Part shown: one piece after another, positions 1 to 64,000 of the stretch
Layout: every line of letters begins with the position of its first letter
Numbering within the stretch: the stretch's first letter is position 1
Assembly: GCA_963738405.1 (NCBI GenBank)
Contig: CAVTWJ010000023.1
Coordinates: 192,001 to 256,000 of the forward strand
Length of the DNA: 64,000 nt
Reading direction: 5' to 3'
Source: a candidate division FCPU426 bacterium
Lineage (GTDB): Bacteria; Oederibacteriota; Muellerivitia; Muellerivitales; Muellerivitaceae
Notes under the pieces: generated by a model
Told to the model about the DNA's origin: nothing
What the model saw: only the letters and a program-made list of their open reading frames with translations
Databases searched by the model: none
Translations under genes and position numbers: made by a program

Positions 1-362
1 TATGAATAGGCATGGGACCATGAGCCATAACCGCCAAAGGTGTTTGGGAGATGAAAAGATCAAAAAAAAGCCGATCCTGTTATTTATTTTTTTAAACGGA
101 CGGGGAATAAAAAGGAGTTGTCATCCGTAAAGAAAAGCTCACCCAATATCTAAGCTTTTACATTTTACCCTTACCCGGCCTGCTCAAAGATGATTTATCT
201 CTTCATAGCTTTATGGGCCGGGAGGGTTAGCCGCCGCTCAAATCCCATGTTTTTAAAGGGGATTCGCAGGTGTAGACGGGAAGGAAGCGGCTTTATTCCA
301 ATTTTTTCAGGTTTAAAAATGAAGAAAAAACGAAGAAAAAGAGGAGTTTAGAGGAGAAGGAA

Positions 363-764
363 TTAAGACTTTTTCATTCCAGGGGCCTTCCCAAACTGGG
401 CCGTAATGGTGGAATGCATGCCTCCACGGGTGTTAAAGACCCCTGTGACCCGGCACCATTTGGGTTTGGCGGCCGAGGTAAAGTCGCGGAGCATCCGATT
501 AACGGCGTTTTCGTAGAAAATGCCAATATTTCGGTAGGCCAAAATGTAATCCTTCAGGGATTTCAATTCCAGGACAAGTTTCACCGGTTCATATTCAAGA
601 ATAATGGTCCCGAAATCGGGCAGGCCTGTTTTGGGGCAGACGGCCGTGTATTCGGGTATCTCAATGCGGATGGTATAGGCGGGATACATATTGGGAAAGG
701 TTTCAATGGGAGGAAGCTTGGTCCCTATTCCCGACTTGGCGTGGCTTTCGTTATAGGACTTCAT
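363..764 (-). CDS. queF: NADPH-dependent 7-cyano-7-deazaguanine (preQ0) reductase
   Basis: EYTAVCPKTGLPDFG catalytic Cys/Asp motif, ELKSLK QueF motif, C-terminal RGGM; start moved to ATG 764 (MKSYNESH). Confidence 0.93.
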   Translation of the reverse strand: MKSYNESHAKSGIGTKLPPIETFPNMYPAYTIRIEIPEYTAVCPKTGLPDFGTIILEYEPVKLVLELKSLKDYILAYRNIGIFYENAVNRMLRDFTSAAKPKWCRVTGVFNTRGGMHSTITAQFGKAPGMKKS

Positions 765-1167
765 TTTCCCTCGCTTTTTTCGTTTCGGTTGAGGAGAACT
801 CAGGGCGGATCGTGTGGTCCGAAAAACCCACGATATTACCCCAGGGGTCGGAGACTTCAATGATCCATCCGGCCGGCATCTGGATCGGTTCGGTGGAAAC
901 AAGGTCTCTTAACCGAAGCCAACCCTTGGCTTCGTGGGCGTCTTCGACCTCCACAAAAAGCCGCGCGTGATGGGGCGATGACTTAACCGGGGAAAGGTTC
1001 TCTTTTTTCAAAACCAGGTTTTGGCGTCCCTCGCCAATGCCCATCACCACAACGCCCAAACCATCGATATGAAACTTGTACCGGAATCCCAGTTTTTCAT
1101 AAAAAACTTTCGCTTGATTCAAATCCCCGACAGGAAAAATCACATTGGTGATGCCAAGAATTTCCAC
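751..1167 (-). CDS. VOC/glyoxalase-like superfamily protein
   Basis: V-x-DL-x-x-A-x-x-FY-x-x-LG N-terminus, VEVED, and DPWGN-IV C-terminal motif; overlaps the queF start. Confidence 0.8.
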   Translation of the reverse strand: MEILGITNVIFPVGDLNQAKVFYEKLGFRYKFHIDGLGVVVMGIGEGRQNLVLKKENLSPVKSSPHHARLFVEVEDAHEAKGWLRLRDLVSTEPIQMPAGWIIEVSDPWGNIVGFSDHTIRPEFSSTETKKARENEVL

Positions 1168-1197
1168 GGGATCGCCCTTTAAGGAAAGGTTGCGTCT

Positions 1198-2274
1198 TTA
1201 ATTGACAAGATTGTAGAGAGTATCTCTTTGGTGCGGCTCAAAACCCATTTCGCTGATCAGGCGCCGCATTTCGTTAAGTTCCATCGTGTAGTGGGTGCCT
1301 GTGGAGGAAACCACATTTTCTTCCAACATGATGCTTCCTAAGTCGTTGGCCCCGTATTTGAGGCCCAGTTGACCGATCTTCTTTCCGGGCGTCACCCAGG
1401 AAGCCTGAAGATTGGGCAGGGTGTGGTTCAAGATGACCCGGCTTAAGGCCAAGGTTTTTAAATAATCCATCCCGCTGGCGCTTTTTAAGCCCAGCGCTTC
1501 ATTGCCCGGCTGGTAAAGCCAGGGGATAAATCCTAAAAATCCGCCCGTCTCTTCCTGCAGTTCCCTTACTCTAAAAACGTGCTCGATACGGTCCTCGATG
1601 GTTTCCACATGACCGAACATCATGGTAGCGGTGGAGCGCATGCCGATGGAATGCAGGTCGCGCATCACGCCCAGCCATTCTTCGGTGGAGGCCTTGAGAG
1701 GCGCGATTTCCTTGCGGACCCGATCCACCAAAATCTCGGCGCCGCCGCCAGGCATGGAATCCATGCCCGCTTTTCTGAATTCCTTGAGAATCTCAATAAC
1801 TGGCATGCCGAAAAGGCCTGAAAAATGGATGAGTTCGGGGGGCGAAAAGGAGTGCAGAGTGATATCCGGATGGGCCTGCTTCACTTTGGAAAGCATATTG
1901 ATATACCAATCCATCTTCAGATCGGGATGATGCCCGCCTTGGAGGAGAATCTGCGTAGCGCCCTTGGCCTTGGCCTCGGCGACCTTGTGGATGATCTTAT
2001 CCGCCTCGTTCACGTAGCCTTCGTTGGTATCCCCCGGTTCGCGGTAAAAAGCGCAAAACTTGCAGTAGGTTACGCAGACGTTGGTGTAATTGATGTTGCG
2101 GTCGATCAGGTAGGTGGCCATCTGGTCGCCCTTGGAGCGAGTTTTGAGCGTGTCAGCGAGCGCCCCCAGGTCGTTGAGCGGCGAACCTTGAAAAAGCTCC
2201 AAAGCCTCTTCCCGATTCACCACATGCCCATCGAGAATTTTTTCTTGTAATGTTTCAACCGATACAAGCGCCAT
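1198..2274 (-). CDS. mqnC: cyclic dehypoxanthine futalosine synthase (radical SAM)
   Basis: DRNINYTNVCVTYCKFC, PGGGAEIL, ANDLGSIMLEENVV; located in mqn cluster. Confidence 0.9.
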   Translation of the reverse strand: MALVSVETLQEKILDGHVVNREEALELFQGSPLNDLGALADTLKTRSKGDQMATYLIDRNINYTNVCVTYCKFCAFYREPGDTNEGYVNEADKIIHKVAEAKAKGATQILLQGGHHPDLKMDWYINMLSKVKQAHPDITLHSFSPPELIHFSGLFGMPVIEILKEFRKAGMDSMPGGGAEILVDRVRKEIAPLKASTEEWLGVMRDLHSIGMRSTATMMFGHVETIEDRIEHVFRVRELQEETGGFLGFIPWLYQPGNEALGLKSASGMDYLKTLALSRVILNHTLPNLQASWVTPGKKIGQLGLKYGANDLGSIMLEENVVSSTGTHYTMELNEMRRLISEMGFEPHQRDTLYNLVN

Positions 2275-2290
2275 AGCGACCCTCTTTGAA

Positions 2291-3235
2291 TTAAAAAATC
2301 AGTCCTTCTTCTTTCAAGAGCTTCTGGAATTCGTTCTGGCCTTTGACTTCCTCGGGCCCATATTCGTAGCGGATGTTCTTTTCGAGATATTCCTTGGACA
2401 GGTTCCGGCGAAACACCCAGATGCCCGGATATCCATCGGCGATTTCTTGGTAATGCTTCACACCCTCGTTTCGGCAGGCCAAGAGATCATGCTCGATTTC
2501 CCGGGCGACGGGAACCGAAGCCGTCATCCAAACCGCGAAAACAAAAGGCTTTTGGGTGCGTAAAAACCACTCTTCTCCCAGGTCGGTAACGGTCATACCC
2601 GAAGGGGCCGATTCCAGGGCGATATCGCCGAATTGAAGCACTACTTCCCAGGGTTTGACCTGGTTGGGATGGAATTGTTCCATGTCAACCGGCACCACAT
2701 TCAGTCCCTTGACCCCGTACCATTTTTTCAGGATCAGCCGGGCAAGTAGAACCGAGGTTTCAGAACGGTTGTCCACGAATAGGCATTGGGCCTCGGGCAA
2801 AGGATTATAGGATAGCAACCGCACGCTTTTTACCGGTCCCTTACAGCCCACCGCGGCAATAGGAACAATCTGGAGGCTAGGGTCTTTGATATAGGCGGCG
2901 ATGGGGGCGATGGCCACATCCAACTGGCCCTCTTTTAACATCTTCGCCATTTGATTCGGCGCCACTTCGATGACTTTGTGGTGCTTAGTCATGTCCCAGG
3001 TCAAGGGTTGAACATTGAGAAAATGGTAAACCCCGATCCGCATGGGTTTTGATGTGAACTTGACCGGCTCAGCGGGTTTGGGAGCGGGAACCGCAATGGC
3101 TGGCTTGTCCCCCGCAGCAGGAGCGGAGGGGGAAGCGGCAACCGGAGCGGCCGCAACCGCAGGAGCCGGAGTTGCGGCAGGTGCGGGGGTAGTAACAGGC
3201 GCGGCTGGCATTGGATTCGCTGGTGTCTCGCTCAT
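2291..3235 (-). CDS. mqnA: chorismate dehydratase MqnA with Pro/Ala-rich N-terminal extension
   Basis: FLNVQPL, GPVKSV, SETSVLL, DLGEEW...PFVFAVW motifs of the MqnA/MqnD family, MqnA-type; between mqnE and mqnC. Confidence 0.85.
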   Translation of the reverse strand: MSETPANPMPAAPVTTPAPAATPAPAVAAAPVAASPSAPAAGDKPAIAVPAPKPAEPVKFTSKPMRIGVYHFLNVQPLTWDMTKHHKVIEVAPNQMAKMLKEGQLDVAIAPIAAYIKDPSLQIVPIAAVGCKGPVKSVRLLSYNPLPEAQCLFVDNRSETSVLLARLILKKWYGVKGLNVVPVDMEQFHPNQVKPWEVVLQFGDIALESAPSGMTVTDLGEEWFLRTQKPFVFAVWMTASVPVAREIEHDLLACRNEGVKHYQEIADGYPGIWVFRRNLSKEYLEKNIRYEYGPEEVKGQNEFQKLLKEEGLIF

Positions 3236-3281
3236 GGTTCTTCCTTAATAATGGAAAATATCCGACTTCAAAGCTAAACCC

Positions 3282-4406
3282 TCACCCAACATTTGCGGTA
3301 ACGGTTTGGGGTTTTAATTCTTTATAAAGCGTGTCCCGCTCCACGGGGATGCGTCCCGCCTCGCGGATCAAGTTTCTCAACTGCTGGTCGGTCATGACCT
3401 CCGGGGTCTCGGACCCCGCCATATGGTAAATCTTTTCTTCAATCACCGTGCCGTCTATATCATCCACCCCGTAACCCAATGCCAATTGGGCCAGTCTCGC
3501 ACCCAAAGTAATCCAGTAGGCTTTGATATGGGGAAAGTTATCCAAGTAAACCCGGCCCACGGCCAGGGTCTTTAAGTCTTCCATGCCGCTGGGGCGGGCA
3601 AAATGGTCCATGGCAGTGTGGTCCGGGTGAAAGGCCAGGGGAATAAAAGTTTGGAAGCCGCCTGTCTCGTCTTGTAATTCCCTCAACCGCCGCATGTGGT
3701 CCACCCGGTGGTGGTATTTCTCAATGTGACCGAAAAGCATGGTGGCGTTGGTTCGTAATCCCAGTTGATGGGCGGTACGGTGAATTTCGATCCATTGATC
3801 GGCGTCGGCCTTGCCGGGGCAGATCTGTTCCCTCACTTCGGGATGGAAAATCTCGGCTCCCCCGCCGGGCATGGAATCAAGCCCCGCCTCTTTAAGGGTG
3901 GAAAGAATCTCCCGATAACTCATGTTGAACTTGTTGGCGAAAAAGTCGATCTCCACCGCGGTAAAGCATTTCAAATGGACCGAGGGCACCTCTTTTTTCA
4001 GTATGCGAAGCATGGTCAGGTACCAGTTCAGGTCGTACTGCGGATGAAGGCCGCCGACAATATGAAGCTCGGTGATATGTTCTTTTTCGAAAGCCTCTTT
4101 GGCCTTTTCCAGGATCTGCTGGTGGGTGAACTCGAAAGCCCCTTCTTCCCCCTCAAACCGGGAAAAAGCGCAGAATTTGCAGGTCGTGGCGCAAACATTG
4201 GTGTAATCGATGTGCCGGTTGATGTTGTAGTAGGTGAAATTGCCGTTTTTGCGCTCACGAACCAGGTTGCCCATGGCGCCCAATATATAGAGATCGTTAG
4301 TTTCAAAAAGCCTCAGGGCGTCCGCTTCAGTTAAGCGGGTTTCGGACTCGACCTTTTCATATAAGTCTTTAATTGGAGAATGCTGTAGGCGGTATTTCAG
4401 AACCAC
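3282..4406 (-). CDS. mqnE: aminofutalosine synthase (radical SAM)
   Basis: NRHIDYTNVCATTCKFC, ELHIVGGLHP, HIKAYW, DDIDGTVIEEKIYHMAG; probable GTG start at 4406 with GGGAG upstream. Confidence 0.9.
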   Translation of the reverse strand: MVLKYRLQHSPIKDLYEKVESETRLTEADALRLFETNDLYILGAMGNLVRERKNGNFTYYNINRHIDYTNVCATTCKFCAFSRFEGEEGAFEFTHQQILEKAKEAFEKEHITELHIVGGLHPQYDLNWYLTMLRILKKEVPSVHLKCFTAVEIDFFANKFNMSYREILSTLKEAGLDSMPGGGAEIFHPEVREQICPGKADADQWIEIHRTAHQLGLRTNATMLFGHIEKYHHRVDHMRRLRELQDETGGFQTFIPLAFHPDHTAMDHFARPSGMEDLKTLAVGRVYLDNFPHIKAYWITLGARLAQLALGYGVDDIDGTVIEEKIYHMAGSETPEVMTDQQLRNLIREAGRIPVERDTLYKELKPQTVTANVG

Positions 4407-5266
4407 AAGGTCGCTCCCACAACCAGAAAGTAAAGAACAGCGATCCAACCGTTATAACCCATCATGGCGGGAGAAAGGCTAAATTGCGTGTCCCCGCCCT
4501 TCTTCTCAAACCGATAGGCCAAACGGTGCTGGATCAGAAGAATCAGTCCCACCAGGGCCACCCCCCCGTAATAAAGCGGGGAAAAACCTTCTTGAGCCCC
4601 GAAACCAGCGAGGAATCCTAACATAAGGGTATGGAACAATCGAGAGGCCAAAAGGCTCTTGGAAATACCCCACCGTACCACCCAAGAATGAAGTCCTTCC
4701 TGCTTGTCGAAGGAATAATCCTGCGTGGCGTAAAGAATATCGAATCCCGCCAAAAAACATATCACCGCGCCCATCAGCCAAAGGGGCTGGGTTTGGAATT
4801 GCCCGGTGGCCGCAATCCAGGCCCCCACGGGAGCCACGCCAAGGGCGATCCCCAGAAAGATATGGGAGGTCCAGGTAAAGCGCTTCGTATGGGAGTAAAA
4901 ATAAATAATGGCCAGAGCCAAGGGAGAAAGTTTGAAGGCCAGAGGATTGATGAAGTAGGTGGTTCCCACAAGCCCAAAGGCTGTCAACACGACGATGAGG
5001 CGCACCTGCCAGGTCTTGATCCTTCCCGTCGGCAGATCCCTGTTTTGGGTACGGGGGTTCTTGGCGTCTACATCGGCGTCCACCAGACGGTTATAGGCCA
5101 TGGCCGAGGTCCGGGCCAAAACCATACAAAGAACAACCAGCAAAAGAATTCTGATAGGAGGATGGCCATTAGTCGCCGTCAGCAAGCTCGCGAGGGCGAA
5201 GGGCAGGGCGAAAACGGAGTGGGGCAAAACAACCAGGTTGCTAAATGTTTTTAATTTCTCGAACAT
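4397..5266 (-). CDS. ubiA: UbiA-family prenyltransferase (MqnP-like)
   Basis: HSVFALPFA, NRLVDADVDAKNPRT, GFDILYATQD, multiple TM segments; start moved to ATG 5266 (MFEKLKTF). Confidence 0.88.
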   Translation of the reverse strand: MFEKLKTFSNLVVLPHSVFALPFALASLLTATNGHPPIRILLLVVLCMVLARTSAMAYNRLVDADVDAKNPRTQNRDLPTGRIKTWQVRLIVVLTAFGLVGTTYFINPLAFKLSPLALAIIYFYSHTKRFTWTSHIFLGIALGVAPVGAWIAATGQFQTQPLWLMGAVICFLAGFDILYATQDYSFDKQEGLHSWVVRWGISKSLLASRLFHTLMLGFLAGFGAQEGFSPLYYGGVALVGLILLIQHRLAYRFEKKGGDTQFSLSPAMMGYNGWIAVLYFLVVGATLWF

Positions 5267-5315
5267 TTTTCTCGTTTGAAATCGGAAATCAGAAGGAGCC
5301 CTTAGAACTTCATTT

Positions 5316-5891
5316 CTATTCGTTGCCTTTAACTGATGTTTGTTCTTCGACCCGCCACCGTTTAGAGACTTCCGCCTGAACCCCCGCATGGTCGTAAACC
5401 CGGGCGATAACCGTATCCACCAAATCTTCGATGGTTTTGGGATTGCCGTAAAAGCTGGGCGTCGCCGGGATGACATGTGCTCCCGCCAGAGTTAAAAGTT
5501 CCATGTTTTTAATTTGGATAAGAGACAAAGGAGTTTCCCGGGGTACCAGAATAAGTGTGCGTCTTTCTTTTAAAAACACTTCCCCGGAACGGGTGATCAG
5601 GTTATCGGCGATGCCGTGGGCCAGCTTGCCTAACGTGGTGGTCGAGCAGGGGATAACCACCATCGCCTCGAATTTGTTGGAACCGCTGGCGGATGGAGCC
5701 GTCAGGTCCTTCTCGTCCCATTCTTTGACATGGGGAGGAAGGTTGAGCCCCCCTTCATGGGAAGCCACCAGCCGGGCGGATTCAGAAACCACCGCGTGCA
5801 CTTCCCAATCGTCATAAGGAAAGTGCTGAAAAAACCTTCGGGCATAGATGCTTCCCGAGGCCCCCGTCACTGCCACCAGAATTTTTTTCAT
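5316..5891 (-). CDS. ubiX: flavin prenyltransferase UbiX
   Basis: AVTGASG, ASGS, PCS, LKERRTLILVPRETP, PSFY. Confidence 0.93.
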   Translation of the reverse strand: MKKILVAVTGASGSIYARRFFQHFPYDDWEVHAVVSESARLVASHEGGLNLPPHVKEWDEKDLTAPSASGSNKFEAMVVIPCSTTTLGKLAHGIADNLITRSGEVFLKERRTLILVPRETPLSLIQIKNMELLTLAGAHVIPATPSFYGNPKTIEDLVDTVIARVYDHAGVQAEVSKRWRVEEQTSVKGNE

Positions 5892-5916
5892 GATTCCCTC
5901 GAATGAACGAAAACCC

Positions 5917-6606
5917 TTATTTGCGAATCCCCAAAACGCTTACGGCGATACCCATAGTCTTAACCTCGGCGGAAACGTCTTTAAACCCATTTTTTTCCAT
6001 CAGCGCCCTGAATTCGTCCAAAGAGACGAAATTCTTGGCTGATTGCTGAAGGTATTCATAGGCATCCTTGTTTTTGGAAACCGCCCCGCCGCACATGGGA
6101 ACAATGGTGCTGACATAAAATGCGTAGGCCAGTTTCGCTAAAAACCCCGTCGGTTTGAAGAATTCAAGAATGACAGCCCGCCCGCCCGGTTTCAATACCC
6201 GGGCGATTTCCTTCAATCCCGCTTCCAGTGAATCCAAGTTCCTCACCCCAAACCCGCACACAATCGCGTCAAAGCTGTAGTCCTGGAAGGGGAGCTTCAG
6301 GGCGTCGGCCTGGAGGAGATTCACCCCCTCCTTCCCCTTCGCCTTGTCTTGGGCCAGTTTGAGCATAGGCTTGGCGAAATCAGCCATTAAAACATGGGCT
6401 CCGGGGGCCTGCACTTTCACTTCCAAAGCGAAATCTCCCGTGCCAGCGCAAAGGTCCAGCACCCTTGAGGGTTTGAAACCGTCTTTCAACAGCTGTTTCA
6501 CGGCATCCTTGCGCCATTGAATGTCTTTATTAAATGACAAGGCATGGTTGGCCTGGTCATAGGTCGGCGCGATATTGGAAAACATGGTTTGGATCTTAAC
6601 GCTCAC
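5917..6606 (-). CDS. ubiE: demethylmenaquinone methyltransferase (UbiE/MenG)
   Basis: MFSNIAPTYD, VLDLCAGTGD SAM motif, FGVRN, RVLKPGG; probable GTG start at 6606. Confidence 0.9.
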   Translation of the reverse strand: MSVKIQTMFSNIAPTYDQANHALSFNKDIQWRKDAVKQLLKDGFKPSRVLDLCAGTGDFALEVKVQAPGAHVLMADFAKPMLKLAQDKAKGKEGVNLLQADALKLPFQDYSFDAIVCGFGVRNLDSLEAGLKEIARVLKPGGRAVILEFFKPTGFLAKLAYAFYVSTIVPMCGGAVSKNKDAYEYLQQSAKNFVSLDEFRALMEKNGFKDVSAEVKTMGIAVSVLGIRK

Positions 6607-6655
6607 TTGGAACCCCGATTCATTATTTAAGATTAAGGCGTAAAACGAGACCCGT

Positions 6656-6750
6656 TTTACCACCAAGACACCAAGACACCAAGACCGCAAGATAGAAAAC
6701 CAAAACTAAACCAAAGGTTTACTTGGTGTCTTTGTGCCTTGGTGGTGAAA
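6656..6750. repeat. intergenic REP-like palindrome built of 8-nt CACCAAGA units
   Basis: Left arm TTTACCACCAAGACACCAAGACACCAAG; right arm CTTGGTGTCTTTGTGCCTTGGTGGTGAAA is its imperfect reverse complement. Confidence 0.8.
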
Positions 6751-6756
6751 ATCTTT

Positions 6757-8211
6757 TTACTCTTTAATCAACCCGTACTTTTTCAACAAGGGCAAGACTT
6801 TCTTTTCAACTTCCGGGTCCATCCATAACTCATCGGGCCATTCCCGATTGAACCCTTCCTCTTTCCATTTTCTCGTGGCATCGATTCCCATCTTGCCGCC
6901 CCAGCCCCACTGGGGCGAGTTATGGTCCAGAACATCCAAAGGCCCTTCCCCAATCACCACGTCTCTTTTGGGATCAAAGCAATTCCCTACCCGCCACAAG
7001 ACCTGGCTGTAATCATGCACATTGGTGTCATCATCCACGATCACCAAAATCTTCGTCAGCATCATTTGGCCCAGCCCCCAAAGGGCGTTCATCACCTTTC
7101 GGGCGTGCATGGGATACTGTTTTTTGATGGAGACAATGGCCAGGTTGTGAAAGATGCCCTCGAAAGGCAGGTCCATATCCACCACCTCAGAAACGATTTT
7201 CTGGAGGATGGGAAGAAAAAGTCTTTCCGTGGCCTTGCCCAAATAGTCATCTTCCATCGGAGGCTTTCCCACGATCGTGGCGGGATAGACGGGGTTCTTG
7301 CGGTGTGTGATAGCGGTGACATGGAATACCGGATAGGGTTCGGCCAAGCTGTAATAACCCGTGTGGTCGCCGAAGGGTCCCTCGATCCTTCTTTCGCCCG
7401 GCTCCACATAACCCTCCAGCACAAAATCAGCGTCGGCATTCACCCAAAGGTCCACCGTCTTGCATTTCACCAGCTCCACCGGTTTGCCCCTTAGGAATCC
7501 CGCGAACAAAAGCTCATCCACGCCGTCGGGTAATGGCGCCGTGGCCGAATAGGTCAGGGCCGGGTCTCCCCCCAGGGCTACCGCTACTTCCAGCCGTTTT
7601 CCCAATTTCTCGGCCGTTCGGTGGTGGGCCGCCCCATGGTGGTGCACCTGCCAATGCATTCCGGTGGTTTTGGAACCGTAAATTTGGATGCGGTACATGC
7701 CGATGTTTCGCGAGCCCGTTTCCGGGTCTTGTGTATAGACCAAGGGCAGAGTAATAAACCGCCCGCCATCCTGTGGCCAGCATTTAAGAACCGGGAGCGT
7801 GTTTAAATCCGGTTCCTTTTCAACCACTTCCTGGCAGGCGCCCTTGGAAACCTCCACCGGGGGAAACTTGGCGAGATCCGCCAGTTTGGGAAGCAGTTTC
7901 ATTTTCTCGACAAAGCCCTTGGGGGGCTTCAAGTCCATCAGTTCCCGGATAGCCTGGGCCTTTTCTTCCAAATCTTCGACCCCCAAAGCCAGACTCATGC
8001 GCTTATAGGATCCGAAAGCGTTGATGAGAAGGGGATAGGGACTACCCTTGGGTTTTTCAAAAAGCAGGGCCTTCCCCCCGCCGGGGGATTTGGAAACCTT
8101 GTCGGTCAAGGCGGTGATTTCCAAGACCGGGTCCACTTCCTCTTGTATGCGGACCAGTTCCCCGCGCTTTTCGAGGAACTCGATGAATTCAGTTAAGGAA
8201 GAATAGGCCAT
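6757..8211 (-). CDS. ubiD: UbiD-family menaquinone biosynthesis decarboxylase
   Basis: WPQDGGRFITLP, NIGMYR, EGPFGDHTGYY, GKPPMED, KMGIDATRK. Confidence 0.93.
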   Translation of the reverse strand: MAYSSLTEFIEFLEKRGELVRIQEEVDPVLEITALTDKVSKSPGGGKALLFEKPKGSPYPLLINAFGSYKRMSLALGVEDLEEKAQAIRELMDLKPPKGFVEKMKLLPKLADLAKFPPVEVSKGACQEVVEKEPDLNTLPVLKCWPQDGGRFITLPLVYTQDPETGSRNIGMYRIQIYGSKTTGMHWQVHHHGAAHHRTAEKLGKRLEVAVALGGDPALTYSATAPLPDGVDELLFAGFLRGKPVELVKCKTVDLWVNADADFVLEGYVEPGERRIEGPFGDHTGYYSLAEPYPVFHVTAITHRKNPVYPATIVGKPPMEDDYLGKATERLFLPILQKIVSEVVDMDLPFEGIFHNLAIVSIKKQYPMHARKVMNALWGLGQMMLTKILVIVDDDTNVHDYSQVLWRVGNCFDPKRDVVIGEGPLDVLDHNSPQWGWGGKMGIDATRKWKEEGFNREWPDELWMDPEVEKKVLPLLKKYGLIKE

Positions 8212-8256
8212 TAGTTTCCCCGGATGATTCGATTTGAACCGGCAAGACCCGACATT

Positions 8257-8853
8257 TTACGCTGTTGGAAGGGGTGGCTCAACCTTCGCTTTGAGTTGCC
8301 GGGAAATGAGATAAGCGCCTAAACAAAGTACGATTCCACCAACCGCCGGGGCCCAAAGCGCCTTCAAGGTCGGCTGTAAAAATAGGTTAAAAAGGGCGGT
8401 GTAGCTCGCCCCCCATCCGCAAGCCATCCAGAAACGGGCGGCCTTTTCACCGGCGCTGGCCGCCATGAACCCCGTGAAATAAGCCGCCATGGTGAACCCC
8501 ACCCCAAATAGGTGTAGATAGGCCATGTGTTTGATGAACATTTCGGCCTTGTCCCCCAAGTTCGAGACGATAGCCAGCCAAACGAAACACCAAAGCACCA
8601 GCCAAAAGACGGTCAAAAGGGCCGCCCCATGGGACACCATCCACAATCCCTGCCCCCCCTTATCCCAAGATCGAAAAGAAAGAAAAATCGCCGCCAATCC
8701 CAAAAGGACTGGAAACCCAAAAAGAATCGAGACGCTCATCCAGTTATCGGGATGCTGCTGAAGCGAGCTGGCCATGGGTTCTTCCCCAGCCGCCAAAAGG
8801 GTGAGGATCAACCCCGCCGCGCCAATTCGAAATAGCCATATAGGAAACTTCAT
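8257..8853 (-). CDS. hypothetical multi-pass membrane protein
   Basis: About six hydrophobic segments; start overlaps the truA stop (ATGA). Confidence 0.65.
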   Translation of the reverse strand: MKFPIWLFRIGAAGLILTLLAAGEEPMASSLQQHPDNWMSVSILFGFPVLLGLAAIFLSFRSWDKGGQGLWMVSHGAALLTVFWLVLWCFVWLAIVSNLGDKAEMFIKHMAYLHLFGVGFTMAAYFTGFMAASAGEKAARFWMACGWGASYTALFNLFLQPTLKALWAPAVGGIVLCLGAYLISRQLKAKVEPPLPTA

Positions 8854-9644
8854 TCCTCATCCTCCTGCTTAGGCTTCTTGAGCCGAACCGGTGGAAAGGT
8901 TTTGGGGTAATCCACCCTCATCAAAAAAAGACCGGTCGGGGGCAAGGTGGGCCCTGCCTTCTTGCGGTCTTTGGATTTTAAGATGGAGGGTATTTGTTCG
9001 GGCTTGAGTTTGCCCGTTCCCACGTTAACCAGGGTGCCGGTCAAGATGCGGATCATCTGGTGGAGGAAGGAAACCCCAAAATAGTCAAACTGAATGTCTT
9101 TTCCCTTTCGGGTAATGGCGATTTTATAAAGCGTCCTTTGCGGATTCGCCCATTTGCCCAGGGTTCCACGAAAAGCGGTAAAGTCGTGGGTTCCTTCCAA
9201 ATGTTTAGCCGCCCGTTTCATGGCCTTCAAATCCAAGGGCTTACGGAATAGCAGATAGGTGTTACGGTCAAAGACCGTGTAGTCCGGGCTATTGCGGATG
9301 ATGTACCGATAGAGCTTGGCCTTGGCGTGATAGGTGGCATGGAAGGCCGCCGGAACTTCTTTTATATCGGCGATGCGAATGTCATGGGAAAGAAGGTAGT
9401 TCACCACTTCTTTCAGGCGGGTAGCGGGCATGGGGGAGGTCGTGCGGAAATTAGCGGTTTGGCCCAGGGCGTGAACGCCCGAATCGGTGCGGCCCGCCAC
9501 CAGGAGTTCCACCTTATGGCCGCAGACAAAACCTATTTTTTCCTCAAGGGTTCCCTGGACCGTGGGAGAGGAGCGCTGTTTTTGCCATCCGGCGTAGGCG
9601 GTTCCGTCGTACTCCAACGTCAAACGCAGGTTGCGTTCTTTCAA
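8850..9644 (-). CDS. truA: tRNA pseudouridine(38-40) synthase
   Basis: EYDGTAYAGWQ, AGRTDSGVHALGQ, GTHDFTAF, FLHQMIRIL; TTG start at 9644 overlapping the upstream TGA. Confidence 0.95.
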   Translation of the reverse strand: MKERNLRLTLEYDGTAYAGWQKQRSSPTVQGTLEEKIGFVCGHKVELLVAGRTDSGVHALGQTANFRTTSPMPATRLKEVVNYLLSHDIRIADIKEVPAAFHATYHAKAKLYRYIIRNSPDYTVFDRNTYLLFRKPLDLKAMKRAAKHLEGTHDFTAFRGTLGKWANPQRTLYKIAITRKGKDIQFDYFGVSFLHQMIRILTGTLVNVGTGKLKPEQIPSILKSKDRKKAGPTLPPTGLFLMRVDYPKTFPPVRLKKPKQEDEE

Positions 9645-11830
9645 CGGGAAGCGCCGGGCCCGACCAGAGGGGCGTGGGCCAATAATTGGAGCCCGTCCAG
9701 CGCCTCTTTTTGCTGGGGATTGATTGACTGAGATGCTCGGTAGGCCTGTTCGGCGTCGCTCAGATCGTTCATCATCCTGAAAGCATCCCCAATCTTGGCG
9801 AAGGCATAGGGGTTCCGGGGCTCGCGCTTGATGCATTCCTGGTAGGAATTAACCGCGTTCGCGTAATCCCCCAAGGCCAGCCGGGTTTCCCCCTGCATCA
9901 GATAAATTCGCGACAGGGTCTGGGGCTGGCGGTATTTCAGGGCGTTGTCAAAACTCCATTCGGCCAGGTCGTACATCTTGTTCATATAGGCGAAATAACC
10001 AGTAAAATCGTGGCCGATTCCGTAAGAATCCTTCATGACGTCGGTGTATTCGTCCCAATAGCCCCGATCCTCCGGGTTAATATTCCTCAAACGGTAGGTG
10101 CCCCACAGCTCGTTCAATCGGGCGGAGGTGAAGGGGTAGTTTAAGTCCTTAGTGTTGGCGATTCTCCAAAGGAAACCGTCGGGCATGGAAGATGGGTTTT
10201 TCTCGCGCATCCACTGGGCCGTAAAGATATTGGTGTAGTAGAAAGACCGGTCCTTGGCGTGTTGATCAATCATGTCCTGAACCACCGTCTCGGGGCGGAT
10301 ATCGACCCGTCCATAGGGGTCGGTCTTCATGGGAACCGCCAAAAAGGGCCAGCGGGTCATCAAGGGGTCCCTGTACCAGTCGTAGGGGATCAACTGCATG
10401 GTGAAACTCACAACTTCCGGCCTCTTTCCTTCCACGAATTGCAGATACCAAAGGGGAAGGATGTCGATATCGCCGTTGCAGAGGATGACCCCATCGCGGT
10501 TGACCGTCTTGAGCATGTTCATGCCCTCGTCGTAGGAACTGACGTACCGGCTCTGATCGTTGAGGGGGTAGTTGATCTGCAGGGGAATCAGGGACAACCC
10601 CAAACATAAGGCGCCGGTATAGAGGGGCGCACCGTTGACCTTCCAGTTTTTAGCGGCCCAAAAGCAAAAGGAAGCGGCCGTTGCCGCCGCGAAAATGGAA
10701 AACATCATGAAGACCGGGGTGAAAAAGTTGTCCAGCGTCCATTGGTATCCTTCCAGGGGATTGTTAAAGACTATGACCCCAAAAAAGACCCCTGAACCGA
10801 ATAAAAGAACGCCGATGGCCGAAGCCTTGTTGCGCCGATAGAGCCAGATCATGCCCCATAAGGCCATCAAAAAGACCAAAACGGAAAACCAGGAGCCAAA
10901 CTGGTCATTAGCGTGGAACCAGAACCGTTTGAGATTTCGCATCACGGTCGTCCAAGAACGGGTGTCGCCGATGCCTTGGTAACCCTTTCGAACCACCGTG
11001 CCCCAAAGCCGGTCAAGATTATTGGGGTTCCACCAATTGACTAGGGGGTTCTCCATAGAGCGGATGGGAAGGTACAGATAAACCGATAGCGAAAGAACCA
11101 ACATGGTGAGGCCCCGCACAATATTGAGAGCCCCAATGGCGGAAAGGACATTGGTTAGCTTTTCCATCAAATCAAAGGGCCTCAAGAGGCTCTTAAAGAT
11201 TCCCCAGAAAGGCTCTCTCTTTTGGCTTGCAAGGAAAAACCAGAGGTATGCGGGAGCCATCACCATTTGGTTGGGCCAATGGTGGGCAAGACTTAATCCG
11301 TAAAGGAAACCCATTAAAAGGATCGATTTGATGAACCAACTCTTTTCCCGCATTTTGAAGAAAAGATAAAGCATGAAGACCGAAAGAAAGGTGTTCAGGG
11401 TGTAGATGCCGCCTTTGGCCCCGCAGGCCTGAAACCACTGCTGATAGGAAAAGGCAAAAATCAGCGCCCCAAAAAGGGCCGGAATCTCGAGCGTCCACGG
11501 GGCCAGCGGGGTTTGCCCCCCGGTTTTTTCATCCGTGGTGAAGGGTAGTATTTCTTTGAACATCATCTTGAGGACCCAATAGAGCATCACCACCGAGATA
11601 CTGCCTGTCAGAAGGGAGCAAAAGGTGACGCGGAACATGGGTTTACCCAGGGGAAGAAGACAGTTCAACCGCCCCCAAAGCGTGTGCAGGGGATAGCCGG
11701 GGGAATGGCTGATGGTTAAAAGGTCGCAGACCATGATGGTCTCGCCCGAATCGTTGATGTTGAAGGTGGCGCAGACCGTGCGCAGGTATATATAGAAAGC
11801 AAAGAGAAAAAGACCCACAGGGATGAACAT
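9641..11830 (-). CDS. DUF2723 (TMEM260-like) GT-C membrane glycosyltransferase with C-terminal TPRs
   Basis: DSGE...SHSPGYPL, GLSLAHH, YLYLPIRS, GDIDILPLWY motifs; about 11 TM segments; C-terminal TPR repeats. Confidence 0.8.
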   Translation of the reverse strand: MFIPVGLFLFAFYIYLRTVCATFNINDSGETIMVCDLLTISHSPGYPLHTLWGRLNCLLPLGKPMFRVTFCSLLTGSISVVMLYWVLKMMFKEILPFTTDEKTGGQTPLAPWTLEIPALFGALIFAFSYQQWFQACGAKGGIYTLNTFLSVFMLYLFFKMREKSWFIKSILLMGFLYGLSLAHHWPNQMVMAPAYLWFFLASQKREPFWGIFKSLLRPFDLMEKLTNVLSAIGALNIVRGLTMLVLSLSVYLYLPIRSMENPLVNWWNPNNLDRLWGTVVRKGYQGIGDTRSWTTVMRNLKRFWFHANDQFGSWFSVLVFLMALWGMIWLYRRNKASAIGVLLFGSGVFFGVIVFNNPLEGYQWTLDNFFTPVFMMFSIFAAATAASFCFWAAKNWKVNGAPLYTGALCLGLSLIPLQINYPLNDQSRYVSSYDEGMNMLKTVNRDGVILCNGDIDILPLWYLQFVEGKRPEVVSFTMQLIPYDWYRDPLMTRWPFLAVPMKTDPYGRVDIRPETVVQDMIDQHAKDRSFYYTNIFTAQWMREKNPSSMPDGFLWRIANTKDLNYPFTSARLNELWGTYRLRNINPEDRGYWDEYTDVMKDSYGIGHDFTGYFAYMNKMYDLAEWSFDNALKYRQPQTLSRIYLMQGETRLALGDYANAVNSYQECIKREPRNPYAFAKIGDAFRMMNDLSDAEQAYRASQSINPQQKEALDGLQLLAHAPLVGPGASR

Positions 11831-12041
11831 TCTGGGTTATTCCTAGTAAAGAGGTTAGAACTGGAAGTGGATTATAGCCAAGGCCGCCCCCGGCCCAAAG
11901 GGCTTTTTGCCTCTCATAGGGACGTGTTTGCCCCGAAAATCGGACCCATCCTTTGTGGATTTTATCCTCGGGAATGGACGAGAATGGCCCGCCCTATCCG
12001 GCTTTTCCTGGCCGGATAGGTATATCCCAAGGTTTTTATCA

Positions 12042-12512
12042 ATGGAGCCACGCTTGAAAATAAAAAACTTTAAATTCAGAACGGCCCTGACGCTCATCAT
12101 CGCGATAGGGGTTTTCACCGTCTTCGGGGCCCAAGGGTCTAATATGCCCGCGCCCCAGCCGAAGATTGATTTTGATAAATCCGTTTTGCCCATCTTTCAA
12201 AGAAGCTGTTTCCCCTGCCACGCCACTTCCCTGACCAATGTCCAATCGGTTCTGCCCAACCCCGATTTCGTCAAAAGGCAAGAGGTTGAGGCTCAGCACG
12301 GGCAGGATGATTTCACCATGGGGCCCCAGTTTCCCTTTCCCGATGACGACCGCCCCAAAAAACAGCTGGATAAAATGGAAAAAAAGCTGCGCGGCAGGCG
12401 GATGCCCCCCAAAGCTCAGCAAAAGCTGAAGCTGGGCATGGCCCTTTCGGATTCGGACCGCCAGTTATTGCTGGATTGGATCGGCCAGATGCGGGCAGAC
12501 TACCCAAATTAA
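12042..12512 (+). CDS. exported monoheme c-type cytochrome domain protein
   Basis: Hydrophobic signal segment, IDFDKSVLPIFQRSCFPCH (CxxCH), RMPP candidate axial Met, LS-x-x-D-x-x-LLLDWI; start uncertain. Confidence 0.75.
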   Translation: MEPRLKIKNFKFRTALTLIIAIGVFTVFGAQGSNMPAPQPKIDFDKSVLPIFQRSCFPCHATSLTNVQSVLPNPDFVKRQEVEAQHGQDDFTMGPQFPFPDDDRPKKQLDKMEKKLRGRRMPPKAQQKLKLGMALSDSDRQLLLDWIGQMRADYPN

Positions 12513-12530
12513 AACAAACACTTGTTCTTC

Positions 12531-12565
12531 AAAAAAAAGCCACTCCTTAAAAAAGGAGCGGCTTT
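12531..12565 (-). terminator. intrinsic terminator between convergent cytochrome c gene and tpx
   Basis: AAAGCCACTCCTT-AAAA-AAGGAGCGGCTTT hairpin with A8 on the left (U-tract on the minus strand). Confidence 0.75.
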
Positions 12566-12594
12566 GAAAAAATTAATTTCTTAACTGGTTATTA

Positions 12595-13107
12595 TTAAGC
12601 GTTGGCCTTCGCCACGGCCAAGGCGGCGTCATAGTTCGGCTCGGTGGTAACTTCCTTCACAATTTCCACATGCTTCACCTTGCCGTCCTTGCCGATGACA
12701 AAAAGAGACCGGGCTTCCAACCGCAGTTCCTTGATATGGGTTCCGTAAGCGTCCCCAAAGGCCAAATCCCGATGGTCCGACAGGGTCTTAATGGTGATGT
12801 TTTCCGCCCCGCAGAAACGGGCCTGGGCAAAAGGCAGGTCGGCCGTAATGGTCAAAACCTCAACCGTCGGGGGCAAATTCCCGATCTCTTTGTTGAACCG
12901 ATGGGTCTGCATCGAACAAACCGGCGTATCCAAAGAAGGAGCCACGGACAAGATCAGCGTCTTCCCCTTGAACTGGTCCAACGTTACTTCCTGAAGGCTG
13001 TTGTTTAAAAGTTTAAAAGCGGGAGCCGTATCGCCCACCTTGATCTCAGGGCCGATCAGGGTCAAGGGTCCGCCCTTGAAGGTAATCACTCCGTTACGTT
13101 CTTGCAT
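12595..13107 (-). CDS. tpx: thiol peroxidase
   Basis: PSLDTPVC, DLPFAQARFC, LSDHRD, EPNYDAAL; ATG 13107. Confidence 0.95.
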   Translation of the reverse strand: MQERNGVITFKGGPLTLIGPEIKVGDTAPAFKLLNNSLQEVTLDQFKGKTLILSVAPSLDTPVCSMQTHRFNKEIGNLPPTVEVLTITADLPFAQARFCGAENITIKTLSDHRDLAFGDAYGTHIKELRLEARSLFVIGKDGKVKHVEIVKEVTTEPNYDAALAVAKANA

Positions 13108-13221
13108 GCTTCTCTCCTTTAGTTTCTTTAAGCGGATAGGTTGTAACAAACCTAGAGAAATAAAAGCAACCGTCAGAAGAGATTATCCGGCAGGGGGGGA
13201 CTGTGCCCGACCCCCACTCGG

Positions 13222-14301
13222 TTAGATATGGCCCTTATGGATCAGGTATTCGGCCACCAGCATGCCGCCCTTGGCGGCGCCCATCTTGGTGTTATGGGAA
13301 ACCAGCACAAACTTGACGCCGTTCGATAGGGCGTGGTCCGCGCGCACCCGGCCCACACTGGTCACCATACCGCCCTGCCGGTCCCGGTCCAAACGAGGCT
13401 GGGGACGGAAAGGGTCCTCACTGACTTCCATCAGGTGAGGGGGGCAGGAAGGCAGTTTCAAGTCGATGAATTTTTGCCCCCATTCCCGCATGGCCTTTTT
13501 GACCTCTTCGACCGTGGCGGGTTTCTTGAGCGACACGTAAACGGCCTCGGTATGAGCCTCTAACACGGGAACCCTGGTGCAGGTGGCCGAAACCGGAAAG
13601 GGCGCGGGAACAATGTCTTCGCCTTTGAGTGTCCCCAATATTTTTTGGGTCTCTTTCTCGACCTTTTCTTCTTCTTTTGGGATGTAAGGAATCACGTTAT
13701 CCATGATGTCCAAGCCGATGACCCCGGGCGAACGGCCCGCGCCCGAGCAGGCCTGCATGGAAGTCATAATCACCTGCTGAATTCCAAAAATCTCATGGAG
13801 GGGCTTCAAGGCCATGGCGAGCCCTGTCGTGGTGCAGTTGGGCACGGGAGTGACGAAACCTTTCCAGCCCCGGTTCTTTTTTTGAACCGGAATCAGCGCG
13901 TCGTGGTTTTCATTGACCCCGGGGATAAAGATGGGCACATCTTTTTCATAGCGGAAAGCCGAGGCAGTGGAAACCACCGGGGTGGTTTTGGCGTAGCGGG
14001 GTTCCAGGTCCTTGGCTGCGTCGGATTCGACGGCCGTAAAGATTAAATCGACCTTGGTGGCGTCCAGTTTGGAAGCGTCTTGGACGGTGATCTGGGCGAA
14101 GGCCGGGTCCAGGGGTTCCTGGCAATACCAGCGGAAGGCCCCGGAAGCGTCGGTGATGGCGTCTTTAAAAAGCTTACCCGCCGAGCGTTCGCTCGCGGCT
14201 AAGGCTACAACCTCAAACCAGGGATGGCCCGAGAGGGAGGCCAAAAACTGCTGACCCGCCACGCCCGTGGCGCCGATGACGGCTACGGTTTTCTTTTTCA
14301 T
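13222..14301 (-). CDS. asd: aspartate-semialdehyde dehydrogenase
   Basis: GATGVAGQ, PNCTT catalytic Cys, MQACSGAG, SATCTRVPV, HNTKMGAA. Confidence 0.93.
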   Translation of the reverse strand: MKKKTVAVIGATGVAGQQFLASLSGHPWFEVVALAASERSAGKLFKDAITDASGAFRWYCQEPLDPAFAQITVQDASKLDATKVDLIFTAVESDAAKDLEPRYAKTTPVVSTASAFRYEKDVPIFIPGVNENHDALIPVQKKNRGWKGFVTPVPNCTTTGLAMALKPLHEIFGIQQVIMTSMQACSGAGRSPGVIGLDIMDNVIPYIPKEEEKVEKETQKILGTLKGEDIVPAPFPVSATCTRVPVLEAHTEAVYVSLKKPATVEEVKKAMREWGQKFIDLKLPSCPPHLMEVSEDPFRPQPRLDRDRQGGMVTSVGRVRADHALSNGVKFVLVSHNTKMGAAKGGMLVAEYLIHKGHI

Positions 14302-14389
14302 TCCATTTCCTCTATGTCAATGTCACCGGCTGGGCCGGGAATGGCAAAGGATAACATATTTGCCGGGGGTTTCAATAAAGGTGTGGAGA

Positions 14390-15022
14390 TCAGGGAATCT
14401 CGGTTTTGGAACTGGCCTGGTAGGTTTTCTTTTTCACGTTGATGTCGATGAAGCAAAGATAAATGCCGGGCGGCATGGGCCGGTTTTCCTCATCCTTCGC
14501 GTCCCAGCGAAAGGTGTGGGAACCCTGGGTCAGGTAGTCGGGGCTGTCGGTTTTATTAAACTCAAAATCCCTCGCAAGCCTGAAACCCGATGTGTAAATC
14601 TTGAGGAACACGCTTTCGGCGGGGATATTCACGCCCCAATCGAAGCTGATTTTTCCCTCGGCATCAGGCTTGGGGGAAACCTTAAACTCGAATACCCCCG
14701 GTGTAGGTGTGTAGGTAGGAGTTAGGGTAGAAGTTCGAGTAGAGGTTTGGGTGGGGGAGGAAGTGACCGTTGGGCTCAGGGTGACGGTTTTCGTGAAAGT
14801 GGGAGTAGCGGATGGCGATTGAGTGCCGGTGATGGTCGCCGTCGGGGTATTGGTTGGACTGGGGATGATGGTGGGGGTTAGGGTAGCCGTGGGGGTCACG
14901 GTGGGCGCCAGGGTGATAACAGGTTTTAAGACCAAGGGGGTGGGAGTCGGCTGATTTTGGGCGAAAACTAATTGGGCCGCAAAAAACAAAACGAATGAAC
15001 CTGTGATTCCAATGTATTTCAC
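14390..15022 (-). CDS. exported protein with Thr/Pro-rich linker and C-terminal FlgD-Ig/sorting-like domain
   Basis: Signal peptide, about 80 aa of TPT/TAT low complexity, KIYTSG...WDAKDEENRPMPPGIY C-terminus. Confidence 0.75.
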   Translation of the reverse strand: MKYIGITGSFVLFFAAQLVFAQNQPTPTPLVLKPVITLAPTVTPTATLTPTIIPSPTNTPTATITGTQSPSATPTFTKTVTLSPTVTSSPTQTSTRTSTLTPTYTPTPGVFEFKVSPKPDAEGKISFDWGVNIPAESVFLKIYTSGFRLARDFEFNKTDSPDYLTQGSHTFRWDAKDEENRPMPPGIYLCFIDINVKKKTYQASSKTEIP

Positions 15023-15040
15023 ATTAGCCCTTCGCGTTTA

Positions 15041-16111
15041 TTATTTAATTTCAGAGCAGACCGCTTCTCCCATTTGGACGCAGGAGACAGTCTTTTCACC
15101 CTTTTTCGCCAGGTCCGCAGTTCTCAGGCCCTTTTCCAGCACCTTTTCAACTGCCCCCTCAATCACATCGGATTCCTTTTGAAGGTGGAAACTGTATTTG
15201 AGCATCATCCCGACGGAAAGGATCATAGCCAGGGGGTTCGCCTTGCCTGTTCCGGCGATATCGGGCGCCGAACCGTGCGACGGTTCATAGAGTCCCACCC
15301 TCCCCCCCAGAGAGGCAGAAGGGAGCATGCCGAGGGAGCCGGTCAGCATGGAAGCCTCGTCTGAAAGGATATCCCCGAACATGTTCGTCGTGACCATCAC
15401 GTCAAATTGTTTGGGGTTCAGGATCAACTGCATGGCGGCGTTATCAACGATCTGATGCTCAAACGCCACATCCGGATAGCCTTTGGAAACTTCCTCCGCC
15501 ACGTCGTGCCAAAGCCGGGAGGATTCAAGGACGTTGAATTTATCCACACTGGTAACTTTCTTACGGCGCAGGCGGGCCAAATCGCAGGCTAGTTTCACAA
15601 TGCGTTCGACTTCAGGAGTACGGTAGATTTCGGTATTGACCCCGTACCGGTCCTTCCCTTCTCCATGGATGCCCCGGGGCTCGCCAAAATAGATGCCCGA
15701 GATGAGTTCCCGGACAATGAGCATGTCCACCCCGTCAATGACCTCGGTCTTGAGGGTTGAGGCTTCTTTAAGGGCGTTGAACAGCTTTACAGGACGGAGG
15801 TTGGCGTAGAGATCCAGCCCCTTGCGAAGGCCTAAAATGCCCGCCTCGGGCCTTTTTTTATTCTCAATCTTGTCCCACTTGGGGCCGCCCATGGGGGCCT
15901 TGAGGACCGCCTGCGCGGCCTGGCAGGCCTTGAGGGTGTGGTCCGGCAAGGGGTTGTCGAACTTGTCGATGGCGATTCCGCCCGCGTCTTGGGCTTCGTA
16001 TTCAAACCTATGCCCGAACACTTCCCCCACTCGGTTGAGAACCTTTTTGGATTCCTCGCAGATTTCGGGCCCGATGCCGTCACCGGATAAAACGACGATG
16101 TGAAAGTTCAT
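15041..16111 (-). CDS. leuB: 3-isopropylmalate dehydrogenase
   Basis: [35 protein letters not shown]. Confidence 0.96.
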
Positions 16112-16131
16112 GGTTTCAAGGCTTCCTTTAT

Positions 16132-16431
16132 TTAATGCGGAGGATTCTTCAATAACCTTCGCCCATGCGTAATAGTCACAACATGAACGATGTTACGCCC
16201 CGCGTCATGGCGGTAAATAACGCGGTAACTGCCAACGATGATTTCCCGATGGGCAAGAAGTGGAAATTCAGGAAGTCGGCGTCCAAGATTCTGGTAGCTT
16301 TTTAGTTTTTCAACGGATTCGTATAAGGTTTCCACCTCCGACCTAGCGTAACGCGGGGAATCCTTAGCGATATAATCAAATATATTTTTCAGGTCTGCGG
16401 TCGCTTCCCGCGTCCACCGGATTTTTACCAT
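16132..16431 (-). CDS. type II toxin, RelE/ParE family
   Basis: IRWTREATADLKNIFDYIAKDSP, GRRLPE, YRVIY, ITHGRR. Confidence 0.88.
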   Translation of the reverse strand: MVKIRWTREATADLKNIFDYIAKDSPRYARSEVETLYESVEKLKSYQNLGRRLPEFPLLAHREIIVGSYRVIYRHDAGRNIVHVVTITHGRRLLKNPPH

Positions 16432-16604
16432 TTCCTTATTTTTTTCAGAAGGTCTTCATGGGATATCGTCCTTTTTCCCCGTATATCAGATTCGCCTTTT
16501 TCGATTTTTTGGAGCAGATAAAGGCGATACATGAAATCTTCCAGATCCACCTTTTCGGGAAGGTTTTTAACCATCTCCGCGACTTGGCTTTTCATTACTG
16601 TCAT
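16425..16604 (-). CDS. cognate antitoxin of the RelE/ParE toxin
   Basis: 59 aa, LPEKVDLEDFMYRLYLLQKIEKGESDI...ISHED; immediately upstream of and overlapping the toxin. Confidence 0.8.
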   Translation of the reverse strand: MTVMKSQVAEMVKNLPEKVDLEDFMYRLYLLQKIEKGESDIRGKRTISHEDLLKKIRKW

Positions 16605-16638
16605 TGAAGCACCCCCATCCCTAACTTTATAAGGTCTC

Positions 16639-16647
16639 ATTGTATCA
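16639..16647 (-). promoter_or_regulatory. possible extended -10 promoter of the TA operon
   Basis: Minus strand TG-A-TACAAT about 35 nt upstream of the antitoxin ATG. Confidence 0.4.
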
Positions 16648-16724
16648 AACCCTTGGAAAAACCTTAGAGCGATGTGAAATTCAACCCTAAGCGGTGAATT
16701 TTCAGATCCCGCTAAATCAGAATA

Positions 16725-17270
16725 CTAAGTAAGTGATTTTCTAATCTCTTCTATTTTGTTACTTAACAAATGATCGGAATAATTATTTGAATCTTCCGCC
16801 CCATTTCCCCGTGTACGTTTAATTTTCGCCACATCATCAAAACTAAAATAAAACCAACTGTCTGGTTTTCCAGCCTTCTTAGTTTTCACATTTTCTATGA
16901 ATTTAGTCATATCCTTATTCGAAAATACCAATATTAACGGCAACCACGCGGATGAAGTTTTTCGAGATTTTTCTATGTCGGGGTAAACGGCAACAAGAAA
17001 AATAAACTCAGCATTTCCAGGAACTTTAAAAGTATTGAAACAAATATCGAATTTAGGTCCATGAGTTCCGGGATAAAAACGCGAAGCTTTTACCTGAATT
17101 GATATTAACTTATTTTCATTTTTATCACGTCTAGCAAGAATTAAATCAACCCCTTTTTCCTGTCTTGATAAGGGGACATAAACTGAATACCCATCTTTTT
17201 TCTTAAAAGTTTCAGAAAGTTTTTGCGCTACACAAAATTCAGAATAAGGGATAGTAAATATGGGGTCCAT
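16725..17270 (-). CDS. PD-(D/E)xK nuclease-fold protein (restriction endonuclease-like), low GC
   Basis: SEFCVAQKL helix, GVDLIL, ISIQVKAS (D...QxK) motif; clearly more AT-rich than flanking leuA and leuB. Confidence 0.65.
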   Translation of the reverse strand: MDPIFTIPYSEFCVAQKLSETFKKKDGYSVYVPLSRQEKGVDLILARRDKNENKLISIQVKASRFYPGTHGPKFDICFNTFKVPGNAEFIFLVAVYPDIEKSRKTSSAWLPLILVFSNKDMTKFIENVKTKKAGKPDSWFYFSFDDVAKIKRTRGNGAEDSNNYSDHLLSNKIEEIRKSLT

Positions 17271-17343
17271 TTTCCCTCTCTTGGTAACAATCCAACTTGA
17301 AATCACAATTCACAGTTTGAAAGTCAAAAAAACTCACCCAAAC

Positions 17344-17376
17344 AAAAAGGCCCTGGCTTTTTGAGCCAAGGCCTTT
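17344..17376 (-). terminator. intrinsic terminator after leuA
   Basis: Minus strand AAAGGCCTTGGCTC-AAA-AAGCCAGGGCCTTTTT directly after the leuA stop. Confidence 0.75.
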
Positions 17377-17381
17377 AAATC

Positions 17382-18983
17382 TTAAAGTTTCAAACCCTTT
17401 TGAATATTAAAGGCCGCCTTGGCGCTTTTCTTCTCGTGTTTTAAAAGAAGCTTGTTCACCCCGTTGATGTAGGCCTTGGCCGAGGCCTCGATGACGTCGG
17501 TAGAGACGCCCCTTCCGTTAGCCTCGTCGCCGTTGATGGCGACCGTTACCGTCACCTCGCCTTGGGCGTCCCGCCCCTGGGTGAGGGCCTTAAGGGAATA
17601 GTTTTCAAGCTTGCCCTTAAAGCCCGTGGCCTTGTCGATGGCGTTAAAAACCGCGTCCACAGGCCCGTCGCCCGTGGCGGCTTCTTCCAAAACCTTCTCG
17701 CCCTTTTTGAGTTTAAGGGTCGCCGTGGGCCGGGTGGTCGTGCCCGCCGAGGTGTGCAGGTAAGTGAGCTGGTATTGGTCGGCGGCGGAGACCATCTTTT
17801 CCTCGATCAGGGCTTCAATATCCTCGTCATAGACGCTCTTTTTCTTGTCCGCCAGGTCCTTAAACTTGGCGAAGAGGCCGTCGATGGCTTCCTGCGCCAG
17901 GTTGTAGCCGAGATCCTCCAGCCTTCTGCTGAAGGCGTGGCGGCCCGAGTGCTTTCCCAATACCAGCCGGCTTTCGGGCATGCCGATGGATTCGGGGGTC
18001 ATGATCTCGTAATTCTGGCGGTACTTGAGCATACCGTCCTGGTGGATGCCGCTTTCGTGGGCGAAGGCGTTGTTGCCCACGATGGCCTTGTTGGGCTGGA
18101 TCATGAAGCCCGTCAGGGTCGAGACCAGGCGGCTGGTTTTGTAGATTTCTCGGGTGTTCACGCCCGTCTCGTAGGGGTAGAGGTCGTGGCGGGTCTTTAG
18201 GACCATTACGATTTCTTCCAGGCTGGCGTTGCCCGCCCTTTCCCCGATGCCGTTGATGGTGCATTCCACCTGGCGCGCCCCGTTGCGGATGGCGGAGAGG
18301 GAGTTAGCCACCCCCATCCCCAAGTCGTCATGGCAATGGACGGAAATAACCGCCTTGTTGATGTTGGGCACCCGGTTCTTCAAGGTCGCCACCATGTGGC
18401 CGTATTCGGTGGGGATGGCGTAACCTACCGTGTCGGGCACGTTCACCGTCTTGGCCCCGCTCTTGATAGCCGCCTCGACCATGCGGCACAAAAAATCCAG
18501 GTTGGAACGGGAGGCGTCCTGGGCCGAAAATTCCACATCGTCGGTAAAGTTCCGGGCGTATTTCACCGCTTCCACAGTGGCATCCAGGGCCTCTTCCCTG
18601 CTCTTGTGGAACAGGTGCTTCAAGTGGATGTCGGAGGAAGAAATAAAGGTGTGGATGCGGAAGCGCTTGGCCGGTTTCAGGGCTTTGGCGCAGGCGTCGA
18701 TATCTTTCCGCATGGCCCTTGAGAGACCGGCAATGATGGTCTTCTTCAGGGTTTTGGATATTTTCTCCACCGCCTCAAAATCGCCCGGAGACGCGGCGGG
18801 AAAACCCGCCTCAATGATATCCACCCCCAGCTTTTCCAGCTGGAGGGCGATCTTCATTTTTTCGGCGGTATTCAGGCTGGCCCCGGGGGCCTGTTCCCCG
18901 TCGCGCAGGGTGGTATCAAAAATATAAACCCGTTCGCCGACGGTTGAAGATGTGGAAGTTTTTGAACTTTTTTTAGTTTTCAT
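17382..18983 (-). CDS. leuA: 2-isopropylmalate synthase
   Basis: DTTLRDGEQAPG, HCHDDLG, GERAGN, AHESGIHQDG, C-terminal regulatory domain GDGPVDA. Confidence 0.96.
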   Translation of the reverse strand: MKTKKSSKTSTSSTVGERVYIFDTTLRDGEQAPGASLNTAEKMKIALQLEKLGVDIIEAGFPAASPGDFEAVEKISKTLKKTIIAGLSRAMRKDIDACAKALKPAKRFRIHTFISSSDIHLKHLFHKSREEALDATVEAVKYARNFTDDVEFSAQDASRSNLDFLCRMVEAAIKSGAKTVNVPDTVGYAIPTEYGHMVATLKNRVPNINKAVISVHCHDDLGMGVANSLSAIRNGARQVECTINGIGERAGNASLEEIVMVLKTRHDLYPYETGVNTREIYKTSRLVSTLTGFMIQPNKAIVGNNAFAHESGIHQDGMLKYRQNYEIMTPESIGMPESRLVLGKHSGRHAFSRRLEDLGYNLAQEAIDGLFAKFKDLADKKKSVYDEDIEALIEEKMVSAADQYQLTYLHTSAGTTTRPTATLKLKKGEKVLEEAATGDGPVDAVFNAIDKATGFKGKLENYSLKALTQGRDAQGEVTVTVAINGDEANGRGVSTDVIEASAKAYINGVNKLLLKHEKKSAKAAFNIQKGLKL

Positions 18984-19035
18984 TTTTAAAACCTCATTTT
19001 AAGTAAGGGGTGAATGACCGTTTGGAAAAACTGGA

Positions 19036-19917
19036 TCAGCTTTTGGGATTGGCCTTGAGAGGCCTTCTAAGTCGACCCAAGCCCTTTTTGGTGAAAAACT
19101 TGATGATTCCCCAGAAGAGATAAATGGTTAATAGGGCAAAAGCCGAAAATTCAAAAGCGTTCACCAAGGCGATCAAAACCAGGCCGATAAAGGCCAGGGT
19201 CCAGGGCTTGATGAATTCCCGATTCAGCTTTTTTAAGGAGGGAAAGGGGATGGTGGAAACCATGACCAGGGCAATGACCACCGTCAGGACGGGCACCCAG
19301 AGCTGGATGGCGTTCAGGTTTTCCTCGTACCATCCCATGACCTTGTTCAAGACGATGCCCTTGTCGTAGAAACCGCTCCACCGGGATAGCAGGACATAGC
19401 TGGTCAGGATGCCCGCGGCAGCGGGGCTGGGCAGGCCCATGAAAGAGGTCTTTTCCTCGACCTGGGCCTGGACATTGAAACGGGCCAGGCGGATGGCGGC
19501 GCACACCACGTAAAGGAAGGTGATGGACAGCCCCCACCCGCCCATATAGCGCAATACCGTCAGGTAAATCAAAATGGCGGGCGCCATGCCGAAACTGACC
19601 AGGTCGGACAGGCTGTCGAATTCCTGGCCGAATTTGGAGGTGGTGTGGGTGGCGCGGGCCACCATGCCGTCAAACAGATCCATGAAGGCGGCGATCACGA
19701 TCAGCCGGGCCGGCCAGACGAAGGGGATCGTATTGTTTTCCGGGAACAGGGATAGTGTCAGCGAGTCGTTGATGGCCCAGGTGATAGACCAGATGCCCAG
19801 CACCATATTGGCTGCGGTGAACATATTGGGCAACAGATAGATGGTTTTGCGCAGGCGGGAGCCTACCGGTTTTTCCGGGGCCTCATCGATGGTTGTTTTT
19901 TTTCTTTGCGCCGCCAT
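19036..19917 (-). CDS. pssA: CDP-diacylglycerol--serine O-phosphatidyltransferase
   Basis: LLPNMFT, DLFDGMVAR...FGQEFDSLSDLVSFG, RLARFN, GLPSPAAA. Confidence 0.92.
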   Translation of the reverse strand: MAAQRKKTTIDEAPEKPVGSRLRKTIYLLPNMFTAANMVLGIWSITWAINDSLTLSLFPENNTIPFVWPARLIVIAAFMDLFDGMVARATHTTSKFGQEFDSLSDLVSFGMAPAILIYLTVLRYMGGWGLSITFLYVVCAAIRLARFNVQAQVEEKTSFMGLPSPAAAGILTSYVLLSRWSGFYDKGIVLNKVMGWYEENLNAIQLWVPVLTVVIALVMVSTIPFPSLKKLNREFIKPWTLAFIGLVLIALVNAFEFSAFALLTIYLFWGIIKFFTKKGLGRLRRPLKANPKS

Positions 19918-20595
19918 TTAAAACTCTCCTAAAACCGTCACTCCAGCCCTTACCTGGTCTCCCAGTTTCACCGAGGGCTTGAAATCCTTGGGTAGAAACA
20001 AGTCCACCCGGGACCCCAGCAAAATCCTGCCAAAACGCTCTCCCCGGGCCAAAACCTCTCCCGGTTTCGGATCGGTTTTTACCCGCCGGCACAACAGCCC
20101 CGCAATCTGTTTGAGGACAATTTTTCCGGGCGATTTAAACCCCTTAACGCCCTTGAGTTCCACCACCAGGTGGCACTGCTCGTTCACCAGGTCGGCCTTG
20201 TCGTCATAGGCGGCCAAAAACTCGCCGGGGTGATAGTCCTTTTTGACAACCTTTCCATCAAAAGGCATCCGCTGGACGTGGTTGTTGAGCGGGTTCATGA
20301 AGATGGCGATATGGACCGCCTTTTTTTTCAGGTGGAACTTTTCCACCGCCTCGGCCAGCACGACCACCTTGCCGTCGGCCGGGCTGATGACTTCCTTGGG
20401 TTTTAAGGGTCGGCCCGGTTTGCGCTCGAAATCCCTGAAGAAATTCAGCATCAACAGGGCAAGGGCCAAAAGCACCGCCCCCGCGAAATCCAGCCAGGGA
20501 TTTCGCGTGCCCAACCCCCAGCCCAGCAGGGCCGAGCCAGGGATTAGGGCGGGAAGGACCATGGTCCAGGTTTCCGGCATAAACGGCAGTCTCAC
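19918..20595 (-). CDS. psd: phosphatidylserine decarboxylase proenzyme
   Basis: FFRD, SPADGKV, IFMNPLNNH, QIAG, LGSRVD self-cleavage site. Confidence 0.92.
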   Translation of the reverse strand: MRLPFMPETWTMVLPALIPGSALLGWGLGTRNPWLDFAGAVLLALALLMLNFFRDFERKPGRPLKPKEVISPADGKVVVLAEAVEKFHLKKKAVHIAIFMNPLNNHVQRMPFDGKVVKKDYHPGEFLAAYDDKADLVNEQCHLVVELKGVKGFKSPGKIVLKQIAGLLCRRVKTDPKPGEVLARGERFGRILLGSRVDLFLPKDFKPSVKLGDQVRAGVTVLGEF

Positions 20596-20641
20596 CCCAG
20601 CCTCCCCCGCCGGGTCCCGAAGGCCGGCTTTAATGCCAAAT

Positions 20642-21631
20642 TTATTTCTTCATCCAGCTGAACATGCTGCGCACCTGGGTTCCCACCTTCTCGATCATGT
20701 GCTGGGAATCGTTACGCAAGAGCGAGTTGTAAACGGGCCGGTTGGCCTGGTTTTCCAGCACGAATTCCCGGGCGAAGGAGCCGGATTGGATTTCCGCCAA
20801 TATGCGCTGCATCTCGTGACGGGTGTTGTCGTTGATGATGCGGCGGCCCCGGGTGATATCGCCGTACTTGGCGGTGGTGGAGATGGCGTCCCTCATGCCG
20901 GTGATTCCCTTTTCGTAGATCAGATCCACGATCAGTTTCACCTCGTGCAGGCACTCGAAATAGGCCACTTCCGGCTGGTAGCCGGCGGAAACCAAGGTCT
21001 CAAAACCCGAACGGATCAGTTCGGACAGGCCGCCACAGAGGACCACCTGTTCGCCAAAAAGATCGGTTTCGGTTTCTTCTTTAAAGGTGGTTTCCAAGAC
21101 TCCGGCGCGGGTGGCGCCGATGGCCTTGCCGTAGGCCAGGGCCAGCTTCAAGGCGTTGCCCGTGGCGTTCTGGTGGATGGCCACCAGGGCGGGAACTCCC
21201 TTGCCGTCCACATAGGTGGTACGCACCAAGTGGCCGGGGCCTTTGGGCGCGATCATGAAGACGTCGATATCGGCGGGCGGCACGATCTGGCCGAAATGGA
21301 TGTTGAACCCGTGGGAAAACATGATGGCCTTGCCGGCTTTTAATCCCGGCAGGACGTCATTTTTATAAAGGGACCCTTGCAGGTCATCCTGAATGAGGAT
21401 CTGGATGATGTCGGCCTTGGCCGCCGCTTCCTTGGCGTCGTAAGCCTCGAACCCATCCGCCTTGGCCTGGGCCTTGGTCTTTTCGGAACGGGCGCCGATG
21501 ATGACCTTGATACCCGAATCCTTCAGGTTCAGGGCCTGGTTGCGTCCCTGGTTTCCGAAGCCAATGACCGCGATGGTCTTTCCCTTCAGCGCGTTTAAAT
21601 CCGCATCTTGTTCATAATAGATTTTCGCCAT
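20642..21631 (-). CDS. ilvC: ketol-acid reductoisomerase
   Basis: [39 protein letters not shown]. Confidence 0.97.
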
Positions 21632-21663
21632 TTGCCGCTCCTTGGTTTTCTTGAATTAAAAGA

Positions 21664-22206
21664 CTAAAGGTTGGATTGCCCGGCCTTGCCGGCCTTGACC
21701 TTGACCTGCTTTTCTTCTTCCTCATGCACCTTCTTGCCCCGGGAAATAGCCACTTCCCCGGTGCGGACCATCTCGATGATGCCGTAATTCTTCAGGAGCT
21801 CGATCATGCCGTTGATCTTGCTCTCCTTGCCCGTGACCTCGACGATGAAGCTTTTCAGGGCCACGTCCACGATTTTCCCGTCGAAACACCGGACGATTTC
21901 CATGACCTCGCTTCGGGTATGGGTCTCGGCCTTGACCTTGATGAGGGCCAGGTCCCGGGAAATGAAATCATCCTGGGTCAGGTCGACCACCTTGATGGTA
22001 TCCACCAGCTTGTTGAGCTGTTTTTCAACCTGGTCAATCACCCGGTCGTCGCCCCGGACCACGATGGTCATGCGGGAAACCTTTGGGTTGTCCGTCACGC
22101 CGACCACCAGGCTGTCGATGTTGTAGCCCCTTGCGGAAAAAAGATTGGAAACACGGGACAGGACGCCGCTGTGGTTATTCACCAAAACAGATATGGTGTG
22201 CCTCAT
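21664..22206 (-). CDS. ilvN: acetolactate synthase small subunit
   Basis: ACT domain HTISVLVNNHSGVLSRVSNLFSARGYNIDSL, KQLNKL. Confidence 0.95.
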   Translation of the reverse strand: MRHTISVLVNNHSGVLSRVSNLFSARGYNIDSLVVGVTDNPKVSRMTIVVRGDDRVIDQVEKQLNKLVDTIKVVDLTQDDFISRDLALIKVKAETHTRSEVMEIVRCFDGKIVDVALKSFIVEVTGKESKINGMIELLKNYGIIEMVRTGEVAISRGKKVHEEEEKQVKVKAGKAGQSNL

Positions 22207-23969
22207 TTGCCCCCTCCCTTGGGCCGAGCAACCTTGGCCTTGATTTCCGCCATGACCCTTGCCCGGTCTTCCTCTTTGGACAAAACCATGTCCTTGGTCG
22301 AACCGCCCGCGGGCACCATGGGATAGACGTGTTCCTCCGGATCAACCATCAGGTCGACAATACAGGGCTCCTTGCTTTTAAAAACTTCTTCCAAGGTCTT
22401 CGTGGCGTCTTTGGGCGTTTCGGCCCGGTAGCCTTTGATGCCATAAGCTTCGGCCAGCTTGACGAAGTCGGGTTGGGCTGGAATGGAGGTAGCGGCGTAG
22501 CGCTTGTCAAAGAAAAGATCCTGCCATTGCTTGACCATTCCCAAAAATTTGTTGTTCAGAATGATGACCTTGACGTTCAAGTTGTGCTGCTTCACCACCG
22601 CCAATTCCTGAAGGGTCATCTGGAAGCTGCCGTCGCCCGCGATGTCGATCACCGTCGAATCGGGATAGGCAAATGCGGCGCCAATGGCCGCCGGAAAACC
22701 AAAGCCCATGGTCCCCAACCCGCCCGAGGTAATCCAACACCGGGGTTTGTTGAACCGGTAATATTGGGCCGCCCACATTTGGTGCTGACCCACTTCGGTG
22801 GTGATGATGGCGTCGCCCTTGGTCAAACGGTAGATTTCGTCCACCGCGAACTGGGGCAGGATGGGCCCATTCGGATCCTGTTTGAAGGCGAGAGGATGTT
22901 TCTGGTGCCAGGCGTCCAACTGATCGTACCACTCGTCGTAATCGTGGGAACCCGCCGTCTTGGTCAGGGACTCCAAAATAGTCCTCATATCGCCCAGGAC
23001 ATGGGCGTCCACCTTGACGTTCTTGCCGATGGAGGTCGGGTCCACGTCGATGTGGATTTTCTTGGACAGAGGGGAAAATTCGGAAAGTTTCCCCGTCACC
23101 CGATCGTCGAACCGACTGCCGACCGCGATCAAGAGGTCGCAATGGGTCAGGGCCATGTTGGCCCGGTAGGACCCATGCATGCCCAACATGTCGATGAACT
23201 GACGGTCATTAGCCGGATAGGCCCCCAGGCCCATCAAGGTTAGAGTGACCGGAATGTTCGTCTTTCGGGCAAATTTATACAAAGCCTCGGAGGCTCCGGC
23301 GTTGATGACCCCGCCGCCCGCGTAAATTAAGGGGCGCTTGGCATGGCGCAGCAACTCGGCCATTTTATCCACCTGCGAGAAATCGATGGAAGGAACGAAT
23401 TTCGACGGGGAGATGGATGAATGCTTAGGGTAAGGCACTTCCGCCGAGGAGGCCGCGATATCCTTGGGGATATCGACCAGCACCGGACCCGGCCTGCCGG
23501 AACGCGCGATAAAAAAGGCGTCCCTCAAAATTTGGGGCAGTTCTTGGATGTTTTTCACCAAATAATTATGCTTGGTGCAGGAACGGGTGATACCCACCAC
23601 ATCGGCTTCCTGGAAGGCGTCGGTTCCAATTAAGGCCGAGGGAACTTGACCCGTGATGGCAACGAGTGGGACGGAGTCCATATAGGCATCGGTCAACCCG
23701 GTGACCAGGTTCGTAGCGCCGGGGCCTGATGTGGCGATGCAAACCCCCACTTTTCCCGTGGCCTTGGCGTAGCCCTCGGCCATGTGGATGGCACCCTGCT
23801 CATGGCGCGTATCAACAAGACGAATGCGGTCGCTATTTTGGTAAAGGGCGTCAAAAATGGGGAGAGCGGCCCCGCCGGTTAGACCCCAGAGAATTTCCAC
23901 GCCCTCGTCCACCAGCATATCCACAACCATTTGGGCACCGGTTTTGAGCTTGGGATTGTGCTTTTTCAT
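22203..23969 (-). CDS. ilvB: acetolactate synthase large subunit
   Basis: RHEQGA, TSGPGATN, RFDDRVTG, GGLGTMG, GDGSFQM ThDP motif. Confidence 0.96.
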   Translation of the reverse strand: MKKHNPKLKTGAQMVVDMLVDEGVEILWGLTGGAALPIFDALYQNSDRIRLVDTRHEQGAIHMAEGYAKATGKVGVCIATSGPGATNLVTGLTDAYMDSVPLVAITGQVPSALIGTDAFQEADVVGITRSCTKHNYLVKNIQELPQILRDAFFIARSGRPGPVLVDIPKDIAASSAEVPYPKHSSISPSKFVPSIDFSQVDKMAELLRHAKRPLIYAGGGVINAGASEALYKFARKTNIPVTLTLMGLGAYPANDRQFIDMLGMHGSYRANMALTHCDLLIAVGSRFDDRVTGKLSEFSPLSKKIHIDVDPTSIGKNVKVDAHVLGDMRTILESLTKTAGSHDYDEWYDQLDAWHQKHPLAFKQDPNGPILPQFAVDEIYRLTKGDAIITTEVGQHQMWAAQYYRFNKPRCWITSGGLGTMGFGFPAAIGAAFAYPDSTVIDIAGDGSFQMTLQELAVVKQHNLNVKVIILNNKFLGMVKQWQDLFFDKRYAATSIPAQPDFVKLAEAYGIKGYRAETPKDATKTLEEVFKSKEPCIVDLMVDPEEHVYPMVPAGGSTKDMVLSKEEDRARVMAEIKAKVARPKGGGK

Positions 23970-24141
23970 TTTTTCTCCTCCATGGGCTTCCCCCGCCTGG
24001 GGGAAAGCGCTAGATTTTACAATAATTCACCTGTTCAGGTGATAAATAGTGGTTAAAAACCCCACAAAACAAACGACTTTTAGGGTTTGACCCTTCTGGA
24101 ACCAGGCTTTAGAGAACCGTTGGGAGGGGAATACTGGGCTC

Positions 24142-24182
24142 AAAAAAAAAGCCGCAGAACCCCTGGCGGGGCTCCGCGGCTT
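24142..24182 (-). terminator. attenuator terminator of the ilv leader
   Basis: Minus strand GCCGCGGAGCCCC-GCCA-GGGGTTCTGCGGC followed by U9, just downstream of the leader peptide. Confidence 0.9.
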
Positions 24183-24193
24183 GGTAGCCGTCT

Positions 24194-24271
24194 TTAGGAG
24201 CGAACCGCCTCCGGACGCAATACGAGTACCAGTACCAAAAGCACTAAGGTGATTGCGATTCCGAAGGTCAT
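24194..24271 (-). CDS. ilv operon leader peptide MTFGIAITLVLLVLVLVLRPEAVRS
   Basis: AAGGAG SD, ATG at 24271, TAA at 24194; 10 consecutive Leu/Val codons plus 2 Ile; terminator follows. Confidence 0.85.
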   Translation of the reverse strand: MTFGIAITLVLLVLVLVLRPEAVRS

Positions 24272-24298
24272 GAAAAGCTCCTTGTTTTCTGTGGGTGA

Positions 24299-24327
24299 AA
24301 TATACCCTTCTTGCTTTTGACTGTCAA
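24299..24327 (-). promoter_or_regulatory. sigma70-type promoter of the ilv leader
   Basis: TTGACA-17 nt-TATATT on the minus strand. Confidence 0.75.
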
Positions 24328-24445
24328 GGGAGGCGCCCTATCGATTGATTTTACATGGTCATTTTCGACAAATTGATACTTCAACACTGGTTGAAATGGG
24401 AGCCATTGCTACCGAACCCAGTTTTTACCAAGTCCCGATGTCTCT

Positions 24446-25162
24446 TTATGAAGACGCGATCCATTGAAGAATAATAAAAATAATCACGGCCACAATAACC
24501 CAAACAAGCCCATAACTCCGGATATCTTCCCATTGAATGAGCCCCTCCCTCCGGTTGAGGGAACGTTTGAAGCGGCCCAGAAAAAACAGGGCCAAAGGCA
24601 CCAAAACAATCAAGGCAAGAGCGGCCACGGCTACATCGTTTTGAAGGTCGGGATTCTTGACCATCCGCAAGGCCAGGAAAACCGCCACCAATGTCAAAAG
24701 AGTATGAAACATCCAAAAAAGCACATACTTAAATAACGCGGGGGGGATTTGAAAAAAACTTAAGGAAGGATGACTCAATTTCATGGCGTCCGAATGGATA
24801 TCCCGCGGAAGGCGCGTCCCGCAGCGGACGCAAAAACGCAGACTTTTCCCGTGGACGAACCAGCTTTGCTGAGCGATGAAATGCTTGTGGGGACAGGATT
24901 CCACAATCCACGAAATCGAGATGGCGAACCAAGCGCAAAGCACCACCTGCAGTAATAACCCCAAATATAGGAAACGATATTCAAAATTTCCCGTCACAAA
25001 GCTCAAGAATATATTTAGGAAAAAAAACCAAAACCAAGGTTCCAGAGTTCTTGTGATCTTAACATCCTCCGAGACCTCAACAAAATAACGCCATCCCTTT
25101 CCCATGACCCATAAAACCAAAACTAGAACCAAAAAATTTTCCCAAATCATACTTTTCTCCAA
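24446..25162 (-). CDS. hypothetical membrane protein with internal Cys/His (Zn-ribbon-like) loop
   Basis: About six TM segments flanking CPHKH...CVRCG. Confidence 0.6.
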   Translation of the reverse strand: MEKSMIWENFLVLVLVLWVMGKGWRYFVEVSEDVKITRTLEPWFWFFFLNIFLSFVTGNFEYRFLYLGLLLQVVLCAWFAISISWIVESCPHKHFIAQQSWFVHGKSLRFCVRCGTRLPRDIHSDAMKLSHPSLSFFQIPPALFKYVLFWMFHTLLTLVAVFLALRMVKNPDLQNDVAVAALALIVLVPLALFFLGRFKRSLNRREGLIQWEDIRSYGLVWVIVAVIIFIILQWIASS

Positions 25163-25282
25163 AAATGAATCGGTTTTAAATTTTAAATACCTTTAAAGAA
25201 TAGAACACGGAACATTCATCAGCATCCTATTTTTTTCAAAATAATGGTCGATTTCGATCCTGTTTTTTTCTTGGATTCTTCA

Positions 25283-25996
25283 CTAGGAACGCAAAAGGGT
25301 AAAAGCTAAACCCAATAAAAGAGCCATCAACCAAATGGAAAAAAACCACCTCGCGGCCCTCGAAAAGTTTTCGATCTTCCAACCCGACAATTTTCTGAGG
25401 TGGAGAACTAAAAGGTAATTCAAAAAACACAGAAAATAAGCACCCAAGGCTAGGGGTATCCTTGGCCCTACGAACCTGACGGTTTGATACAAAAGGAGGC
25501 ACGAAAGGCCAAAATAAAAACCCATCCATCCCCAAACCCCCTGGCTCACCCAGGGTTGCTCCTGCCTTTTTTCGGCTATTTTGTTGTCGGCATCCCAATT
25601 GAAAATTTCAAGAAAATGGAAATAGAGCCGGATCCAAAGGGCTCCAAGAATCAAAACTACCAGGAATGAGATAGATTGGGCTTCTTGAAAAAGGGCTGTA
25701 GCCGTATCAATCCACAAAAAGAAAAAGGTCAAGGTCCAAAGGTTTCCAATCACTCCCGGCGGAAGGCTTGGAGTCCATACAACCATGAGTGTTCCAAGGG
25801 CCGAGATGAGAAGAGCGGAAAAGGCGATTAAACCCCTAATCCAAGAGGCCATCGAAAGATCGGCCCATTCGTTGAGCGCTAACAAACCATGGGTTTCTTC
25901 AAATAATGGAATATTGATAATAAATAAGAAATAAATGGAAGCGGAGAGGACAAAATAAAGGAAAACTTGAATGGCCATGCCCCATTTAACAGCCAC
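25283..25996 (-). CDS. hypothetical multi-pass membrane protein
   Basis: About seven hydrophobic segments; GTG start with GGAAGG upstream. Confidence 0.6.
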   Translation of the reverse strand: MAVKWGMAIQVFLYFVLSASIYFLFIINIPLFEETHGLLALNEWADLSMASWIRGLIAFSALLISALGTLMVVWTPSLPPGVIGNLWTLTFFFLWIDTATALFQEAQSISFLVVLILGALWIRLYFHFLEIFNWDADNKIAEKRQEQPWVSQGVWGWMGFYFGLSCLLLYQTVRFVGPRIPLALGAYFLCFLNYLLVLHLRKLSGWKIENFSRAARWFFSIWLMALLLGLAFTLLRS

Positions 25997-26304
25997 GCTG
26001 ACCTTCCTTGTTAGTTATCCAAAAAAACGGCTTATCTTCTAGGAATTAAGATGGAAGGACATTAAAGACTTTATAACCAATTTTATATAGCTTTTTCACA
26101 ACAGTGATTTGCCACATAAATTACATTTTATTAATGTGCTAATTTTATAGTTGTCTTGTTTCTTTTGTGATTTACCAATTAATAACGTTTATATGTCATT
26201 GAAACTAAATATAACATAATATATCATAACATTGCTTAGTTTATGAGTCTAATTGGTTTAACAAATCTATAATTCAACGTGCAAAACCCTTCTAGGAGGA
26301 AGTC

Positions 26305-26766
26305 ATGAAGCAGAAATGGTCCAAAGAAAAGATCGTGGAAACCATTAAGGATTTACAACGCCAATCCATCGATATCTCTGCCAGCAATATATCAAAGAAT
26401 TTCATCCCTCTTTTCACGGCCGCTTGTTCAAGGCGTTATTTTTCTAGTTGGTCCAATGCGGTAAAAGCCGCCGGCATTGACTATGACCAAATTCTGGATG
26501 CGGGCAAGGCCAGGCGCCGTGAAAAGCTTACCAAATGGTCCAAAGATGAGGTATTGGAACAGGTTAGGCTCGCTGAATCAAAAAACCTCCTGACAACCTA
26601 CAGGGACCGTCTTGCCCTTTACTCGGCGGCCCGCCGGGAGTTTGGAAGTTGGAAACAGGCGCTTGAGGCAGCCGGATACCGTTTGACCAAGGGTGCCCAT
26701 AAGAATTCCAATCAGATATTCAAGAAGGAAGAAACGGTCGCGAAAACCCCAACGACAACCGTCTAA
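26305..26766 (+). CDS. two-repeat protein resembling the homing-endonuclease-associated repeat
   Basis: AGGAGG SD; two copies of KWSK(E/D)...L(F/Y)xAA..R.F.SW..A..AAG. Confidence 0.75.
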   Translation: MKQKWSKEKIVETIKDLQRQSIDISASNISKNFIPLFTAACSRRYFSSWSNAVKAAGIDYDQILDAGKARRREKLTKWSKDEVLEQVRLAESKNLLTTYRDRLALYSAARREFGSWKQALEAAGYRLTKGAHKNSNQIFKKEETVAKTPTTTV

Positions 26767-26792
26767 TCACCCGATTGATCAGGAGCCAGCTG

Positions 26793-28304
26793 TCAGTAAA
26801 TAATCGCCAACTTTTTCATGACAGTCTGGCTCCCTGTGGTGATGCTGTAAATATAAAGACCGCTTGCTAGACGAACGCCTCCCTGATTTACCCCATTCCA
26901 TGAAAATTGATTGTTTCCTGTTTTCGTTTGGTCGCTTCCAAAAGTCTCGGAAAATACGAGTGTGCCGGAAATATCAAATATCTTCATGCCCACATTTTGG
27001 GGATTCGACAGGTTGAATGAAAAGGTGAGATGCCCATCGTGGCTGGGGTTAGGAAAACAAAAAGTGGTTCTTTCACTAAATTGATTGTTCTCCGCAGAAA
27101 GGACTGTGGGAGTTGGGGAGAGGGATGTACCAAGCGCTTGAGGCAATATTTTAATCGAGTTGGAGCGCATGTGAGTCGTCACCAAATCTAATTTACCCGT
27201 TCCTCGGGTATCTAGAGCGGCCACTTCCACCGGGCCGTAGCTTGAATCCGGGTCGAATGCCACCTTCAAACTTTGTAAGGGTTGGAACAAATTACCGGTC
27301 CATTGATAAAGATCCAAAAGGTCCGAATCCCGGTTGGCGACAACGATGACCGGAACCCCTGTGTTATCCAAATCGGCAACCGTCAAACCATTGGGGTGGT
27401 TCCCATTCGTGGCAAGCGGGGCTTGAAGGGCTAATGAGCCGTCTTTTTGTTGAAGATAAACCCATAGAATATTTTTAGTGAAATCAATCGCGGCTATGTC
27501 CGCTTTTCCATCACGGTTCAGGTCGGTTATTCGTAGATCCGAAAGATCTGATCCTGGGGCCGGAATCAGATACTGAGAAATCGAATAGGCGGAAAGATCA
27601 TTGGGAGTGCTGGAAGACGGGCTTAAAACCACCAATTGCCCAGTCCCTAAACAGGCCGCCACAATCTCATTAAAGCCATCGCCATGCAGATCGCCCACCG
27701 CCACTTGAGTGGGACCTACGGGAACCGCGAAATCATATCGAGTACCAAACTTTCCATTCTTAATCTCATAAACTGATATTTGATTGTTTCCGTAATCCGC
27801 GACTGCCACAAAGGGAATGCCTCCTGCCCGGGTAATGCCGTAACAAACCCCGACTGGTTGATTGAGCGTCGATGTTTCATCAAGTTTTTTAAATTGTGAG
27901 CCATTCCAATGAAATAACTGCAAAAGCTTGGAGTCGTAACACGAAACCAAAAGATCCTCTTTCCCGAAACCATCGGGTACCGCAGCTAAGCTCCGGGGGC
28001 TCCACCCGACAGGAATTTCGCTGATGAGAGCTAATCCCGATGGATTGGGCATAAACACCTGAACGGTGGACTTTTGATTGACGAGAACGCTCTGGGATGT
28101 GGACTGGCCAATAAAAGTAGGAGACCCAAAGTTAGCCACCGCTAGACAAGCTTGGGAGTTGTCGGTGAAATGGCCAACAATCAAACCTCTGGGAGAAGAA
28201 CCAACTAAAATGGAAACCGGATTCTGGAATGAAATAGAAGCTCCGATTCCTACCATTGGAATCAAGATTACTATTGAAACAATCATTAATCGAATGGGGC
28301 TCAT
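26793..28304 (-). CDS. exported FG-GAP/VCBS repeat protein with C-terminal FlgD-Ig/T9SS-CTD-like domain
   Basis: Signal peptide; GDLHGDG, DLNRDGKADI, ADLDNTG repeats; FPNPS...IFDISG...WNGVNQGGVRLASGLY. Confidence 0.8.
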   Translation of the reverse strand: MSPIRLMIVSIVILIPMVGIGASISFQNPVSILVGSSPRGLIVGHFTDNSQACLAVANFGSPTFIGQSTSQSVLVNQKSTVQVFMPNPSGLALISEIPVGWSPRSLAAVPDGFGKEDLLVSCYDSKLLQLFHWNGSQFKKLDETSTLNQPVGVCYGITRAGGIPFVAVADYGNNQISVYEIKNGKFGTRYDFAVPVGPTQVAVGDLHGDGFNEIVAACLGTGQLVVLSPSSSTPNDLSAYSISQYLIPAPGSDLSDLRITDLNRDGKADIAAIDFTKNILWVYLQQKDGSLALQAPLATNGNHPNGLTVADLDNTGVPVIVVANRDSDLLDLYQWTGNLFQPLQSLKVAFDPDSSYGPVEVAALDTRGTGKLDLVTTHMRSNSIKILPQALGTSLSPTPTVLSAENNQFSERTTFCFPNPSHDGHLTFSFNLSNPQNVGMKIFDISGTLVFSETFGSDQTKTGNNQFSWNGVNQGGVRLASGLYIYSITTGSQTVMKKLAIIY

Positions 28305-28439
28305 AAGGTCTCCTGGAAAGGAATAAGGTTATTTTACCCCTCAATTTTAATTTTTAGGCTAATGAAACGGAAAGGGTTTAAGACAGGGATTCTTAAATGT
28401 TTAAAGGGAAAGGCGATGGACGGATGTAATTTTAAGAGG

Positions 28440-28961
28440 TTAAAACTTGTAAGCCATTGCCAAAATAGGGTGATCATTTTGGAAGAAAACTTCAGGTTTC
28501 AAGCCGTGTTCATTGTTGTAATCTTGGGCCACAGTAGGCGCATGGGCCATATCAATGATCCAAAGACCACCAAATGCGATGATTCCACCCCATATCAGGT
28601 TGGACCCAATATTATCCGCGTTCGTCGGATCGCCTAACAAACCCCCGGAAAAAGTAGTGGTATCAGACTTGATGAGGGCCCCTAAGCCGACAGAAAGAAC
28701 CGAAAGCACCTCCCCGCCCAACAATACATCCCCGGTGATATTGTCATCCGCATAAAAGTGGCCATAACCATGAATGAGGAGGCCGGGAAAAAAGGCAAGG
28801 AGAAATGCCTTATTCGGATCTTTATAAAAATAATTTTGGTGGTTGGTTTCTAGGCTGCCGGACAACCCAGGATCGGACATTTGGGCTAAAACGATTGCTG
28901 GGAAGGATAGTAAAGCGATTCCTAAAAAGAGAAACATAAAACGCCAAAATTTGTGGGTCAT
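28440..28961 (-). CDS. exported/outer-membrane protein with KDP-x-x-AFLLA-x-x-PG...G-x-GHFY motif
   Basis: Signal peptide, Gly-rich hydrophobic helices, C-terminal AMAYKF. Confidence 0.6.
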   Translation of the reverse strand: MTHKFWRFMFLFLGIALLSFPAIVLAQMSDPGLSGSLETNHQNYFYKDPNKAFLLAFFPGLLIHGYGHFYADDNITGDVLLGGEVLSVLSVGLGALIKSDTTTFSGGLLGDPTNADNIGSNLIWGGIIAFGGLWIIDMAHAPTVAQDYNNEHGLKPEVFFQNDHPILAMAYKF

Positions 28962-29035
28962 AATTTTCTCATTTTACGTTCAGGAATCACCAGGGTCAAA
29001 AGAAAATTCCGGGTCCTTATCGAGTGAAAAGCTTG

Positions 29036-29506
29036 TTAAGAGGGGGCCGTTTCTTTTGAATTCTCCACAACATCTATTGGTTCAGTGGATGTTTGTTTAA
29101 CTTTCTTCGCCTTTTTTTCGGTCGAAGGCTCTACAGACTTTTCTTCAACAGGACGATCCACCATCTCCAGAAATACCATTTCAGCCCCATCTCCAGGGCG
29201 GAAGCCAAGCTTTAACATCCTGGTGTATCCACCTTTCCGTTGGGCGTAGCGGAAAATAAGGGTCTTAAAAAGTTTGTTAACCACTTCTCTTTCACGGACA
29301 AAACCTAATACTTCCCTTTTGGCGGCAAGGGTTTCCTTTTTGGCCGCAGTTATCATTTTTTCCGCGTAACGGCGCACTTCTTTCGCCCTGACTTTGGTCG
29401 TCTTGATCCTCTCGTGTTTTAACAACGAGGTCACCATATTTCTAACCATGGCTCTACGATGGGCGGGTTGTACACCCAATCTTCCATGGTGGGCTTTATG
29501 ACGCAT
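29036..29506 (-). CDS. rplQ: 50S ribosomal protein L17
   Basis: MRHK...HERIKTT, GGYTR. Confidence 0.97.
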   Translation of the reverse strand: MRHKAHHGRLGVQPAHRRAMVRNMVTSLLKHERIKTTKVRAKEVRRYAEKMITAAKKETLAAKREVLGFVREREVVNKLFKTLIFRYAQRKGGYTRMLKLGFRPGDGAEMVFLEMVDRPVEEKSVEPSTEKKAKKVKQTSTEPIDVVENSKETAPS

Positions 29507-29533
29507 TTGCTTCTCCTATCGTGTCTCGAAGGG

Positions 29534-30547
29534 TTAAACGGCGGCTTCCACGCGGGGAGGGGTTGTTGATTTTCCCTTCGCGAGGATTGAATCCACATCC
29601 ATTCCAAATGACAAGCCCATTCCACCAAGGATTTCTTTAATTTCGTTGAGGGATTTACGGCCGAAGTTTTTATATTTCAGCATATCCGTTTCAGTCTTGC
29701 GGACCAGATCCCCGATGGTTTTAATGTTTGCGGTTTTGAGACAGTTTGCCGAACGAACAGACAACTCCAGTTCCTCAACGCTTTCATTCAACAATTCGCG
29801 AAGGCGCTCTTCCTCTTCGCTCACGGCATCATCTTGAGCGGAAGGCTCTTCCTCGAAATTAATAAAGATCTGCACAGAATCGCGAATAATTTTCGCGGAA
29901 TGAGCCAGGGCATCTTCAGGATGGATCCGGCCGTCTGTCCAGATTTCAATGATAAGTTTATCGTAATCCGTCATTTGTCCGATACGAGCCGATTCCACAG
30001 AGTACTTCACCTGAGTTACAGGGGTAAATACGGAATCGATGGGGATCACACCGATAGATTGACCTTCCCGTTTGTTACGATCAGCAGGGGCATAACCTCT
30101 GCCTTCCGCGATCTCGATAACAACATCTAATAATGCGTCTTCTTCCGTTAAAGTTGCTAAATGCAGCTGCGGATTTAGGATTTCAACATCCGAATCAATT
30201 TGAATGTCCGCCCCTGTCACTTTCCGTTCACCCTTGACATTGAGTCTTAAAGTTTTAGCCCCTGTCCCAAACATTTTGATTTTAAGCTCTTTTAGGTTCA
30301 GGATAATTTCAGTGGTGTCTTCAACAATTCCCGGGATAGAAGAAAACTCATGAGAAACACCCTCAAACTTAACCGAAGTAACAGCGGCTCCAGAAATAGA
30401 TGAAAGCAGGATTCTCCTGAGCGAATTACCAATCGTATGGCCATAACCCCGCTCAAAGGGCTCGGCGATAAATTTTCCATAAGTCGGGGTTAAAGTTTCC
30501 TTTTCGTAATCAAGAAACTTTGGAATTTGAACGTTACCGATTTGCAT
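29534..30547 (-). CDS. rpoA: RNA polymerase alpha subunit
   Basis: [34 protein letters not shown]. Confidence 0.98.
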
Positions 30548-30574
30548 GATCCCTCCTACGCGGGTCTTTCCTGT

Positions 30575-31195
30575 TTACTTCGAATACAATTCAACAATGA
30601 GCTGTTCCTGCACCGGCAAGGCAATCTCTTCCTTGGTGGGCACCTTCTTGAAGACACCCGATAAAGTGTCCGTGTCTACCTCCATCCATTCAGGAACACC
30701 ACGTTTTTGAAGCTGTTCCATTGACTTCTTTAGGAAGACATTATCCTTATACTTTTCCGCAATCGACACTTTATCGCCCGCTTTGAGCGTATAACTCGGA
30801 ATATCAACTTTCTTCCCATTGACCAATACCTGACCATGGCGAACAACTTGCCGCGCTTGCGTCCTTGATTCCGCAAATCCCATACGGTAGATCGTGTTAT
30901 CAAGCCGCTGTTCAAGCAACTGAAGCAGCGTCTCGCCGGTGACGCCTTGTTTACGGGAGGCTATGACAAAATAACGGCGAAACTGTTTTTCAAATAAGCC
31001 GTAGATTCTTTTAACTTTTTGTTTTTCGCGCAATTGAAGACCATATTCCGTGTCTTTACGACGCTTCTGACCATGCTGGCCAGGCGCGTAACCACGACGT
31101 TCAAAGGCACACTTATCCGTTTCACAACGGGTGCCCTTCAAATAAAGTTTCATCCCTTCCCGTCGACAAATCCTACAAACGGATTGGTCACTCAT
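30575..31195 (-). CDS. rpsD: 30S ribosomal protein S4 (Zn-binding type)
   Basis: [27 protein letters not shown]. Confidence 0.97.
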
Positions 31196-31207
31196 TCAAA
31201 AGCTCCT

Positions 31208-31651
31208 TTACACACGCCGGCGCTTGGGCGGCCGGCAACCATTATGGGGGACGGGGGTCACGTCCTTAATTATTGAAATTACCAGACCGCTGGTTTGAAT
31301 GGCGCGGATGGCGGCTTCACGGCCCGACCCGGGACCTTTTACAAAAACCTCAACTGATTTCATACCGGCATCCACGGCTTTTTTCCCTGCCGTTTCTGCC
31401 GCAACTTGTGCGGCAAAGGGTGTCGATTTGCGACTGCCTTTAAAATTCATCGATCCAGCCGAGGACCAAGCAATCACATTTCCCCGTGGATCCGTTATGG
31501 TGACCAAAGTATTATTAAAGGTACATTGAATATGTACCACGCCGTTACGTGGGGCCTTTTTCCCTTTTTTGGAAGCCGACGACGCGGGTGCTTTGTCCGC
31601 AGATGCGGGCACCTCAGCCTTCACGTCTTTCGATTCTGGTTTATCTGTCAA
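31208..31651 (-). CDS. rpsK: 30S ribosomal protein S11
   Basis: [25 protein letters not shown]. Confidence 0.97.
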
Positions 31652-31703
31652 AATCCATCTCCTTCATTTCCCGACATATAAGCGAGTTGCTTCAAAACTA
31701 ACC

Positions 31704-32084
31704 TTATTCTTCTTTTTTACGTCCGCTACCAACAGTCTTTTTCGGGCCCTTCCGAGTACGTGCGTTGGTCTTGGTTCTTTGTCCACGGACCGGAAGCCCC
31801 TTGCGATGACGGCTGCCGCGGTAAGTTCCAATATCAATTAAACGCTTGATGTTCATAGTAATTTCCCGCCGCAAATCACCCTCGACCTTGATATTTTCAG
31901 TGTTGAGGGTACTCGTAATGCGGGAAACTTCATCTTCTTTAAGATTTTTAACCCGCACATCGGGATTGACATTAGCTTTAGCCAATATTCGCTTCGCCAA
32001 ATTAGGTCCGATCCCATAAATATAGGTCAAACCCACTTCGACTCTTTTTTCTTTTGGCAAATCCACTCCAGCTATACGTGCCAT
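31704..32084 (-). CDS. rpsM: 30S ribosomal protein S13
   Basis: [28 protein letters not shown]. Confidence 0.98.
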
Positions 32085-32096
32085 AATTCTCCTCGA

Positions 32097-32210
32097 TTAA
32101 CCTTGGCGTTGCTTGTGCTTGGGATTAATGCAAATCACCCTTACGACGCCCTTACGGCGGATCACCTTGCATTTATCACAGATCGGTTTTACCGACGATC
32201 GAACCTTCAT
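32097..32210 (-). CDS. rpmJ: 50S ribosomal protein L36 (not in ORF track)
   Basis: Manual translation [37 protein letters not shown]. Confidence 0.97.
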
Positions 32211-32247
32211 TCGCAACCTTCTTTCAGTCTCTGTGGTTTTCAGTATC

Positions 32248-32466
32248 TCACTTGAACCGGTAAGTAATCCTGCCCCGATTCAAATCATATGGAGACAATT
32301 CCACCGTGACTCTGTCACCGGGTAGAATACGTATAAAGTTCATCCGCATCTTTCCCGATACATGAGCCAGAACTACATGCTTATTTTCCAGTTCCACGCG
32401 GAAACTAGCGTTAGGAAGGGCCTCAATGACCGTTCCTTCAACCGAAATCGCTTCTTCCTTGGCCAT
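32248..32466 (-). CDS. infA: translation initiation factor IF-1
   Basis: MAKEEAI...[15 protein letters not shown]...YDLNRGRI. Confidence 0.98.
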
Positions 32467-32484
32467 AAGCCTCCACCCCGAGGA

Positions 32485-33234
32485 TTATCCAACTCGGGTC
32501 AGGTTTTGAGGCCCCTCGGCCAAGACTGCGATGGTGTCCTCAAAATGGGCGGAGAATTTACCATCTTTCGTTACAACTGTCCAGCCATCCTCTAGAACCT
32601 TCACCTCATCTACCCCTAGGTTCACCATGGGTTCCAACGCTAAACACATACCCGCTATGATTCTGGCACCCTGGTTCGGACGCCCATAGTTGGGAACTTG
32701 CGGTTCTTCATGCATTGCCTGGCCAATACCATGGCCAACATAATCCTTCACCACGGAATAACCTTCATTTTCAACAAAAGTTTGAATCGCATGACCAATA
32801 TCGGAAATTCGATTCCCAACCTTTATCTGGTCGATTCCTAAATCTAAAGCCCTGCGCGTCACTTCGAGCAGCTTGGTTATTTCAGGGCTAACCCTGCCGA
32901 CTGCAAAAGTTCTTGCCGAATCCCCGCAATATCCCTTGTAAAAAGCCCCTAAATCGACCCCAACAATATCCCCTTCTTCCAACACCCTTTTATTGGGGAT
33001 GCCATGAACCACTTGTTCATTGATGGAGGCGCAAATGGTGGCCGGATATCCGTGGTAACCTAGAAAAGCCGGAACACAATCGTTCTTTTTTAAATAATCT
33101 GCGGCAAAACGATCTAATTCTCGAGTCGAAATGCCCGGCCTTATTTTTTGGCCGATTTCCAAGAGCGCTTCCCCAACCACCTTCCCGCTCACCCGCATCA
33201 GTTTTAATTCCGATTCGGTCTTAATCGTTATCAC
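32485..33234 (-). CDS. map: methionine aminopeptidase type I
   Basis: VVHGIP, GDSART, GHGIG...HEEP, SAHFEDT. Confidence 0.96.
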   Translation of the reverse strand: MITIKTESELKLMRVSGKVVGEALLEIGQKIRPGISTRELDRFAADYLKKNDCVPAFLGYHGYPATICASINEQVVHGIPNKRVLEEGDIVGVDLGAFYKGYCGDSARTFAVGRVSPEITKLLEVTRRALDLGIDQIKVGNRISDIGHAIQTFVENEGYSVVKDYVGHGIGQAMHEEPQVPNYGRPNQGARIIAGMCLALEPMVNLGVDEVKVLEDGWTVVTKDGKFSAHFEDTIAVLAEGPQNLTRVG

Positions 33235-33890
33235 AACCCTTGAGCCACCTTTTCCAGCACATCAATGATCCTGGGAAAGGAAAGAGAAAAAACATCCTCA
33301 CAGGAAACCCGTTTCAAAAGTCTCTGTTGATCATAAAAAGCGATTAAAGGTTCTGTATCCTTTTGATAGACAGCGAGTCGATTTTCAATGGTTTCCGGTT
33401 TATCGTCTGTCCGTTGAATCAATTCTTTTCCACACTTGTCGCAAACACCATCGCGGAGAGGTTTCATGGTTTCAATGTTATAGGTTGCGCCGCAATTCGG
33501 ACAAACCCGTCTTCCCGTGAGTCGGCGAATTAAGACCTGATGCCCAACCTCAATCTTTAAAACGCAATTTAACTTGATCTTCATCTCCTTCAACATTTCT
33601 TCCAAACTCTCCGCTTGGGGAACCGTTCTTGGAAAGCCATCCAGAATAAAACCCTTCTGAGCATCTTCCAGTTTTATTCTTTCTCGTATTAAACCAATCA
33701 CCACTGAATCGGGTACAAGTTCGCCCCGTTTCATAAATTCCTGGGCTTTCAACCCTAACTCGGTACCGGCCTTGACCGCGAAACGGAGCATATCACCCGT
33801 TGATATCTGCGGTATTAAATACTTTTTCACTAATTCCGCGGAATAAGTTCCTTTGCCCGCGCCCGGTTCACCTAAAAGAATAATTCTCAT
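33231..33890 (-). CDS. adk: adenylate kinase (Zn-lid)
   Basis: GEPGAGKGT, ISTGDMLR, LDGFPRT, CPNC...CDKC. Confidence 0.96.
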   Translation of the reverse strand: MRIILLGEPGAGKGTYSAELVKKYLIPQISTGDMLRFAVKAGTELGLKAQEFMKRGELVPDSVVIGLIRERIKLEDAQKGFILDGFPRTVPQAESLEEMLKEMKIKLNCVLKIEVGHQVLIRRLTGRRVCPNCGATYNIETMKPLRDGVCDKCGKELIQRTDDKPETIENRLAVYQKDTEPLIAFYDQQRLLKRVSCEDVFSLSFPRIIDVLEKVAQGL

Positions 33891-35230
33891 CAGAATGCGC
33901 TCCGTCCCTTCAATCGACCTTTTTTCATAAAACCATCGTAGTGGCGCATTAAGAGATGTGATTCAATTTGTTTCATCGTATCCAAAGCAACGCCAACAAT
34001 GATGAGAAGTGATGTTCCGCCAAAATAAATGGGAATATTCAGATTACGCGTGATCAATTCTGGGATAACCGCAACCACACAAACCGCCAAGGCCCCCCAA
34101 ATCGTAATCCGGGTTAATGTCCGATCAATAAATTCAGCCGTTTGCTGGCCAGGCCTGATTCCAGGAATGAACCCGCCATATTTTTTCATGTTTTCGGAAA
34201 GATCCGTCGGGTTAAAAGCAATGGCGGTGTAAAAATAACAAAAGAAAACAATCAAAAGAGAATAAAGACCGTAATAAATCACCGCACCTGGGGCAAAATT
34301 ACGCGTAATAAAATCCATTGCTTCATATGCCCAGCTTTGATCTAAACCTCTTTCAGAAAGAACGCCTTGAACATAACGTGCTATTTGCGCCGGAAAAACC
34401 AGTATGGAGGAAGCAAAAATGACGGCGATCACACCCGAATAATCCACTTTAAGAGGTAGTTGAGTTGATTGTCCTTTAAAAACCTGCCGACCTACTACTC
34501 GGGTGGCATATTGAACAGGTATTTTACGGGCACCCTGCTGAAGAATAACAATGAATGCGATGCTTGCGATTAGAAACGCGATGAAGAAGATAACTGAAAA
34601 TAAACTAACCGAACCAATTCGCACCAATCGGTAAGTAGCATTTAACTCACTCGGAAGTCCTGCCACTATCCCGGCAAATATGATTAAAGAAATCCCATTA
34701 CCAACCCCATATTCGGTAATCTGTTCCCCTAGCCACATAATAAAGATGGTCCCTGTTGTAAGCGCTAGTACCGTCATCATTTGAAATCCGATTCCCCAAT
34801 GATAAACGGCGTTATCACCAAAGGATTTTAAGAGGTAGGTGGTACCAGTTCCCTGAACAATGCAAAGACCAACAGTACCATAACGGGTATATTGGGTGAT
34901 TTTTCTACGGCCCATCTCCCCTTCTTTAGAAAGTTTTTCCAAAGTAGGAATAACAGCCGTCAATAATTGAAGAATAATAGACATGCTGATGTAAGGCATT
35001 ACGCCCAAAGCAAAAACGGAGGATTGTTTGAGGGCTCCACCCGAGAAGAGGTTAAGAAAACCTAAAATACCTCCCCCTTGACCTGAGAAATACTGGTTCA
35101 AGAAGGAAATGTTGATTCCTGGAATCGGAATATGAATGCCGACTCGATAAACAAGAAGAATCAAAAAGGTAAAAATAACCCTATTCTTAAGTTCAGGCAC
35201 CCGAAAGATATTGGCAAAAGCCGAAAACAC
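33890..35230 (-). CDS. secY: preprotein translocase SecY
   Basis: LGVMPYI, GVGNGISLIIFAGI, FIPGIRPG, GGTSLLIIVGVA. Confidence 0.98.
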   Translation of the reverse strand: MFSAFANIFRVPELKNRVIFTFLILLVYRVGIHIPIPGINISFLNQYFSGQGGGILGFLNLFSGGALKQSSVFALGVMPYISMSIILQLLTAVIPTLEKLSKEGEMGRRKITQYTRYGTVGLCIVQGTGTTYLLKSFGDNAVYHWGIGFQMMTVLALTTGTIFIMWLGEQITEYGVGNGISLIIFAGIVAGLPSELNATYRLVRIGSVSLFSVIFFIAFLIASIAFIVILQQGARKIPVQYATRVVGRQVFKGQSTQLPLKVDYSGVIAVIFASSILVFPAQIARYVQGVLSERGLDQSWAYEAMDFITRNFAPGAVIYYGLYSLLIVFFCYFYTAIAFNPTDLSENMKKYGGFIPGIRPGQQTAEFIDRTLTRITIWGALAVCVVAVIPELITRNLNIPIYFGGTSLLIIVGVALDTMKQIESHLLMRHYDGFMKKGRLKGRSAF

Positions 35231-35668
35231 TTACAAAACCTCCGGAGTTCCGCCAGCAGCTTTTATCTTTTGTGCCGCTGAAGCGCTGAAAGCATGGGCC
35301 TTGACGGTTAAAGAAACCTTTAATTCGCCCTCTCCCAAGACTTTCACCTGTTTTCCCGTTTTGATCAGACCTTTTTCCTTAAGTTCCTGTGGCGTTACCA
35401 AACTCGTGGCAGGAAAAATAGAAAGGGAACCTATATTTACGACTTCAAAGTAAACTTTATCTAAACTTTTAAAACCCCGAATCGGGAGTCTTCGATAAAT
35501 TGGAGTTTGTCCGCCTTCAAAGCCAGGGCGAACGCCCCCGCCAGTTCTAGAATTTTGACCTTTATTTCCACGAGTCGCCGTTTTTCCATGTCCGGAACCC
35601 GGGCCTTTTCCCACTATCTTTCTGCGTTTAACGGAGCCCTTTTTGGGCTTTAATTCTGTGATTTTCAT
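35231..35668 (-). CDS. rplO: 50S ribosomal protein L15
   Basis: GSGHGKT, GFEGGQTP. Confidence 0.97.
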   Translation of the reverse strand: MKITELKPKKGSVKRRKIVGKGPGSGHGKTATRGNKGQNSRTGGGVRPGFEGGQTPIYRRLPIRGFKSLDKVYFEVVNIGSLSIFPATSLVTPQELKEKGLIKTGKQVKVLGEGELKVSLTVKAHAFSASAAQKIKAAGGTPEVL

Positions 35669-35679
35669 AACAACGCCTT

Positions 35680-35856
35680 TTATTTTTGTATTTGTATGAG
35701 GTAATCGATTTTGGCCAGCATCCCGCGGATTACAGGCGTATCTGGTTTTTGAACGATTTGACGGATTTTTCGTAAACCTAGAGCTTCTGCAATCCGGACA
35801 TGTTGGGGTTGCCGGCCATTGAGGCTTTTAACCAGTTTAATTTTTAATTCGGTCAT
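35680..35856 (-). CDS. rpmD: 50S ribosomal protein L30 (not in ORF track)
   Basis: Manual translation [33 protein letters not shown]...DTPVIRGML; canonical position. Confidence 0.93.
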
Positions 35857-36365
35857 GATTTCACCGATCCGATAAGACTTTCAACGGTTTTGCCACGAAG
35901 GGCTGCAACCGTTTCGGGCGAACGAACCTCGCTCAAACCCTTTAAAGCCGCTTGAACAACATTAAAAACATTATCTGACCGAATTGATTTGGTTAAAACA
36001 TCGTGGATTCCAGCCAATTCGCAAACAGCCCTCACGCCCCCGCCGGCAATGATGCCAGTTCCTGGAGCAGCGGGCTTTAGAAGTACTCGAGAAGCCTTAA
36101 ACACCCCAACAACCTCGTGATATATGGTTCCTCCCTTAAGAGGGACCTGAATCAAATTTTTCTTAGAATCGTCCACAGCTTTACGAATGGCGTCTGGAAC
36201 TTCACTTGCTTTTCCTGTTCCGATTCCAACAAAACCATGGCCATCACCAACGACCACTAGAACAGAAAAACTAAATCGACGCCCGCCCTTTACGACTTTG
36301 GCGACGCGGTTGATATGGACCACTTTTTCTTTCAAATCAAGTTTGGATGAGTCTATTCGAGCCAT
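35853..36365 (-). CDS. rpsE: 30S ribosomal protein S5
   Basis: [24 protein letters not shown]. Confidence 0.98.
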
Positions 36366-36377
36366 GGTATTCCTTCT

Positions 36378-36743
36378 TTAAAATTTCAAGCCGTTGGCAC
36401 GGGCCGCTTCAGCTAGAGCTTTAATTCGCCCGTGGAAAATGTAACCACCCCTATCAAAAACGACCAGAGCAATGGATTTGGCCTTGGCCAATTTTGCGAT
36501 TTGCTCTCCAACTATTTTTGCGGCTTGTATATTGCCGCCATTTTTCAATTGACCCCGTAACTGCTGGTCAAAACTTGCAGCCGCCACTAGGGTCACCCCC
36601 TTGGAATCATCAATGATTTGGGCTGTAATATTTTTTGCGCCTCGATGAACAACCAAACGAGGCCTTTCGGATGTTCCAGAAAGCTTTTTCCGTATCCGTT
36701 CGTGACGGTGTTTACGTTTATGATGTTGCAATTGCGACTGCAT
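36378..36743 (-). CDS. rplR: 50S ribosomal protein L18
   Basis: [18 protein letters not shown]. Confidence 0.97.
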
Positions 36744-36758
36744 TCAGTTGCTCCTCTA

Positions 36759-37328
36759 TTATTTAGCGCCGGCTTTGCCGGTTGCGCCGGTTTTACCGAC
36801 CTTTTTGCGTACCCTCTCACCTAGATAACGAATTCCTGTTCCCTTATAAACCTCAGGGGGTTTTACCCTGCGAATTTTCGATGCGGTTTCGCCCACCAAA
36901 TACTTGTCAATTCCCTTCACTGTCAGAAGAGTTTGTTTTTCTATATCGACAACGATTCCCTTAGGCAATTCCATCACGACCGGGTGGCTAAACCCGAGGG
37001 TCATAGTTAATTTCCCTTTTTCCAATGACGCACGATAACCCACACCCTGGATTTCTAGTTTCTTTTCAAAACCTGCCGAAACTCCCACGACCATGTTTTT
37101 AACCAGCGCATGGATTAATCCGTGACGAGCTCCGGCTTCTTTCGTTTCACCTTGCAGTCCCTCAACCAAGGATACCTTTAATTGCTTGTCCTCGGTCTCC
37201 ACCTTTAATCCGGGAAGAATTTCCTGGGACAGGGAACCCTTGGGGCCATCCACTGTCACCCGATTTCCTTCAACCTTCACCTTTACCCCCGGGGGCAGAT
37301 CCATCGGTTTTTGGGCAATACGAGCCAT
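36759..37328 (-). CDS. rplF: 50S ribosomal protein L6
   Basis: GPKG, GVGYRA, PPEVYKGTGIRY. Confidence 0.97.
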   Translation of the reverse strand: MARIAQKPMDLPPGVKVKVEGNRVTVDGPKGSLSQEILPGLKVETEDKQLKVSLVEGLQGETKEAGARHGLIHALVKNMVVGVSAGFEKKLEIQGVGYRASLEKGKLTMTLGFSHPVVMELPKGIVVDIEKQTLLTVKGIDKYLVGETASKIRRVKPPEVYKGTGIRYLGERVRKKVGKTGATGKAGAK

Positions 37329-37352
37329 GACTTCTCCTAATTGATTAGCTTA

Positions 37353-37754
37353 TTAATGTACGAGGCAAAGGACTTCCCCGCCAACACCTTGTTGGCGAGC
37401 CTGTCGGTCAGTTAAAAGCCCCTTGGAAGTAGAAACAATCGCTATCCCCAAACCACCTATCACCTTTGGGACTGAAGATTTACCAGCGTAGTGGCGGCGT
37501 CCTGAACGGCTAACCCTGTCAATCCTCGAAATAACTCGTTCCCTTTTATCCCCGTATTTCATTGAAATACGAATGACGGAAGACTTTCCTTTTTCATCTA
37601 CCACTTTATAGTTCTTGATAAATCCCTCTTCCGAAAGAATTCGAGCGATTTCCAATTTTAATTTAGAAAGAGGTACATCAACCTTTTCTTTATACATATG
37701 GTTCGCGTTGCGAATGCGCGTCAACATATCCGCAATAGGGTCCGACATTGCCAT
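37353..37754 (-). CDS. rpsH: 30S ribosomal protein S8
   Basis: [23 protein letters not shown]. Confidence 0.98.
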
Positions 37755-37768
37755 GATAATTTCTCCTC

Positions 37769-37954
37769 TTACCAGCTTGCTTTAACCACGCCGGGAATTT
37801 TCCCTTCACCGGCAAGGTTGCGAAAACAAATACGACACATTCCAAACTTTCGAAGATAGGCCCTGGGGCGACCACAAAGGTTACAACGGTTATAGGCCCT
37901 CACCTTGAATTTGGGTTTCAACTTTTGTTTGTTTATCAAACACTTTTTTGCCAT
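37769..37954 (-). CDS. rpsN: 30S ribosomal protein S14 (Zn type)
   Basis: RCNLCGRPR...CRICFR...PGVVKASW. Confidence 0.97.
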
Positions 37955-37962
37955 TGAATCTC

Positions 37963-38523
37963 CTAGTTTCTGAACGGCATTCCCATAAGTTTCAACAATT
38001 CTTTAGCCCTCTCGTCATCCTTCGCCGAGGTTGCAAAAGTGATATCCATCCCATGAATAGACTGAACGCTATCAAAATTAATTTCGGGAAAGATAATTTG
38101 TTCTTTCAAACCCAAGGTGTAATTTCCCCGTCCATCAAAGGATCGAGTGGGCACACCGCGAAAATCCCGGATGCGAGGAAGGGCTATCATAAAGAGCCGT
38201 TCCATGAACTGATACATTCGATCTCCGCGAAGAGTCACCTTCGCTCCGAGGGGTTGATTGGCCCTGAGTTTAAAATTCGAAATGGCTTTCTTTGACCGCG
38301 TGATAGAAGGTTTTTGGCCGCTAATCAACGTCAGCTCATCCACTGCCATATCTAGCAATTTAATGTTATTTTCCGAAGCCGCCTTCCCAACACAAACGTT
38401 AATCACGATCTTCTCTACCTTCGGAACCTGCATGATGTTCCCAATGCCAAACTTATTCATCAAAGCCGGAACGACTTCCTTGAAATACTTCTCTTTTAGG
38501 ATTGTACTTGTCATCGTGGCCAT
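37963..38523 (-). CDS. rplE: 50S ribosomal protein L5
   Basis: [20 protein letters not shown]. Confidence 0.98.
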
Positions 38524-38525
38524 CT

Positions 38526-38846
38526 TTACTTTTCCTTATCCAATATTTCACCGCATTTTTTACAAGCACGCACCTTTTGTCTACTTGCTAAGGCTTTATG
38601 AGCAACCCGTGTGGCTTTAGCGCATTTACCACAGACAACTTGAAGATTCGAAACATGAATCGGCGCTTCTTTTTCAAGAATCCCTCCCTGCGGAAGCTGT
38701 TGGTTGGGTCTTGTATGACGCTTCACTAAATTAATTTTTTCAACCAAAGCGGTTTCTGTTTTCGGGAAAAGCCGAATCACTCTCCCCTTTTTTCCACGGT
38801 CTTTTCCCGTAAGAACCATCACTGTGTCTTCCCGATGAACATGCAT
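38526..38846 (-). CDS. rplX: 50S ribosomal protein L24
   Basis: [16 protein letters not shown]. Confidence 0.97.
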
Positions 38847-38849
38847 GTC

Positions 38850-39218
38850 TTAAAGAACCTCCGGTGCCAGGGAAATAATTTTCATGAAATTCTTTTCGCG
38901 TAATTCGCGGGTCACAGGGCCAAAAATTCGAGTACCGCGAGGTGCCATCTGGTCATTAATGATGACAGCGGCATTCTCATCAAATCGGATATTGGAACCA
39001 TCGGGACGGGAAAGAATCCTCTTTTGCCTTACGACGACCGCCTTCACCACTTCGCTTTTTTTTACACCCGCACCCGGAATGGCCTCCTTGACAGTCGCCA
39101 CGATAATATCCCCTATCGCAGCATAGCGTCGCCTAGTGCCCCCTAGAACGTGAATGCACATAATTTTAGTTGCGCCACTGTTATCGGCCACATTCAACAT
39201 GGTTTGAGGCATGATCAT
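38850..39218 (-). CDS. rplN: 50S ribosomal protein L14
   Basis: [22 protein letters not shown]. Confidence 0.98.
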
Positions 39219-39502
39219 ACTTTGGCCTCCTCAATCTCGACAGCCTTTTTAACTATCTTGAGAAGCCTCCAGTGTTTGTCAGCGCTGATGGGCCTTGTTT
39301 CCACTATTAAAACCACATCCCCTTTTTTGGTTTCGTTTTTAGGATCATGGATTTTAAATTTGCTCCGCTTGCGGATGAGTTTACGGTAGAGGGGATGTTT
39401 CACCACTCTTTCAATTGAAACCACAGCCGTCTTATCCATTTTTCGGCTTAATACGACCGCCGTTTTAACCCTATTTTCTTTTCGCTTCACATCCGTCTCC
39501 AT
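39215..39502 (-). CDS. rpsQ: 30S ribosomal protein S17
   Basis: KMDKT, HPLY, ETRPIS. Confidence 0.96.
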
Positions 39503-39519
39503 GATTGTCCCTTCCTTTG

Positions 39520-39723
39520 TTAAGCCCTCGGGCCCTTCTCATTTTCCCGAAGAATCGTCTTTAACCGGGCCACCTGGCGTCGGGCTTCCCGAATCTTCAT
39601 TGGGTTCTCCAATTGTTTCGTTGACAGTTGAATTTTGAGATTAAAAAGCTCTTCTTCTTTACTTATGATCTGTTGTCTAAGCTGTTCGACGCTTAAATCC
39701 CGTATTTCTTTGGATTTCATCAT
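39520..39723 (-). CDS. rpmC: 50S ribosomal protein L29
   Basis: [15 protein letters not shown]; canonical position. Confidence 0.95.
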
Positions 39724-40139
39724 GCGCCTCCCTGAGAGCGGGAAATATACTTAGTTTTCACCGGAAGTTTATGAGAAGCCAAAACAAAGGCTTCCTTGGC
39801 GATAGGTTCAGGACATCCACTGACTTCAAAAAGAATACGTCCAGGTTTCACTACGGCAGCCCAATGATCAGGGGCTCCTTTTCCACCACCCATACGAACC
39901 TCAGCGGGTTTACGCGTAATCGGCTTGTCAGGAAAAATACGAACCCAAAGCTTACCCACCCTTTTCATATGACGGTTAATAGCAACCCGTGCCGCCTCAA
40001 TTTGCCGATCGGTTACATAACTCGCTTCAAGCGATTTCAAACCATATTCCCCAAAGGCAAAAGCTGCCCCATTTTTAGTTTTTCCCCGCATACGGCCCTT
40101 CATGGTCTTGCGGTATTTGACACGCTTTGGCATTAACAT
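39720..40139 (-). CDS. rplP: 50S ribosomal protein L16
   Basis: [18 protein letters not shown]. Confidence 0.98.
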
Positions 40140-40154
40140 TTCGAATTCCTCGTT

Positions 40155-40892
40155 TTAAACCCTAGTTTGGGGCTTGGGTGATTTATTTTCAGTTTGACGG
40201 CGTTCACGATGGGGAGGCCTGGGTTTTGGCGCCGGTGTTTCTTCAACCATTTTGTCCTTAGCACCAAATATTTCCTTTTTAAAAACCCAACATTTGATTC
40301 CGATAATTCCATAGGTTGTTGTTGCCACGGCAACACCAAAGTCAATATCTGCCCGCAATGTATGAAGAGGAACCCTGCCCTCTCGATACCATTCGGTTCG
40401 AGCTATTTCGGCTCCTGCCAATCTTCCAGAACACATAATTTTGATGCCCTTAGCCCCTCCATCGAGTGCGCTTTGAATACATTTCTTCATAGCCCGGCGA
40501 AAGGCCACCCGTTTCTCCAACTGTCCCGCAACGTTTTCAGCGATCAATGTAGCATTAGTTTCAGGATGCTTTTCCTCGTTAATATTGATACGAACTTCTT
40601 TTTTCGTAAACTTTTGAAGTTCTTCTTTTAACTTATCAACTTCCGATCCTTTTTTGCCAATAACAATTCCAGGGCGGGAAGCAAAGATATCAACTTCGAC
40701 CGTTTCACCTTTCCGTTTCAAAACAACCTTTGCAATTCCGGCGTGTTTCAATCGCAATTTCACAAATTTACGTATTTCAATGTCTTCCAATAAAGTTTGT
40801 GTGTAGGTTGCCTTTCTAGCATTGAACCATACTGAATCCCAATCGCGGATGATTCCAACCCTCAATCCGATAGGGTTAATTTTTTGTCCCAA
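40155..40892 (-). CDS. rpsC: 30S ribosomal protein S3
   Basis: TTG start GQKINPIGLR, RPGIVIG, GRVPLHTLRA. Confidence 0.97.
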   Translation of the reverse strand: MGQKINPIGLRVGIIRDWDSVWFNARKATYTQTLLEDIEIRKFVKLRLKHAGIAKVVLKRKGETVEVDIFASRPGIVIGKKGSEVDKLKEELQKFTKKEVRININEEKHPETNATLIAENVAGQLEKRVAFRRAMKKCIQSALDGGAKGIKIMCSGRLAGAEIARTEWYREGRVPLHTLRADIDFGVAVATTTYGIIGIKCWVFKKEIFGAKDKMVEETPAPKPRPPHRERRQTENKSPKPQTRV

Positions 40893-40920
40893 AAGATCCT
40901 CCAAAAGCGTTTATTAAGAT

Positions 40921-41268
40921 TTATTTTCCTTCATCCGTAACCACTACCTTGATGTGGCTGGTTCGATGATGTAAAGCGCTGGCTCTTCCCATGGCCCGGG
41001 GAATAAACCGTTTTGTGTTTTTCATCATGGGCCCTCCATCTACTTGGATGGAATGAACACGAAGTTTTTCCAAATCCACCCTTGTATTTTGACCCGCGTT
41101 CGCTACCGCCGCTTTTAATATTTTAGAAAGTTCTCCGGCGGCCCTTTTTTTGGTGAACGCCAAGATATTCAAAGCTTCAACAACAGGTTTGCGACGGATC
41201 AACCCCACCACTTGGCGGGCTTTACGCGGGGTTACCCTTGTGTATCGAGAAACGGCTTGTGCTTGCAT
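40921..41268 (-). CDS. rplV: 50S ribosomal protein L22
   Basis: TPRKAR, AVANA, PRAMGRA, TSHI. Confidence 0.97.
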   Translation of the reverse strand: MQAQAVSRYTRVTPRKARQVVGLIRRKPVVEALNILAFTKKRAAGELSKILKAAVANAGQNTRVDLEKLRVHSIQVDGGPMMKNTKRFIPRAMGRASALHHRTSHIKVVVTDEGK

Positions 41269-41282
41269 GTTTTCTCCTTGAC

Positions 41283-41570
41283 TTACTTCAAAGCCACGGC
41301 TTTTTCACTTTTAACCTGTCCATGATTCTTAAAGGTGCGCGTAGGAGAAAATTCTCCTAATTTGTGCCCCACCATATTTTCAGTGATAAACACGGGTATA
41401 AATTTCTTTCCATTGTGGATGGCAAAGGTATGGCCAACCATTTCAGGATGGACAGAACAACGCCTTACATAGGTTTTAATAACCTTTTTTTCATTACCCC
41501 GGTTCATTTTCTGAACAAGCTTCATCAGCTTTGCATCCACATAGGGCCCTTTTTTTAACGATCGGCTCAT
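41283..41570 (-). CDS. rpsS: 30S ribosomal protein S19
   Basis: [20 protein letters not shown]. Confidence 0.98.
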
Positions 41571-41605
41571 AGTTCCTTTTCCCTCGCCCCTTCAGTTTCC
41601 TGCTT

Positions 41606-42430
41606 CTATTTACGCCGCTTCACAATGAATTTATCGGTTAATTTATTCTGCCGAGTTTTATAGCCCTTGGTGGGTTTTCCCCAAGGAGTCGTCGGATGAC
41701 GGCCCCCCGACGATTTACCCTCGCCACCTCCCATTGGATGTCCGTCTCCAGGACGAGTCACCACACCTCGAGATTGAGGTCTTTCGCCCATCCAACGCAT
41801 GCGACCAGCTTTACCGATGGTGATGTTGTTATGATCCAAATTGCCTACCTGACCTACAGAGGCCATACACTCCACCAAAATCAAGCGCATTTCGCCCGAC
41901 GGAAGCTTAATAGTTGCATATTCTCCCTCCCGAGCCATCAATTGAGCCACCGCTCCGGCAGAGCGAACCAATTGAGCGCCTTTTCCTGGACGGATTTCAA
42001 CGTTATGAATCATCGATCCCAAGGGAATATCTTTTAATTTCATTGCGTGACCAGGTTTCACATCTGCACCCGGCCCGGAAATAACTTGATCACCCACATG
42101 CAAACCATCCGGGGCGAGAATGTATCTCTTATCTCCGTCAAGATATTGAAGCAAAGCAATTCGAGAAGAACGATTTGGATCGTATTCGAGAGCCACTACT
42201 TTTGCCGCCATACCAGGTTTATCCCGCTTCATATCAATAATTCGAAATTGACGCTTGTGACCGGCCCCGCGATGGCGACTGGTGATTCGGCCGTACATAT
42301 TCCGTCCGCCGGTACCCTTCAAAGGCTCAACCAAGGATTTCTCGGGCGCCTTCTTTGTCAGGTTTTCACCAGAAAGAGCCGTCATTCCACGTCGGCCAGG
42401 GGAAGTTGGTTTATAGGCTTTGATGGCCAT
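41606..42430 (-). CDS. rplB: 50S ribosomal protein L2
   Basis: EYDPNRS, RSAG, GKAGR, GGGEG, PWG. Confidence 0.98.
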
Positions 42431-42432
42431 AA

Positions 42433-42729
42433 TTACGCTCCCTCGAAGAATTCAATTTTTTGTCCAGGCTTCAACGTAACAATAGCTTTTTTCCAACGAT
42501 AACCTTTTGACAAAAAACGTCCAAAACGGCGAACCTTCGCGGGAACATTGGCGGTATTAACCTTTAACACCTCTACCTTTTCTTTCTTAAAAATTTGCTC
42601 CACCGCGTTTTTTATTTCCTGTTTTGTTGCATCCGAATGCACCTCAAAAGAATATTTGCCCTTTTCTTTCATTAAAGTGCTTCGTTCGGTTACGAGAGGA
42701 CGAACAATGACCGTTTGAATTTTTTTCAT
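42433..42729 (-). CDS. rplW: 50S ribosomal protein L23
   Basis: [20 protein letters not shown]. Confidence 0.96.
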
Positions 42730-43376
42730 TGAGCCTTCTCCTTTACTTGTGCAGAACTAGGAGCAGACAACAATTTCAAGGCTTCTTGCGTTAAAACCAA
42801 AATTTCATGATTTACAATTTCGTAGGTGTTTAGGTTTTCTCGAAACAAAACTTTTGTCTTAGGAAGATTTCTAAAGCTTTTTATCGTCGGAATGTGATTA
42901 TTATCCAGAACCAAAAGGCACTTTTTCCCTTCAATTCCCAATCCCTTTAAAAAGCCTAAAGCCAATTTTGTTTTCGGTGTTTCAAATTGAATTTTATCAA
43001 CCACCAAAATCTTACCCTGCTGAGCTTTATCCGACAGAGACTCAGCTAAGGCTTGACGCCTCATTTTTTTGGGAAGTTCCTTTGAATAATCACGCGGTTT
43101 AGGTCCATGCGCAATTCCACCACCCACAAATTGAACAGCTCTAATAGATCCTTGACGCGCATTGCCCGTCCCCTTTTGTTTAAAGGGTTTTTTTCCTCCG
43201 CCAGACACTTCGCCCTTGCGTTTGGTTTTGACGGTACCCAAACGTTGATTCGAAAGATGGGTTGTAATACTGCGCCACAAATGATGTTCGCGAGGCTTTA
43301 ATCCAAACACAGTTTCAGGAAGATCCACTTGGCCTGTGGTTTGGCCATTTGCATTGTAAACATTTGCTTTAGGCAT
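42726..43376 (-). CDS. rplD: 50S ribosomal protein L4
   Basis: KPFKQKGTGNARQG, GGGIAHGPKPR. Confidence 0.97.
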   Translation of the reverse strand: MPKANVYNANGQTTGQVDLPETVFGLKPREHHLWRSITTHLSNQRLGTVKTKRKGEVSGGGKKPFKQKGTGNARQGSIRAVQFVGGGIAHGPKPRDYSKELPKKMRRQALAESLSDKAQQGKILVVDKIQFETPKTKLALGFLKGLGIEGKKCLLVLDNNHIPTIKSFRNLPKTKVLFRENLNTYEIVNHEILVLTQEALKLLSAPSSAQVKEKAQ

Positions 43377-44031
43377 TTGATTTCACCTTATGTTGCTTCT
43401 TGACGCTTGGACGAACCGTAATAAGACCACCATCAGCCCCTGGAACGGCGCCTTTAACGAAAAGGAGGTTATTATCCGAATCCACTTTTATGACCCTAAG
43501 ATTCAATATCGTATTTCTATCAGTTCCCATATGTCCCGGCATGCGGGTTCCGGGATAGACGCGCGAGGGATCGGACGAAGCGCCAATACCCCCCGGCGCA
43601 CGATGAAACATGCTGCCATGAGAATTTCTTCCCCCTCTGAACCCATGCCGCCTAACCGCTCCCTGAAATCCCTTGCCCTTCGTGACACCCGTAACATCTA
43701 CCCATTGGACGTTTTTAAATATTTCTAGCGTTAACGCCTGTCCAACTTGAAAAGGAGAAACATCTTCAACTCGTATTTCTTGCAAAACAGCCTTCGGAGT
43801 TGCCCCCGATTTTTTAAAATGCGCCATTAAAGATTTAGTAGTGTGTTTTTCCTTTTTCTCGCCGTAACCCAACTGGAGGGCGTTATACCCCTCCTTTTCC
43901 TGACTTTTCTTTTGAATAATGACGCAAGGGCCCACCTCTAACACCGTTACATGTGTGGCTTTGCCATTTTCTTCAAAAAAGGTGGTCTGGCCCAACTTCT
44001 TTCCAATTAGGGGTTGAACGCTCTCACTCAT
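43369..44031 (-). CDS. rplC: 50S ribosomal protein L3
   Basis: GKGFQG, SHGS...HRAPG, KGAVPG; start MSESVQ at 44031. Confidence 0.97.
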   Translation of the reverse strand: MSESVQPLIGKKLGQTTFFEENGKATHVTVLEVGPCVIIQKKSQEKEGYNALQLGYGEKKEKHTTKSLMAHFKKSGATPKAVLQEIRVEDVSPFQVGQALTLEIFKNVQWVDVTGVTKGKGFQGAVRRHGFRGGRNSHGSMFHRAPGGIGASSDPSRVYPGTRMPGHMGTDRNTILNLRVIKVDSDNNLLFVKGAVPGADGGLITVRPSVKKQHKVKSNA

Positions 44032-44041
44032 GTTTTTTTCC

Positions 44042-44359
44042 TTACAGCTTGATCTCGACATCTACCCCTGCGGGCAGGTCGAGTTTCATTAGAGAATCTA
44101 TCGTTCTCTGATTTGGGTTTACGATATCAACTAATCTCTTGTGGGTTCTAACTTCAAACTGTTCCCTTGATTTTTTATCAACGTGCGGGCTACGTAAAAC
44201 CGTATACCGGTTAATTTCAGTCGGCAGGGGAACGGGCCCCAATACAATGGCGCCGGTTCGTCTGACCGTTTCTATGATTTCCACCGTCGACCTATCCAAC
44301 AACCGATGGTCGTAGGCTTTCAACTTAATGCGAATTTTTTGACTCGTGGCCGTGGCCAT
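44042..44359 (-). CDS. rpsJ: 30S ribosomal protein S10
   Basis: [28 protein letters not shown]. Confidence 0.98.
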
Positions 44360-44386
44360 TCTTCCCTCGCCTTTTCTTGGGTATCG

Positions 44387-45577
44387 TTATTCTATGATTT
44401 CGGTTACAACTCCGGCGCCCACGGTGTGTCCGCCTTCCCGGATGGCAAACCGTAGTTCTTTCTCCATCGCCACCGGTACGATCAACTCAATCTCCATCGT
44501 GATATTGTCGCCTGGCATGCACATTTCCGTCCCGCCCGGCAACTGCACACTCCCCGTCACGTCCGTCGTACGGAAGAAGAATTGCGGCTTGTACCCGTTG
44601 AAAAATGGCGTGTGCCGGCCACCCTCTTCCTTCGTCAAGACGTACACTTCGCCCTTGAACTTCTTGTGCGGATTAATCGACTTCGGCTTCGCCAGCACCT
44701 GGCCCCGCTCGATGTCTTTCTTGTCCACGCCACGGAGCAGGGCTCCGATGTTGTCTCCCGCCTGCGCGTCATCCAGCAGTTTCCGGAACATTTCCACGCC
44801 CGTCACCACTGACTCACGCGTCGGCTTAATTCCCACGATTTCAACCGCGTCCCCGACCTTCACCTTTCCGCGTTCCACGCGGCCTGTCGCCACGGTTCCA
44901 CGGCCAGTGATCAAGAACACGTCCTCGACCGCCATCAAAAAGTCCTTGTCCACATCACGCTTCGGCTCCGGTACATAGCTGTCCACCGCATCCATCAACT
45001 GAAAGATGGCCTTTTCACCCATATCGCTCGTATCGCCATCCAAGGCTTTCGTCGCCGATCCCTTGATCACAGGCGTCTTGTCCCCGGGGAATCCGTACTT
45101 GGTCAGGAGATCCCTGACTTCCACTTCCACCAGTTCCAACAGTTCCGCGTCGTCCACCATGTCGCACTTGTTCAAAAACACCACGATATAGGGCACACCC
45201 ACTTGGCGGGCCAACAGAATATGCTCTCTCGTCTGGGGCATGGGGCCGTCGGCCGCCGATACCACCAATATCGCTCCGTCCATCTGCGCCGCGCCGGTGA
45301 CCATGTTCTTGATATAGTCCGCGTGACCCGGGCAGTCCACGTGAGCGTAATGCCTCTTCTCGGTCTGGTATTCCACGTGCGACGTATTGATCGTCACACC
45401 GCGTTCCCTTTCCTCGGGGGCGTTGTCGATATCTGCGTATCCCTTAGCCGTTGCCCAGCCCTTCTTCGACAGCACCGTCGTGATGGCCGCCGTCAAGGTC
45501 GTCTTTCCGTGGTCCACGTGTCCGATCGTTCCGATATTCACATGCGGCTTCGACCTTACGAATTTTTCCTTCGACAT
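44387..45577 (-). CDS. tuf: elongation factor Tu
   Basis: [39 protein letters not shown] before ATG 45577. Confidence 0.99.
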
Positions 45578-45619
45578 AGACACTCCTCCTCATCCACCTT
45601 TTACCAGGTGGGTTTAAAA

Positions 45620-47698
45620 TCAACCCTTCACTTTTGCAATAATTTCTTGCTGAACCGACTTAGGCGTTTCCGCATAATGAGCGAACTGCATCGTATAAGT
45701 GGCCCTACCCTGGGTCATCGAACGCAGGTTCGTGGAGTATCCAAACATATCGGAAAGGGGAACTTTTGAACGAATGGTTTGCATGGTTCCACGAAGTTCC
45801 ATTCCCTCTATTTTTCCGCGCTTTGATTGGAGATCCCCCATCACCGGCCCCATGAAATCATCGGGCGTCACGACTTCCACATCCATAACCGGTTCAAGGA
45901 TAATAGGATCTGCTTTTTTCATCGCTTCCTTAAAGGCCATGGAAGCCGCAATTTTAAAAGCCATTTCGTTCGAATCGACTTCATGATAAGAACCATCGGT
46001 CAAGGTAACCTTAAAATCCACCACCGGATAACCGGCAAGAACACCCGTATCCTTTGCTTCATTAATACCTTTTTCAACTGCGGGGATATATTCACGAGGA
46101 ACAGTACCGCCCACAACGGCGTTAACGAATTCAATTCCTTTACCAGGGGCTTGAGGTTCCATAGTGATGTAAACATGTCCATACTGACCGCGACCGCCGG
46201 TTTGACGAATATATTTCCCTTCGGCTTCCACACTCTTGCGGATGGTTTCGCGGTAAGCGACCTGGGGTTTACCTACATTTGCCTGAACATTAAACTCTCT
46301 CATCATACGATCAACGATGATTTCTAAATGAAGTTCACCCATACCAGCAATGATCGTCTGGCTTGTTTCTTCGTCTGTTTTTACCCTGAAAGAAGGATCT
46401 TCCTCCGCCAACTTGCTCAAAGCCATTCCCATTTTTTCCTGGTCGGCCTTTGTTTTAGGTTCTATGGCAATAAAAATGACAGGATCCGGAAACACCATCC
46501 GCTCCAAGATGATGGGATGATCTTCGGAACAAAGAGTGTCCCCCGTTGTAATAGCCTTGATGCCTACCGTCGCAGCGATATCACCAGAATGAACTTCTTT
46601 AATTTCTTCCCGCTTATTGGCATGCATTTGAAGGAGTCGTCCAACACGTTCCCGACTCCCTTTGGTTGAATTGTAAACATAGGAACCGGTCGATAAAGTG
46701 CCTGAATAAACCCGGAAATAAACCAATTTTCCCACATGGGGATCGGTCATGATTTTGAATGCAAGGGCAGAGAAAGGCGCTTCATCGCTCGTTTCACGGG
46801 TTTCTTCTTCATTGGTATCTGCGTTATGCCCCTTCACCGGCGGAATATCGATCGGAGAGGGTAGGTAATTAACCACCGCATCCAACAAAGGCTGAACGCC
46901 TTTATTTTTAAAAGCGGATCCACAAAAGACAGGATTAAATTTGTTAGAAATGGTCCCGATACGAATACACTTGTTGATTTCTTCCGAGGTTATTTCATGC
47001 CCGTCCAAGTACTTTTGCATGACCACATCATCATATTCAGCAACGGCTTCAACCAATTCATGCCGATATCTTTTGGCCTGTTCCAAATACTCGGCGGGTA
47101 TTTCTTCAATCTCAAACTTAGCGCCTAATGAATCGTCCAGCCAGCGATAACGCTTCATTTCAACCAAATGAATAATTCCGTCAAATTTATCTTCTTCTCC
47201 AACGGGTATTGCCACAGGATGGGCATTAGCGTTCAGTCTTTTACGCATGGCTTCAATGGCCCCAAAATAATCTCCGCCAATACGATCCATTTTGTTGACA
47301 AAGGCAATGCGCGGAACGCCATAACGAGTCGCTTGGCGCCAAACGGTCTCCGACTGAGGCTCAACCCCTTCTACCGCTCCAAACACGCCGATAGCGCCGT
47401 CCAAAACCCGCAAAGACCGTTCAACCTCAATGGTGAAATCAACGTGGCCTGGAGTATCAATAATATTGATCCGGTTATTTTGCCAAAAACAGGTCGTAGC
47501 AGCGGACGTAATGGTGATCCCGCGCTCTTGTTCTTGAGGCATCCAATCCATGGTAGCGGTTCCGTCATGGACTTCGCCAATTTTATGGGTGCGTCCCGTG
47601 TAATAAAGAATACGCTCGGTCAAGGTTGTCTTGCCGGCGTCAATGTGGGCCATGATCCCGATGTTTCGGGTCTTCGCCAGGGGAATAGGTCTTGCCAC
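45620..47698 (-). CDS. fusA: elongation factor G
   Basis: [29 protein letters not shown]. Confidence 0.99.
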
Positions 47699-47713
47699 GG
47701 AATTACCTCGAAA

Positions 47714-48184
47714 TTACCAGCGGTAGTGGGCAAAAGCCTGGTTAGCTTCCGCCATCTTATGCGTGTCTTCTTTTTTCTTGATTGCCGTACCTTGATTTTT
47801 AAAAGCGTCAGCAAATTCCGCAGCCAATTTTTCGGCAACGGTCTTTTCTTTTCTTGCCCGAGCAGCCGTTAATAGCCAACGGATCGCCAAAGAGGTTCGT
47901 CTTTCCGGCCTAATCTCAACAGGCACCTGATAAGTAGCTCCGCCCACCCTTCGGGATTTGACTTCTAAAACAGGCTTCACGTTATCAATAGCTGTTTTGA
48001 AAACATTCAATGCGCCTTCGCCATGTTTCTGCCCCAAAACGTCCATGGCGCCATAAAAGCTACGAGCCGCCACCATTTTTTGGCCATGGTACATCATTGA
48101 ATTTATAAATTTTGTTACCAGTTTGTTGTTATAGCGGGAATCAGCTTCAACTTCCCGTCTAGCAGCAACTTTTCTGCGGGGCAT
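47714..48184 (-). CDS. rpsG: 30S ribosomal protein S7
   Basis: RRVGGATYQVP, HKMAEANQAFAHYRW. Confidence 0.98.
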   Translation of the reverse strand: MPRRKVAARREVEADSRYNNKLVTKFINSMMYHGQKMVAARSFYGAMDVLGQKHGEGALNVFKTAIDNVKPVLEVKSRRVGGATYQVPVEIRPERRTSLAIRWLLTAARARKEKTVAEKLAAEFADAFKNQGTAIKKKEDTHKMAEANQAFAHYRW

Positions 48185-48194
48185 TTATCTCTCC

Positions 48195-48596
48195 TTAAAC
48201 TTTCGCGGTCTTAGCGGCCGCGTCTTTTTTGGGACGTTTCATTCCATATTTGGAACGACCTTGTTTTCGATCCGTCACGCCAGCCGCATCCAAGGTTCCG
48301 CGCACAATATGGTAACGAACACCCGGCAGATCCTTAACGCGGCCACCCCTTATGAGAACAATGGAATGTTCCTGCAGATTGTGGCCGACACCAGGGATAT
48401 AACAGGTCACTTCCATGCCATTGGTTAAGCGAACGCGAGCAATTTTACGAAGAGCCGAATTAGGCTTTTTGGGGGTCATCGTGGCGACCTTAACGCAAAC
48501 TCCCCTTTTCTGGGGACAAGCCTTGAGGGCCGGCGATTTGGTCTTATGTTTGCTTTTAGCCCGTCCAAACCGGACCAACTGATTGAGGGTCGGCAA
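48195..48596 (-). CDS. rpsL: 30S ribosomal protein S12
   Basis: TTG start PTLNQL with [26 protein letters not shown]. Confidence 0.98.
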
Positions 48597-48616
48597 GTCT
48601 TCCTCCAAGTCTCTCT

Positions 48617-48658
48617 AAAAAATAAAAAAGGCAAAGACAGTGAGCTCCGCCTTTGCCT
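48617..48658 (-). terminator. intrinsic terminator inside the rpsL 5' leader
   Basis: 12-bp stem AGGCAAAGGCGG/CTGTCTTTGCCT (2 GU pairs), 6-nt loop, followed by TTTTTATTTTTT. Confidence 0.8.
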
Positions 48659-48809
48659 CGGGAACGACACGAAACTGTCCGGAATAAATTATCCGGTGAA
48701 TCGTTAAGCAAAGCCCTCCTCTTGCTCACCATTTGAAGGGCCTAAAACCCCTTCAAAAGGAGGAAATTCTTCACTTTTCAGCCCAAAAGCTGTTCAAACG
48801 CGGACGGCT

Positions 48810-48838
48810 AAGATACCTAAAGGCCTATGCCTGGTCAA
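48810..48838 (-). promoter_or_regulatory. sigma70-type promoter for rpsL, overlapping the rpoC end
   Basis: TTGACC-17 nt-TATCTT on the minus strand. Confidence 0.6.
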
Positions 48839-51800
48839 GGCTTTTTTTATCCGAAAGCTCAGAATCACCTTTGAATTCAGGCTCGTCCAAAATCAATTCT
48901 GCTACCGGTGGAGCCGATGCAATCCCTGCAGGCAAAACTTCTTCCGGCTCGTCCACATCAATGGTCAATGTTCTATAGCTTGGACTGCCCGTTCCAGCCG
49001 GAATCAAATGCCCCATGATCACATTTTCTTTTAATCCACGCAGGTTATCTATTTTCCCTGAAACAGCCGCCTCAGTAAGCACCTTGGTGGTTTCTTGGAA
49101 ACTTGCAGCAGAAATGAAACTTTCTGTCCCCAAGGAAGCTTTTGTTATACCTAGGAGAATCGGACGAGCAGTAGCCAGTTTTTGATCTTTATCCAAAACT
49201 CTTTCATTTTCCTTCTTGAACTTCCCCTTATCTACCTGTTGTTTGGGAAGAAATTCTGTATCTCCAGGCTCTTGAATAACGACCTTCCTCATCATTTGAC
49301 GAACGATCACTTCAATATGCTTGTCATTAATACGAACACCTTGCAGACGGTAAACTTCCTGAACCTTAGCCAAAAGATACTCTTGAACAGCAGCTTCTCC
49401 CTGAACTTCTAGAATATCATGGGGATCGACCGCTCCATCTGTCAAAGCATCCCCCGCGCGAACGAAGTCACCCTCGTGTGTGTTCATATGCTTACCGTAT
49501 GGAATGGAATATTCTTCCTCTAAAGATTTCTTTCCTTCCACGTTGGTCAAAACAATTTTTTGATACCCCTTGGAGGCAGTACCATAAGTCACCGTGCCGC
49601 TAATTTTAGCAATCACGGCGTTATTTTTGGGACGTCTCGCCTCAAACAGTTCAGCGACCCGCGGCAGACCACCGGTAATATCACGAGTTTTCGAAATTTC
49701 CCTGGGAATCTTCGCCAACACATCTCCCGCCATGATTTTATCGCCATCCATAACGTTAATCAGAGACCCGGTGGGAAGTCGATAGCTTTTAATTGCTTCC
49801 CCAGTGGCAGGATTAAGTATCACACAACGGGGCGAAAGATTTTCATCTTTGTATTCCATAACAGCGCGTTCCATTAATCCGGTGGACTCGTCAATTTCCT
49901 CGCGAACCGTAACACCGCGAACCACATCTTGAAGTTTAATGGTTCCGCTAACTTCAGTGAAAATGGGAACTTTGTAAAGATCCCAATGGGCCAAGAGTTG
50001 CCCTTCCTTCACAGTGTCGTCTTCTTTCACCTTTAAAGTGGATCCGAAAGGCACCACGAAATTCTCCATGGCCCGGCCCTTTTCGTCATACACGGATATT
50101 TCACCGTTCCGGTTAAGGACGATGTATTCATTGTTACGATTTTCAACCAATTTCAAATTGTGGAATCGGACACGTCCATTTTTGGTTGATTCGGTTTTAG
50201 ATTGTTCCAAAGCGCGGCTTGCTGCGCCACCCACGTGGAAAGTACGAAGGGTCAACTGAGTGCCAGGCTCACCGATGGATTGGGCGGCAATAATGCCGAC
50301 GGCTTCACCAATTTGAACCAACCGGCCATTCGCCATGTTGACGCCATAACACTTGGCACAAACTCCCAGTTCCAATTCGCAGGTGAGGACGGATCGAACT
50401 CGGATTTGCTCGATTCCCGCCTCTTCCAATTTTTCGCCGATTTCCTCGGTGATTACTTGCCCCGACTTTACGATCACTTCGCTCGTTAGAAGATTCGCAA
50501 CGTTATCAACCGCGATGCGTCCCGCGATGCGATCTTTCAAAGGTTCTATGATTTCTATTCCTTCTTTGATCGCCCCGACCCGAATTCCATTAACGGTTCC
50601 ACAATCCTCTGCGTTGATAATGACTTCTTGAGCCACATCCACCAAACGACGTGTCAGATAACCGGCGTCGGCGGTTTTCAAAGCCGTATCCGCCAAACCC
50701 TTTCTGGCGCCATGGGTGGAAATGAAGTATTCCAAAACGGTTAAGCCCTCGCGGAAATTCGCAGTAATAGGCGATTCGATAATTTCACCGATGGATCCAG
50801 TGATTTTTTGAAGCGGTTTGGCCATCAATCCGCGCATCCCAGCCAACTGACGAATCTGCATCTTGGAACCGCGGGCGCCAGAATCAGCCATCATGTAAAT
50901 AGGATTGAATCCAAAAGCATCCCGCTTAAGGTTTTCAAACATAACTTCCGCAATTTCATCAGTGGTATGGGTCCAGATATCAATAACCTTGTTGTATCTT
51001 TCACCAGCGGTGATGATTCCTTTTTTATACTGGTTTTCGATTTCAGCGACTTCCTTGTAGGAACGCTTCAAGATTTCCGGCTTATCCTTCGGGATTTTCA
51101 TGTCCTCAATGGAAACCGTAATGCCAGCCCGTGTAGCAAAACGGAAGCCCGTGTCCTTGATGTCATCCAAGAGCTTTACGGTTATATCTTGCCCTAATTT
51201 TTCATAGCAAAGGGCAACCAGGTCACCCAATTCTTTCTTGGTCATAACCCGGTTCACGTAAGGCAGACCCTCGGGAATGATTTGATTGAAAATAACTCGG
51301 CCCACAGTGGTATCAATCAATTTGCCCTTGCGACGAACCTTGATCTTTGCGTGGATTCCGACCTTTTTTTCCTCAAAAGCAATAATCACTTCTTGAGCGT
51401 TGGAAAAAACTTTGCCTTCGCCTACATCGCCCGGCTTTTCTTTTGTCAGATAATAGGAACCAAGAACAATATCCTGAGTAGGGGTAACAATAGGACGTCC
51501 ATTTGACGTGGAATTAATGTTATTGGTAGACAACATCAAGTACCGGGCTTCCATCTGGGCTTCGCTTGAAAGAGGAACGTGGACAGCCATTTGATCCCCG
51601 TCAAAATCCGCGTTAAAAGCGGTACAAACCAACGGATGGATTTGAATAGCCCTTCCCTCAATAAGAACCGGCTGGAAAGCTTGAATGCCTTGACGATGCA
51701 GGGTCGGAGCGCGGTTTAACAGAACATGGTGATCTTTAATCACCTCCGCCAAAATATCCCAAACTTCAGGTTTTACCCTTTCAACCATCTTACGAGCGCT

Positions 51801-53069
51801 CTTTATCGTGTGAACATAACCTCGATCCTCAAGCTTTTTAATGATGAAAGGCTTGAACAGTTCCAAAGCCATTTTCTTCGGAAGCCCGCACTGATGCATT
51901 TTTAACTCCGGCCCTACAACGATCACTGAACGGCCGGAATAATCGACGCGCTTTCCCAATAGATTTTGGCGGAATCGTCCCTGTTTACCTTTTAACATAT
52001 CGGACAAGGATTTTAAGGGTCGGTTTCCCGGGCCTCGGACAGCGTGACCACGGCGGCCGTTATCTAATAAAGCATCCACCGCTTCTTGTAACATGCGTTT
52101 TTCGTTGCGAACAATAACCTCAGGAGCGTGCAATTCCAGAAGTTTTTTCAATCGGTTATTGCGGTTAATAACACGCCTGTAAAGGTCATTTAAGTCAGAG
52201 GTAGCAAATCTTCCCCCATCCAACGGAACGAGTGGCCGAAGCTCAGGTGGAATGACTGGCAAAACCTCAAGGAACATCCACTCCGGCTTATTGTCGCTCT
52301 TTCGGAAACTTTCAATGACCTTCAAGCGCTTAATAAGAGTTTTTCGCTTTTGTTCACTTGTCGTTTGCTTCATTTGGACCCGTAGCTTCTTGTCAAGATC
52401 CTCTAAATCAACAGCTCGGATCAAATCACGAACCGCCTCAGCACCCATTTTGGCTTTTAGCGAAGCCCCGTATTCAACCCGTAGCTTCTGATACTCATCC
52501 TCACTTAACAATTGCCCAATTTCCGCTGGAGCTTTACCGGGGTCAATGACCACATAGGATTCATAGTAAATAACTCGTTCTAGATTGCGAGTGGACATTT
52601 CCAATAAATACCCCATTCGCGAAGGCACACCTTTTAGATACCATATATGAGACACCAAACAAGCGAGTTCGATGTGACCCATGCGTTCCCTGCGTACTTT
52701 AGCCTGGGTAACTTCCACACCACAACGATCACAAATGACATCCTTATATTTAATCCGTTTGTATTTTCCGCAAGCGCATTCCCAATCCTTTGTAGGACCG
52801 AAAATCTTCTCACAAAACAAACCATTCTTTTCCGGCTTAAAGGTACGATAATTAATCGTTTCTGGTTTTTTCACTTCTCCATGCGACCAGGAACGAATCG
52901 TCTCAGGCGAAGCAAGGCCAATCTTGATGGCATCAAACCTTTGGGTTTCCCTCATCAAACTCTCTAATGCGGTTTTTTTCTCTGCAACCGGTAAAATGGC
53001 AGCTTCTATAGCTTCAACGGCCGCCACTTCGTTTTTTTCCTCAGGGGCTGTGGATTTTACTTGGCTCAT
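48825..53069 (-). CDS. rpoC: RNA polymerase beta' subunit
   Basis: [12 protein letters not shown], Zn finger, [13 protein letters not shown] followed by an SI3-like insertion; start MSQVKS at 53069. Confidence 0.99.
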
Positions 53070-53080
53070 TTGTCCCCTCC

Positions 53081-56000
53081 TTAATTGGAACTTTTTAACA
53101 ATTTGACATCTAAGCAAAGACCTTGCAGTTCCTTAACCAAAACATTAAACGATTCAGGCACACCCGGCTCAGGGGAGTTTTTGCCCTTCACGATCGATTC
53201 ATAAACTTTGGTTCGACCCTGAACATCATCCGATTTAACCGTCAATAATTCCTGCAAAGTGTAAGCGGCCCCATAGGCCTCCAATGCCCATACTTCCATC
53301 TCTCCAAATCGCTGACCACCAAACTGTGCTTTACCGCCCAAGGGCTGTTGAGTGATAAGGGAATAGGGCCCGATAGACCGAGCGTGAATCTTGTCATCAA
53401 CCAAGTGAGCCAATTTAAGGATGTAAATGTAACCCACGGTCACTTCTTGGTCGAACGCCTCTCCCGACATGCCATCAAAAAGAGTGATTTTTCCAGTTTC
53501 AGGAAGAGACTGCTCCTTCAAAGCTTTACGGATTTCATCTTCCCGCGCCCCGTCAAAAACGGGTGAAGAAACATGGTAACCACCCTCTGCAGCGGCCCAA
53601 CCTAAATGCGTTTCCAAAATCTGGCCCACATTCATACGGGAAGGAACGCCCAAGGGATTCAGAATGATATCAACCGGCCTTCCGTTGGGTAGATAGGGCA
53701 TATCCTCTACAGGCACAATTTTCGAAACTACTCCCTTGTTGCCATGGCGGCCCGCCATTTTGTCGCCCACTGAAAGCTTGCGTTTCTTGGCGATGTAAAC
53801 TTTGACCAATTTAATAACACCCGGGGGAAGTTCATCTCCCTTTTTGACCTTATCGATTTCGTTGTTTTTCTCACGTTCAATATCACGCACTCGACTATCA
53901 AGAACTTCCTTCAATCGCTTGGTCTCTTCATCAAATTTTTCTTCCAACCCGGCTTTTTCAGTTTTGTTCAAACCTTGGATTTTTTCATCCAACTGTTTTT
54001 TAAGAGACTCGATCCGGTTTTCGGTTTCCTTTTCGAGCTGGCGAACTTGGTGAGCCGAATCTTTTTCAATGGCTTTTAGTAGGGACGCATCCCTGCCCTT
54101 GATCTTTTCGTCTTTTTCTTTGCGTTTGAACACCTTAACATCAATGACCTTGCCCTCAACCCCCGGCGGCACCCTCAATGATGCATCTCGAACATCTCCA
54201 GCTTTTTCTCCAAAAATGGCTCTCAATAATTTTTCTTCAGGGGTTAGTTCGGTTTCACCTTTGGGAGTCACCTTTCCTACCAAAATATCTCCCGGAACCA
54301 CCTCGGCTCCAATCCTGACGATACCTTCCTCATCAAGATCTTTTAGGGCCTCATCGCCCACGTTAGGGATATCTCGAGTTATTTCTTCTTTACCCAATTT
54401 AGTGTCCCGCGCTTCCAGCTCGAACTCCTCAACATGAACCGATGTAAAGTAATCTTCCCGGACGAGTTTTTCAGAAACGATGATCGCATCTTCAAAGTTA
54501 AAGCCTCTCCATGGCATAAAAGCTACCAAGAGATTGCGACCAAGCGCCAATTCACCTTGATCAGTAGAGGGACCGTCTGCTACGACATCTCCCTTTTTAA
54601 CCTTTTCGCCTTTTTTGACGATAGGCCGCTGATTGATGCAGGTATCCTGATTCGACCGTTTGTACTTGGTTAGTTTGTAAATATCGACTGATCCTGTCGA
54701 ATCTTCATCATCTGCAAAAATGATAATTTCATCGGATGAAACCCCAGCTACAACGCCATCGCGTTTGGCAATGACCAACACACCCGAGTCATAGGCAGCC
54801 TTATATTCCATGCCCGTGCCAACAAAGGGTGCCTCGGTTCGGATCAAGGGCACGGCCTGGCGCTGCATGTTGGAACCCATGAGCGCACGGTTGGCGTCAT
54901 CATGTTCCAGGAAGGGAATCAGCGAAGTGGCTACGGAAAAAAGTTGGCGGGGTGAAACATCCATATAGTGAATGTCATTGGCGGTCACTAAGGGGAAATC
55001 GTCTTTTGATCGAGCCGCGATAATATCGCCCGTGAACTTATTATTGTCATCCAACGGCGTGTTGGCTTGAGCAATGATGTACTTATCGGCATCATCCGCA
55101 GGTAAAAATTCGATCTTTTTGGATACCTTTCCACTTTCGACTTTACGAAGAGGAGTTGTAACGAATCCGTATTCGTTAATTTGTGCGTAGGTGGAAAGGG
55201 ATGCGATCAAACCAATATTCGGCCCTTCGGGCGTTTCAATCGGACAAACCCGGCCATAATGCGTGTGGTGAACGTCACGCACCTCAAAACCTGCTCTTTC
55301 CCGGTTTAGGCCACCGGGGCCAAGCGCAGATAAGCGCCGTTTATGAGTTAATTCAGCCAAAGGATTAGTTTGGTCCATAAACTGCGACAGCTGGGAAGTT
55401 CCAAAAAATTCCTTTACTGCGGCAGTTATGGGTTTAGTGGAAATTAACTGGCTGGGCATGGGATTCATGTCCATGTCAACGATCGACATGCGCTCCCGAA
55501 CCGCGCGCTCCATACGGGTAAAGCCGAGTCGCAGTTTATTTTCTAACAATTCCCCAGCCGTACGCACCCTGCGATTTCCCAAGTGATCAATATCATCCTT
55601 TTCGCCTTTGCCATTGCACAGTTCAAAAAGATAACGAATGATCGAAACCAGATCCTCTTTAGAGATAGTGCGCTGATCCATAGGCGTTTTAAGGCCCAAC
55701 TTTTTGTTCATCTTGTATCGGCCAACCCGAGCCAAATCGTAACGGCGTTTGTTAAAGAAAAGGTTGTCCATTAAATTCTTGGCGTTTTCAAGCGTCGGGG
55801 GATCGCCCGGACGCATTTTTTTGTACACTTCCACCAGAGCCGTTTCCGTAGAATGGGTGTTGTCTTTGCGGATAGTGTTGAGAATAGAAACATCGCCAGG
55901 GTTCGAGGGCACCGCTTTCACTGACTTCACGTTAAGTTTTTTCAAAACAGCTATCACTTCAGGCGCGAAGTCCGCCCCAGCTTCAACAACCACTTCTCCC

Positions 56001-56770
56001 GTTTCCGGATTCGCAACATCTTGAGCTGCGGCTTTTCCAGAAAGCTTTTTCTCCGAGACTTCACAATTTTCCACTTCGAAGAAAATTTTCAGGATGTCCT
56101 CGTCAGAGGAAAAACCCCAAGCCCGAAGAAGGGTTGATGCAACAAATTTACGCTTTCGGTCAATGCGCGCGAAAAGAATACCATTGAGGTCAAATTCAAA
56201 TTCCAACCAGCTTCCATGGTATGGAATAACGCTGGTCATGTACATTTTCTTGCCGGAGCTGGATAACTTTCCGTCATCCTCATCGAAGGTTACGCCTGGA
56301 GAACGATGCAATTGGGAAACAATGACACGCTCAGCGCCATTGATCATAAAGGTTCCACGGTCAGTCATCATTGGAAGGTCGCAAAAGAAGACCTCCTGTT
56401 CACGAATGTCTTTCACCTTTTTGGTACCAGTTTCCAAATCCTCTTCTCGAATGACGAGGCGGAGGGTGACTTTCATCGGGACCGAATAAGTCATACCCCT
56501 TTCTTGACATTCCCGTACGTTGTACTTGGGTTCTAGAAGGGCAAAGGAAACAAATTCCAAGGATGAGACTTCATTAAAATCCCAAATTGGAAATACGCTG
56601 GAGAAAACCGATTGCAGGCCCACATCTTGTCGACTATCTACCGAACTATCCTTTTGAAGAAAAGCTTCATAGGATTTGCGCTGAAAATCAATCAAGTCCG
56701 GCATTTCCATAATGCCTGGAATGCGACTGAAATCGATGCGTTCGCGACGACCATATTTCATTTTTTTCAC
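53081..56770 (-). CDS. rpoB: RNA polymerase beta subunit
   Basis: [34 protein letters not shown]. Confidence 0.99.
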
Positions 56771-56855
56771 TTAAAAGCCCTCCGGAGACAAAAGGGGATG
56801 AACCCAAAAAAGAAAAACGAGAAAGGGGGTTTCTCGTTTTGGGCAAAGAGGGGTG

Positions 56856-56885
56856 ATTATACAGAGGTGATTTTCAATTAGTCAA
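56856..56885 (-). promoter_or_regulatory. sigma70-type promoter for rpoBC
   Basis: TTGACT-18 nt-TATAAT; the -35 overlaps the prmC stop. Confidence 0.65.
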
Positions 56886-57760
56886 CAAATTGTTGGACTT
56901 TCTAGACTTAATATCCTTGGTAGTCCTTGCAAATCAGGTAGAACCGATTTGTATCCAGGGAAGTCCGCAAAGGTCTTTTGTATATTTTCTGCGTTGTTGG
57001 AATGTATCTCTAATAGTGCTATTCCCCCTGGCAAAAGCCTTTTAAAAAGGGTCAAGCTTATTTCATGATAAGCTGTTAAACCATCTTCACCTGCAAAAAG
57101 GGCCTCTTTTGGCTCAAAAAGCCTTATTTCATCTTGTAACTCATTTTTCTCTTTTTCTGGAATGTAAGGGGGATTACTGACAATGACATGATATTGTTCT
57201 GGATCTTCGGGAGTCAAAGCATCAAACCAATTTCCTAAACGCCAATGATAGGACCCGTCCGGATCAATCGTAACGGCGTTATTAGCGGCTAAATCCAGGG
57301 CCTTTTGCGATTGATCCACTCCCCAAAATTCAGCCGAAAAAGCTTTCGAAATTGAAATAGCAATACACCCACTTCCAGTTCCAAGGTCTAATACTTTAGG
57401 GGATTTCCAGTTATTTTTTTTCAGTTGTTCCACGGCCCTTTCAACCAAGTGCTCGGTTTCCGGGCGCGGGATCAATACACCGGGCTTAACTTTAAAAGAA
57501 TGACCATAAAACTCCCTGCATCCCAAAATATACTGAAGGGGTTCACGGTTTGCCCTTCTTTTCATGAATTCCCGCAATCGATCCAGTTCATCCGCATTTA
57601 AGGGCCGATCAAATTGGAGATAAACCTTCAAGCGGTCAATACCGAGGGAACAAGCAATTAAGCATTCGGCATCTAAGCGGGCTGTTTTTATCCCTTTCTG
57701 GGTTAAATAAGGCACTGCCCATTGGAGGATTTTGAGCGGAGTCCAAATTCCCTGATTCAC
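56882..57760 (-). CDS. prmC: release factor glutamine methyltransferase
   Basis: EPLQYILG, LIPRPETE, LDLGTGSG, SNPPY. Confidence 0.96.
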   Translation of the reverse strand: MNQGIWTPLKILQWAVPYLTQKGIKTARLDAECLIACSLGIDRLKVYLQFDRPLNADELDRLREFMKRRANREPLQYILGCREFYGHSFKVKPGVLIPRPETEHLVERAVEQLKKNNWKSPKVLDLGTGSGCIAISISKAFSAEFWGVDQSQKALDLAANNAVTIDPDGSYHWRLGNWFDALTPEDPEQYHVIVSNPPYIPEKEKNELQDEIRLFEPKEALFAGEDGLTAYHEISLTLFKRLLPGGIALLEIHSNNAENIQKTFADFPGYKSVLPDLQGLPRILSLESPTIC

Positions 57761-57839
57761 GCCTCCCCTTTCCCAATCCTCGAAGAATTCTCGATGCTGA
57801 TTTGCTACTGTACGACAAAATCGGTTACATTTTTTTGTT

Positions 57840-58907
57840 TTACAAAACTTCTTTAAGTTTCTCTTCCTGGTCCGCCAGGGAAAGGGCTTCTATAAACTCT
57901 TCAATTTCCCCATCCATAACCCTGTCGAGCTTATAAAGGGTTAGTCCGATTCGGTGGTCTGTGACACGATTTTGGGGGAAATTGTAAGTTCTAATTTTCT
58001 CGCTTCGATCCCCGCTCCCCACCAAACTCTTGCGAGTAGCGGACACCTTGGCCCGTGATTCCTCCTCGGCCTTCTCTTGTAATCGAGCGGCCAGAACCTT
58101 CATGGCTTTAGCTTTATTCTTTAGTTGAGAACGCTCGTCTTGGCATTGCACCACCAACCCCGATGGGAGATGGGTGATCCGAACCGCCGAATAGGTTGTA
58201 TTGACACTTTGCCCGCCCGCACCAGAGGAACAAAAAGTGTCAATTTTTAGGTCCGCATCCTTGATCTGGACTTCCACCTCATCCACTTCAGGCAAAACCG
58301 CGACCGTTGCCGCTGACGTATGGATTCGCCCGGATGCTTCGGTACGCGGCACACGCTGAACCCGATGGGTCCCGCTTTCATATCGCAACTTTCCAAAAGC
58401 ACCCTTTCCAAGGACATTAAAGACGATTTCCTTGAACCCGCCAATTTCCGTAGGCGTCGTGGAGATCAGTTCCATTTTAAACCCCGATCTTTCCAAATAT
58501 CGGGTATACATACGCAAAAGATCAGAGGCAAATAATGCCGCTTCTTCACCCCCAGTTCCAGCGCGGATCTCAAGAAAAACGTTTCGGCCTTGATGTGGGT
58601 CCTTGGGAATCAGAAGAAGACGAATTTCCTTTTCCAAGACTCGAAGTCTTTCTTCCAATTTAGGTCCTTCCGAGGCGGCCAGATTCCTCATCTCCGGGTC
58701 CCCGTCGTTCAAAAGTGTTTTAACTTCGGCTCTTTCCTTTTGGCATTGAAAATATTCACCTGCCTTGATTGCCAACGATTCTAAATCCGAACGTTCTTTC
58801 GTGAGTTTTTGTAGTTCCGCCGACCCAGAAAGGGTATCTGGACGCATGAGTCGCTCAGAAAGCTCTTGAAAGCGTTTTTGGGCAAGGAGAATTTTGGCCT
58901 CTATCAT
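57840..58907 (-). CDS. prfA: peptide chain release factor 1
   Basis: PRT (PxT) motif, GAGGQ, RTYNFPQ. Confidence 0.97.
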
Positions 58908-58937
58908 GATCAACCCGTTTACTCAGTATGGAGTCGT

Positions 58938-58973
58938 AAAAAAAGAAAACGCCCTTGGACAATCCAAGGGCGT
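58938..58973 (-). terminator. intrinsic terminator after rpmE
   Basis: ACGCCCTTGGA-CAA-TCCAAGGGCGT perfect stem with U-rich tail on the minus strand. Confidence 0.8.
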
Positions 58974-58993
58974 AAAAAGATAAGGCTTAAAAG

Positions 58994-59308
58994 CTAATTG
59001 GCAGATTTATCGACTGGGGGCGGAACGGCTGCTCGTTTTGCCTTCTTTGCTGCCGCGGCAACCGCTTTGGCTTCCAATCGGGCTTGGTTTTCAGCCTGGG
59101 CCGTTGCGGCTGTCGCTGATTTCTTTTGAAACTTCTCAACCCGGCCAGCCATGTCCAAAAGCTTAATTTTGCCAGTAAAGAAAGGATGGCATGCGGAGCA
59201 AACCTCTACCGAGTACCCTTCTCCTTTGGTCGAGGCTGTTTCAATCACATTCCCGCAGGCGCATGTAACGCGGGTTTTAACATATTTAGGATGGATTCCG
59301 GTCTTCAT
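58994..59308 (-). CDS. rpmE: 50S ribosomal protein L31 with Ala/Lys-rich C-terminal tail
   Basis: [29 protein letters not shown]. Confidence 0.96.
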
Positions 59309-59458
59309 CACAACTCTCCATTTAATCGTCTTTACCTATACCCGAAGGATATCCTCGGTTCAGGGTGGGTTAGTTTAGGCGAAAATTGCAAAAAATCAAT
59401 ATTTATACTTTTATCAATAGGAAAGAAGGCCCCAAATAGCAACCTGCGCCCAAATAAA

Positions 59459-60409
59459 CTACTGAACCAAATAGATCAAGGGGTTTTGTGGCTTACCATT
59501 GACTCGAATCTCGAAATGAAGATGCGGTCCCGTCACTTTGCCTGATTCCCCGACTTTGCCGATTAAATCGCCCCTTTTAACCCAACTTCCCATCTTTACT
59601 AAAATTTTGTCCAAATGGGCGTAATAAGACGTGATCCCCTGACTATGGTCTAAAATAATCAAGCGTCCATAACCGGCATCCAATCCCGCGAAAATCACTT
59701 TACCATCTTGCGAAGCAACCACTCGAGCTCCCAAACCGGGGGCCAAATCAAGCCCGGAATGAAAAACCACCTTATGGGTGATGGGATGAACCCTGTTTCC
59801 AAAACCGTCCGCAAAACGCCCGGTCGTGGGTTTTAAAAAACCTCTTTTTAACTGCAAGGACATTAACGTCAGCCACCGGGGATCTTTGGCGGAAAGATAG
59901 GGTGCCCCTGGAAGCAAAAGAACCTCGCCGGTCTGCACGTCCCCGTCCCCCCTTTTACGATTGGCCCGAAGAACCCCCTTCAAGGAAACACCGTAGGTTC
60001 GCGCGATATCCGAAAGACTTTGGCCCAATAAAACAACATGGAAAATTCCATCTTGCGAGGGAATCAGCAAATCGTTACCAGAAGGAGGCGGGCTGTTGTC
60101 ATTGACCTGGTTGAGACTGCGAAGGGCTGTTTCAGAAATACCAAATCTGGAAGCGATGGATCGAAAGGTATCGCCAGCTACAGGGTGATAAAAAGAAAAA
60201 TTAAGTCCTGGAACACTGGTAGGGGGCGGGGCTTGGGCAAATACCGTTTCGGGAGCATTGCCGGCGGGGGATAATATCAGGTCCTTGAACCTGGGGTTCT
60301 CATCATAAGCCAACCCAAATAACATCCCCATCCACAAGGAAAGAAGGACCGCCGCAATAATAGCAAATACGGTTACGTCGCTCAGTCCCTTTCGCCGGGG
60401 AGAATCCAT
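59459..60409 (-). CDS. membrane-anchored LysM + M23 peptidase
   Basis: N-terminal TM segment, two LysM-like repeats, HSGLD and HLH zinc motifs. Confidence 0.88.
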   Translation of the reverse strand: MDSPRRKGLSDVTVFAIIAAVLLSLWMGMLFGLAYDENPRFKDLILSPAGNAPETVFAQAPPPTSVPGLNFSFYHPVAGDTFRSIASRFGISETALRSLNQVNDNSPPPSGNDLLIPSQDGIFHVVLLGQSLSDIARTYGVSLKGVLRANRKRGDGDVQTGEVLLLPGAPYLSAKDPRWLTLMSLQLKRGFLKPTTGRFADGFGNRVHPITHKVVFHSGLDLAPGLGARVVASQDGKVIFAGLDAGYGRLIILDHSQGITSYYAHLDKILVKMGSWVKRGDLIGKVGESGKVTGPHLHFEIRVNGKPQNPLIYLVQ

Positions 60410-60412
60410 GCT

Positions 60413-61672
60413 CTAATCGTTAAGGGTTCCCTTCATAGATTCCAGGAAAGCCTTATTGGTCTTGGCTCGACGCATCTTGTCCAGCAAAAACTCCATTGCT
60501 TCGACCGGGTTATTAGGGTTTAGAATTTTCCGAAGAATCCAAACCTTGTTCAATTCCTCTTCCGTCATCAGGAGTTCCTCTCGACGGGTCCCGGAACGGG
60601 TAATGTCGAAGGCGGGAAAGACACGGCGATCGGCCAATTTTCGGTCTAGGATAATTTCCATATTTCCCGTTCCCTTGAATTCTTCGAAAATGACTTCATC
60701 CATACGGCTTCCAGTGTCAATGAGAGCAGTTGCGATGATCGTTAAGCTTCCACCTTCCTCCAAATCTCGAGCCGCTCCAAAAAACCGCTTGGGACGTTGC
60801 AACGCGTTTGAATCCACCCCGCCCGAGAGGACTTTTCCCGATGATGGAACAATGGTGTTGTAGGCGCGGCCTAAGCGGGTGATGGAATCGAGCAGGATTA
60901 CTACGTCTCTCTTATGCTCCACCAGCCGTTTAGCCTTTTCAATGATGATCTCCGCGACGGTCACATGGCGTTCCGGTGGTTCATCGAATGTGGAGGATAC
61001 CACCTCGCCCTTAACCGAACGCTGCATATCGGTAACTTCTTCGGGCCGTTCGTCAATTAAAAGGACAATCAGGTAAACCTCGGGATGGTTTTTGGTGATA
61101 CTGTTGGCGATCTTTTGCAGGAGAATGGTTTTTCCAGTCCGGGGCGGGGCTACCACCAAGCCGCGTTGTCCCTTACCTAAAGGGATCAACAGATCCATGA
61201 CGCGGGTCGAAAGATCATCGGGGGTAGTTTCAAGCCAAATCCGTTTATTGGGATAAACCGGGGTCATATTGTCAAAAAGAACCTTCTGCTTGACGGCTTC
61301 GGGAGGGTCAAAATTAATCGTATCGACTTTTAAAAGAGCAAAATATCGTTCCCCTTCCTTAGGCGGGCGGACCTGCCCCGTAACCGTGTCGCCTGTGCGA
61401 AGGTTGAAACGCCTGATTTGAGAGGGCGATACGTAAATATCATCGGGACCAGGCAAATAATTGTAATTGGCGGACCGAAGAAATCCGAAACCATCAGGTA
61501 ATATTTCCAATACTCCTTCGGCGTTAATAACGCCGTTGCGTTGAGTCTGGGTCTCAAGGAGCTTGAAGATCAAATCTTGTTTCTTCATGGCGCTGATTCC
61601 CTCAAGGTTCAGCTCACCCGCCATTTCAGTCAGCTCAGCGATTGTCTTTTTCTTCAAGTCTGCGATATCCAT
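60413..61672 (-). CDS. rho: transcription termination factor Rho
   Basis: [37 protein letters not shown]. Confidence 0.98.
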
Positions 61673-61920
61673 AAAAACGTCTTTCCTTTCAAATCAAATT
61701 CGGATGATTCCAGTTTCGGAAGCCCTTTCAAAAAACTGGTACTGGTATTAAAAATATTCCTTTAGTTGTGGGTTTAGCCTTAGCCTAAGAAACAAGGGGA
61801 TTTTAAAGGGTTGAAAAGAATCGGATTAACCACTCGTTCAAGATTTAATATTCGGGTTTGGGAAGCGAACCGCCGGGAGTTCTTCAAAAGGCTGAAACGG
61901 CATTTCTGTGAAGACAAGGC

Positions 61921-61950
61921 ATCCTATTCCAATTTCTTTAAAAGTGTCAA
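61921..61950 (-). promoter_or_regulatory. probable rho promoter
   Basis: TTGACA-18 nt-TAGGAT, about 250 nt upstream of the rho ATG. Confidence 0.55.
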
Positions 61951-61969
61951 TCTTTTTTATCCATAAAAT

Positions 61970-63364
61970 TTACAAGGGGAAAGCAACCACTTGGTTCCGT
62001 CCGCGACCCTTAGCCGCATAGAGGGCCTTGTCCGCTTTCGCAATCAAATCAAGCATAGAGGATGAATCCTGCGGAAAGGTCGCCACACCCACCGAAACCG
62101 TAACTTGCGTTGAATCCTTTCCTACAAGGAAGACGTGGCTTTCCACCGCCCGGCGTAATTTCTCCGCAAGTTCCATGGCCTGGCCCTTGGATGTTTCCGC
62201 CGCGACCAACACCATCTCTTCCCCGCCGTAGCGGGCCGCCAAATGGGTTATTTCAGATTGTTCCCTTAAAATTTTAGCCACATCCATCAAAACGTGGTCT
62301 CCCGCCACATGTCCGTAATGGTCGTTGTAATGCTTGAAATGATCGATGTCGAGTATCAAAAGACTCAACTCAGAAGAATAACGAGTGGCTAGGACGATTT
62401 CCTCCTCTAGGCGAAGTTTGAAATATCTGTGGGAAAAAAGCTTTGTCAATCCATCGGTAATCGAGAGTTTTTGAACCTTCTCATAAAGAAGAGACTTCTG
62501 AAGCCCAATGGAAATTTGATTGCAAAAGACCTGCAAGTTAGAAAATTTTTCCTCGTCCAAAAAATCCTCTTTGTTCGAGAAGGAACATAGAAAACCGATC
62601 ACACGTTCTTGAACCAAAAAAGGCAGGAACATAAAGGACCGAATGGGAAGATGTTTCCACTTCGAAAATTGGGGATCCGACGCCAACGATTTGACCCAAC
62701 GGGGTTTGGATTCCTTAGCTAATCTAGCTCCCAACTGACTGGAATCCGGTTCGATCTCCAGCGTCTTGAGAAAGGCCTCATCACATCCCGAGGCGATACG
62801 AATCTCAAAACTACGCCCATCGTTTGATAAAGCCCCAAGGATAAAATGAGGAAGATCGAACATACGCTCAGTAAAATCTTTTGCCAACTCGATCATTTCC
62901 TGAACATTTAAAGTGCTTCCGGCTTCTTTAATGACGTCATAAAGATGCTCAACTTGGCGAAGTCGTTTTTCGATGAGAGAATTCTGTTGTCTCAACCTAT
63001 CAGCTTCAAGCTTCTTGATATCCAACTCTTTTTTCAGCCGTTCATATTCCTCATCAAATCTTTGCTTGGCGCGGTCTTGGTAAGCCTGAATAAAATCAGG
63101 CGTCAACAGAAGAAAAAAAACCGCCAGCAACTCGGGAAAAACTAAATTAGAAGCAAGGCCCCCGGCCACCACCTTGATAACCGCAGTACCTAGGGCATAA
63201 ACCAAAAAAAACCAACGTGCTCCGTTGGGAAATTGAAGCCGTCCCGGAACGATAAAAAGGATCGGAGAAGCTATAGCATAGGGACCCAAAGTCGGCAAAC
63301 AGCATAATCCCAAAACAATAATTCCAAGCAATATGCCGCATACCATTTCAACCCTGTCGGTCAT
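61970..63364 (-). CDS. membrane-anchored coiled-coil-GAF-GGDEF diguanylate cyclase
   Basis: Three N-terminal hydrophobic segments, GAF-like region, TDGLT, DIDHFK, RYGGEEM. Confidence 0.88.
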   Translation of the reverse strand: MTDRVEMVCGILLGIIVLGLCCLPTLGPYAIASPILFIVPGRLQFPNGARWFFLVYALGTAVIKVVAGGLASNLVFPELLAVFFLLLTPDFIQAYQDRAKQRFDEEYERLKKELDIKKLEADRLRQQNSLIEKRLRQVEHLYDVIKEAGSTLNVQEMIELAKDFTERMFDLPHFILGALSNDGRSFEIRIASGCDEAFLKTLEIEPDSSQLGARLAKESKPRWVKSLASDPQFSKWKHLPIRSFMFLPFLVQERVIGFLCSFSNKEDFLDEEKFSNLQVFCNQISIGLQKSLLYEKVQKLSITDGLTKLFSHRYFKLRLEEEIVLATRYSSELSLLILDIDHFKHYNDHYGHVAGDHVLMDVAKILREQSEITHLAARYGGEEMVLVAAETSKGQAMELAEKLRRAVESHVFLVGKDSTQVTVSVGVATFPQDSSSMLDLIAKADKALYAAKGRGRNQVVAFPL

Positions 63365-64000
63365 GAAAGACTCCCAGTTCTCGCTAAACGAACACAGTTT
63401 TTGCCCTCACCCTTAGCGCGATAAAGCGCCTGGTCTGCGGCATCAATGAATTTTTCCACTTCTCTATATTCGATAGCGAGTTCGGCTACCCCAATCGAAA
63501 CAGTTACATGGGTTGTTTCTTGGGACGCGATAATTTCTTGTTCTTCAACTTTTTGGCGTATTCTTTCAGCCACCGTTTGAGCGCCTAGCCATGGAGTTTT
63601 TAGAAGAAGCACAGAAAATTCCTCACCCCCGTACCTTGCGACCAAATCGACAGTTCGAACAGATTCTTTTAATACCTGCGCCACCACCTTTAAAACCCTA
63701 TCCCCTACCAGGTGACCGTAACGGTCGTTATAGGTTTTGAAATTATCAACGTCGATCATGAGCAGACTTAATGGAAGCTTGTGCTCTTGGGCTCGAAACA
63801 CCTCGTCTCGAAGCCTTTCCTTGTAATATCGTTGGACATAAAGGCCTGTAAGGCCATCAGTTATGGCTAATTCTATCGTCTGGCGGTAGAGGGCAACATG
63901 TTCCAGCGCAACAGTTCCTAGGTCGGCAAAATTGGAAAGAAGACGCGCATCTTCTTGCCTGAAAGCCCCGGGAAAACCTGATTCCATTCGGATCAATCCC
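63361..64000 (-). CDS. GAF-GGDEF diguanylate cyclase (5' end outside window)
   Basis: TDGLTGL, DVDNFK, RTVD I-site, RYGGEEF; frame open to the window edge. Confidence 0.88.
   Translation of the reverse strand, partial: GLIRMESGFPGAFRQEDARLLSNFADLGTVALEHVALYRQTIELAITDGLTGLYVQRYYKERLRDEVFRAQEHKLPLSLLMIDVDNFKTYNDRYGHLVGDRVLKVVAQVLKESVRTVDLVARYGGEEFSVLLLKTPWLGAQTVAERIRQKVEEQEIIASQETTHVTVSIGVAELAIEYREVEKFIDAADQALYRAKGEGKNCVRLARTGSLS

Follow-up and report, generated by a model that had tools for sequence, protein, structure and literature searches.

A conserved structured RNA leader of rpsL, with a likely terminator/antiterminator switch, in an order of FCPU426 bacteria

The segment between rpoC and rpsL of a candidate division FCPU426 bacterium very probably encodes a real, conserved structured RNA of about 190 nt, which forms the 5' leader of rpsL. 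It lies on the minus strand of the window, as we call the whole 64,000-nt stretch of contig CAVTWJ010000023.1 that was analysed, and all features described below are read on that strand. The leader is composed of two covarying hairpin domains, P1 and P2, and an intrinsic terminator, and it likely contains a terminator/antiterminator switch. On balance, the best explanation is that this RNA acts in cis and decides by attenuation whether RNA polymerase proceeds into rpsL-rpsG-fusA-tuf, and probably also whether it reaches the contiguous ribosomal protein (r-protein) genes downstream.

The rpoC-rpsL spacer is 228 nt long, and all motifs named in a preliminary description of this DNA were located at the positions given there. 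The rpoC stop codon TAG (48827-48825; ORF 48825..53117) falls between the -35 and -10 elements of a predicted promoter, and the ribosome-binding site of rpsL consists of the Shine-Dalgarno (SD) sequence GGAGGA (48606-48601) followed by a TTG start codon (48596-48594), from which the translation opens (M)PTLNQLVR. The rpsL product scored 229 bits against the rpsL_bact equivalog, and the neighbouring genes rpoC, rpsL, rpsG, fusA, tuf and rpsJ were identified by NCBIfam equivalog models. The preliminary description had suggested that the leader may also gate the S10-spc-alpha genes; the minus-strand genes are contiguous from rpsL to about 29036, and the terminator-like matches downstream of rpsL on the same strand are all weak and short (5-9 pairs).

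Searched by themselves, promoter and terminator motifs were near chance in the window (two promoter sites against 1.9 expected, five terminator sites against 2.2 expected), and the case for the leader therefore rests on comparison with relatives. Of the other 24 family genomes, 19 had a match to the spacer DNA (68-85% identity); 16 genomes outside the family gave none. In an initial set of 20, every spacer is located between rpoC and rpsL, measures 228-316 nt and keeps the TTG start codon of rpsL. A covariance model built from 22 leaders (197 positions, 40 pairs) found exactly one match per genome in 26 of the 32 genomes of the order, bearing out the claim of the preliminary description that rpsL has a conserved structured leader here. 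The model matched 17 of the 18 high-quality genomes of the order; the five family genomes lacking a match are 63-89% complete. The single high-quality miss, G025, belongs to a second family and carries a shorter, reduced homologue directly upstream of rpsL (23.5 bits), which retains TTGACC-17-TATATT, GGAGGACUUUGC and GGCAAAGG..CCUUUGCC. From the phylum as a whole, the model matched 18 of 60 high-quality genomes, namely the window's genome, 16 others of its family and G057. The G057 match, the sole one in the 42 high-quality genomes of other families, is spurious: it lies on a contig other than that of rpsL, has no r-protein gene beside it and covers only a low-complexity part of P1. The resulting dataset comprises 24 distinct leader sequences from 15 genera.

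The most upstream element is the predicted promoter. Its -35 hexamer TTGACC (48838-48833), a match of the promoter scan, is invariant in all 23 distinct leaders and is also found in the divergent members L093, L112 and L113. The -10 hexamer TATCTT (48815-48810) follows after a 17-nt spacer, and the scan gave the pair TTGACC-17-TATCTT 9 of 12 consensus matches. TAnnnT occurs at the 17-nt spacing in 22 of the 23 leaders; in leader L020, by reading of the alignment, TACGCT stands one base further on, corresponding to an 18-nt spacer. An extended -10 element (TGn just upstream of the -10) is present in 19 of the 23, and the four leaders lacking it all belong to the window's genus and carry the better hexamer TATCTT. 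Just 5' of the -35, inside the last rpoC codons, lies an A-run resembling an UP element (48842..48848). AAAAAAGCCTTGACC is invariant at the nucleotide level though it codes for the last RpoC residues, and the adjoining upstream rpoC bases vary. The -10 is followed by the C-rich Segment A, AGCCGTCCGCGTTTGA (48794..48809), which would provide the discriminator and the probable transcript start, and in which TCCGCGTTT is nearly invariant. Judging from this conservation, the leader has its own predicted promoter upstream of the terminator, at the place where the preliminary description had put it.

At its other end, the leader runs into an intrinsic terminator (48617..48659), composed of a 5' arm (48659-48647), the loop AGCUCA (48646-48641), a 3' arm (48640-48628) and a T-run (48627-48617). 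The hairpin has 13 pairs, a 6-nt loop and a folding energy of -15.9 kcal/mol in the window, and the T-run ends 10 nt before the rpsL SD. Across the leaders, the terminator is 99.2% paired with zero double changes, G-U pairs are kept in the upper stem and the loop is invariant; the terminator word is present once in the window's genome. The described class of rpsL leaders likewise has an intrinsic terminator in the 5' region close to the rpsL start codon. Outside the order, 13 of 17 spacers have a terminator upstream of rpsL, at a distance of 25-98 nt from the start (L101 gave no usable figure). The distance from the stem end to the start codon is 27-39 nt in the 18 leaders, of 23 distinct, whose flank reaches the start, and the T-run and SD fill most of it. 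The promoter scan found no promoter-like site between the terminator and the rpsL start. Both results uphold the earlier claim of a strong terminator about 10 nt before the SD that leaves no room for a later sigma-70 promoter. Between rpoC and rpsL, the terminator scan detected no terminator besides this one, so that polymerase leaving rpoC must also traverse the leader.

The intervening RNA is organised into hairpin domains. A small hairpin, P0 (CAGC-loop-GCTG, 48779..48792), appears in the fold of the window leader, and its sequence is not conserved between genera. The P1 domain (48715..48763) has an outer helix, CCUCCU (48763-48758)/AGGAGG (48720-48715), around the hairpin P1a (48757-48732; arms TTTGAAGGG, 48757-48749, and CCCTTCAAA, 48740-48732) and the internal loop J1. 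The latter contains the conserved unpaired UGGUGAGCAAG on the 3' side of P1 (48721..48731) and is the candidate ligand site. The P2 domain (48663..48705) is the body of the antiterminator stem and includes the helices AACGA/TCGTT (48705-48701 with 48667-48663) and CCGGA/TCCGG (48696-48692 with 48683-48679).

On a plain MAFFT alignment, RNAalifold predicted the terminator as well as P1 and P1a, and 9 of the 39 pairs were compensated. Covariation was counted on a model-fitted alignment of the 24 distinct rows, which favours its own structure, so that the following figures are somewhat generous: 90.6% of the cells were paired, and two-sided changes occurred in 25 of the 40 pairs as compared to 13.2 +/- 1.8 in shuffles, a value reached by none of 500. 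When the 3' partners were slid by 1-3 columns, pairing fell to 42-66%. Two-sided changes were found in 10 of the 12 pairs of P1a, in 8 of 9 in the P2 apical hairpin, and in 3 of 3 and 4 of 5 in the lower P2 helices. The outer P1 helix is 98.6% paired with one-sided changes only. Since this helix, UUUGC/GCAAA and the terminator are essentially invariant, covariation neither supports nor contradicts them. The hairpin enclosed by CCTCCT/AGGAGG that had been described is thus present, with a covarying P1a inside a near-invariant outer helix. As for the alternative helices proposed alongside it, the nested P2 helices covary, but UUUGC:GCAAA and the terminator lack two-sided changes.

The antiterminator 5' strand CUUUGCUU (CTTTGCTT in DNA, 48706..48713) pairs with AGGCAAAG (48658-48651), and the closing helix formed by these strands is 8 bp long in the window. 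The CUUUGC:GCAAAG pairing is parted from the covarying lower P2 helix by only a small bulge, and in 19 of 20 genomes the stretch that begins with CUUUGC and ends with GGCAAAG forms a single long stem, as predicted in the preliminary description for CTTTGC(TT) with (AG)GCAAAG. The energy of this stem is -18 to -29 kcal/mol, versus -13 to -16 kcal/mol for the terminator hairpin alone. Given that GCAAAG is also part of the terminator 5' arm, the two folds are mutually exclusive. An alternative fold that excludes the terminator is a further property of the rpsL-leader class; here, the core UUUGC/GCAAA is 99.2% paired and shows no variation, so that the helix is supported by its context and not by covariation. 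Leader L017 has AUUCGC in place of CUUUGC, and its closing helix is weak. The terminator arm is changed in the divergent members G010 and G013, and the upstream strand there matches it over 10 nt, a length that none of 200 shuffles reached; the antiterminator strands of G025 and G019 gave shuffle p values of 0.025 and 0.04. In the other families of the phylum, the antiterminator was not significant in the duplex-versus-shuffle test (p 0.075-0.93). Upstream complementarity of at least 5, 6 and 7 bp covered the terminator arm and loop equally well in 121-216, 33-152 and 12-413 of 500 dinucleotide shuffles, respectively, and complementarity alone consequently proves nothing. For the full leaders, the terminator state was the computed minimum in all 24, and the antiterminator state lay 0.9-9.9 kcal/mol above it in each.

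In the mechanism that we propose, transcription would begin at the conserved promoter, whose -35 element lies in the last rpoC codons, and polymerase arriving from rpoC would enter the leader too. P1 would form first, with its SD-like/anti-SD-like helix, its covarying hairpin and the internal loop that holds GGUGAGC. P2 would zip next, and its stem would run into CUUUGC:GCAAAG, using up the terminator 5' arm and allowing read-through. If the CUUUGC strand were held or covered beside P1, GCAAAG would be free to pair with the downstream CUUUGCC, and transcription would stop 10 nt before the SD. Because the antiterminator lies only slightly above the minimum, the choice between the folds should be kinetic, and because P2 can zip before the terminator 3' arm is made, read-through is likely the default state, as would be expected with the only visible promoter located upstream. 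This assignment is based on the order of folding, not on energy.

GGUGAGC is nearly invariant, constitutes the most conserved unpaired element of the leader and adjoins the CUUUGC strand. From sequence comparison, it is the likely site at which a factor would bind and so prevent CUUUGC from closing the antiterminator. The agent would most likely be uS7 or uS12, both made from the operon, which would bind P1 together with the GGUGAGC loop and stabilise a short AAA:UUU extension of P1. We put forward an r-protein encoded in the operon as the ligand only tentatively; the preliminary description had likewise suggested that an r-protein such as uS7 might be sensed. As an anti-antiterminator, the AAA:UUU extension is 94.4% paired, but 137-166 of 500 shuffles reached its values, and it remains only plausible. 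The local anti-antiterminator that the preliminary description had drawn between GAGCAA (48727-48722) and TTGCT did not withstand comparison: of its five pairs, only the G-C and C-G pairs are constant, and the remaining three are disrupted, with no compensation, in 7, 10 and 3 of the 24 sequences.

Two further pairings involve the upper part of the terminator. One is between GGUGAGC and the complementary terminator loop GCUCACU; it is 95.8% paired and includes one compensatory change, but the observed value was reached by 81 of 500 shuffles. The other is between UCCGC in Segment A (48804-48800) and the complementary GCGGA in the upper terminator 5' arm; it is 96.7% paired and has a single double change, confined to one genus, and 3 of 500 shuffles reached its covariation score. 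These pairings could account for the unvarying terminator loop and G-U pairs; as such complementarity is common in shuffled leaders, we regard both as ideas only.

A comparison with rRNA did not point to a ligand. The window's genome has no assembled 16S rRNA gene, and the 16S rRNAs of same-genus genomes were used instead. The leader shared with the 16S rRNA of a same-genus genome only words of 6-9 nt, at E values of 0.8 or more. It also shares ATGGTGAGC with the rrn leader in the window's genus (G001; G003 has the 8-mer TGGTGAGC), but not in G004 or G006; we ascribe this to chance.

Metatranscriptomes contributed little. The 13 runs contain at most 0.07 of the sampled words, and in the four runs examined, the matching contigs all came from relatives and left part of the stretch uncovered. 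One such RNA contig (315 nt, depth 16) extends from the rpoC end into P2, and another (151 nt, depth 2) covers the 3' part of P2, the terminator, the SD and the rpsL start. They are compatible with entry from rpoC and with read-through into rpsL, and are evidence of neither, as they show no ends and may reflect DNA carry-over.

The passage of the longer contig from rpoC into the leader would also fit a simpler arrangement, in which a constitutive, sensorless terminator ends rpoBC and leaks at a fixed rate, and the hairpins belong to a 5' UTR that helps to stabilise or process the rpsL mRNA made from the promoter in the rpoC end. Such a terminator would agree with the lack of a second one between rpoC and rpsL, with the terminator fold being the computed minimum in every leader, and with the strong terminators that precede rpsL in other families of the phylum, where the antiterminator is not significant. 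However, for a plain terminator there would be no need to keep the loop invariant or to conserve G-U pairs in the upper stem, nor to have its 3' arm copied upstream in an invariant strand that stacks on a covarying stem. Furthermore, with the only visible promoter located upstream and about 20 nt left before the SD, expression of rpsL requires read-through. We consider a constitutive terminator unlikely.

It is rather improbable that the attenuator, if such it is, responds to a signal other than an r-protein, such as a small molecule sensed in the manner of a riboswitch (e.g. a nucleotide alarmone), a general elongation factor such as NusA or NusG, or free 30S subunits that bind the SD-like GAGGAGG once P1 opens. 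P1 amounts to an internal SD/anti-SD duplex, the 5' strand of which, CCUCCUUU, is identical to the 3'-terminal 8 nt of 16S rRNA in a genome of the same genus, but an 8-nt identity of this kind has an E of 3.3. The invariant unpaired bases in two domains and the lack of rRNA mimicry indicating a particular r-protein would suit such a signal, whereas no riboswitch or other Rfam family matched even at E up to 10. There is a slender chance that the leader is a multi-point antiterminator, which reads ribosome supply and not a single protein. The 19 contiguous terminator bases GGCAAAG-GCGGA-GCUCACU may be partnered upstream by the invariant CUUUGC, UCCGC of the 5' end and GGUGAGC of the P1 internal loop, likewise invariant, and the sensor helix may be the internal SD:anti-SD duplex, with a 5' strand copying the 16S rRNA 3' end. 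If true, free 30S subunits or a duplex-recognising platform protein would set read-through for about 30 translation genes.

Ribosome-mediated attenuation, in which a ribosome on a leader ORF after the SD-like GGAGGG would cover the antiterminator 5' strand and favour termination, is very improbable: an NTG codon 7 nt after GGAGGG is found in 18 of the 24 distinct leaders by script (taken as 17, owing to an insertion in L017), and several peptides, such as M-(M/K)-I-P-P-(W/G), are short and share an IPP motif, but the start codon is absent in the window, in three of the four members of its genus, in both members of genus g12 and in L020 (the window and six other leaders), the stop position is not conserved (the shortest ORFs have 5 codons, and others remain open), the SD-like sequence is itself part of a P1 helix, and the bases are already accounted for by the covarying P2 helices.

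Attenuation of rpsL has precedents, which we cite from the accessible portions of the papers concerned. According to Naville and Gautheret 2010, few genes carry an upstream attenuator as often as rpsL; they mention earlier predictions of rpsL attenuators in 24 species and draw putative antiterminators for the leaders of Listeria, Xanthomonas, Pseudomonas and Rickettsia (PMC2965389). These leaders are multiform, with neither sequence nor structure common between lineages, and the ligand is described as still open, uS7 having been proposed (PMC2965389). In the accessible portion of Eckert and Weinberg 2020, none of the 20 r-leader candidates is for rpsL (S12), and the sole 'rpsl', in the L13 row (rplM, rpsl, + rpsB), is read as rpsI (PMC7247131).

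A cmscan of 47500-49500 against Rfam 15, at E up to 10, returned six matches far below the gathering scores, none to a leader, riboswitch or T-box family, and the rpsL families RF01773 and RF01774 were absent from it. Across the genome, RF01773 (rpsL_pseudo, gathering 70 bits) gave three sub-threshold matches of 18.4 bits or less, all on other contigs, and RF01774 (rpsL_ricks, gathering 60 bits) gave a single match of 22.7 bits on contig C21, outside the window. Our literature search found no description of this particular rpsL leader. The novelty asserted earlier thus holds with respect to Rfam, which has no family matching in the spacer, but was overstated as regards kind, given that rpsL attenuators with putative antiterminators have been described as "multiform rpsL-leader" in the accessible text of PMC2965389. 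The FCPU426 leader shares with that class (RF01773, RF01774) a 5' UTR terminator heading rpsL-rpsG-fusA-tuf and a putative antiterminator (PMC2965389). Unlike RF01773 and RF01774, it has two covarying domains, an SD/anti-SD-like helix, an almost invariant terminator and a host from a candidate phylum. On comparative grounds, it is a well-supported new RNA family, or structural variant, within the described rpsL-leader kind.

Better characterised systems offer partial parallels. In the Bacillus subtilis rplJL (L10(L12)4) and infC-rpmI-rplT (L20) leaders, the portions of the reports available to us show r-protein binding and attenuation experimentally (PMC4538822, PMC1865079). We infer that the FCPU426 leader works like these L10 and L20 attenuators: it too is long (about 200 nt in infC), and an r-protein of the operon would shift it to termination, which is a working model here. 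The genes, proteins and RNA folds differ, and for the present leader both steps are predictions. The Rfam r-leader families gave no match in the rpsL spacer (cmscan, E up to 10). In the leader of the E. coli S10 operon, uL4 together with NusA causes termination. The FCPU426 leader would resemble it in having an r-protein-dependent terminator, which in the present case is only proposed, at the head of a long r-protein operon, and differs from it in operon and structure.

In the E. coli str operon, as described in the accessible part of a 2024 review, coupled translation is blocked by uS7 bound between the rpsL and rpsG cistrons (PMC10931766). The operon is the same, and feedback by an operon-encoded r-protein, established there, is for FCPU426 only a proposal. 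In contrast to E. coli, the conserved RNA precedes rpsL and has a terminator at its end, and the rpsL-rpsG gap is 10 nt (rpsL end 48195, rpsG start 48184). A structured intercistronic region is absent from this gap, which leaves no room for a uS7 operator of the E. coli type (PMC10931766), and operon feedback, if any, is therefore more likely to act at the leader.

The control of the str operon outside Gammaproteobacteria is largely unstudied, according to the same portion of the review (PMC10931766). The placement of the terminator means that read-through is needed for rpsL, and probably for about 19.6 kb of contiguous translation genes. With its two covarying domains and a sharply conserved candidate ligand site, the leader represents an unusually well-defined example of an rpsL attenuator. 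It is ready to be used as a covariance-model family, and it can be tested in vitro though the organisms are uncultured.

The rpsL gene heads a contiguous ORF block of about 19.6 kb on the minus strand (29036–48596), which runs in the order rpsL, rpsG, fusA, tuf and rpsJ and on to a last ORF ending at 29036; names from the family search cover the first five genes only. The gaps between the ORFs are small across the block, and the terminator-like matches listed on its minus strand are all weak and short (5–9 pairs). Past the end of the block lies a promoter-like sequence, TTGACC-17-TAAAAT (28999–28971). The start codon of rpsL in the window is TTG (48594–48596, minus strand), as it is without exception in the initial set of 20 family spacers (L001–L020), and in the other families of the phylum it is ATG or TTG.

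In these other families, 13 of the 17 rpsL spacers (L095–L110) carry a strong terminator upstream of rpsL, such as AAAGACGGA-UGUU-UCCGUCUUU, positioned 25–98 nt from the start codon (L101 gave no usable figure). A near-consensus promoter, for example TTGACA-17-TATACT, follows soon after the upstream ORF in five of the spacers inspected. No significant antiterminator was detected in the other-family spacers by a simple test. The covariance model, built from 22 rpsL leaders, matched one locus in another family (L111, contig C33 of genome G057, 802–946) with 37.8 bits. The match is a C/G-rich hairpin (UCCCCCUUUUUCAAAGGGG...) with neither rpsL nor any ribosomal protein gene nearby, and was taken as spurious.

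Within the rpsL leader, a short ORF begins 7 nt past the SD-like GGAGGG of the P1 domain in about 17 of 24 leaders (columns 138–185 of the leader alignment; loci L005–L019, L025, L043 and L044). The encoded peptides resemble (M/K)IPPW or IPPG. Among the 24 leaders compared, the short ORF is absent from that of the window and from most of those of its genus.

On the opposite strand, the region facing the rpsL/rpsG junction (48161–48237, plus strand) contains the hairpin CGCGGTC-TTAGC-GGCCGCG with TCTTTTTT after it (48204–48222), an arrangement that resembles a terminator. A weak Rfam match to mmgR/suhB overlaps this hairpin; its score of 22.7 bits (E value 0.075) does not reach the gathering score, which is 41.

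The upstream regions of the 16S rRNA genes in four genomes (L115–L118; G001, G003, G004 and G006) carry promoters composed of TTGACG or TTGACA, a 17-nt spacer, and TATAAC or TATAAA, and these promoters are followed by a C-rich CCCCC(G/A)GGCC stretch. A similar C-rich sequence, ACCC(C/G)TCC, lies 3' of the −10 element in the rpsL leader promoter. The C-rich stretch may represent a discriminator-type element common to the rRNA and rpsL leader promoters.
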